Source of the DNA: Myxococcota bacterium | GTDB lineage: Bacteria; Myxococcota; XYA12-FULL-58-9; JABJBS01 | DNA: 31,159 nucleotides | NCBI GenBank assembly: GCA_036339465.1 | Contig: JAYZAY010000075.1 | Location: forward strand, 1 to 31,159 | Direction: 5' to 3' | Shown: positions 1-31,159 of the stretch, in pieces | How the letters are laid out: every line of letters begins with the position of its first letter | How positions within the stretch are numbered: position 1 is the first letter of the stretch | Made by a program: the position numbers and the translations under genes | Notes under the pieces: model-generated | What the model saw: only the letters and a program-made list of their open reading frames with translations | What the model was told of the DNA's origin: nothing | The model's database searches: none

Positions 1-42
1 AAGATTGCGCTTACCCGCAAAGGCTTTATGGACCTCAATCCA

Positions 43-142
43 CTAACTAGCCTGCTTAATCTTTTTCTAACTAGCCTGCTTAATCTTTCTCCTAACTAGC
101 CTGCTTAATCTTTCTTATCTTTCTCTAACTAGCCTGCTTAAT
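43..142. repeat. Four exact copies of 18-bp CTAACTAGCCTGCTTAAT separated by pyrimidine-rich linkers of 6, 7 and 15 bp
   Basis: Copies read directly at 43-60, 67-84, 92-109 and 125-142, just downstream of the stop codon of the 156..1613 CDS. Confidence 0.95.
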
Positions 143-155
143 TTTTTTTTCTTTT

Positions 156-1613
156 TTAGTATGTACAGGGGCCCAATTCATCTGCCGAAGATGTTTCAAG
201 GTTTGGTTGGTAAACCTTGTCGCATTTCCATTCGTAAGAAGAACCCATCTTCACCACTTTCTTGGTTGAATATGGCTGGTCACGACGGTCCCCGTTCTTG
301 TCGTAGACCATCAAGCCACTGGCACCATCGAGCGCCAATTTGGTGCCCGCGGTAATTTTGGCAGGCAGGTCCTTAAAAGAGTCTGTGGTTGGTGCCACTT
401 TCTCATAACTACTGCCAAGAGCCCCCTCTTTTTGGTTGGCCATGTGCTTTTTGAGCGCAGCCCCAGTGTAACGAGTCGCCTCTGGCTCGTGAAGCATGGC
501 TAGACCGAATGAATAGAGGCAGTCGGCGTGAGACGGCGTGAAGGCATCTTGAACATCCACATTGGGATGCTTCGTTGTGAGGCGCGCAAACCATGCTGCC
601 GAATTTGCTCCCGAGTAGTTGTCTGGGTTTGTGCCCTTGATGGAATTACCGGGGGTATCAATCCATGTCGCAAAATCGTCACCCAGGTTTGCGAAGAAGC
701 CCTCACCAATCATGCCATCGGGAACGATAAGGTTGCCTTTGAAACTCTTACCCGCATCATCGCCGCAAACGTCAACTTCACATTTTGAAAGCTGCTTCAT
801 CAGAACGGCCCCGTGGTGAGGCAGCCCAATGGCGAAAACGTTGGTGATACTTCCATCATTACTACCCTTAACGATGGTGCTGATAGCCGTCTTGGAGAGG
901 TCCTCGGTGGCCTTCATATCGTCACCGGGGTTAACGGGAAGGTACTGCACGCTGGTTATGCCGGCTGCAGCCGCGTGCTTTTTGATTTCATCAACGAAAG
1001 AAGCACCGTAGCCGTCATCGCCATAGACGACTGCAAGCTTTTCTTGGTCTGCAGTAGGAACAAGTCCCCAGGCCAGCAGGGCTTGCTTTTTATCATTTGA
1101 GACGGCTCGATACAGGGTATCGTTTGCATCAGCACCCATAACCCCATCGGCATCTTCCGCGTTATTATTGGGGTCATTAATTTTAGTGTTGGTAGAAGAA
1201 CCACTGCATTGAATAACGTCTTGGTAGGTTTTATTGGTGAGGTTTAATACCTTTTTGGCGGTGGACGACCACTCGCTGATGATACCCACTGCCTTGTATT
1301 CTTTAATCAGCTTCTCAGCGAGTTCGATTCGGTTGTCATTGGCCCCCGAAGTAAAATCCAAGTTTACGATCCGAAACTTCTGGGTATAGAGCCCCGTTGC
1401 GTTCAAGTCGTCTGCTGCCATTCGTAGGCCCAGCAGTGGTGCTTGTTCTGTCCCAATGTCGTTGTAGAGAACACCGATGACGGTCTCTCCACCGGTTGCT
1501 GCTGTGGTGCCGCTTTGTGTTACAGTCTCATCACCGCCACAGGCGCTGAAGCCAAAGGCTACGGCCAGGCCGCAGGTAAAGTATTTAGGCCATTGTTTCA
1601 TTTGTCTTTGCAT
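156..1613 (-). CDS. Lipoprotein with type I periplasmic-binding-protein fold (LivJ/branched-chain amino acid binding-like)
   Basis: Signal peptide with lipobox FSA-C; LivJ-like segments IGVL..GLRMAADDLN, VGIISEWSS, LYRAVSND, VVYGDDGYG, DGASGLMVYDKNGD. Confidence 0.75.
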   Translation of the reverse strand: MQRQMKQWPKYFTCGLAVAFGFSACGGDETVTQSGTTAATGGETVIGVLYNDIGTEQAPLLGLRMAADDLNATGLYTQKFRIVNLDFTSGANDNRIELAEKLIKEYKAVGIISEWSSTAKKVLNLTNKTYQDVIQCSGSSTNTKINDPNNNAEDADGVMGADANDTLYRAVSNDKKQALLAWGLVPTADQEKLAVVYGDDGYGASFVDEIKKHAAAAGITSVQYLPVNPGDDMKATEDLSKTAISTIVKGSNDGSITNVFAIGLPHHGAVLMKQLSKCEVDVCGDDAGKSFKGNLIVPDGMIGEGFFANLGDDFATWIDTPGNSIKGTNPDNYSGANSAAWFARLTTKHPNVDVQDAFTPSHADCLYSFGLAMLHEPEATRYTGAALKKHMANQKEGALGSSYEKVAPTTDSFKDLPAKITAGTKLALDGASGLMVYDKNGDRRDQPYSTKKVVKMGSSYEWKCDKVYQPNLETSSADELGPCTY

Positions 1614-1631
1614 TTTGTGTCACACCGCAAA

Positions 1632-3998
1632 TTATAAGGTTTGCTCTATTCCTAGAATAAACATCCTACGTTTACCAGGAGTATCAGTCTGAAAATATGG
1701 TTGAACCCCAGCATATGCATATGTCTGATTTAAAACATTGCGTACTGAAACGAAGAGTCGCGTGGTGATTTGGTCGAATAACTCGAAGTCGTGGGTCGAA
1801 TAGTTGAGGTCTAGGGTGTGGTAGGATGGCAGCTCGTAACGGTTGTCGGGCTTGTTTGTGCCATTGGCTTTGTTGTAGTAGTGTCCTACTCTGGGACCAA
1901 TAAAGTGAAAGTCTGCGGTGACATAGCTCGACAGTGTCGCCAAATCTACAGTAAGGGAGGCATGGGCTGCCAATTCAGGATAATTTAAGCCTTGGTTAAT
2001 GGCATTGGGCTCTCCGGTGAAGTCGTCGACGCGATCTCGATATTTACTTGTTTGCTGGGATATTGCCAATTTAAGATCCATGGGGTTGAGTTTCAGCCGG
2101 AGGTTGGCTTCGATACCACTGCTGTCGAGGGTATCTGCGTTTTGAGCCCGCACCCCCAACTGTGAGACATTGTAAGCCACTTTTTCTTTGAGCTTATTGA
2201 TGAAATAAACCACTGACCCCGTGACATGCTTTTCCCACAACTCAAACCCAAGCAGGAACTCCAGTGAGGATACCTCTTGTGGCAGGAGGGTCCAATTAAA
2301 GAGAGGCACTTGGTCTCCCACCCGGTCGCTTTGATAGAGCAAACTGGGAGCGGGGGCTTTGAAGGCGGTGCCATAAAGAGCTTTGGCGAAAATATTCTCC
2401 ACCATAAAGCCCCCACCCTCTTGGCCCAGTGACCAGCCATCTCGGACGAGGGACACCGTGAATCCACCTCGGTAGTTAAAACTATCGTAGCAAACCCGCC
2501 GTTGACCTTCGTCTTGGCAGGTGACGTTATTTGGGTCATTGAGTTGTGCGAGGTGGTTTTCTGTGAGTTTGGCGCCGTTGTGTTTGTCGTATCGAGCTCC
2601 CGCGATCAATCCCAGCCGATTGTTTAGGAAGCTCCCTGTTAGCTGTCCGTAGGTCCCAATATTCACCAGCTGCCTGGTCTTCCAGTGAGCCGATGTTTTC
2701 ACATCATCGCTAAAGGTGATGTCGTCGGCGGTGTAATCGGCACCGGCCATGAGGGTTAGGTTATTGATGATGGTGTAACCCTTAAGTAAGCCAGACTCCA
2801 CACTCAATTGGTCCTTAAGGAGCGCCACGCGCATGTCGCCGGCGATGTCTAGCCCACTGAAACCATAAGGGGATCGGTCAAGGGGGCTCAGGTCACGGTC
2901 AAAAATTCTATCCTTGGCAGTGGTTCCCCCGTCGGATTTTGCCGCTGAAAGGGTTAGGTTTAGGAGATCACCCAAGAGCATCAGGCGGTATTTGACTTGG
3001 ATGGTTTGGTTGCTCAATCCGATCAAATTGCCGTTGCCCTCGGCGTCGTATTGAAGCAGGCCCCAATCGGAATATTGCGCACCTGTTAGGAGGTTTTGCC
3101 AGGAAAACATACTGGATAACACGCCAAAGTCTCCGTCCAGATTCAATGAGTCGGCGATGTTCCATTGGGCGGATGCAAAGATTGAAAGGGGGTTGGTGAT
3201 ATCACCTTGGCTTTCAAGTTCGAAAAGTGGCTTGGTCGGGTCCTGGCGGTAAGAGTTGCCATTGATTTGGGCATCGCGGGGGTCTTCACCCTCGGGGTCC
3301 GTTGTGATTGGTAGTTGCAAGCCACTTCGACTGGTTCGATTTTTTTGAACCGAGAGTAGAACATCCAGCCCATCAAAGAATTCTGCGCCTGCGGTGAGGC
3401 CCAAATCATAACCGCCGTTATTGTTGAATGAAGTGCCGGCAATTTTACCCGATACGCCGTTGATTTGGGCACCTTTTCGGGTAATAACGTTGACAACCCC
3501 TAGGAAGGCATTCGCGCCATAGAGCGCCGAGCCAGGGCCACGGATCACTTCGATACGTTCCACAGCGCCCATGGGGATACACTCTGGCCCCAATAGATTG
3601 ACTGTTTCATTTCGAAATGAAACGGGTTGTCCATTAATCATGACTTTAATGAGTCTGCTGGCTCCTCGCATGTCTCCGGTGACCCCTCGGACCCCCACGT
3701 CGTAGAACGCATAATCGTAGTTAAGAAAGAGTCCTGGAATAGAGCTGAGGGCCTCTGCGATGGAACGGTAATTTTTGGAATCAATTTCTCTGCGACCTAG
3801 AACGGAAATAATCGAAGGTGCTTCAGCCACTGTCTGTGTTATTTTACTGGCTGAGGTTACAACGTTCTCAAGGTCCAAGAGATCTACAAGGTTGAGATCG
3901 CTTGCTTGCCCTTGCGCAAAAGCGCTTGCCGTCAAGAGTGAAGCTCCAAAACAAACAGAGAAAGCAAAATGATTTCGTCCAATAAACATAAAATACAC
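1632..3998 (-). CDS. TonB-dependent outer-membrane receptor
   Basis: Signal peptide (AFA-Q); plug motifs VVTSASK..AEAPSIISV and VERIEVIRGPGSALYGANAFLGVVNVITR; C-terminal VRNVLN..PGKRRMFILGI. Confidence 0.93.
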   Translation of the reverse strand: MYFMFIGRNHFAFSVCFGASLLTASAFAQGQASDLNLVDLLDLENVVTSASKITQTVAEAPSIISVLGRREIDSKNYRSIAEALSSIPGLFLNYDYAFYDVGVRGVTGDMRGASRLIKVMINGQPVSFRNETVNLLGPECIPMGAVERIEVIRGPGSALYGANAFLGVVNVITRKGAQINGVSGKIAGTSFNNNGGYDLGLTAGAEFFDGLDVLLSVQKNRTSRSGLQLPITTDPEGEDPRDAQINGNSYRQDPTKPLFELESQGDITNPLSIFASAQWNIADSLNLDGDFGVLSSMFSWQNLLTGAQYSDWGLLQYDAEGNGNLIGLSNQTIQVKYRLMLLGDLLNLTLSAAKSDGGTTAKDRIFDRDLSPLDRSPYGFSGLDIAGDMRVALLKDQLSVESGLLKGYTIINNLTLMAGADYTADDITFSDDVKTSAHWKTRQLVNIGTYGQLTGSFLNNRLGLIAGARYDKHNGAKLTENHLAQLNDPNNVTCQDEGQRRVCYDSFNYRGGFTVSLVRDGWSLGQEGGGFMVENIFAKALYGTAFKAPAPSLLYQSDRVGDQVPLFNWTLLPQEVSSLEFLLGFELWEKHVTGSVVYFINKLKEKVAYNVSQLGVRAQNADTLDSSGIEANLRLKLNPMDLKLAISQQTSKYRDRVDDFTGEPNAINQGLNYPELAAHASLTVDLATLSSYVTADFHFIGPRVGHYYNKANGTNKPDNRYELPSYHTLDLNYSTHDFELFDQITTRLFVSVRNVLNQTYAYAGVQPYFQTDTPGKRRMFILGIEQTL

Positions 3999-4407
3999 CC
4001 CCCTTTTTTAAGAGGAGTCATTCTCGTCAATGACCCTTCCCCGCAACAGGGTATTGCAATCGAGGAACTCGAATCAATAGCTATGAAAGCTAATTATTTA
4101 TTGGTCCTTATTCTGTAAAAAGAAGGGGGATAGGTCTGATTTGGCAATATAAAATATGACAATAAATGGAATAATCTTATTTCCACCAATGTCGGTTTAC
4201 TCGCTTTCACGATGACCGAATAGACCTAAAATAGGACGACGCGTTTTTTTTCTCCCCACCTTCGGAAACCTTTGATTTGTGATATTGTGTTGCGGCAGTA
4301 TTGTTGTCGGCGATTGTGTTAGCAGCGTTATCAGTGGCAAAGGGAGGGCTTTTGCTTTTGTTTATTGAAACTGGCTCTAGGGGATGCCGGCCTGGCGGTT
4401 GATTGAT

Positions 4408-5214
4408 TCAGTTGATGGGGGCGCACGCCATATTTGTTAAGAAGTCGATGAGGGTTTTGTTGACCTCCTCTGGGACTTCGACGCAACTCAAGTGGCCAGC
4501 TTGTTTCAGAACGCGAAAGATTGCATGTGGTATGGCTTTTTTTAGTTTTAGGGCTCTATCCAGTGGCAATGCCCTATCCTCCTGTCCGTGGACAATCAAG
4601 GTTGGTACTGTGATCTTCCCAAGCTCTTGCAAGATGTTGTTTCGGTTGCAGAGGGCATCGAGGGTTTTGAGCATGGAGGGTACATGGACTCCGTGTAGCT
4701 GCTCTGTCCATTCCGCGATCAGTTGCGGGCAATGCCGCAGACTTGTTTGACCAAAAAATTTTCGCTGCATGGGGGTGGTCATGGCGGCAATCCCTATTTT
4801 ATCCACCAAAATTGCCAAGAGCCGATGTTCTGTTTTTGTGATAAAGGTTTCTGCACCTCCATCTGTGTTGAAGAGAGCGAGCGCCCTAACGCGCTTTGGG
4901 TGTGTGAGGGTGGCTCGTATGGAAATCATACCGCCAATGGAAAGCCCGACCCAAATCGCTTGGTGGATCTTTGCATGGTCGAGGACGGCTAGGGCATCGT
5001 CGACGAGGTCGTAGAGATCGTGGGGTTGGGAGGGGCTGGATTGACCATGGCCTCTGGGATCCATGGCAATCACGCGATAAGAGGTTGAAAATCGGACGAT
5101 TTGTGCGCGCCACAACTGGGTGGAAGTGCAGAAAGACGGTAAAAAGAAGATAGGCTCACCTCTTCCATGGTCTTCATAAAAGAGTTGGTGGTCTTGTCTT
5201 TGGGCGTAGGGCAT
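4408..5214 (-). CDS. Alpha/beta hydrolase (3-oxoadipate enol-lactonase-like)
   Basis: DPRGHGQS, nucleophile elbow GLSIGG, GQED acid, AGH catalytic His. Confidence 0.88.
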   Translation of the reverse strand: MPYAQRQDHQLFYEDHGRGEPIFFLPSFCTSTQLWRAQIVRFSTSYRVIAMDPRGHGQSSPSQPHDLYDLVDDALAVLDHAKIHQAIWVGLSIGGMISIRATLTHPKRVRALALFNTDGGAETFITKTEHRLLAILVDKIGIAAMTTPMQRKFFGQTSLRHCPQLIAEWTEQLHGVHVPSMLKTLDALCNRNNILQELGKITVPTLIVHGQEDRALPLDRALKLKKAIPHAIFRVLKQAGHLSCVEVPEEVNKTLIDFLTNMACAPIN

Positions 5215-5400
5215 TTTTTCTCCAGAAGGCGGAGTGCTTGTCTTTTGTCTCTCCTACCGCGACTTAATTAGCCGCTAATTTGACGAAACTACAAGGGTGC
5301 GTGAACATTCGGTTGGATCGGGCGAGAACTGCTCGTCTAGGTCTCAGAGAAGGAATGATTCAGATAAAAACAAGTTGGGGGGTATTATGAGAGGGAAAAG

Positions 5401-5477
5401 TGGCGTCCCGTAGGGGATTTGAACCCCTGTCGCCGGCGTGAAAGGCCAGTGTCCTAGGCCAACTAGACGAACGGGAC
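5401..5477 (-). tRNA. tRNA-Glu (anticodon TTC), CCA encoded
   Basis: Reverse complement GTCCCGTTCGTCTAGTTGGCCTAGGACACTGGCCTTTCACGCCGGCGACAGGGGTTCAAATCCCCTACGGGACGCCA folds as a cloverleaf. Confidence 0.97.
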
Positions 5478-5492
5478 GCGGTTGGTGAGGGG

Positions 5493-5521
5493 GTAGTACA
5501 CAATCATTTTTAAGCTTGCAA
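5493..5521 (-). promoter_or_regulatory. Putative sigma70 promoter of tRNA-Glu
   Basis: Minus strand TTGCAA-N17-TACTAC with an extended TG, 15 bp upstream of the tRNA. Confidence 0.55.
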
Positions 5522-6048
5522 GTATTTTTTAGGGTAACCATGAATAAAGTTTTGTCCGGTGTGACCATTTTTGGTTGCCCGGGAGTTACTCGGTTGCTAT
5601 CTCACAAGGCAGTAATAAAGAACGTACCGGGGGGTATGGTAAATGTCATCTAAGAAACTAAAAGAAATCATGCGTATAAGTGCGGCATCGAATTTGGGAG
5701 CATTTTGTATTCCTTCGCTGAGAGCCGCTCAGAACGACAATCAACTCACCCACGACTTAAAAAGAAGTCTGGGTGGGGGTACGTGGGTTGAATGGGCAGA
5801 GTCCATGACTTCCTCAAAGAAACATTCCATTGATTAAGGCACTCTCCTTTTTTAAAATGTAATTAATCCAGTTACTTATGGGTTGATTGTGTTTTTTCTC
5901 TCTACTTGCTTCTCTGGGGTAAGCCCGCACTTTTGCGCTTTCTCTCGCACCCCAATGATCGCTTCGTCGACTTTATGGTTCTAAAAGGCGTCACGACCTG
6001 CGGGGTAGGCCGATAACCTACATACGCTAACAATCACTCAGGAGAGAC

Positions 6049-6240
6049 ATGACCATGAAAAAGCTCAGCAACCTCAGAAAAAAGCACGCCGAAGCAGTCG
6101 CTAAATTAACCGAAGCACGTTTACTTGCCCAAAGTAGAATTGGTAGCAACGCTTCGGTGACTAAAAAATTGAACGCGGCTATTCTCGAAGTTCAAATTCG
6201 TGACGCCAGTCTCTTCTCGCGGACTCGCTCGGTGAACTAA
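6049..6240 (+). CDS. Small basic helical hypothetical protein (63 aa)
   Basis: Strong RBS AGGAGA just before the ATG; Ala/Lys/Leu-rich helical sequence. Confidence 0.6.
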   Translation: MTMKKLSNLRKKHAEAVAKLTEARLLAQSRIGSNASVTKKLNAAILEVQIRDASLFSRTRSVN

Positions 6241-6471
6241 TTCGTTCCTTGTTTGCTCGGTATCCGTTTCCTCATCTTTAAAGCGGCTTGCCTTGTTTTC
6301 CTATACGGGTTGAGCGTTGTCTGTTTTGGGACTTCATACAATTTTTTGGCCCCTGCCCTTTTCTACGTTTATCCATTGCCACATCTGCATCCGCGCACGT
6401 CTTAGAAATGCAACCAACAAAACCTGCAACCATAGGAAAGCACGTGCCGACGGTGTGCTCAGGGGGCCGTG

Positions 6472-6639
6472 ATGAAGTGTTGGAACGCCCCATTCACCAT
6501 CGTCATGACCCTCCTCGTGATGGCGTTCTTTGCGATGGGAATGCCGGTGATACCCAAATCAGAGCACGGGGGGGGGATGAAGCTGACGCGCGGGCTTCGA
6601 GGATTGACTGCGTCAATTCGAAAGGGCGACCGGAAATGA
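6472..6639 (+). CDS. Small single-TM hypothetical protein (55 aa; below the ORF-track cutoff)
   Basis: Translated by hand: MKCWNAPFTIVMTLLVMAFFAMGMPVIPKSEHGGGMKLTRGLRGLTASIRKGDRK; AGGGGG RBS at 6461-6466. Confidence 0.4.
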   Translation: MKCWNAPFTIVMTLLVMAFFAMGMPVIPKSEHGGGMKLTRGLRGLTASIRKGDRK

Positions 6640-7011
6640 GTCTGTAGGTTTGACCCTTGTTGCACTTGAGGGAGGGGCCTCGAATCTTTCTCTTGAGCTA
6701 TGGCTGAAGTAAGGATGCTCGGCGAAGTAGGTAAAGACAACCGTCTTTTCTGGGGTCTGTCGATAAAAGAACGCTTGAGGTGGGTTTATCCAAGAACAAG
6801 AGGTCTCAAGAGTCCACAATTTAATCGCCCTTTTGTGCATTTCTTAGACCGTTGAGAGTTCTGGTTTAGTCTTGTTGCCTAGGCGTTTTATGTCGTTTTA
6901 TCGTGTGAAAATTGCGCCAGCAGTTTGGCCATGCTTTTTTGAGAAGTGGATCGTCGAGCAACCGTGGAACAAGGTCTTTTAGGGGCTGCGGCTTTTCTAG
7001 GGGCTGGCAGG

Positions 7012-7431
7012 TTACCACTCTCCTTGGTTTTTCATCGATGCCCATGGTTCTTGAATTGATAGAGGTTCACCTTTCTGCAGCAGCTCGATGGAAATCTGAT
7101 CGGGCGAACGAACAAACGCCATTCGGCCATCGCGAGGTGGCCGCAAAATAGTGATGCCCGTTTCCTGAAGCTTTTCACACAGCTGGTAAATATTATCCAC
7201 GGCAAAGGCCAAATGACCAAAATTACGTCCGGCGCTATAGGGGGCGGTTTCATCCCAATTATGAGTCAACTCTATTTCAGGTTCACCGTGGGCCGTGGCT
7301 AAAAAGACCAAGGTAAATCGGCCTGCCTCGACGTTGTGCCGCCGTGTCTCTATGAGTCCGAGTTTTTGGATAAAGAAGTCTAAGGCCCTATGGAGGTCGT
7401 AAACGCGAATCATGGTATGCAGAAATTTCAT
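7012..7431 (-). CDS. gloA: Lactoylglutathione lyase (glyoxalase I, VOC family)
   Basis: [53 protein letters not shown]. Confidence 0.92.
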
Positions 7432-7509
7432 TTTTACTTCCTATGGGATATGCTAGGAGCAGGCGGCCCTTGTCCCAGGTGAGCTCAAGGTTGTCAAATA
7501 CACTGATTA

Positions 7510-8304
7510 ATGGGGTTGGCAGTGAAGTTACATTTTGAAAAATTTGGTTCTGGCTATCCATTGGTTATTTTACACGGTCTTTTTGGCTCCGGGCAGAACT
7601 GGCGACGGGTGGCTAAGAGTGAGCCCCTGAAAGATTTCACCGTCTATACATTGGATTTAAGAAACCACGGTTCGTCTCCCCATGCTGCTGTTGGTTCACT
7701 AAGCGAAATGGCCACCGATGTACTGGACACCCTCGAAGAACTGGAAGACAAGCAATTCTTACTCCTGGGGCATTCTCTTGGGGGCAAGGTAGCGATGCAG
7801 ATTGCCTTTCAATCACCCCAAAGCTTAGGTGGATTGGTCGTGGTAGATATTGCTCCTCGCAGTTACCCACCTGGTCATCTTGGGATCCTGGATGCATTGC
7901 AAGGGCTGAATTTGGTGGGTGCCACAAGTCGAGGAGATTTGGATTCTCAGCTTGCACATGCGATCAAGGAACCGAGCCTTCGCCAATTTCTACTAAAGAA
8001 TATTACTCGGGCCGATGATGGAACTTTTCAATGGAAACTCGGCTTAGCGCACATTGCTGATGCTTATCCTGAAATGATTGATTTTCATGCGCCAAAAACA
8101 ACTTCTGATGTCCCTGCTCTCTTTGTTCGAGGTGGGAATTCTAATTATGTGTTAGATGCGGATTTTGGTTTAATTCGAAGTGTTTTCGGACAAGCGGAAT
8201 TTGCAGATATTGCCGATGCGGGTCATTGGGTTCATTACGAACAGCCCCAAGCTTTTCTCGATAAAATTGGAGAATTTGCTCAGACCACTTGCTTACCGCG
8301 ATAA
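7510..8304 (+). CDS. Alpha/beta hydrolase, YbfF/ABHD11-like esterase
   Basis: LHGLFGS..NW, DLRNHGSSPH, GHSLGGKVAM, VVDIAP, RQFLLKN, AGHWVH. Confidence 0.9.
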   Translation: MGLAVKLHFEKFGSGYPLVILHGLFGSGQNWRRVAKSEPLKDFTVYTLDLRNHGSSPHAAVGSLSEMATDVLDTLEELEDKQFLLLGHSLGGKVAMQIAFQSPQSLGGLVVVDIAPRSYPPGHLGILDALQGLNLVGATSRGDLDSQLAHAIKEPSLRQFLLKNITRADDGTFQWKLGLAHIADAYPEMIDFHAPKTTSDVPALFVRGGNSNYVLDADFGLIRSVFGQAEFADIADAGHWVHYEQPQAFLDKIGEFAQTTCLPR

Positions 8305-9098
8305 CCGCGCATCCATTCTATTAAAGCCTCCCCTATCTCCACCGACATATGCTTTTGGATATGATGACCGCCATGATGGAAGCATAAACGGGGTCCAGCG
8401 GGGCATGTGCGGGCCAACTCACGACTGATTTCTCCCTCCACAAAAGCATCGTCCTCAGCCCAAGCCACAAAGGTGGGCTGGCGTAACATTGGAATGCATT
8501 GTCTTATTTCGCGAAATGATATTTCCTGAACAATCTGCATGGCCTGGTGGAGGCTCTCTACGGATAGGTCTTCAGGGAAACCCGCCTTAATAAATCCTTT
8601 TTTGAGCCATGGCCCCAAGGCGTAGCGGAATGGTTTAACGTTGAGAAGTGTGGGGATAAAATGTCGTGAAATGGGATGTCGCCGAATGGATGCGTGGGGC
8701 CTCAGACCCGGCGATGCGATCAGTCCAAGATGGCTAAACCTCCCAGGGAAACGGGCTGCGACCTCCATGGCCAACACTCCACCTGCAGAATGTCCTATAA
8801 TACCAGCGTTTTTGAGCCCGAATTGCTCGGCTATCGACGCCACAAAGAGCGCCCTTTTACTGAGCTTCGCACTCGGATCTACTCTGAGCGGGGTTTGACC
8901 AAAACCAGGCAAGTCGAGTCGCATGACGGTGAATGCCTTGCTTAGCACTGGAGCAAGCCACCGAAAGTCACGCATGGAGCCGGGACAACCGTGTAAGGCC
9001 AAGACGAACGGTCCCCTACCCTCGACGGAAAAAGCAACGGGGCCTCGAGTGGTTTCGAGATACTCGATGCTGGGATCGCTTGGGGTATCGGATCGCAT
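8280..9098 (-). CDS. Alpha/beta hydrolase
   Basis: LHGCPGS, DLPGFGQT, GHSAGG, WAEDD, GGHHIQ; its 3' end overlaps the convergent esterase by 25 bp. Confidence 0.87.
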   Translation of the reverse strand: MRSDTPSDPSIEYLETTRGPVAFSVEGRGPFVLALHGCPGSMRDFRWLAPVLSKAFTVMRLDLPGFGQTPLRVDPSAKLSKRALFVASIAEQFGLKNAGIIGHSAGGVLAMEVAARFPGRFSHLGLIASPGLRPHASIRRHPISRHFIPTLLNVKPFRYALGPWLKKGFIKAGFPEDLSVESLHQAMQIVQEISFREIRQCIPMLRQPTFVAWAEDDAFVEGEISRELARTCPAGPRLCFHHGGHHIQKHMSVEIGEALIEWMRGYRGKQVV

Positions 9099-9621
9099 GG
9101 ATACAAGCTAGCAACCGAACGTCAGGAGAGCAACCAGCAAATCAGTATTGAGTATCAACCTTTAGAAGGGGGGGGGAATTACGGGGGTGTTTCGTTGGGG
9201 CGGGTTAAGCTTTCGTTCCTCGCTGGCGCCAGTGAGCGCACCTGGTTTATCTCTTTTCTCTCAACCATGGTAGGCAATTAAACTTGTTTTTGAGCCGGAC
9301 TCCGAGTGGCTTGACACCTCGTTTGGAATCCATGTTTTAGGTTTTTTCGAAAAGGAATTGGGCGCACCGAGTTTCTACTTTGGCACGACTTTTCTCTTTT
9401 AAACAAAGACGTTCGTGCTTTTTTCTCCATCGGCAAGACGTATGTTCTTTTGTGTCTTCAGTATATCGCATTTTGCGTCCTTTTTCGTTGATGGTGGGTT
9501 CGAAATGGCTTTCTTAAACTGCGCTCCAGAGTTAACCGTTTTCAATGGGAATGCATCCACGGGTTTTGGCTTTTTTTTGGAAGGGGCCGCTCAAGAACCG
9601 TTTTTTTTATTGAATCGCAGA

Positions 9622-10905
9622 TTATTTGAGAAGCTCCCAACCTACGGTTAGCCCCAATAGGGCCAGGATGCGATTGATTTCCTCGGAGTTGTTGTGGTTG
9701 GTTAGGCGACTCCAAGAAAAGTTTGCGTCAACACTGAGCCACGGTAGGGCATACCATGAAAAACCGCCTCCTCCGAAAAAGAAGGTTTCTAAGAGCGGGG
9801 TCAAACTATATTCATACACTCTGATACCGAAACGCATGCTTGCCGTTAACCGTAGAGTGTTGAGGGGGTAATGGTTGATCGAGGTAACGAGGCTGGAATT
9901 AAAAAATTCTCCCCTACCTTCTTCGGTGAAGGATAGAAGTTCGTAATTGCCAAATGCCAGTTCATTGGAGAGCTCTGTCTGGATGTCGATTTGGTCGCCC
10001 AACCTACGGTAGCCGAGGTTCAGTAAAACTGTGTGCGCATTACCATTGCTGGTGTCATAATGGGGACTGATGACCGTTGTCGCGAGGCCCATAAACAATT
10101 CATGTGGGATCTTAAAAAGCCAAGTGAGATCGCATCCCAAATTGGCACTAACATTGCTTCGGCTGCTGAAGGAATCTGTGAAGCTTTCATAGATTCCAGC
10201 GTGGCCGGAAAATTTAAGCCAAGGTGTTTCATGTTGGGTCATCAGAAATCCCCCTATTGATGAAGGGAGATAGGAATCCGCATCGGGGGACACACTGGTT
10301 AAGGCCCTTTGGTTTTCGATTTCTAGCTCAAAATAGATTGGCATAGAGCGAGCCCTATGCTGGAACGACAGATTGAGCGCCAATTGAGAGAACAATGCTT
10401 CGACTGGGTCACTATTGGTATCTCCTGAGAGCTGGAGCGATAAATCATTGTCATAACCTGTTCCTATTTCGAGAGCAGTTCTAACCTGCCAATTGTGGTT
10501 CCAGGGTGCTCCGTTTTGATGTTGTTCTAATTTCGTTTCTAGAGCTATGGCCAACTCATCGTTGGGATGGCGGTCTAGGAGAATGGCCAACTGTTTTTTT
10601 GCTTCAAAGATTAACCCTTTGCTCCAAAGCGCAGTTGCTAAATCCAGTCGAGCTACGTCGTCAAAGGGGTCGAGGTTCAAAAGGTCGTTTAGTAAGACAA
10701 TTGCCTCAGCATATCGAAACTCCTCGAGGTAGAGCAGTGCCAAGTGATAATTGAGATCGGGGTCGCTTGGATCGTTTTGATATAGCTCTTCGAGTTCCTT
10801 AATGGCGGTCTGGACGTAACCGAGGTCTAGGGCATCATCCGCTAGAGAGATCTGATCGGCGCTGCCTAGGCAGAGCAACATTCCAAGAAAAGCGAATTCA
10901 AACAT
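9622..10905 (-). CDS. Exported protein with N-terminal TPRs and probable C-terminal outer-membrane beta-barrel
   Basis: Hydrophobic N-terminus; TPR patterns ([38 protein letters not shown]); then alternating amphipathic strands starting at GTGYDNDL. Confidence 0.7.
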
Positions 10906-10988
10906 AAGCAGGAGTATGCGTTTTTTAATTTCCTAAATCAAATTAAGGCTTTTTGGAATCGTTGTGGGGATGAATCTCGATGCGTCTG

Positions 10989-11065
10989 TGGCGCGCCCGG
11001 AAGGATTCGAACCTCCGACACCCGGGTTCGAAGCCCGGTGCTCTATCCAGCTGAGCTACGAGCGC
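10989..11065 (-). tRNA. tRNA-Arg (anticodon TCG), CCA encoded
   Basis: Reverse complement GCGCTCGTAGCTCAGCTGGATAGAGCACCGGGCTTCGAACCCGGGTGTCGGAGGTTCGAATCCTTCCGGGCGCGCCA; anticodon arm CCGGG-CT-TCG-AA-CCCGG. Confidence 0.96.
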
Positions 11066-11075
11066 AGACGCGAGA

Positions 11076-11104
11076 TTGATAAAGGGTTCATTTAATAATT
11101 GCAA
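11076..11104 (-). promoter_or_regulatory. Putative sigma70 promoter of tRNA-Arg
   Basis: Minus strand TTGCAA-N17-TATCAA(T); same -35 hexamer as upstream of tRNA-Glu. Confidence 0.45.
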
Positions 11105-11145
11105 GAGGAAACCAGATAACCCCGTTCTTTTCTTGACCAAAGACT

Positions 11146-12165
11146 GTGGCTGGGTCAGAAGTGCGTATGCAAGAAAGACTCGTCTTCGTTATCTGCCCGC
11201 CCCGTTCGGGTTCCACTATGATTCAACAAATGTTGGCCTCCCATTCTAAGGTTTGTACCCATCCCGAGCCCCATCTCATTACCCCTCTCCAATATCTGGG
11301 ATATTTCAAAGGGGTTGAACGTGCTCCCTACGATCAGGTGAATTCAGGACAAGCAATTCGCGAATTGGTGGAAGAACTTCCGCGCAAGGAAGCCGACTAT
11401 TTAGAGGCCTTGAGGGCCTATACGAATCATCTTTATGGTTGCCTGCTCGCCAAGGGTGGCGCGACTTATTTTGTCGACAAGACGCCCGCATATGCTTTGG
11501 TGTTACCCTTCCTTAAAAAGCTTTATCCCGATGCACACTATCTCGTACTTACACGGCATCCCTTGGCTATTTTTCACTCGGTTGCCCGCTCCTTTTTTGG
11601 GGGTGATTACGAGGCCGCTCTGGTAAAAAACCCCATTCAGCAAGGCTATATTGGCGCTATTGCAACGTTTTTGAGGGAGCCCCCCAAGAATTGTCGTCAC
11701 ATCACCTACGAGCGGCTTGTTCAGCGCCCGGAGGAAACCATGCGGGCCATCGCATCGTTCATCGGACTCGACTTTGAACCGGATATGGTAACTTACGGAA
11801 ATCAAAAGCACCTTAAAAAGAGCTTTGGTGATCCCATGACGGTCCACAAACATCGGGAACCCAAAACGGATTCAGTCGTGCGCTTTGCCCCCGCCCTCAA
11901 GGGCGATACGAAACTATTAGACGACCTCAGAGCACTCCTAGCAGCAGTTGCGCCTGAGGATTTGGCTGAGTGGGGTTATACGCACGATAGTCTGTTTGGT
12001 GAAATCAGTTCTTCCCAAGCCAAACCCGCCCGGGCTCCCCTAGTAAATAGTTATGTCTTGCGAAAAACTGTATTGTCGCAGCTGCGAAAATCCACCAAGC
12101 ACCCTAGGGTGGCCAGACTTTTTGAGAAAGTTAAGTACGCCTGCGAATTGGCATTAAATCACTAG
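11146..12165 (+). CDS. PAPS-dependent sulfotransferase (start may be the downstream ATG of MQERLVFV)
   Basis: 5'-PSB loop CPPRSGST, FVDKTP, 3'-PB motif LTRHPLAIFHS, YERLVQRPE. Confidence 0.88.
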   Translation: MAGSEVRMQERLVFVICPPRSGSTMIQQMLASHSKVCTHPEPHLITPLQYLGYFKGVERAPYDQVNSGQAIRELVEELPRKEADYLEALRAYTNHLYGCLLAKGGATYFVDKTPAYALVLPFLKKLYPDAHYLVLTRHPLAIFHSVARSFFGGDYEAALVKNPIQQGYIGAIATFLREPPKNCRHITYERLVQRPEETMRAIASFIGLDFEPDMVTYGNQKHLKKSFGDPMTVHKHREPKTDSVVRFAPALKGDTKLLDDLRALLAAVAPEDLAEWGYTHDSLFGEISSSQAKPARAPLVNSYVLRKTVLSQLRKSTKHPRVARLFEKVKYACELALNH

Positions 12166-12170
12166 AATGT

Positions 12171-12650
12171 TCAGGGGCAATCGAGATTGCCAGTGATGCT
12201 AATGGAATCACTGGGGAGGTCCAAGTTGCTGATAGCGTCTTGGGCAGAGGCGCACGCCAGCCGGTCGTTGTAGGATATACCCACGGTTGTTCCCACCGTG
12301 TCGAGGCTATTTAAATTCAGTTCCGTCAGATTGTCGTTGTTCTTTATTTGTAACGACATGCCCACTTCTTCTAGGTTGGGCAGGTCAAGGCTTGTGAGCA
12401 TCCGGTTATTTTCCACAAAAAGAAGTCCCGTCACTTTGGTGAGATTGGGCCAAGAAGCCTGGTGGATGCCGGTATTGGCAATGGTTAGATTACCGTCGAC
12501 CTGGTTATAGCGGCCATAAAACGCGACGTCGCGGTCGCTTTTTATATTAATTGGGCCGCTGTAGATATTTCCATCACCACAGCCCACAGCTGTGCCCATC
12601 ACCAATAAAAAAAGCCCAGCGCCTTGCCGATAAAACTTAGGCAATATCAT
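12171..12650 (-). CDS. Lipoprotein with receptor-L-domain-like leucine-rich repeats
   Basis: Lipobox AVG-C; repeats of the type LPNLEEVGMSLQIKNNDNLTEL and LNSLDTVGTTVGISYND. Confidence 0.7.
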   Translation of the reverse strand: MILPKFYRQGAGLFLLVMGTAVGCGDGNIYSGPINIKSDRDVAFYGRYNQVDGNLTIANTGIHQASWPNLTKVTGLLFVENNRMLTSLDLPNLEEVGMSLQIKNNDNLTELNLNSLDTVGTTVGISYNDRLACASAQDAISNLDLPSDSISITGNLDCP

Positions 12651-12725
12651 GAATTAACCTCGTTATTGGTTCGACGAAAATGATAAAGCAGGGCGAATGC
12701 GAAAGTGCAAGCCTTAAAACGACCC

Positions 12726-13571
12726 CTAGGAAGCCGAGACCAGAACTTCACCGATAGGCCCACGTCGGTCTGCGCGGCTGTTAATGGCCCGTCGCGCGTA
12801 TATTTTATCGATCTTAAAATCCTTATAAAGTTCCCGAATGAGTGGTGTGTCGGAATTTGAGAGCACGACATGAACTCCCCTATTGGCCAACCGACCAAAT
12901 AGTTTCGCTAGGCGTGCTTGATGCTCTTCTCCAAATCCGAACTGGGTATAATTCGTAAAGGATGCGGTCTTACTTACCGGTTGATATGGAGGGTCAAAAT
13001 AGACAAGGTCACCCTGTTTTACACGTTTTCCAATCTCAAAAACGGACTCGTTTTTAAGTTGAACTTTTTGCAAGGCACTGGAAACAGCCCGAAGATTCGC
13101 TTCATTACAAATAGTAGGATTGGCGTATTTCCCAAATGGGACATTGAACCTACCGCTTCGGTTGACACGATAGAGGCCATTAAAGCATGTCCTATTGAGA
13201 AAAATAATCCGAGCAGCTGCTTCAACCGAAGATAAATTTGCGACATTAAGCTGTCTTACTTGGTAATAGTATTCCTCTTCGGATCTGTGTGCTTTGAGCG
13301 CCTGAATCACAGCATCAACATTGTCGCGAATTGAGGTATAGGTCCCAATTAAATCGCTGTTAACATCAGAGATTGTTGCACGCTTTGGAGCAAGGCGAAA
13401 GAACGCCGCACCACCACCGACAAATGGCTCATGGTAGCGATTAAATTGTTCTGGAAAGCGAGCAAAGATTTCATTCAAAATCTGCGTTTTTCCACCAGCC
13501 CATTTTAAGAATGGTTTCGCGCTTTGGAATCTTGTTTCACTTCTGAGAGTTAATTTTCGAGCGGTTTGCAT
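12726..13571 (-). CDS. dam: Dam-family (D12 class) N6-adenine DNA methyltransferase
   Basis: KPFLKWAGGK, EPFVGGGA, LNRTCFNGLYRVN..FNVPFG, catalytic DPPY, VLSNSDT. Confidence 0.93.
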   Translation of the reverse strand: MQTARKLTLRSETRFQSAKPFLKWAGGKTQILNEIFARFPEQFNRYHEPFVGGGAAFFRLAPKRATISDVNSDLIGTYTSIRDNVDAVIQALKAHRSEEEYYYQVRQLNVANLSSVEAAARIIFLNRTCFNGLYRVNRSGRFNVPFGKYANPTICNEANLRAVSSALQKVQLKNESVFEIGKRVKQGDLVYFDPPYQPVSKTASFTNYTQFGFGEEHQARLAKLFGRLANRGVHVVLSNSDTPLIRELYKDFKIDKIYARRAINSRADRRGPIGEVLVSAS

Positions 13572-14082
13572 GGTATCTTTATAGGAATAATTGTTCCTCT
13601 AATAAAAAAACGTGCGGGTTATGAATACTGGAAGGCAGGAAGATAAGTGCCTGATATTGATCAGGTTTTCATAATCGAACGTTTTTTGTCTCGAAAAAAA
13701 GTAGGTTTTCACGAAATGAAAGGTACTTTTGCTCTCTGTTCCTTGGATTATCGGTCAAAAAGTGTCTTTTGCGTTCATTCAAACGGTACATCCTATTTCT
13801 GGGGTACGCTGGTTTGGGATATTTTTGATAGACTCGACTGTGCGGTAAGCATTTTGTGCTTCTTGCTTAGGAAGTTACTGAAGTGGTTATTGAAGGGGGG
13901 CGATTCTCAAAGTGGCAGCCCAACCTAACACGAAAGCCCGCCGACGATCTCATCAGAAAACACGAGGCGGTAATGTGGGCCAGAAGCCCACCGACCGCAT
14001 CATAAATGAGAAGGGAAATGAGTATAATCGAAAAGCATCAAAGGTGCTGAAGCAGATCCCTGCCATAGGGTTTGCTGCTTCC

Positions 14083-15714
14083 CTATTTGGCACCCATGAA
14101 TGGGTAGTCTACGACGCGCGGAGCGTCGAAGGTTTCCTTGATGGTTCTGGGGCTGACCCAACGGATAAGGTTCCAGATACTTCCGGCCTTATCGTTGGTG
14201 CCCGATGCGCGACCACCTCCGAAGGGTTGTTGTCCGACTACTGCTGCGGTGGGTTTGTCGTTGATGCAGAAGTTGCCGGCTGCATAGCGGAGGCTGCTGG
14301 TCGCTTCTAAGACGGCGTGCTTGTCTTGAGCAAAGATTGCTCCAGTCAGCGCGTAGGGGCTACCTTCATCACAAATGGTCAGGACCTCGCTGAATTTGTT
14401 GTCGGGATATTGATAAACCGTGAGAACAGGACCAAAGATTTCTTCTTGCAAAAGCTTAAATTTGGGATTGGTGGTTAAAACCACCGTTGGCTGTATGAAG
14501 TAGCCCACGGAATCGTCACATTCTCCGCCGATAATAATCTCAGCATCGCTGCTTTCTTTGGCGTAGTCGATGTAGGACTTAATCTTGTCAAAGGACTTCC
14601 GGCTGATAACTGCGCCCATAAAATTGGTGAAGTCTTCGACATCTCCAACTTTAAGTGCAGCAATTTCTTTGGCCATTTCGTCACGAAGCGCCGGCCACAT
14701 GGATTCAGGCACATAGAGCCGAGAAGCGGCTGAGCATTTCTGTCCTTGGTATTCAAAGGCGCCTCGTATTGCCGCCACCGTCAACGACCGCAAATCAGCC
14801 GATGGATGGGCGACGATGAAGTCTTTCCCTCCGGTTTCGCCAACCAAGCGAGGATAGCAGTGATACTTACTGATGTTTTGTCCCACGGTATTCCACATGT
14901 TTTGAAAGGTGGGTGTGGAACCAGTAAAGTGAACTCCCCCGAGTCGCGGGTCATTCACCACCAGATCTCCGACCACCCTTCCTGGTCCATGTACCATATT
15001 AATAACCCCAGGAGGTAATCCGGCTTCGATTAGAATGTCCATAATAATTTGAGCCGACAAAGCCTGGGACTCTGCAGGTTTCCAGACGACGGTATTGCCC
15101 AAAAGAGCTGGAGTTGATGCAAGGTTACCTGCGATTGCAGAGAAATTAAATGGGCTCACAGCCAAAATGAAGCCATCGAGGGGACGGTAATCGAGCTGAT
15201 TCCATACGCCGGGAGAAGAATAGGGCTGATTGGCCAATAGTTCTTGGCCAAATTGCACATTGAACCGCCAAAAATCTGCAAGTTCGCAAATTGTATCGAT
15301 CTCGGATTGGTGCGCGGTTTTGCTTTGTCCCAGCATCGTCGCCGCATTTGCTCGGTCCCTAAAGCGACCTGTTAGTAGATCGGCGGCCTTAAGAAAGACG
15401 ACGGCTCTCTCTTCATAGGGAATATTTGCCCAATGTTTTTTTGCTCTGAGTGCCGATTCGATGGCCCCTTGAATTTGGTCCTCATTTGCCCGGTGGAGGG
15501 TCGCTAAATTCTGCTTGTGATTATGGGGAGCCGAATAGCCGACGGTCTCAGAGGAGGACAGATGTTTTCCGTCCACCACGCTTTTCAGTTCTAGGCTCTC
15601 TTGTCGTAGCGAGGCGACTGCAGCCTTGAGGGTTTGCCGCTCGGAGGTTTCCGGGGCATAGGACCATACGGGCTCGTTTCTTGGGGCGGGAACAGTTCGA
15701 TTTGCACTAATCAT
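14083..15714 (-). CDS. pruA: Delta-1-pyrroline-5-carboxylate (L-glutamate gamma-semialdehyde) dehydrogenase
   Basis: NEPV..Y, TMLGQSK, SPFNF, HFTGST, GETGGKDF, FEYQGQKCSAASR, EEIFGP, QQPFGGGRASGTNDKAGS. Confidence 0.96.
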   Translation of the reverse strand: MISANRTVPAPRNEPVWSYAPETSERQTLKAAVASLRQESLELKSVVDGKHLSSSETVGYSAPHNHKQNLATLHRANEDQIQGAIESALRAKKHWANIPYEERAVVFLKAADLLTGRFRDRANAATMLGQSKTAHQSEIDTICELADFWRFNVQFGQELLANQPYSSPGVWNQLDYRPLDGFILAVSPFNFSAIAGNLASTPALLGNTVVWKPAESQALSAQIIMDILIEAGLPPGVINMVHGPGRVVGDLVVNDPRLGGVHFTGSTPTFQNMWNTVGQNISKYHCYPRLVGETGGKDFIVAHPSADLRSLTVAAIRGAFEYQGQKCSAASRLYVPESMWPALRDEMAKEIAALKVGDVEDFTNFMGAVISRKSFDKIKSYIDYAKESSDAEIIIGGECDDSVGYFIQPTVVLTTNPKFKLLQEEIFGPVLTVYQYPDNKFSEVLTICDEGSPYALTGAIFAQDKHAVLEATSSLRYAAGNFCINDKPTAAVVGQQPFGGGRASGTNDKAGSIWNLIRWVSPRTIKETFDAPRVVDYPFMGAK

Positions 15715-15823
15715 ATTACACGACCTCCTGGTTGAAGATTCGATTAACGCAATCGGAAGAGAGAGTCGATAGGCAGTGCGTCAAACTTTACGAATCGCCC
15801 TGCAGCTCTGATAACAGCTTTGA

Positions 15824-16294
15824 TTAGAGCTTCGAACGATGAAGTCCATGTATTTCGAAATCGCGGCCTTCATCTTGGATTTTAATATAGATCCAGATGG
15901 CTTCATCGGAGATGATTTCCGGTACTCGGTCGGCCCATTCAAAGACGTTTATCGCATGTTCGGCGCTTGGATGGTCGGCCAAACCAAGCCCGTAGGCCGA
16001 CTCTGCGTCCGTGAGGCGGTAAAGGTCGTAATGGAGGAGCAGGTTTTCCTCACAGCGGTATTCATTGACATAAGCATAGGTAGGACTCGTGACCTGTTCG
16101 GTTGGGAGAATTCGGAGCCCAGCCGCAATCCCATGAACCAATTGCGTCTTTCCGGCTCCAAGGTCGCCGACGAGCGCAATGACATCGCCTGGCTTCATTA
16201 TTTGTCCAAGCCTTTTACCAAAGTGGAGTGTGTCTTCAAGGCTCTCCACCCTTTCGACCCATACCTCTGGATTCTCTGTTGTCATCGTTGCCAC
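15824..16294 (-). CDS. tsaE: tRNA threonylcarbamoyladenosine biosynthesis ATPase
   Basis: GDLGAGKT, VTSPTY, HYDLYRL, EWAD. Confidence 0.95.
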   Translation of the reverse strand: MATMTTENPEVWVERVESLEDTLHFGKRLGQIMKPGDVIALVGDLGAGKTQLVHGIAAGLRILPTEQVTSPTYAYVNEYRCEENLLLHYDLYRLTDAESAYGLGLADHPSAEHAINVFEWADRVPEIISDEAIWIYIKIQDEGRDFEIHGLHRSKL

Positions 16295-17811
16295 TCCAAG
16301 AAAACGTCACCGGCAGCTTCAAGCACATCGCGGGCCCGCATGCCAGCAAATCCATGGGTCTGGCTAGCTCTTTGAGCAGCTTCACCATGTAAAAGAATGC
16401 CGGATAGGATCCCATCCATGGTTTGCGGGCATTGGCCAATCAGGGCGGCAATCATCCCCGTCAACACGTCGCCACTTCCCGCTTTGGCAAGGCCCGGATT
16501 TCCAACCGTGGCGATGAAGGTATCTCCCTGGGGCTGGGCCACAATGGTGTGGGCCCCTTTAAGCACGACGTAGATTTTGTGGTCTCGCGCGATTTTTTCA
16601 GCTGCTTCTACCGGTGCGCCAAGGACCTCAGAGGTGGTTGCGCCGAGCAAACGGCTCATCTCCTTGGGGTGAGGCGTGATGATGCGGTGCCCCCGTGCGC
16701 TGCCCATTTCTAAATTGTCGGAAGCAATGATATTGAGTGCTTCGGCGTCTAGCACCATGGTTCCATCATATTCGGTTAAGAGCGTTTTGAACCGCCGTCT
16801 TGACCGATCCGAAAATTGAAGCCCCGGGCCCACCACCAAAGTCGTGGTGTCTCGAACCAAAATATCCTGCCATTCTTCATCATTTTTGGACTTATCTAGC
16901 CAACGAAGCATGGCTTCTTTTGGCCATGAGGGGCCACTGGCAAAAAGCGCCTCAGTGGCGGCCCAACTGACCAAACCAGCACCGGCACGTAGAGCCCCTT
17001 CCACAGCCAAGATAGCAGCGCCTGGGCTCGATTGGGAACCGGCCCACACACCCACATGCCCGAAATGTCCCTTATGACAGTTCCGTGGCCTGGCGGGTAG
17101 TCCGATCGGTCCTTCAGGGGCGCCTATCTGACGCAACTGAACCTTGTGTTTCTGGGGCAATTCGTCAGGGATCCCTATGTCGATGACATCGATCTCGCCG
17201 GATAGCTCAGCTCCAGGAAAAAGGAGATTTCCTCTTTTGGGATAGGCGAATGTAATGGTTCCATTGGCCCGAATCGCAATATTGTCAAATACATTGCCCG
17301 AAGTGCCACAAACCCCCGAAGGGATGTCGAGTGCGATGGTTTGGCAAGGGGATGCATTGGTGGCCAAAATCACTTCTTTATAGGGAGACCGGGGGCTTGC
17401 TTGAAGGCCTGTACCGAGCATGGCATCGATGATGATGGTATTGGCAGGTAAGCGTTGAATCAGGTCTGCGACATCCTGGGCGCCGAGCACGTTGGTTTGC
17501 AGGCCGAGGCTGCGCCATTGTTCGTAAGCCCGCTTTACATCACCGGTCAGGGCTTCAAGAGGACAAAGGCTCACCAACGTGAGGTTGCGCCCTCCGAGGT
17601 GAAGGTCGTGGCCTACAACATATCCGTCTCCACCATTGTTGCCTTTTCCGCACAGGATTAAGATGTGTTTATGGGCAGGATAACGGTTTTGAATGATTTG
17701 AGCAGCACCTTTACCTGCTCGCCGCATCAAGGAGAAACCCGTGATACCATAATCGACAATGGTGGTGCGGTCCAGTTCCCTCATTTGCTCGGAAGTTAAA
17801 ACGTAGGTCAT
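16282..17811 (-). CDS. nnr: Bifunctional NAD(P)H-hydrate epimerase/dehydratase (YjeF)
   Basis: GKGNNGGDG, DAMLGTG, DIPSG, HKGHFG, GAGLV, GPGL, TPHPKE, GSGDVLTG. Confidence 0.95.
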   Translation of the reverse strand: MTYVLTSEQMRELDRTTIVDYGITGFSLMRRAGKGAAQIIQNRYPAHKHILILCGKGNNGGDGYVVGHDLHLGGRNLTLVSLCPLEALTGDVKRAYEQWRSLGLQTNVLGAQDVADLIQRLPANTIIIDAMLGTGLQASPRSPYKEVILATNASPCQTIALDIPSGVCGTSGNVFDNIAIRANGTITFAYPKRGNLLFPGAELSGEIDVIDIGIPDELPQKHKVQLRQIGAPEGPIGLPARPRNCHKGHFGHVGVWAGSQSSPGAAILAVEGALRAGAGLVSWAATEALFASGPSWPKEAMLRWLDKSKNDEEWQDILVRDTTTLVVGPGLQFSDRSRRRFKTLLTEYDGTMVLDAEALNIIASDNLEMGSARGHRIITPHPKEMSRLLGATTSEVLGAPVEAAEKIARDHKIYVVLKGAHTIVAQPQGDTFIATVGNPGLAKAGSGDVLTGMIAALIGQCPQTMDGILSGILLHGEAAQRASQTHGFAGMRARDVLEAAGDVFLEWQR

Positions 17812-17834
17812 ACCAGCAATGCCTTGGGAATCGT

Positions 17835-18551
17835 TTAGATACTGAGAGCGGCGAACTCATCCACTGCGCTCTCTAAACCAGTAAAGAGCGCCCTTGCAAA
17901 GAGCGCCTCGCCTGCAACAATATCGAGCACGTCTTCGATGGCGCTTAGGTCGGCCGCATTGGCATAGGTGAGCCCTTTTGCGCAGCCGACGTTTAAACCA
18001 AACTTCCGGGCCAGTCTGGCGGCGTCCATGATGCGCTGGAGTTCCTCATGTCGTGTGCCTCGACTGGGGGCTTGAATAAGACCGAGAGCAGAGAATAGGA
18101 CATTTTGAAATTCTAGCCGGTGTATCTGACGAATGACATCGATATCTGGAGATGTAAATGCGCCCACCCCGATACCATTTTCCCGTAGGGGTGCAGAAAG
18201 CGTCTTCAGGTGTTCGATATTGGAAAAAACATCGAGGGTGGCATGTTTCTGACCCTCTGGGCGACGTTTCCCGAAATAGACCATTTCTGGTTTCATATTC
18301 ATGGCGAATTTTATGAGTTCGGGTTCCGGAGCGATGATAAGCTGCAGTTTGGCATCGGTTATTTCTTGGGTGATGCCCACGTCTCGTTCATGGTCCAGTA
18401 GTGTTTCCTGGAAGATTTCGAATTGAATCCCCTTGATATGACGCAACGTTGCTAAGCCAGCAATCAGTGCGGGATCGGGTCTTTTGATTTCACTGGTTGC
18501 GCGAAATCGCACAATAGGACTTAAGTCGATCACAAGACGTCGTTTTTGCAT
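17835..18551 (-). CDS. pdxJ: Divergent PdxJ-family TIM-barrel protein, probably catalytically degenerate
   Basis: PdxJ-like length, position after glmM and scaffold (PDPAL.A, ERDV, KPEMVYF, AARLARKFGL, GLTY.N, ARALFTGLESAV); catalytic motifs substituted. Confidence 0.7.
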   Translation of the reverse strand: MQKRRLVIDLSPIVRFRATSEIKRPDPALIAGLATLRHIKGIQFEIFQETLLDHERDVGITQEITDAKLQLIIAPEPELIKFAMNMKPEMVYFGKRRPEGQKHATLDVFSNIEHLKTLSAPLRENGIGVGAFTSPDIDVIRQIHRLEFQNVLFSALGLIQAPSRGTRHEELQRIMDAARLARKFGLNVGCAKGLTYANAADLSAIEDVLDIVAGEALFARALFTGLESAVDEFAALSI

Positions 18552-18563
18552 GGCATCATCTCT

Positions 18564-19925
18564 CTATCCAATGGCTGAAGTAAGGGCTCGGCTCACTTTG
18601 TGCGCGAGGTCGTCCACCACTTCTTTTTCGGGTCCTTCTACCAATACCCTAGCTTTTGACTCTGTGCCAGAATACCGCACCATGACCCTCCCGTCGGTAC
18701 CCAGGGTGGTTTCTGCCTGCTGAATCGCTGCCTGAACCTGTGAGAGTTCTTCGAGGGGTGGTTTGGTTTTCACCGGTAAGTTGACCAATGCTTGCGGATA
18801 AGGGACAAAAACGCCTTTGATTTCGCTGAGGGGTTGACCGCAACGTCGTAGAATTGAAAGTACCCGGAGGGCGCCAACCATGCCGTCGCCTGTGGTGGCC
18901 CAATCTAAAAAGACCAAATGCCCAGACTGCTCGCCCCCAAAGGAGTGTCCCGATTGACGCATTTTTTCCACCACGTAGCGGTCCCCCACCTGGGTTCGTA
19001 TAACCTTGCCTCCAAAGTTTGCCACGGCGCGTTCGAGTCCAAGATTGGACATGACTGTGGTTACCACCGTCTTGTTTGCCAGTAGGTTTGCTTCATTGAG
19101 GTCTTGAGCTGCCAAAGCAAGAAGGCAATCGCCATCCACGTCTTCCCCTTTTTCGTCGACCACGACCAAACGGTCGGCATCACCATCGAGGGCGATCCCC
19201 ACGTCGGCACTATGTTCCTTAACAGCGGCGCGAAGATTCTCAGTGTGGAGCGCGCCGCAATTGGCGTTGATATTTCGGCCATTGGGGGTGGTTCCAATGG
19301 CGATAACTTCTGCGCCCAATTCTTGTAAAACGATGGGTGCTACTTTGTAGGCGGCCCCGTTGGCGCAATCGACTACCACCTTAATGCCTTCAAAATCCAT
19401 CTCGGTTGAGATAGAACTTTTGAGTTTGACCACGTAGCGTCCGAGGGCGTCGTCGATTCGATAGGCTTTTCCGACGAGTTCTTGGGTAGGGCGTATCTGG
19501 TGGACGGATTCGTCTTCCATTAAGTGTTCCAATTCCAATTCGATACTGTCTGGTAGTTTAAAGCCGTCACGGGCAAAAATCTTGATGCCATTGTCGGCAT
19601 ACTGATTATGGCTGGCGCTGATCATGACCCCCGCATCGGCACGCATATTTTGGGTGAGGAACGCCACGGCCGGCGTTGGGAGAGGGCCTACAAAGAGGAT
19701 ATCGACGCCCATGGAGCATGCGCCACTGGCGAAGGCCATTTCCAGCATATAGCCCGAGAGTCGGGTATCCTTGCCCACCACAATTCGGTGCCGATGGTCG
19801 CCATCTCGGCAGTGGTGTCCTAGGGCCCTTCCTAGTTTAAGGGCCACTTCACTGGTCATTGGAAACTGATTGGCTACGCCGCGAATGCCATCGGTGCCGA
19901 ATAGCTGTCTGGTCATTAGATTCAT
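18564..19925 (-). CDS. glmM: Phosphoglucosamine mutase
   Basis: LFGTDGIRG, GKDTRLSGYMLE, MISASHN, DGDADR, VGDRYV, GGEQSGH, RYSGTE. Confidence 0.97.
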   Translation of the reverse strand: MNLMTRQLFGTDGIRGVANQFPMTSEVALKLGRALGHHCRDGDHRHRIVVGKDTRLSGYMLEMAFASGACSMGVDILFVGPLPTPAVAFLTQNMRADAGVMISASHNQYADNGIKIFARDGFKLPDSIELELEHLMEDESVHQIRPTQELVGKAYRIDDALGRYVVKLKSSISTEMDFEGIKVVVDCANGAAYKVAPIVLQELGAEVIAIGTTPNGRNINANCGALHTENLRAAVKEHSADVGIALDGDADRLVVVDEKGEDVDGDCLLALAAQDLNEANLLANKTVVTTVMSNLGLERAVANFGGKVIRTQVGDRYVVEKMRQSGHSFGGEQSGHLVFLDWATTGDGMVGALRVLSILRRCGQPLSEIKGVFVPYPQALVNLPVKTKPPLEELSQVQAAIQQAETTLGTDGRVMVRYSGTESKARVLVEGPEKEVVDDLAHKVSRALTSAIG

Positions 19926-19958
19926 CCTAACTTAGCGGCCGCCAAGCTAGATTGAAGC

Positions 19959-20882
19959 TTAATCGACCTTTTTCGATATCATTACCGTGGGGATGGGGCC
20001 AACCATGGTGGTACCAGGAGGCAGTCCTTCCTTGAGCTCTATTGACTTCTCATAACCCAGGCTCTCTTTCAAGAGTTCTGGTTCCACTGACACCCACGCA
20101 TTCAGCTTTTCAGCGGTGAGTTTGTCTAGGCTCAACCGGGGGCCGCGAATGACCACGGCAACAGCAGGCGGGTCCAAGCGCACCGGCATTTCATGGTCGA
20201 TTTTGTGATTAATTTCGACCGATGCGAAAACCCGTTGAATCACCTCTTCTTCCACCTTCACCACCACACGAACGCGTTTTTGGGTTAATCGCAGTGGAAA
20301 GGCTGGGGCGCGAAGATCAATTTCGGTGTCGAGATTGTCTGTGCGACCGGCGAGATCTAGGGCCGTGGTTTGTAGGTAGTCGAGATCTGAAACTGATCCC
20401 AATGGACCTGATACCCGAATATCGGGGGGTTCGATGATGACATCCGCGATGGCGTAGCCATAGGCGGGGCGATTGGGAAGTAATGCCTCGACCCTTACGA
20501 GGCGTTCGACTTTCTGGTCCACGGTGATATCCCAGGTGGATGGCCGAAAGCGCATGGCCTTCATGCCAAAGGGGGCCCCGATGTCTGAGGTTTTCAAGGC
20601 GTACTGTATGGTGGAGGGCTCCTTATAATCTTTGAGGTCCACCACGATTGGGTCGATCTTACTGAAATCACGGAATTTTACCCAGGGCCCCCGAAGCGTC
20701 ACTTCCAGTTGAGTCGGGAAATCACCGGTGAGCATGAGGCCGTTTGCGGTGCGATACTCAATGGGAAAACTGATTTCGATGGGTGTGGCACTCTCTACAT
20801 TGAGCACGATAAAGAGGGACACGGCGATACCAAAAGACAGAAGTTTTAGGAACCAATTATGTGTGATTTCGCCCAAGGCCAT
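19959..20882 (-). CDS. cdaR: YbbR-domain diadenylate cyclase regulator
   Basis: N-terminal TM NWFLKLLSFGIAVSLF; repeated YbbR motifs (VTLRGP, P..IRVSGP, PPAVAVVIRGP); lies between cdaA and glmM. Confidence 0.88.
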   Translation of the reverse strand: MALGEITHNWFLKLLSFGIAVSLFIVLNVESATPIEISFPIEYRTANGLMLTGDFPTQLEVTLRGPWVKFRDFSKIDPIVVDLKDYKEPSTIQYALKTSDIGAPFGMKAMRFRPSTWDITVDQKVERLVRVEALLPNRPAYGYAIADVIIEPPDIRVSGPLGSVSDLDYLQTTALDLAGRTDNLDTEIDLRAPAFPLRLTQKRVRVVVKVEEEVIQRVFASVEINHKIDHEMPVRLDPPAVAVVIRGPRLSLDKLTAEKLNAWVSVEPELLKESLGYEKSIELKEGLPPGTTMVGPIPTVMISKKVD

Positions 20883-20889
20883 CCCTTCC

Positions 20890-21750
20890 CTATCCCTTCC
20901 TGTTCATGAAGGCTGCGGTTGGATTTTTTGATGTTTGACAGGCATCGCTTCGGCCAGTCGTCTCATTTAGCTTGGGTTTTTCGATGAGGTCCAGATGTTT
21001 TCGCAGTACTTTCTTTAACATGGCCCCATCGAGATTGCGGGTGAGACTGCCACTTTCCACAAAGCTAATTTGCCCACGTTCCTCAGAAACGACGATTCCC
21101 ACCGCGTCGTATTCTTCGGTGGCCCCCATGGCCGCACGGTGTCGGGTGCCGATGGTGTTATCGATTCTGGGGTTGTGGGTGAGTTGGAGAAAGACAGCGG
21201 CGGCGCTCAGACGCCCATGTTGAATGATGGCCGCGCCGTCATGGGTCGGGCCCGGGGGTGTAAAGAGCTGAATCAGCAGCGGAGCCGAGAGATTGGCGTC
21301 GATGGCAAACCCTTTTTCTGCCAGGGCGGTGAGGTCTGCGCCTCGCTCGATAAGAATGAGGGCGCCGATTCGGTCTTTGGCCATGGCATCGGCGGCGCGA
21401 ACGATTTGGTCGACCCAATCCTCTTCGGTACGGTCTCGGTTGAATTCAAAGATGGACCGTTGGCCCACGCGGGAAAGTCCTCGTCGGATGTCGTTTTGAA
21501 AAAGTATAATGAGAATCAGCAGAAAGGAGCCCAGGAAGTTTTCTAAGAGCCAAGACACTGTCCGGAGGTTGATGAGTCTGGCGGCGATAAAAAGGGCGAC
21601 GATAAGGCCCAAACCCACCAAAACCTGTTGGGCGCGGGTTCCGCGGATGAGGAGAAGGACGCGATAGAGCAGCCAAGCCACCACCATGACGTCCACCAGC
21701 GACACGCCAATCGCTGCAAGTAAATGTGGCTCAAAATCAAAAATCATCAC
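20890..21750 (-). CDS. cdaA: Membrane diadenylate cyclase (c-di-AMP synthase)
   Basis: Three N-terminal TM segments, FQNDIRRGL, GALI.IER, HDGA, GTRHRAA, IVVSEERG. Confidence 0.95.
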   Translation of the reverse strand: MMIFDFEPHLLAAIGVSLVDVMVVAWLLYRVLLLIRGTRAQQVLVGLGLIVALFIAARLINLRTVSWLLENFLGSFLLILIILFQNDIRRGLSRVGQRSIFEFNRDRTEEDWVDQIVRAADAMAKDRIGALILIERGADLTALAEKGFAIDANLSAPLLIQLFTPPGPTHDGAAIIQHGRLSAAAVFLQLTHNPRIDNTIGTRHRAAMGATEEYDAVGIVVSEERGQISFVESGSLTRNLDGAMLKKVLRKHLDLIEKPKLNETTGRSDACQTSKNPTAAFMNRKG

Positions 21751-21990
21751 TGCCCAGGTTTGGGATACCCAGTCACAACGGCATCTTTCGTTGTGTTTGG
21801 GAGATAACCGCTTCTCTTTAATTGTAACGAAATTCTAGAAAACATCCAGATCTTTCCCGGGATGATTGTTCTTTGAGTGTTTTGAAAAATAGACACAGGT
21901 TTTTGCGTGACAGACGGCCGTGCTTCTAATAAAGATGGTACACTACAAGTGCATTAGGTTAATTTTGGTTCCCTCGGGCTCCATGAAAAT

Positions 21991-22358
21991 GGGGGCGACA
22001 GGTTTCGACGGGGATACTGAGATGTGCTCGGTGCGTGCCGTGGATGTCATGTGACCACGTAAATACCGTGTGACAAACTTTAAATGCCAACTCTGATGTT
22101 GAGCTCGCTCTAGCAGCTTAAAAACCTGCTGGGCGCGTCGGTCCCCGACTCTGCCAGTGGTTGGGGGTCACCGGCGCCAAAACAGCTGGCTGGAAGTTAG
22201 GGGGCGTCTCAGCGCTTAACTTCGAGAAAATCTGAGGCTAGCCATCTGAGCAGCCTGTCGATGGGCGTCTTTGAAGGTAAGATAAATCATCGACTACGCA
22301 CGTAGTACCACACGTTAACGGTTCTCGGACGCGGGTTCAATTCCCGCCGCCTCCACCA
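21991..22358 (+). ncRNA. ssrA: tmRNA; tag reading frame 22086-22121 encodes (A)ANSDVELALAA*
   Basis: 5' GGGGGCGACAGGTTTCGAC pairs with 3' CGCCTCCACCA; T-arm GCGGGTTCAATTCCCGC; tag ends LAA-stop. Confidence 0.96.
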
Positions 22359-22390
22359 CTTTCTGCCAATCTTACTCGCGGGAATTAAAC

Positions 22391-22445
22391 CCGCTAGGCG
22401 GGTTCCACTTACCTAGTTGGTCTAGAATCCGAGCCCGCCTAGCGG
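22391..22445 (+). terminator. 15-bp inverted repeat after ssrA, possible terminator
   Basis: CCGCTAGGCGGGTTC ... GAGCCCGCCTAGCGG (one G-U pair) around a 25-nt loop; U-tract is weak. Confidence 0.5.
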
Positions 22446-22609
22446 CGTGTTCGTTTCAAGACCAAGACGGACGTACCCGCCGCCACCACATGGATACATA
22501 AAATCGGCCGCAAACTGGATCGTAAAACACTTAAATGCACCCACGATTCACTTTGTTACTGGGAGATGATACCGGCGGAGAGGGACCCCGCCTTTTCGGA
22601 GGGGGATGT

Positions 22610-23134
22610 TTACTTCTCGGAGGTCTCGTTGAGGTGCTCCTGAATATAGCTTCGAATTTGGGCGTTTTGCTGTCGCACGGCATTCACCACGGCACGCTCC
22701 ACTTGAGCACCCACCAGCCACAGGTTGCAGTTCACTTCACCCTCGGTGCACCAGGTGACAGTGCCTTGGCTCTCGCTGCGCAGGGAGAACGCGCCCCGAG
22801 TGGAGCTGCCGATCAGGCCTGAGTTTTGCAGCTTCGTGCTCATGGTCCCCTGGTGGGTTCGAAAGTTGTAATCGGTGGTCTCCACGAAATCCATGGCGTC
22901 GGCGCCTAACACCGTCTTGAGAATGACTGGGACGGCTTCGCTTCGGGGTTGCACGAGGATCTCGAGGTGGAGGCGGTCTTCGAAGACCTCTTCTTTGAGG
23001 ACTTTGGAGTTGCTCCCCAGCTTATTGTAGAGTTGCTCGTTCCATTTGGGCTGCCGAAGGCAATGGTCTTCGTAGGTTTTGATGGGGTCGGTGGAGTTTG
23101 GAACGGTGTAGGTGTTGCTGCTGGCAAATTTCAT
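22610..23134 (-). CDS. DUF2505-like (START/Bet v1-fold) protein
   Basis: 174 aa; patterns MKF.....Y, PVILKTVLG, GEVNCNLWLVGAQVERAVV resemble DUF2505 proteins. Confidence 0.6.
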   Translation of the reverse strand: MKFASSNTYTVPNSTDPIKTYEDHCLRQPKWNEQLYNKLGSNSKVLKEEVFEDRLHLEILVQPRSEAVPVILKTVLGADAMDFVETTDYNFRTHQGTMSTKLQNSGLIGSSTRGAFSLRSESQGTVTWCTEGEVNCNLWLVGAQVERAVVNAVRQQNAQIRSYIQEHLNETSEK

Positions 23135-23424
23135 CTTTCTTTTCCTGGGGTGCTTGGTGGACGAAGGTAGTTTCGGTGGAATTTCGCAAAGGTTGCTTAT
23201 TGGTTCTCATAAGTAGGATAAAATGCTCGGGAGCTGATTCTAGGGAGCGATGCCGCTCATCTTCAAAACAAAAAAACAAAGGCCCGTTATGCACACCGAA
23301 AACCGTCCATTGGATAAAAACAGGGAACGCCCCATAATTATTCCAGGCTAACATTGACCACACAGTAGGGCTGAGGTCAAAGCAAGAAAAACAACGCTTT
23401 TAGGATGGAAATAGACAAGCACAG

Positions 23425-23622
23425 GTGGACTATGCGGGCGCCCCTCTCCATTGGTAAGTTCGCAACAAGTCGCAATTTGGTCAGGGTCTCTTCTCCAATG
23501 GCGAGGACACCCTCGGGATGCTGGGGCGGCAGATTCTCACCACCCACCTCTCCGAAAGCGATCACTTTTTACTGCTCAACCGTAGCAACCTCAAGAGGCT
23601 GAAAAAGCTGAAGAAGCTGAAG
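23425..23622 (+). pseudogene. Frameshifted fragment of a CsgG/HfaB-family lipoprotein gene
   Basis: Across three frames: VDYAG / PLSIGKF / NKSQFGQGLFSNGEDTLGMLGRQILTTHLSESDHFLLLNRSNL; no signal peptide or C-terminal half found. Confidence 0.6.
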
Positions 23623-24125
23623 CGAAATGGACCTCACCGACAGCACCGCGCAGCCCACCGGGTGCTGCTAGCCGTTCCCAACCACCTTTTATTATTATCT
23701 CAATTTAAACCTTAACGACACATATCCATTCCCACTGCCCAATAAATGCATTTCACTTTAGACTTACGCGCACCAAGTCGTATTATGCACACACAAAATC
23801 GTCCATAAACAGTTCATCCTAAGTAAGACCATTGTCTGTTATAGCGACAATGCATTGTCCTTGGAAGACTTCTCGAAAAAGCTCCCAAAGGATAAGCACG
23901 CGTTAAGTAATGCTCGATTTTCTACCTCAAAAACGTGGATGCATCGCTCTGAGAAACTCCCTGGGATCTCTGATTTGAAGTTAATCGACAACGAAACTCT
24001 TCCCCCACGGAGAAACCGGCCAAGGAATCTAGCGACCCATTTATTGAACGGGAAGGTCGTTCATGTGACCTTGCCGTTCAGCTGTAACTCTCTCCATAGG
24101 CAATCTCAGAATTGGGCATGTTAAG

Positions 24126-24527
24126 ATGCTAGGCCTTAGTGGAGATGGCCTTAATGAACCTTTTGTCACTGAGTTAGTTCGGGTGCAAACACTTGATAGT
24201 CGTCGGGACGGAGTCTATTTTTTTCGCAATAAACGAAACGGGCGCTTTGAAAAGCATCAAGTTACAGATGGACCTGGGCGCACGGCTTATGCCGCTCTTG
24301 GCTCGCTAAAACCGACTTCAACAGATCTTGGTGTGAGTGTGTTTGGAATGTATGCAACGGGAAGTCTCACCTTGCTTAAGGATATTCGATTTACTCAAGG
24401 CGAGGTAAGGCATGCACCGATGCTCCCTTATTGCCATAGGGTTAGCCTCCACACCTGCCCTGTATTTCAATTAAGAACATCCAAAAAACACGACTCTTCG
24501 CAACTCAATCGTGGGCGCTGCCGATAA
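24126..24527 (+). pseudogene. Possible remnant of an FG-GAP/VCBS-repeat protein
   Basis: LSGDGLNE and VYFFRNKRNGRFE resemble FG-GAP (DxxGDGxxD...lxxNxGxGxF) elements; the rest is degenerate. Confidence 0.3.
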
Positions 24528-24566
24528 ATCTTGCAAGCGCAAATCTTTCTTTATCGAGGTTAAACC

Positions 24567-26153
24567 ATGACAAAAATTCCAAGCAGCCTAAGTCAAACAC
24601 CTAATCCGACGATCACCACGCCAACCAGCGCCCCATGTAGGATACGTCCAGAGCCCCAGGCAACCTTAGGAGATAAATTCGAAAACGCTGCTTTTTATGG
24701 GCTAGATTCAGCCCTCGGAGCCTTAGCACGAAGCGGTTTCGCTGCCCCCACCATTCACAATGGGGTAAAACTACTGCAAAAAGCAGGGTTCGCCAGCGGT
24801 CATGCGCCCGAATGGTATGATTCCATCGCCAATAGTGCCAGCAAGTTATTCGAAGCCGAATATAGGCGGCGCCCCAATCGACCGTCGTTCGAAGACCTCT
24901 CTGCCAAACACATTTTCAATATGAGAACCGGATCCGAAATGGGAAAAGAACTCAAGGCAAACGATGCTTTTCATGACGCTTCTTTCGTTTCCGAACTTGA
25001 AAATATCAGTCATGCAAAATTCTCTGACGGCAACAAAGTGAGCTTCCTCATCGATGGCCCCCAAGCTTTCGAAAAGAGGTTTGAACTCATCGATCAAGCC
25101 AAAGAGTCCATCTATCTCCTTGTCTGGTACATTTACCCCGACGCCACAGGAAAAGAAATAAGTCGTCGAATCGCAGCTAAAGCTTCAGAAGGCGTGGACG
25201 TAAAAATCATCGTCGATGGCAAAATCGCCATGAGATCTAGCGGAAAAGAAACCCTGAAGGTCATGGAAGAAGCTGGCGCGAAAATCATTCGATTGACAGA
25301 CCCTGAAGACGAGTCCATTGGCAACCACGCGAAACTCCTGATTGTCGATAACAAGGCTGCCGTGGCCGGAGGCATGAATACGGGAAACTTCTATAGCCAC
25401 GCCCATAAAGTTGATAGCAATTACAAAGGGGAAAAATGGCGCGATACAGACATCCTTGTGGAAGGCCCTGCGGTGGTCGATTCCTTAGCCCTCTTCGCCG
25501 ATTATTGGAACGGTCAAGTATTTGCTCACAATTACGACTTACCACCTGTCTCAGGAAATCGTAACGAATTACTTGCCAAAGTAGGAACTCCAGGCAAGAG
25601 CAAAACCTCCATTGTAAGCCATGTGCCCAAAGGCGGGCAGCACTACGTCTATAACTCACTGATGAAAGCGGTCGAAGGTGCCACCAAATCCATCGAAATT
25701 GAAAACGCCTATTTCCTAACATTACCCGGCATGGAGCAACTCCTAGAAGCCGCCCTCATGCGGGGCGTGAAAGTACGCATCTTCACAAACTCAAACCTTA
25801 CTGTTGACGAGCCACTTGCGGCGGAACCTATTATGAATTCATTGCCTGCTTTAGCTGAAGTCGGAGCCGAAATATTTATCAAAAAAGGCGATACCCTACA
25901 CAGTAAATTTATGGTCGTCGATGACTCCTTCGCTTCCGTTGGCAGTTTCAACTTGCACCCAAGATCCCTCCATTATGACATGGAAATGGCTGTCAACGTA
26001 ATCGATCCCGAAGCCGCAACCTGCCTACGCCAAACCTTTGACAATGACATACGCAAAGAGGTTGCCAAACCCATCAAAACCATGGATGACATGAAAATAG
26101 AGTCCACATGGTTCAATCGTTTCATCGAAAGGTTCTTCTACGACCACCTCTAA
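24567..26153 (+). CDS. Phospholipase D superfamily protein (cardiolipin-synthase-like catalytic core, no TM anchor)
   Basis: Two HKD motifs NHAKLLIVDNKAAVAGGMN and LHSKFMVVDDSFASVGSFN; WRDTD and IENAYF; RBS GAGG. Confidence 0.92.
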   Translation: MTKIPSSLSQTPNPTITTPTSAPCRIRPEPQATLGDKFENAAFYGLDSALGALARSGFAAPTIHNGVKLLQKAGFASGHAPEWYDSIANSASKLFEAEYRRRPNRPSFEDLSAKHIFNMRTGSEMGKELKANDAFHDASFVSELENISHAKFSDGNKVSFLIDGPQAFEKRFELIDQAKESIYLLVWYIYPDATGKEISRRIAAKASEGVDVKIIVDGKIAMRSSGKETLKVMEEAGAKIIRLTDPEDESIGNHAKLLIVDNKAAVAGGMNTGNFYSHAHKVDSNYKGEKWRDTDILVEGPAVVDSLALFADYWNGQVFAHNYDLPPVSGNRNELLAKVGTPGKSKTSIVSHVPKGGQHYVYNSLMKAVEGATKSIEIENAYFLTLPGMEQLLEAALMRGVKVRIFTNSNLTVDEPLAAEPIMNSLPALAEVGAEIFIKKGDTLHSKFMVVDDSFASVGSFNLHPRSLHYDMEMAVNVIDPEAATCLRQTFDNDIRKEVAKPIKTMDDMKIESTWFNRFIERFFYDHL

Positions 26154-27262
26154 TCATCCCCTAAATACGATCACCATTAGAGTGCTGAGACCCGAAAAAT
26201 ATTCCCTAAGCCAAGACTTTATCAATTTCTGTGGTTAATCCCTTTATTCAAATCTTAGACTTGGTTGTCACTTCTCATCCCTGAGATATACACAAAACAT
26301 CAGGGAAACGTAGAATCATGAACCACAATCTTTCAAATATCTATGCATTTTCCTACTGGCAGCACTCTACCCAATTCCGCGCCATAGCCACCGCGCTCTC
26401 ACCCTCGACGACGAAAAAAATCGGGGGACATAAAAGATGGAACGATTCCCAATAACTGGGGCTTGGTTTCGCCATGGGTGACCGTGAAATTTTGCCGCTG
26501 CCTCTTACATCTTTGCCTATCCAATGGACCACATCCAATCACGAACCGTAACCCTCAACCTAGACCTCATACTATCCCTGACCGAACACTTTAAGATTTA
26601 GCTGAACCTGCCCTTGGTCATCCGTGACGTTTGGGCCACTCAAAGTGAGCCACAAATCAATTCGGAACAAATCCTACCCAAAAAATTCACCCATACATCG
26701 ATACCCGCGCCCAAGAACCATCCTTCAATCTTGCCTACCCATTCGCCAAAATTGATTGAGGCTACTTTGCCCGAGAATCAGGGTTCGCATTCCCCCTCGT
26801 AAATTATGGAATCTCCACAGGATTTCCTAAATCAATACCCACAAGTCACGAGCCATTTGTTATTCCTTTGGATGATCAACTGCTCTTGGGGGGCGTCATG
26901 CGACCTCGGCCATCACCTTCCCGAACCCCCCGCAATAGATTGCCAGAAATGACACTCAAAATCGAGGAGAGAGCTTCTTCAGGATGAACATTATCGCTAT
27001 CCTGAACGAGACACTCGTGAAGATAAGCAGCCAAAACTAAATCTGCCAAATGTTTGCCAATGACCATCCAAATTGAGCCACGATGAACCAATCCTCCTTC
27101 AGACTTTATCAATTCGAGACCGACACAAGCGGTATGCCATTTATCGCCTCCCGCCAAACAAATGGTTTTGGCTTTGGGGGTTGTTCACAATTATACTTTG
27201 GTAATTGGTCTTCATTTGTTGTAGGTCCCTCCCTACCCATATTTTTTAATTAGGAGCACAGA

Positions 27263-27913
27263 ATGAAAGAATTTTGGTTTGTGGGCATGTTGGCTTTAGC
27301 CATGTGTGCTGCCTGTGGTGGGAATGAGTCGACGAGTGAAGGCCCAAATACCGATACCAGCGTGAGTGCCGCTGAAGATAATGATGCGGTCACCTCTGGC
27401 GGTAGTTCGGAAACCTTAGTCTGTGGGGCTTCGGCCTGCGGAGGTGATCCGGCGGGAACATGGAATCTCGAAAGTTTGTGTAGTGTTTACTCTGATGTGT
27501 ACCCAGATCCTTCCTGCTCCGGTTCTCAATTTGAGGAGAAGGGGGTCGCCTCGGGGACTTTGGTTTTGAAGAAAGACAAAACCTATACGCGAAATCTAAC
27601 CTTCGGAACGACTCTAAAAATCAATTTCCCTCTCTCGTGTGGAAAAAGTTGTCAATCCTTGGCGGATGGCTACGATAAAAATTGGCCGGAAATTCAGTGT
27701 ACCCAGACAGCCACGGAATGTGTTTGTGAAGGTGCTGTGATGGACTCTGTAGATACTGCGGGTAGCTACAGCGTCACAGGAACCAGTCTCGCATTGCAAG
27801 ACACTGGCTCTACGGAGGGCGCGACCTTCGAGATTTGTGTGGGTAGCCAAACCATGGTTTTTAATACCCCGGGAAATCCGGCCTTCGGGGGCATGTTGTT
27901 TGTGCCTCAATGA
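27263..27913 (+). CDS. Cys-rich lipoprotein of myxobacterial type
   Basis: RBS AGGAG; lipobox CAA-CGG; acidic Ser/Thr linker; ACGGDPAGTW motif; many Cys. Confidence 0.8.
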   Translation: MKEFWFVGMLALAMCAACGGNESTSEGPNTDTSVSAAEDNDAVTSGGSSETLVCGASACGGDPAGTWNLESLCSVYSDVYPDPSCSGSQFEEKGVASGTLVLKKDKTYTRNLTFGTTLKINFPLSCGKSCQSLADGYDKNWPEIQCTQTATECVCEGAVMDSVDTAGSYSVTGTSLALQDTGSTEGATFEICVGSQTMVFNTPGNPAFGGMLFVPQ

Positions 27914-28187
27914 GAGCACTGAGAAATCCTATGCCGCTCTAACCGGGATACGAGACACCCCGTAGGCCCTACCCCTCTTCGGGACTTATGGGGAACATGG
28001 CCATTACCATCAAGCCAGATTCCATCCATCCTCCCATATCTGATGGCTTTTATAAGGGGTTCTCCTCTCAGCCCCATGATGTGCCACTATGCCACCAGGG
28101 TTGCGCCTCAGTGACCTCCCGATTACCTCTTTCCTTGTGAAAATAGAGACTCAAAGTACTCGAGTGTGTTCCCGATTGATCTACACT

Positions 28188-30230
28188 CTATCTCATCTCG
28201 GTTGTGGAGCAGTGGATGTTTCCACCGTTGACGTGATTGGTTTGATAGTCATTGATGAAATGTAGGGTGTTTCCTGAAGCGGCGAGAGTATGCCGAATAT
28301 GTTTCTCAAAAACACACGAGCCTCCGCCTTCACTGGGACCGAAGGGTTTTGGAATCACCAAGGTTGCATGGTCTGGGCTATCACTCGCCACCAGCATATT
28401 CACACTATTCGGAGTAAAGGGTTCATAGGCCATTCGCTCTTTTTGCCCCCCAAACAAGCCTCCTATGGAGACGCTATCTTTGGCAGTACGACGGCGGTAG
28501 AGCACCGGAATATCAATGATATCCTCGGCCCTTAGTCCCAATTGGTCCCGCAACATGGTTTTGACAGAATCAAGCTTGGAACGAACCTCGTCAGCTGCTT
28601 GGCTGATACCGCCCATCTCGGTGTCTAAGATGGGTCCACTTGGAACGCCCGAAGCACTCGCCCGTGTTAAGGAATCGCCCATTCGCTGATATTTTTCCCT
28701 AAAGCCGTCTTCGACTCCGACGCACATGGGCTTGTCTCTATGGGCATGCATGAGCTTCATCGCCAGATCGTGATTGGCCACTAGGGCCTTAAAACCGTGC
28801 TTTGAGCCTGGCCAAGGCACAAAGGTGAGCACTTCGTCGGTGTGCCCGGTTTGGAGCCATGAAGTATCGATTCGGACAATGGGTTGCTTCTCTTGGGCGA
28901 TTAAGAAGTCTAGGGTGGCATCTCCGATTTTTCGTGCTGGATCGTGGCCAACAATGATTGCTCCAAATGGAAAACCATCGCCCATAGGTGGCGTGCATAA
29001 AAAATTGCCACCAGACTCTAGGTCTGACTTCATGGGTGCGTGCCCAATGGATGTTAAGCGCTGTCCGCGTTTTGCACAGTGAGAATCCATAAATGCAAGC
29101 ACTTGGTCGATGCCTTGGGTCTCTCGTTCAACCGGATTTCGCAGCAGCTCCGATGGCTCAAGAACGTCGCCCCGAGTGGCTAGGGAACGACCCGAAAACG
29201 CCATGTCTCTCACCCAGGAATCTTTGACATCTCCCTCTGCTCGAATGACTCGCAGCTTACCCGGAATCGCCGCACTGAGGTCTTGCAAATACTGCTCACA
29301 GCGGCGGTCATTCACGACGCGAGGTGGATCCGGTCGTCGACCCCGAATGGGGGGAGCGCTCATGAGACTGGTTTTCTGGATGGCGAAGGCCTCACGCATG
29401 GGCATGAGGTGATGCGACATCACCCAAGATGGTGCTCGAATAAATCGCGCTTCTTCACTCACTACATTTCCGATGGAGTCCAAAATGCGCATTCTTACCG
29501 TGACCCCAGAAAAATCTTTGGTGGGATGGGGAATCCCTTCAAGTTCATGGGACCAGGTTTCAGGTCGCCGCTCGGGGGCTCCAAACATTCGAACCCTTGC
29601 TTCGCTGGTGACAAGCTTCTGCTGTCCAATATCGAGAATATTGGTTCCATGTTCGTCCCGGTGATTGGGAATCGAAAAAAACGCATCGTCCCGAATTGAC
29701 AATTGTCCCGCATCTGGGGGGTCGAGAGTGAGTTCGCACTTGTAGCCTTCTGGGAAATCGGCCTCTGGCGGGTTTCTAGATAATTTAAGCTCGATAACCT
29801 CTCTTCCGTCTTTGATATGTGATTCCAGTTCCATAGATAAGACAGGAAGGGGGCTGGTCGTAGAAAGGGACGGGGCGTACACTAGGAATTCTGAAGTGTC
29901 GCCAAGATCGGCCGGTGATGGTTTAGGCGGGTGGTATGGTTGGGATACCTCTCGCGAATCGGTGGCTGACCTCGAGCTTTGTGGGGCAATGCCTTGCGCC
30001 GCACTGGTGGCTGAAACATTCACCACCAGCGCGTGGGTATCTGGAGGGAGGCCTTGAAGGCCATCGTGCAGGTGTTTTGAAAACTGATCGAGGGCTGCAG
30101 ATGGGAGGCTTGGGTTTTGTTTGGCTAAGGTGGCGCGAACCTCGGATTTACTGGCATTGTGTTCAACTTTGCCGCGAATCTCTAAAGCATCTGAAGCCGT
30201 TTTGGCGCTGAGAAAAAATTGGACCTTCAT
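28188..30230 (-). CDS. Protein-arginine deiminase, PADI (animal/cyanobacterial)-type
   Basis: RAPSWVM, WVRD, LESGGNFLCTPP, DTSWLQTGHTDEVLTFVP, IIDIPVLY, PNSVNMLV, IPKPFGP and GNIHCSTT match PADI catalytic-domain motifs in order. Confidence 0.88.
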   Translation of the reverse strand: MKVQFFLSAKTASDALEIRGKVEHNASKSEVRATLAKQNPSLPSAALDQFSKHLHDGLQGLPPDTHALVVNVSATSAAQGIAPQSSRSATDSREVSQPYHPPKPSPADLGDTSEFLVYAPSLSTTSPLPVLSMELESHIKDGREVIELKLSRNPPEADFPEGYKCELTLDPPDAGQLSIRDDAFFSIPNHRDEHGTNILDIGQQKLVTSEARVRMFGAPERRPETWSHELEGIPHPTKDFSGVTVRMRILDSIGNVVSEEARFIRAPSWVMSHHLMPMREAFAIQKTSLMSAPPIRGRRPDPPRVVNDRRCEQYLQDLSAAIPGKLRVIRAEGDVKDSWVRDMAFSGRSLATRGDVLEPSELLRNPVERETQGIDQVLAFMDSHCAKRGQRLTSIGHAPMKSDLESGGNFLCTPPMGDGFPFGAIIVGHDPARKIGDATLDFLIAQEKQPIVRIDTSWLQTGHTDEVLTFVPWPGSKHGFKALVANHDLAMKLMHAHRDKPMCVGVEDGFREKYQRMGDSLTRASASGVPSGPILDTEMGGISQAADEVRSKLDSVKTMLRDQLGLRAEDIIDIPVLYRRRTAKDSVSIGGLFGGQKERMAYEPFTPNSVNMLVASDSPDHATLVIPKPFGPSEGGGSCVFEKHIRHTLAASGNTLHFINDYQTNHVNGGNIHCSTTEMR

Positions 30231-30630
30231 GCTCTAAAACTCCAAAAACCTGAATGAGGGCACCCAATACAATCTAACTCAACCTGAAATTGGGTTGTTT
30301 GGATGAGCGATGGAATATGCCACATCAAGTGCGATGGAAGCGGACCACCGACCCTTTGGACGTCATACAAAGCATATCAAAGCTCTCTACGGTAATTGTG
30401 GGGCAATACGCAATTTTGTAGTTCAAAGCGGTTGAATATTTCACAAAATGGGTCTCAGCGTTTGTAGGCCCGTGATTCTAACTATTTTTTGGTTTTTGGA
30501 GGTGCGGTATGTTGTGGCTACTATCACCAATGAACGCACTGATTCCACCATGCCCAAGTATTGGAACGAAACCCACACTCAATTCTGGGCTTTGCTATTG
30601 TCGGAAGTGGTGCGTATCGACGTGGTGCGT

Positions 30631-31155
30631 CTACCGTAGAGCTTTGGCGAAAAGCGCCCGAGCTTCATCAACGGCTCCTAAAGCCCTCCGATTAAACCGG
30701 CCTGCACCTATAGAACCGGTGCCTCGTTCATTCAACGATTTTTCTGAAACCCTTAGCCGCCCGTAAACTTGCTCAAGCACCTCGCGCTCTTCCACGGCAA
30801 GTAATTTACGGACATAGGCACTGCGGGTCTTAGAAGATTGATTCAAAATCTGTTTGAAAAGTACCTCCCACCGGGCCGGACCATCGAAATCCTTGGTTTT
30901 TTGTGGTTTAGGAGACCTTAAACAATGCTCGGTAAACTCAACAACTTCGGACTGGCTGCCAAAGCGGACCCCTTTTGAGCGCACTGGCGCTGGTTCAAAA
31001 CTATCTCGACTCAACGTGTCTTTGTCATCCCCACTCGAAGAAGAGGCATCGTCTAAATCTGACTCGCTTGAACCTAAACTTGTATAAACATAAGCCCCAA
31101 CTGTAGCTGCAGCTATTACTGTCATTTCAACCCAACTTTCTAATTTTAAAGTCAC
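30631..31155 (-). CDS. Hypothetical protein with N-terminal hydrophobic segment; frame is open at the window edge
   Basis: 174-aa ORF with VIAAATVGAYVY, an acidic Ser-rich linker and a helical basic C-terminus. Confidence 0.55.
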   Translation of the reverse strand: MTLKLESWVEMTVIAAATVGAYVYTSLGSSESDLDDASSSSGDDKDTLSRDSFEPAPVRSKGVRFGSQSEVVEFTEHCLRSPKPQKTKDFDGPARWEVLFKQILNQSSKTRSAYVRKLLAVEEREVLEQVYGRLRVSEKSLNERGTGSIGAGRFNRRALGAVDEARALFAKALR

Positions 31156-31159
31156 TCTA

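Follow-up and report, generated by a model that had tools for sequence, protein, structure and literature searches.

A leaderless bacterial protein-arginine deiminase homologue that probably works without calcium

Described protein-arginine deiminases and their likeness to P0001

Activation by calcium is regarded as a hallmark of the PADI family of protein-arginine deiminases (PADs). Human PAD4 and PAD2 (PDB 1WD8, 1WDA, and 4N20) belong to the same PF03068 family as P0001, the protein described here, which is encoded in the window (the whole 31,159-nt stretch of DNA that was analyzed; Table 1) and which has equivalents of PAD4 residues D350, H471, D473, and C645 and of W347, R374, and H640. 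Compared with PAD4 and PAD2, P0001 has an apparent remnant of the middle domain and lacks PAD_N, the Ca1 and Ca2 ligands, the Ca3/Ca4 loop, and the C-terminal tail, its chain ending 6 residues past the catalytic Cys. It also has a private N-terminal domain and about 37 extra residues between the catalytic His and Cys (211 residues, against 174 in PAD4 by the numbering of an earlier, sequence-only reading of this DNA), and it falls in a separate clade. The three-domain cyanoPADI of Cyanothece sp. 8801 is, like P0001, a bacterial, leaderless PF03068 protein, but it groups with the animal PADIs, which P0001 does not. The accessible text of its description has cyanoPADI retaining its calcium sites and depending strictly on calcium (PMC8826395). 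The host of P0001 is a marine bacterium.

The two-domain bacterial and fungal PADIs compared by Cummings et al. (actinobacterial, proteobacterial, and fungal) have PAD_M-like and PAD_C domains without PAD_N, as P0001 appears to have. As far as the accessible part of that source goes, they also share with P0001 the loss of Ca2 and a Gly at PAD4 D388, which is the PADI2 D389 switch residue. They are reported there to keep Ca1 and Ca3, whereas P0001 does not keep Ca1 and seems to lack Ca3; the same text finds Ca1 apparently conserved throughout the representative PADI homologues that it compares (PMC8826395). Signal- or lipoprotein-like N termini are found in the actinobacterial and most of the Myxococcota two-domain PADIs and not in P0001. 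The sequence-only reading held that bacterial PADIs are known mainly from cyanobacteria and actinobacteria. This picture is incomplete: the accessible portions of two sources list Proteobacteria as well (PMC8826395; 10.1101/2020.07.16.207027), and we found PADs in 15/41 genomes searched around that of P0001, its own genome included.

In human PADI6, the Ca1 glutamates are replaced by A and M, and the available account (10.1101/2024.06.10.598250) describes a protein that neither binds calcium nor needs it for order and that shows no activity in vitro; its catalytic Cys is displaced. P0001 resembles PADI6, so described, in lacking the Ca1 glutamates, but its catalytic residues are invariant clade-wide. 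By analogy, the PADI6 precedent cuts both ways, as that of a calcium-free PADI that is nevertheless inactive in vitro. Porphyromonas PPAD is bacterial and, according to the accessible part of 10.1101/2020.07.16.207027, is a calcium-independent peptidylarginine deiminase, but it belongs to a family (PF04371) different from that of P0001.

The nearest named relatives of P0001 are PAD-Ulp1 fusions from Myxococcus sp. Y35 (locus L014) and Pyxidicoccus sp. MSG2 (WP_267854391.1), which are 30 to 33% identical to it. They belong to the same clade, have R/[FY]/[LM] at the Ca1 positions, and lack a signal peptide, as does P0001. They retain a PAD_M domain that Pfam detects, together with the acidic ligands of Ca3-5, and carry in addition a C-terminal Ulp1-like (Peptidase_C48) domain with intact H, D, Q, and C motifs, whereas P0001 has its private N-terminal domain instead. 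The annotation of WP_267854391.1 reads "protein-arginine deiminase family protein." Searches by title and abstract returned no PF03068 literature on calcium-less bacterial PADs; the sequence lists in the supplements of two key papers might include members of the clade. No literature linking protein-arginine deiminase with Myxococcus was found, and nothing relevant appeared by title or abstract on citrullination in myxobacteria or on arginine deiminases as polymorphic toxins or effectors.

Table 1. Features of the P0001 gene and its surroundings, in window coordinates
Feature	Position	Strand	Basis or remark
Whole gene P0001	28188..30230	(-)	ATG start, 680 aa, TAG stop 28188-28190; PAD-family, leaderless
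GGAG, possible ribosome-binding site	30240..30243	(-)	Read from sequence; 9 nt 5' of ATG
N-terminal domain, aa 1-77	30000..30230	(-)	Private to P0001, P0002, and P0003
Ser/Pro-rich linker, aa 78-107	29910..29999	(-)	6 S and 6 P per 30 residues
Putative degenerate middle domain (PAD_M equivalent), aa 108-262	29445..29909	(-)	Alignment; without Pfam PAD_M match
Catalytic PAD domain, aa 263-680	28191..29444	(-)	Pfam PF03068
D342, catalytic Asp (PAD4 D350)	29205..29207	(-)	Alignment
H463-T464-D465, catalytic His and Asp (PAD4 H471 and D473)	28836..28844	(-)	Alignment
C674, catalytic nucleophile (PAD4 C645)	28209..28211	(-)	Alignment
R369 (PAD4 R374 equivalent)	29124..29126	(-)	Alignment
R341-D342-M343-A344-F345, with R/M/F at PAD4 Q349 (Ca1)/E351 (Ca2)/E353 (Ca1)	29196..29210	(-)	Alignment
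L411, replaces PAD4 E411 (Ca1 ligand)	28998..29000	(-)	Alignment
D403, clade-specific invariant Asp	29022..29024	(-)	Other PADs mostly Ser/Thr there

Family membership, clade, and domain makeup

P0001 matches the Pfam PAD profile (PF03068) with an E value of 1.1e-48, scoring 166.6 bits where the cut-off is 25, its residues 263 to 680 corresponding to profile positions 9 to 386 of 395. No other family was matched in the Pfam scan, and no NCBIfam model matched the protein. In a sequence search of the PDB, 27/27 matched sequences were protein-arginine deiminases, the best being PAD4 at 3.2e-24, and a profile of the clade reached PAD4 at 6.5e-61, covering chain positions 120 to 652. PAD_porph (PF04371) gave no match to P0001 at E ≤ 1 and a sub-threshold match of only 12.4 bits to P0003, one of the two proteins that share the N-terminal domain of P0001. 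The sequence-only reading had assigned the protein to the PADI family rather than to the PPAD or agmatine deiminase type, and these results bear it out. The ESM Atlas model of P0001 has a pTM of 0.70.

A search for relatives yielded 1241 representatives. Within this family, P0001 falls in a rare 11-row clade with a support of 100/100 that is present in 100% of 200 bootstrap trees. Uniting the clade with the animal and cyanobacterial rows, a group that was named after the tree was seen, costs 74 lnL and is rejected by the AU test (p-AU of 0.000125). Clade members are 27 to 50% identical to P0001 and occur in 4/401 genomes of the phylum and 2/22 genomes of the order. None was found in the plasmid and phage collections searched, where plasmids yielded five distant PAD matches, each at ≤30% identity, and phages yielded 0. 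The clade is a rare, deeply diverged bacterial branch of the PADI family. The sequence-only reading had called P0001 "animal-type" and named a profile search and a phylogeny as checks. In the sense of a three-domain PADI, that label lacks support: the search found PAD and neither PAD_N nor PAD_M, and the PADI-family tree put P0001 in a separate clade.

The N-terminal ~105 residues, which had been described as novel, indeed match no Pfam family and are common only to P0001, P0002, and P0003. Over aa 1 to 77, identity to P0001 is 32% in P0002 and 18% in P0003. No Pfam family matches this domain at a threshold as loose as E ≤ 10, PAD_N (PF08526) has no match in P0001, and there is no paralogue of the domain in its own genome; in five genomes of the same family, the orthologue in genome G005 was the sole match. 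The linker (aa 78 to 107) is poorly conserved, at 17 to 21% identity. In the ESM Atlas, residues 1 to 77 have beta-grasp (ubiquitin-like) look-alikes with TM scores of 0.42 to 0.48, and the domain is possibly a beta-grasp fold, although at TM < 0.5 this is a weak lead only.

The middle domain is harder to recognize. PAD_M (PF08527) has no match in P0001 at E ≤ 1, nor at E ≤ 5 with residues 1 to 271 searched alone. A core segment at about aa 143 to 170 (EVIELKLSRNPPEADFPEGYKCELTLD) aligns to canonical PAD_M, and hhalign of the middle region against canonical PAD_M gave a probability of 86% and an E value of 4.9e-6, over 28 columns only. The clade profile could be aligned to PAD4 positions 120 to 300, an alignment driven by the fusion members. 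Two motifs previously taken as echoes of the middle domain have to be reinterpreted. The Pfam PAD match starts at residue 263, so FIRAPSWVM opens the catalytic-domain model, and DLGDTSEFLV, which has no detectable PAD_M similarity, sits in a gapped region where canonical PADs have the acidic calcium loop.

Catalytic residues and calcium ligands

The open reading frame and the motif positions of the sequence-only reading are exact (WVRD 339-342, GHTDE 462-466, IHCST 672-676, DLGDTSEFLV 108-117, and FIRAPSWVM 263-271), as is the 121-residue spacing from Asp to His. In the alignment with PAD4, GHTDE lies opposite GHVDE and IHCST lies opposite VHCGT, and through the clade profile WVRD lies opposite WMQD. 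The tetrad of D342, H463, D465, and C674, which had been described as intact, aligns with that of PAD4 and is invariant in the 56-sequence alignment; the D/H/D/C tetrad is present in 199/201 surveyed rows. W339, R369, and H666 of P0001 correspond to W347, R374, and H640 of PAD4, which are substrate-cleft residues, and are kept in 11/11 clade rows. Among the marine metagenome contigs, 36 changed codons comprised 21 synonymous and 15 nonsynonymous changes, with 0 variants at residues 341, 342, 345, 369, 403, 411, 463, 465, and 674. The P0001 gene is under purifying selection.

The invariance of the catalytic residues in so deep a clade speaks for retained activity in P0001. Following the established PADI-family mechanism, Asp342 and Asp465 would hold a peptidyl-arginine while Cys674 attacks its guanidinium carbon and His463 serves as the acid/base. 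Ammonia would depart, and the thiouronium intermediate would then be hydrolyzed to give citrulline. The guanidino-modifying superfamily also includes enzymes of small guanidino molecules, and the pocket of P0001 may have been reshaped for a nonpeptidyl substrate (free arginine, agmatine, or some other small molecule) by ten clade-specific residues, among them R341, which adjoins the catalytic Asp. With neither a PAD_porph nor an NCBIfam match, and with the equivalent of R374 conserved, a residue that in PAD4 contacts the substrate backbone, we consider a substrate of this kind most improbable.

Other PADs need calcium for active-site ordering. With the PAD4 calcium ligands taken from Table 1 of PMC5445078, 11/11 clade rows have Q349 replaced by R, E351 by M or I, E353 by F or Y, and E411 by L or M; outside the clade, 64/67 rows have Q at position 349. 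P0001 itself keeps 0/3 ligands of Ca1 (R341, F345, and L411 at Q349, E353, and E411) and 0/3 ligands of Ca2 (M343, R364, and E368 at E351, D369, and N373). The acidic Ca3/Ca4 loop (PAD4 N153, D155, and D157) falls in gap columns in P0001 and is gone in its subclade, and PAD4 D165 and D388 lie opposite M and G. PAD4 D168, D176, D179, and E252 lie opposite E, D, E, and E within a poorly aligned stretch, and these residues are not conserved in P0002 and P0003, where the E252 equivalent is V. The Ca5 positions lie opposite E and E in P0001, in an uncertain alignment; these residues, with the D and E at D176 and D179, count against the calcium-free reading. Ca1-less PADs fall into separate groups. 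By raw counts, Arg349 and loss of the Ca1 acids go together (32/35 against 2/126). However, a test of independent pairs gave 5 pairs, of which 2 were concordant, 0 were opposite, and 3 had no difference (P = 0.5), so this link rests on few independent events. The sequence-only reading had passed over the main difference from other PADs, namely, the replaced Ca1 and Ca2 ligands and the absent Ca3/Ca4 loop.

That reading implied an ordinary calcium-dependent PADI of the animal type. P0001 does have the same family, the same catalytic residues, and an Asp-to-His spacing equal to that of PAD4. Set against these, the complete loss of the Ca1 and Ca2 ligands and of the Ca3/Ca4 loop, the missing PAD_N and PAD_M matches, and the AU test against grouping with animal and cyanobacterial rows make calcium dependence of the usual kind very unlikely. 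P0001 appears instead to be a leaderless PADI-family protein-arginine deiminase whose activity probably needs no calcium. That it is active, that it is independent of calcium, that its substrate is peptidyl, and where it acts are inferred. The active site would be assembled without calcium, given that the clade has replaced Ca1 and lost Ca2 and that the subclade of P0001 has lost the middle-domain loop. R341 may be paired with the clade-specific D403, which we propose as its candidate partner, and F345 and L411 would fill the former ion site.

Loss of the ligands could also have frozen the fold in a nonproductive state, leaving a catalytically dead scaffold or pseudoenzyme. Mammalian PADI6, with the same type of ligand loss and, in the available account, no activity in vitro (10.1101/2024.06.10.598250), offers a model for this. 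We consider it improbable for P0001: the tetrad and the equivalents of W347, R374, and H640 are invariant in 11/11 members although these are only 27 to 50% identical to P0001, the observed population variants spare the catalytic residues, and conservation within the protein is highest in the catalytic domain, with 53 to 60% identity versus 18 to 32% in the N terminus.

Export signals, gene context, and place of action

Signal peptides were called with our own crude hydrophobicity and lipobox heuristic and no trained predictor. By this heuristic, a signal peptide is present in 0/11 clade rows, P0001 included, and a lipoprotein signal in 0/11, which agrees with the earlier claim that P0001 lacks a signal peptide. 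Lipoprotein-like N termini were found in 23/26 labeled Myxococcota PADs outside the clade and in 4/4 rows from the same family. Since P0001 has no export signal and most Myxococcota PADs are lipoprotein-like, the likeliest site for it to work would be a low-calcium cytoplasm, either that of the producer or that of a target cell, and the private N-terminal domain would supply regulation or targeting. The lack of a leader does not in itself imply calcium independence, because cyanobacterial PADIs are leaderless yet calcium dependent.

A HEAT-repeat partner gene lies 3' of the lipoprotein-type PADs in this bacterial order and is absent at the P0001 gene. The membrane-anchored open reading frame upstream has no significant likeness to the neighbors of the G005 orthologue, and, a PLD-like gene aside, nothing between 21 and 31 kb of the window is syntenic across the five family genomes. 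No conserved neighbor hinting at a substrate was found across the compared loci, and no sigma-70-like promoter was found in positions 27800 to 30700. The neighbors of the fusion genes differ between fusions. A tmRNA-linked island was considered and rejected, as there is neither a direct repeat of the tmRNA end nor an integrase.

A context of this kind is also what might be expected of an enzyme that tailors ribosomally made peptides (RiPPs) encoded elsewhere. In the accessible part of 10.1101/2020.07.16.207027, a Streptomyces PF03068 PAD that makes citrulassin turns Arg into citrulline in a lasso peptide and is encoded outside the gene cluster of that peptide, and the diverse contexts of bacterial PADs in that source fit the absence of conserved neighbors here. 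Even so, the Pfam matches in the window include no lasso or other RiPP genes, the actinobacterial PADs are in a distant clade with Ca1 kept and signal-like N termini, and the Ulp1 fusions suggest protein rather than peptide targets, and we give this role little credence.

The sequence-only reading had proposed that citrullination serves here as an effector or regulatory modification. In bacteria, C48 domains typically belong to effectors, and P0001 could be a delivered effector or toxin: after injection into rival bacteria or eukaryotic grazers, it would neutralize arginines of target proteins there. This alternative differs from the preferred reading only in where the enzyme acts. The intact motifs of the Ulp1-like domain in the sister proteins, a fusion gene that adjoins a transposase and a TraI_2 relaxase, and the patchy occurrence of the clade in the phylum and the order are consistent with such a role, and a calcium-free enzyme would suit the cytosol of a target cell. 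The genome also has a gene for a type VI secretion system (T6SS) sheath, but that gene is on another contig and nothing connects it to the P0001 gene. Moreover, the Pfam scan of P0001 revealed no delivery domain of the PAAR, VgrG, Rhs, or MIX kind or the like, the P0001 gene has no conserved immunity-like gene beside it, none of the three PADs was matched by PADLOC, PHROGs gave no match, and the searched plasmids and phages held no clade member. Taking these together, we regard delivery as rather unlikely.

The preferred reading, a leaderless PAD that probably works without calcium, could be extended to the clade as a whole, although the extension is doubtful. All members would then be calcium-independent PADs in which a latch of R341 and D403 stands in for Ca1 in ordering the active site, and the resulting enzyme would be constitutively competent for citrullination inside cells. 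The accessory domains would couple citrullination to ubiquitin-like signaling, through the beta-grasp N-terminal domain in P0001 and the Ulp1-type protease in its sisters, and the enzymes might then be two-headed effectors that target eukaryotic grazers or rival bacteria. Such an accessory-domain link between citrullination and ubiquitin-like signaling, if real, would be one not yet recognized.

The strict catalytic conservation, the replaced Ca1 and Ca2, and the absence of an export signal suggest that citrullination may be possible without a calcium switch. If so, biochemistry and the making of citrullination tools would gain a PADI that is calcium independent by nature, the part that calcium plays in building the PAD active site could be examined in a natural system, and bacteria would offer a first indication that proteins are citrullinated in the cytoplasm or by an injected enzyme. 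Should P0001 prove calcium dependent or dead, it would be one more bacterial PAD homologue, of a kind known since 2020-2021. The PLD-like neighbor gene, for which PADLOC returned only generic PLD-superfamily (DrmC) matches, has orthologues in 5/5 family genomes.

Family assignment and domain layout of P0001

The only Pfam family found on P0001, the PAD-family protein of the window, is PAD (PF03068; E 1.1e-48, 166.6 bits where the cut-off is 25, residues 263-680), and an NCBIfam search gave no match. All 27 PDB sequences that match it are protein-arginine deiminases, led by PAD4 (3.2e-24), whose GHVDE and VHCGT pair with GHTDE and IHCST; when the ten relatives nearest to it are built into a profile, PAD4 is matched from chain position 120 to 652 (6.5e-61) and WVRD pairs with WMQD. 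Across an alignment of 56 sequences, D342, H463, D465, and C674 never vary and W339 and R369 are close to invariant; the D/H/D/C tetrad is present in 199 of the 201 rows with letters at seven key columns (219-row survey). The PADI-family membership and intact catalytic tetrad claimed in the sequence-only reading are therefore confirmed, and the cleft residues are likewise intact. The motifs and residue numbers reported there are exact, and for the key residues the codon positions were also checked. Automatic annotation recognises the family, since a cluster mate of the homologue P0004 in Pyxidicoccus sp. MSG2 is already named “protein-arginine deiminase family protein.”

Pfam search of the N-terminal domain gave no match, and no paralogue of this domain, the orthologue excepted, was found in the genome that encodes it or among five others of the family. 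An ESM Atlas model of the domain resembles the Ub-RnfH, Rad60-SLD, and Sharpin ubiquitin-like folds with TM values of 0.42-0.48 (under the usual bar), and a ubiquitin-like fold for residues 1-77 may be taken as only a lead. The middle region aligns with canonical PAD_M at 86% probability (hhalign) over 28 columns only.

Positions of P0001 and its elements, equivalents of PAD4 calcium ligands, sister fusions, and other window features (identities are to the closest full-length relatives)
Feature	Position	Strand	Remark
P0001 ORF, ATG start	30230 down to 28188	minus	680 residues
Private N-terminal domain	P0001 1-77		32% P0002 / 18% P0003
Ser/Pro-rich linker	P0001 78-107		17% P0002 / 21% P0003
Degenerate middle domain	P0001 108-262		37% P0002 / 46% P0003
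Catalytic domain	P0001 263-680		60% P0002 / 53% P0003
DLGDTSEFLV	P0001 108-117		
FIRAPSWVM	P0001 263-271		
WVRD	P0001 339-342		
GHTDE	P0001 462-466		
IHCST	P0001 672-676		
PAD4 Q349	P0001 R341		Ca1
PAD4 E353	P0001 F345		Ca1
PAD4 E411	P0001 L411		Ca1
PAD4 E351	P0001 M343		Ca2
PAD4 D369	P0001 R364		Ca2
PAD4 N373	P0001 E368		Ca2
PAD4 D388	G in P0001		Ca4
PAD4 N153, D155, D157	alignment gaps in P0001		Ca3/Ca4
PAD_M + PAD + Ulp1-like fusions	L014:3659-6325 (Myxococcus sp. Y35), L106:1501-4155, L109:5533-8301		884-922 aa, without signal peptides
Putative lipoprotein gene	27263-27913		convergent, 3' of P0001 gene
PLD-like (HKD) protein	24567-26153	plus	528 aa
ORF of no assigned family	24126-24527	plus	133 aa
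tmRNA gene	21991-22358	plus	Rfam 201.9 bits
ARAGORN “tmRNA*” call	22266-23000		
cdaA to tsaE genes	15824-21750	minus	
D12-class methyltransferase	12726-13571	minus	1e-67
Recep_L_domain ORF	12171-12650	minus	159 aa, 6e-9
Stretch without ORF of at least 120 aa	5215-7011		1.8 kb
tRNA-Glu	5401-5477	minus	

A distinct clade and its distribution

The 78-row tree set was made from 93 loci by taking ORFs in which a single PAD match spanned 480 or more profile positions and adding 12 proteins; 14 near-duplicate Nostocales loci, the two loci holding P0001 and P0002, and partial or split matches were left out. The trees, which contain no fungal PADIs, place P0001 in a clade of 11 rows with P0002, P0003, P0008, P0011, and six PAD-Ulp1 fusions, including that of Myxococcus sp. 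Y35. When a subset of 46 rows was analysed under a site-heterogeneous model, this clade received 100/100 support, was present in 100% of 200 bootstrap trees, and had a stem of 0.89 changes per column. The vertebrate PAD P0062 joins the cyanobacterial rows within another well-supported clade, and constraining the animal and cyanobacterial rows to group with the 11 lowers the log-likelihood by 74.07 units (p-AU 0.000125); the tested group was defined after the tree had been viewed, and the hypothesis itself was that of the sequence-only reading. Thus, P0001 belongs to a distinct PAD clade, and its earlier description as an “animal-type PADI” holds for the family but not for “animal-type” in the sense used by Cummings et al. 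(PMC8826395).

At their C-terminus, the sister proteins have a Peptidase_C48 (Ulp1) domain that scores above the Pfam cut-off and whose H, D, Q, and C motifs can be seen in the alignment, and the fusion gene of L109 adjoins an rve transposase and a TraI_2 relaxase. A CxxC...CxxC motif with no significant Pfam match opens both P0008 and P0011. Elsewhere in the trees, two Methanophagales archaeon MAG loci (L067 and L068) encode archaeal PAD homologues that retain the Ca1 and Ca2 ligands and are placed in the clade also containing the animal and cyanobacterial rows.

Among 1.84 billion representatives, searched exhaustively, 1241 proteins match at E<=1e-3 but only 17 do so at E<=1e-30; matches that run the full length, N-terminus included, are limited to P0002 (51%), the orthologue in the same-family genome G005, and P0003 (47%), plus P0007, a fragment with 99% identity. 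Genes for some kind of PAD are common among related genomes, with 15 of 41, the window's own (G000) included, having one; the divergent type is rare, being present in 2 of the 22 genomes from the order and in 4 of 401 phylum-sampled genomes at E<=1e-90. A species-genome scan returned 584 relatives, many from Myxococcota, Nostocales, and Actinomycetota, using the pattern WLxVGH[VI]DE, which P0001's own WLQTGHTDE cannot fit. In the PAD trees, same-phylum kin of the window's genome group with NCBI-labelled Myxococcota rows. Marine and seawater metagenomes of about 10 studies also contain the window DNA, and contigs covering the P0001 gene come from four marine DNA runs. Among the 40 variant places listed (47 more exist), 36 codons are changed, 21 synonymously and 15 non-synonymously, and no catalytic or signature residue is altered, a pattern that roughly fits purifying selection.

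Calcium sites

PAD4 ligands listed in Table 1 of PMC5445078 were mapped via the 78-row alignment. In P0001, the Ca1 and Ca2 ligands are replaced and the Ca3/Ca4 loop is missing. All 11 clade rows have R, [MI], [FY], and [LM] at the Q349, E351, E353, and E411 positions; Q349 is retained in 64 of 67 rows outside the clade. The acidic Ca3-5 ligands are retained in the Ulp1-fusion subclade but not in the window's subclade. P0001 is still acidic opposite PAD4 D168, D176, D179, and E252, but this stretch is poorly aligned, and P0002 and P0003 have V at the E252 position. The clade thereby departs from the representative PADI homologues compared by Cummings et al. (PMC8826395), in which Ca1 and Ca3 are apparently fully conserved.

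In a sample biased towards query-like proteins, 35 of 194 non-redundant rows have a non-acidic residue at both Ca1 glutamate positions, a state that accounts for about 7 changes on a FastTree tree. These losses include another group, distinct from the clade, of 18 unlabelled PAD-like rows (P0044, P0048, P0051, P0053, P0067, P0077, P0083, P0096, P0099, P0107, P0108, P0113, P0119, P0122, P0133, P0135, P0137, and P0153) with R-[KR]-[MLV], or more fully R-[KRQI]-[MLVT], at Q349/E353/E411 and F or Y at W347. Arg349 is found in 32 of the 35 rows with no acid at E353/E411, in 4 of 28 with one, and in 2 of 126 with both. Phylogenetically independent pairs number only five (2 the same way, 0 opposite, 3 with no difference; p 0.5), and the apparent tie between Arg349 and loss of the Ca1 acids is therefore no more than suggestive.

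Ten residues mark the clade: Y314, R341, M343, D403, G407, D430, T469, W473, S652, and E678. Asp403 is found in 17 of 39 rows with Arg at the R341 position and in 7 of 163 rows with Gln there. PAD4 is described as having four calcium-ordered loops, among them C337-Q349 and G395-G403 (10.1101/2024.06.10.598250), and R341 and D403 are placed at the ends of these two. An R341-D403 Arg-Asp pair might stand in place of the Ca1 bridge.

Export signals, surroundings, and possible roles

Signals were called with our own hydrophobicity and lipobox heuristic, not a trained predictor. Lipoprotein signals are called in 23 of 26 labelled Myxococcota rows outside the clade, in 4/4 same-family rows, and in 0/11 clade rows; actinobacterial rows have signal-like N-termini, and cyanobacterial rows have a signal in 0/4. 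By this heuristic P0001 appears to lack a signal peptide, as had been proposed. Six canonical lipoprotein PAD genes of same-family and same-order genomes (L005, L007, L008, L009, L012, and L013) each have an ORF of 288-398 aa directly after them in the same orientation, with a HEAT_2 match in four. Unlike these, the P0001 gene has no following partner ORF. Neither a canonical PAD nor such a partner was found in G000 (4.17 Mb, 102 contigs, 1.4% contaminated), and because this assembly is 92.8% complete, they count only as “not found.”

The window is the complete contig C75. GGAG lies 9 nt ahead of the P0001 ATG, and no sigma-70-like promoter was found in window 27800-30700. On the 5' side, a 400-bp gap is followed by a membrane-anchored ORF truncated by the contig end. 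No conserved neighbours of the P0001 gene or the fusion genes were found in the compared relatives' loci, and P0001 has no match to defence-system or phage families.

From its sequence, we infer that P0001 is probably enzymatically active on peptidyl-arginine, would need no calcium, and would work in a cytoplasm. This is weakened because the cyanobacterial PADI lacks a leader but depends strictly on calcium (PMC8826395), because human PADI6, the known calcium-free PADI, is reported as inactive in vitro (10.1101/2024.06.10.598250), and because conserved neighbours and defence or phage matches were not found. P0001 may be a regulator of the cell's own proteins or a delivered effector; a T6SS sheath gene is present elsewhere in the genome. 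By analogy, it may instead be a peptide-tailoring enzyme, for which the citrulassin PAD offers a precedent (10.1101/2020.07.16.207027).

Elsewhere in the window, the two-domain PLD-like protein has an N-terminal part of ~150 aa without a family match, and each of the five same-family genomes has orthologues and several paralogues of it; the 133-aa ORF lies just upstream. The tmRNA gene encodes the tag ANSDVELALAA; neither a direct repeat of its end nor an integrase was found downstream, and the overlapping ARAGORN call, without a matching Rfam hit, may be spurious. No restriction-enzyme family is among the Pfam matches neighbouring the N6-adenine DNA methyltransferase. Recep_L_domain, matched by the 159-aa ORF, has its best-known examples in animal receptor tyrosine kinases. 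The tRNA-Glu gene is the sole content of the stretch that has no ORF of 120 aa or more. A co-directional run holds cdaA (DAC), ybbR, a glmM-like phosphoglucosamine mutase gene, pdxJ, an NAD(P)HX epimerase/dehydratase gene, and tsaE.

Follow-up and report, generated by a model that had tools for sequence, protein, structure and literature searches.

Can a protein-arginine deiminase (PAD) work without calcium? Calcium dependence is regarded as a defining trait of the PAD family, and it is a puzzle that the in vitro calcium requirement of human PADs lies far above normal cellular levels. In PAD2 and PAD4, Ca1 and Ca2 order the loops bearing Asp350, Arg374, and Cys645. The question is raised here by a gene in the window (the whole stretch of 31,159 nucleotides that was analyzed), whose product, according to the original prediction, has exchanged most calcium ligands for Arg or hydrophobic residues and retained its catalytic Asp.

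A PF03068 deiminase on the minus strand

The three segments on which that prediction was built, WVRDMAF, LRNPVE, and GNFLCTPP, are all present at their assigned place in a single minus-strand open reading frame (ORF) of 680 amino acids (aa) plus stop codon (28188..30230 in the ORF list), whose hydrophobicity profile reveals no signal peptide. This ORF, the query hereafter, is a PAD of the PF03068 family. Its match to PF03068 spans aa 263 to 680 (E value of 1e-48; 166.6 bits against a cutoff of 25), and this was the sole Pfam family found at E values up to 1; no family in NCBIfam or PADLOC matched the protein. The AlphaFold2 (AF2) model has a mean pLDDT of 84.3, and its best structural matches are to PAD4, with a Z score of about 43 (42 to 43), a root mean square deviation of about 3 Å (3.1 Å) over about 450 (451) residues, and a Foldseek E value of 3.6e-32. 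All fold neighbors were PF03068 PADs. The model fits calcium-bound PAD4 (Z score of 43) more closely than calcium-free PAD2 (Z score of 36.6), but this closer fit is no evidence, since AlphaFold is prone to holo-like states. Promoter and terminator sites were no more numerous than in shuffled sequence.

The protein begins with a small alpha/beta domain (aa 1 to 78; 29997..30230, minus strand, as are all features below), delimited by the AF2 secondary structure and possibly beta-grasp-like, which is common only to the query and the proteins P0002 and P0003. Its structural matches were weak (TM scores of 0.52 to 0.58 in the atlas; best Z score of 5.7), and the domain folded alone matched ubiquitin-like folds at a Z score of about 4, the level of a mere common arrangement. 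A linker predicted to be disordered follows (aa 87 to 125; 29856..29972; pLDDT below 50), and alignment of the model to PAD4 starts at about residue 112. Model and alignment then delimit a shortened beta sandwich like the PAD middle domain (aa 130 to 271; 29418..29843), which lacks the Asp-rich Ca3-5 stretch, and PAD_C, the catalytic domain, occupies aa 275 to 680 (28191..29408), with pLDDT values mostly above 90. The C terminus lies six residues past the catalytic Cys674, and the canonical-PAD tail, R-x-P-x-x-x-W-W, is absent; nor was PF08527 found in the ORF at E values up to 1.

Loss of the calcium ligands and retention of the catalytic residues

The register between the query and the solved PADs was obtained from a 34-sequence alignment, whose profile was compared with solved PAD2 (E value of 4e-188). 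The columns W339, D342, G347, G408, N409, and P414, which are invariant in the alignment, and R369, which is nearly so, fall on 'DRWIQDEIEFGY', 'VVLDSPRDGN', and 'SFGNLEVSPP' of PAD2. The same register was seen in P0062, a vertebrate PAD-type library protein. Thus, the alignment, the comparison of its profile with solved PAD2, and P0062 agree that the three segments are equivalent to the calcium-ligand motifs of PADs, and the ligands from which the prediction started (Q349, E353, and E411 for Ca1; E351, D369, and N373 for Ca2) match those given in the available part of PMC11402830.

Within the first segment (W339-V-R341-D342-M343-A-F345; aa 339 to 345; 29196..29216), the profile alignment equates R341, D342, M343, and F345 with Gln349, Asp350, Glu351, and Glu353 of PAD4. 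In the former Ca2 loop (L-R364-N365-P-V-E368-R369; 29124..29144, of which LRNPVE itself is aa 363 to 368, nucleotides 29144 to 29127), R364, N365, E368, and R369 correspond to Asp369, Ser370, Asn373, and Arg374; Ser370 we take to be a further Ca2 ligand. Finally, G408-N409-F-L411-C-T-P-P (aa 408 to 415; 28986..29009) places a Leu at the position of the Ca1 ligand Glu411. Consequently, of the ligand sets of calcium-dependent PADIs (PAD1-4 and cyanobacterial PADI), neither the Ca1 set (now R341, F345, and L411) nor the Ca2 set (now M343, R364, N365, and E368) is present, and the profile alignment did not bring to light conserved ligands that a cruder comparison might have missed. The catalytic residues Asp350, His471, Asp473, and Cys645 are, by contrast, all retained, as D342, H463 and D465 (G-H463-T-D465-E; 28833..28847), and C674 (I-H-C674-S-T; 28203..28217). 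Also kept are W339, at the position of the substrate-wall Trp, and R369, whose PAD4 equivalent, Arg374, binds the substrate backbone.

The alignment showed no query counterpart of the middle-domain stretch 'GAILLVNNDxD...D..D' (N-N-D-x-D...D..D), which we take to be the Ca3-5 switch of PAD4, nor of the Asp388 region (G-P-D-F-G-Y). Since this stretch is missing on top of the Ca1 and Ca2 losses, no PAD4 calcium site survives, and with the catalytic residues intact the enzyme may act calcium-free.

A fixed replacement at Ca1 and a variable one at Ca2

The query belongs to a clade of 10 proteins in which the triplet at positions 349, 353, and 411 is fixed as R, F or Y, and L or M in all members. 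Because these proteins share only 27 to 50% identity, the triplet is not the product of chance decay. W339, R341, D342, P366, R369, H463, D465, and C674 are invariant across the clade. The position of R364 is, in contrast, occupied by R, L, Q, E, E, R, E, R, R, and V, and an Arg as a substitute for Ca2 is thus unsupported. The proposal that Arg side chains stand in for calcium therefore holds up in part: R341, invariant in the clade and recurrent in five lineages of the family (see below), speaks for it at Ca1, whereas the variable R364 leaves it unsupported at Ca2.

Half of the clade (5 of 10 proteins) carries a C-terminal Ulp1-like protease. The sister proteins with this Ulp1/XopD-like fusion adjoin mobile-element genes. 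Searching species genomes for close relatives gave 30 pattern matches, none of which was confirmed as a relative, and a metagenome scan with the clade alignment yielded only six loci, among which a 22-kb contig (L130) supplied gene context.

The residues that vary are relevant to a different explanation, namely, that the enzyme is still regulated, being inactive alone and switched on by a partner protein or by modification, by a metal other than calcium, or by calcium bound at new sites. E368 and N365 remain possible ligands, the query subclade has its private N-terminal domain and disordered linker, and this domain or a clade-specific helix (aa 374 to 387 in the model) could be the docking surface. 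Furthermore, work cited in the available part of PMC11402830 reports that peptides or proteins bound near Ca1 and Ca2 can activate PAD4 when calcium is low. However, positions 364 and 368 both vary in the clade, so that its members display no conserved set of ligands, and no cluster of new Asp or Glu residues was observed to emerge in convergence with the Arg. No conserved neighbor gene was found either, the ortholog in genome G005 having different neighbors apart from small membrane proteins that resemble each other weakly (E value of 0.007). We regard such regulation as unlikely.

Recurrent replacement of Gln349 by Arg

A maximum likelihood tree (FastTree, midpoint root) was built from 153 catalytic domains, on the basis of the best 150 of 1241 homologues; as these were chosen by an R-type query (Arg at position 349), the share of R-type sequences in the tree is not representative. 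On this tree, the change from Gln349 to Arg arose five times, with SH-like support of 0.82 to 1.0 for the R clades, and one R lineage (P0126) is nested inside the cyanobacterial/animal-type clade. Glu353 was lost in all five R lineages and is the sole column that changes with the Arg in every one of them, while the loss of Glu411 is complete in three and partial in one. Such a recurrent change, accompanied by the loss of Glu353, fits a guanidinium that takes over the Ca1 position. Nevertheless, a simple swap of Arg for Ca2+ is open to doubt, since its acidic partners would be expected to stay, yet Glu353 is always lost; in several R lineages, K or R at that position even adds another basic residue. 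No column that turns acidic whenever 349 is Arg, as a partner of the guanidinium, was found across the R lineages.

The same sequences bear on the possibility that the query, like PADI6 of mammals, serves as a pseudoenzyme or scaffold, in which case the loss of calcium sites would reflect lost catalysis. PADI6 lacks the Ca1 glutamates, calcium binding, and activity in the available part of PMC11402830, and the query scores only about 166 bits against PF03068, compared with 200 to 320 bits for the canonical PADs of related genomes. PADI6 has, however, also lost its catalytic Cys (same source, same part), whereas 37/37 R-type rows among the matches listed retain the catalytic D, H, D, and C. The Arg equivalent to Arg374 occurs in all 10 clade members but in only 23 of these 37 rows. 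Lineages B, C, and E, like the whole clade, also keep the Trp, whereas P0032 and most members of lineage D have F or Y. How decay looks in the PAD family is illustrated by L015, a pseudo-PAD of a related genome whose four catalytic positions read N, G, G, and D. Additionally, the differences found among natural populations are mostly synonymous among those listed and include no indels (see below). We therefore give the pseudoenzyme explanation little credence.

Export signals and the environment of the gene

A fit to a low-calcium cytosol had been suggested for the enzyme, and the N termini agree with this suggestion. By a heuristic, a signal-peptide-like N terminus was present in 0/33 R-type sequences (with an M start) but in 16/92 Q-type sequences (Fisher P value of 0.006, for sequences that are not independent and with about 4 of the 16 doubtful). 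In the first 40 aa of the query, the best 10-residue hydrophobic window scores only 0.83, and lipoprotein signals were found on canonical PADs of related genomes (L002, L004, L006, L009, and L017). The lack of an export signal in R-type proteins fits work in a cytosol low in calcium, as far as N-terminal sequences can indicate.

The host is a marine bacterium. The stretch was found in 20 DNA runs from marine or seawater metagenomes belonging to 10 studies, and no RNA run was listed with it. In contigs from four marine runs, the gene was intact and without indels; contigs from runs X3, X4, and X5 covered it incompletely. Synonymous changes made up 23 of the 40 population differences listed (87 in all).

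In another explanation, the enzyme is active but acts on a small guanidino compound, or on a natural product of the ribosomal peptide type, rather than on protein, and its loss of the calcium switch accompanies a metabolic or biosynthetic role. The catalytic motif I-H-C-S-T is indeed nearer to H-C-S-T-Q-Q of the agmatine deiminase of the same genome than to H-C-G-T-N of canonical PADs, and citrullination of the lasso peptide citrulassin by a PF03068 PAD of Streptomyces is described in the available part of a preprint (bioRxiv 10.1101/2020.07.16.207027). On the other hand, R369 (the Arg374 of PAD4) is invariant in the clade, the PAD fold and domain layout are kept, including the middle-domain sandwich, the genome already encodes its own PF04371 agmatine deiminase, and no biosynthetic cluster was seen among the neighbors of the PAD gene. 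A non-protein substrate thus appears distinctly improbable.

A possible calcium-free mechanism

The explanation that we favor, with a probability of roughly 50%, is that the query is an active PAD without a need for calcium, probably working in the cytosol. The case is made by the PF03068 fold, the kept catalytic residues, the loss of Ca1 to Ca5, the convergence, and the missing export signal, together with a W-x-R-D motif in calcium-independent relatives, the intact gene in populations, and the precedent of PADI6 in the available part of its description. The same precedent also casts doubt, since that part describes PADI6, the sole PAD with a hydrophobic Ca1 site to have been studied, as inactive. 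The sequence data show the family to which the protein belongs, the residues at each position with their conservation and recurrence, and the missing export signal; we infer where the Arg side chain lies, that the enzyme is active and independent of calcium, what it acts on, and where it works.

In the proposed mechanism, the guanidinium of the invariant R341 would, on geometric grounds, sit at the Ca1 position, in contact with L411 and with F345, a residue that is aromatic in every clade member, while M343 and the clade-specific helix would occupy what was the Ca2 and Ca4 region. With the calcium-switch stretch Ca3-5 of the middle domain deleted, the enzyme would be pre-ordered and hence active at sub-micromolar free cytosolic calcium, either in the bacterium's own cytosol or in that of a target cell. 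More tentatively, bacterial PADs may repeatedly have swapped Ca1, their constitutive calcium ion, for Arg, leading to intracellular calcium-independent citrullination, with this clade, stripped of all calcium sites, as the extreme case, the Ulp1/XopD-like fusions as delivered effectors that citrullinate the proteins of another cell, and the query as a naturally constitutive PAD.

If true, calcium-free activity would show how a PAD active site holds together without the ion, and the five-fold Gln-to-Arg swap would become a simple, testable sequence rule to separate calcium-free from calcium-dependent PADs. It would also bring the bacterial cytosol, or effectors in other cells, within the reach of protein citrullination, and the enzyme might provide a constitutively active citrullination tool.

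Comparison with known PADs and agmatine deiminases

The query shares with human PAD4 and PAD2 (1WDA and 4N2C) the fold, the catalytic Asp/His/Asp/Cys, the substrate Arg, the Trp, and the register of the motifs. It differs in keeping no Ca1 or Ca2 ligand as such, except possibly the N and E of the Ca2 loop, in lacking the Ca3-5 stretch, the PAD_N domain, and the C-terminal tail, and in having a private N-terminal domain and linker. Closer in layout are the two-domain bacterial and fungal PADIs, which like the query are PF03068 proteins with a middle and a catalytic domain. These lack Ca2 and Ca4, so that Ca2 loss is normal there, whereas Ca1 and Ca3 are fully conserved in the representatives treated in the available part of Cummings et al. 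2021 (PMC8826395); in the query, both are gone. The Streptomyces citrulassin PAD retains "numerous" calcium residues, in the wording of the preprint's available part (bioRxiv 10.1101/2020.07.16.207027). Our literature search, which for PMC8826395 and the preprint covered passages of the text, returned no PF03068 PAD without Ca1 and none with an Arg there.

PADI6 (9FMN and 8QL0) has Ala and Met (A362 and M420) at the Ca1 Glu positions, binds no calcium, and is ordered without it, and it is inactive, with its catalytic Cys lost and its active site blocked (PMC11402830, available part). A362 and M420 are thus comparable to F345 and L411 of the query, non-acidic residues replacing the Ca1 glutamates in both, but, by the same account, PADI6 keeps the Gln where the query has an Arg and has lost the Cys that the query keeps. 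This pseudoenzyme trait is absent from the query, whose C674 is invariant in the clade.

Agmatine deiminases and the Porphyromonas-type PAD (PPAD), members of PF04371, are calcium-independent and belong to the same superfamily. PF04371 was not among the Pfam matches of the query at E values up to 1. In hhalign comparisons, the clade profile met a 15-sequence PF04371 alignment with W-x-R-D in register at only 6% probability, a weak lead, and the PAD alignment met the genome's own agmatine deiminase in the C-terminal Cys region only, at 41%. With no Pfam match and only these short stretches at 6 to 41%, membership of the query in PF04371 was rejected. W-x-R-D nevertheless precedes the first catalytic Asp in 15/15 PF04371 ORFs from the query's phylum and in 5/5 solved agmatine deiminase chains among the matches listed. 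The PF04371 agmatine deiminases therefore resemble the query both in this motif and around the catalytic Cys (H-C-[ST]-T), and the spacing between W127 and D130 of PPAD, as given in the available part of PMC4893104, equals that between the corresponding Trp and Asp of the query.

Results

The query, a 680-aa protein-arginine deiminase (PAD), is encoded by an ORF at 28188-30230 on the minus strand, and its single Pfam family is PF03068 (PAD; E 1.1e-48, 166.6 bits, aa 263-680). The strings behind the original prediction are located at aa 339-345 (WVRDMAF), 363-368 (LRNPVE) and 408-415 (GNFLCTPP), with further motifs starting at aa 462 (GHTDE) and aa 672 (IHCST). A PDB sequence search matched PAD4, PAD3, PAD2, PAD1 and PADI6, the aligned part being confined to aa 402-677, so a better alignment was needed for the region under discussion.

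In an alignment of 34 PAD sequences, W339, D342, G347, G408, N409, P414, H673 and C674 are invariant, and R369, H463 and D465 nearly so. The alignment profile matched solved PAD2 (E 4e-188) and PAD4 (E 4e-186) and put the key columns on 'DRWIQDEIEFGY', 'VVLDSPRDGN' and 'SFGNLEVSPP' of a solved PAD. We take R374 and W347 of PAD4 to be substrate contacts, and the list of Ca3-5 ligands used here is likewise assumed. Read by rows, the first loop equates query R341 with PAD4 Q349, D342 with D350, M343 with E351 and F345 with E353; the second and third segments equate R364 with D369, N365 with S370, E368 with N373, R369 with R374 and L411 with E411; and the remaining catalytic residues H463, D465 and C674 correspond to H471, D473 and C645. 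The excerpted text of PMC11402830 gives Q349, E353 and E411 as Ca1 ligands and E351, D369 and N373 as Ca2 ligands of PAD4, and the catalytic tetrad follows the excerpt of bioRxiv 10.1101/2020.07.16.207027. Since the alignment, named in advance as the check that could refute the claim, places the ligand columns as predicted, the observation is confirmed: judged by its residues, the query is a PAD with calcium ligands replaced and catalytic residues kept. The further proposal that Arg may replace calcium is partly supported, for R341 and not for R364; from side-chain length alone, the R341 side chain would lie at Ca1.

Furthermore, the query and its relatives P0002, P0003, P0008 and P0011 (library proteins) lack in this alignment a counterpart of the Asp-rich middle-domain stretch 'GAILLVNNDxD...D..D', the 'GPDFGY' segment and the C-terminal R-x-P-x-x-x-W-W tail. 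Five sisters with a long C-terminal extension (P0004-6, P0009, P0010) retain an N-N-D-G-D stretch.

The AlphaFold model (mean pLDDT 84.3, pTM 0.75) starts with a small alpha/beta domain (aa 1-78); a disordered linker spanning aa 87-125 leads to a beta sandwich (aa 130-271), which is followed by the catalytic domain. Its top structural matches were ligand- or calcium-bound PAD4 (Z 42-43; about 450 residues, from model residue 118 onward, aligned at an rmsd of about 3 A), compared with Z 37.6 for PADI6 and 36.6 for calcium-free PAD2, and a Foldseek search agreed with the PAD matches. AlphaFold has a general tendency towards holo forms, so this preference was given no weight. The N-terminal domain (window 29997-30230) is common only to the query, P0002 and P0003; its many matches among ubiquitin-like, PB1 and UBX folds are weak (TM 0.52-0.58; Z no higher than 5.7), a curious result given the ubiquitin-like-protease (Ulp1) domain of the sister clade.

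A word-indexed search found only 5 relatives among 7999 candidates scored: P0002 and P0003 (675 aa, 48% and 46% identical to the query) and three proteins of about 900 aa (32-33%), with precomputed Pfam matches to PAD_M (PF08527) in two of these three and to Ulp1 protease (PF02902) in one, P0004. The exhaustive search returned 1241 proteins at E up to 0.001 and only 17 at E up to 1e-30; among its best 150 was P0062, a vertebrate PAD-type protein with classical motifs that served as the animal reference. Genes with PF03068 were found in 23 of 101 same-phylum genomes, counting the source genome, and in 4 of the 5 others from the same family; most score 200-320 bits, versus 166 for the query. One genome, G005, carries both a canonical PAD and an ortholog of the query.

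The extent of the Q349-to-R change was read from 170 hits aligned to the profile, of which 153 were library proteins and the others ORFs at 17 loci; 19 incomplete rows and the duplicate row contributed by the window itself were left out. The 150 rows counted are the best hits to a query that itself has Arg at 349 (R-type), which inflates the R-type share: 37 rows, including the query and L014, a locus encoding the same protein as P0002. Gln at 349 (Q-type) was found in 104 rows, combined with an E, Q or D residue at 353 and an acidic one (E or D) at 411; other combinations made up 9 rows. All 37 R349 rows have the full catalytic set (D, H, D, C). E353 was kept in none of them (replaced by F, Y, K, R, S, A, V, I or Q), and only 4 had E or D at 411. 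A midpoint-rooted tree built with FastTree from 395 columns of 153 catalytic domains requires five Q-to-R changes: one each in the query clade with P0032 (support 0.82-0.985), in P0043, in a five-member group (1.0), in 18 long proteins that group together (0.957) and in P0126, nested within the cyanobacterial/animal-type clade. E353 is the sole column leaving the Q-type consensus in all five lineages. No column across them turned acidic to compensate for Arg at 349, and several lineages carry a second Lys or Arg at 353. These losses of acidic ligands and extra basic residues are puzzling if Arg stands in for Ca2+.

Cys-rich N-termini occur in other R-type PADs (P0016, P0017, P0019, P0030, P0034; P0008, P0011, P0032, P0107, P0153). 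One lineage begins M-x-x-x-G-C-L-x-C or similar, and several other R-type PADs begin C-x-x-C...C-x-x-C, resembling a zinc ribbon.

As to whether the gene works, the query clade preserves W339, R369 and the catalytic residues without exception at 27-50% identity. Words of the gene are present in marine and seawater metagenome runs, and contigs from four marine runs showed no insertions or deletions; 40 listed differences of 87 in all comprise 23 synonymous and 17 non-synonymous changes, none of the 40 hitting catalytic or Ca1-equivalent codons. Real decay is visible elsewhere in the PAD family: the homolog at locus L015 of a related genome has N, G, G and D at the positions of D350, H471, D473 and C645 and, having lost all four catalytic residues, is likely a pseudoenzyme. 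This protein (G051:C8:313055-314200 region) has 691 aa and a lipoprotein-like N-terminus.

Several neighbouring genes were also noted in the window. Upstream of the PAD gene, 30631-31155 (minus strand) encodes a small protein for which a single membrane helix is predicted. Two collinear pieces of it show weak similarity (E 0.007 and 0.067) to a small ORF close to the G005 ortholog (L014:3432-3677, minus strand), where the arrangement differs. Convergent with the PAD gene is a Cys-rich predicted lipoprotein without family match (27263-27913, plus strand; N-terminus M-K-E-F-W-F-V-G-M-L-A-L-A-M-C-A-A-C-G-G). The string cdaA (DAC domain), YbbR-like and glmM (18564-21750, minus strand) is the usual c-di-AMP synthase operon, followed by pdxJ (17835-18551) and an NAD(P)HX repair fusion (16282-17811). 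A 159-aa protein (12171-12650, minus strand) matches PF01030, the Receptor L domain familiar chiefly from animal receptor kinases, at E 6e-9; its gene adjoins a D12-class adenine methyltransferase (12726-13571) and a sulfotransferase (11146-12165). Three alpha/beta-hydrolase genes lie within 4408-9098 (4408-5214, 7510-8304 and 8280-9098), and the 2.3-kb gap between the first two holds no ORF of at least 150 aa.

Discussion

Among canonical PADs with a visible start, those at loci L002, L004, L006, L009 and L017 begin with lipoprotein-type signals; other loci were truncated or had no ATG start. Among M-start proteins, a simple hydrophobicity rule called an exported-looking N-terminus in 0 of 33 R-type versus 16 of 92 Q-type PADs, about 4 of these 16 calls being doubtful (Fisher p 0.006, or 0.035 with 12 of 92; the sequences are related, so the p-values overstate the case). 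This pattern fits the low-calcium cytosol of the original prediction, be it that of the bacterium or of a target cell.

Sister proteins of the query clade carry a C-terminal Ulp1-like domain, with PF02902 recorded for P0004 and for the fusion at metagenome locus L130 (E 2.7e-4). P0004 also has a weak XopD-family match (25.8 bits, the cut-off being 700). The L130 fusion, a 922-aa PAD-Ulp1 (C48) protein of the Ca1-less clade (L130:5533-8301) on a 22-kb contig, adjoins an IS integrase-core gene, a PAS-MCP gene and a TraI_2 (TraI-type) relaxase, neighbours that suggest a mobile element. There are hints, to be taken as a lead only, that PAD-Ulp1 fusions are delivered effectors.

Agmatine deiminases (PF04371) are calcium-independent relatives of the PADs. 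The source genome's own agmatine deiminase has the motifs V-W-I-R-D-Y-G-P, G-H-V-D-N and I-H-C-S-T-Q-Q, and W-x-R-D occurs in all 15 PF04371 ORFs collected from related genomes and in all five displayed solved chains (1xkn, 2jer, 6nib, 1vkp, 3h7c). Profile-profile alignment set the query's D-S-W-V-R-D-M on D-V-W-I-R-D-Y of PF04371 at a probability of only 6%. At the level of motifs, this amounts to a common W-x-R-D in register, short of demonstrated structural equivalence. For the Porphyromonas-type PAD (PPAD), the excerpted PMC4893104 describes W127 as part of the substrate cavity lining and D130 as the residue that binds the guanidinium; their spacing equals that of W339 and D342 in the query.

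According to the excerpted account of Cummings et al. 2021 (PMC8826395), full conservation of Ca1 and Ca3 is apparent across their representatives from fungi, actinobacteria, cyanobacteria and animals, only the cyanobacterial/animal clade has Ca2 and Ca4, and the cyanobacterial PAD is strictly calcium-dependent. Loss of Ca2 is therefore ordinary, and the literature excerpts we consulted held no description of Ca1 and Ca3-5 loss with an intact catalytic set. The known calcium-free PAD, human PADI6, has lost its catalytic Cys and is inactive, as stated in the excerpt of PMC11402830, whereas the query retains this residue.
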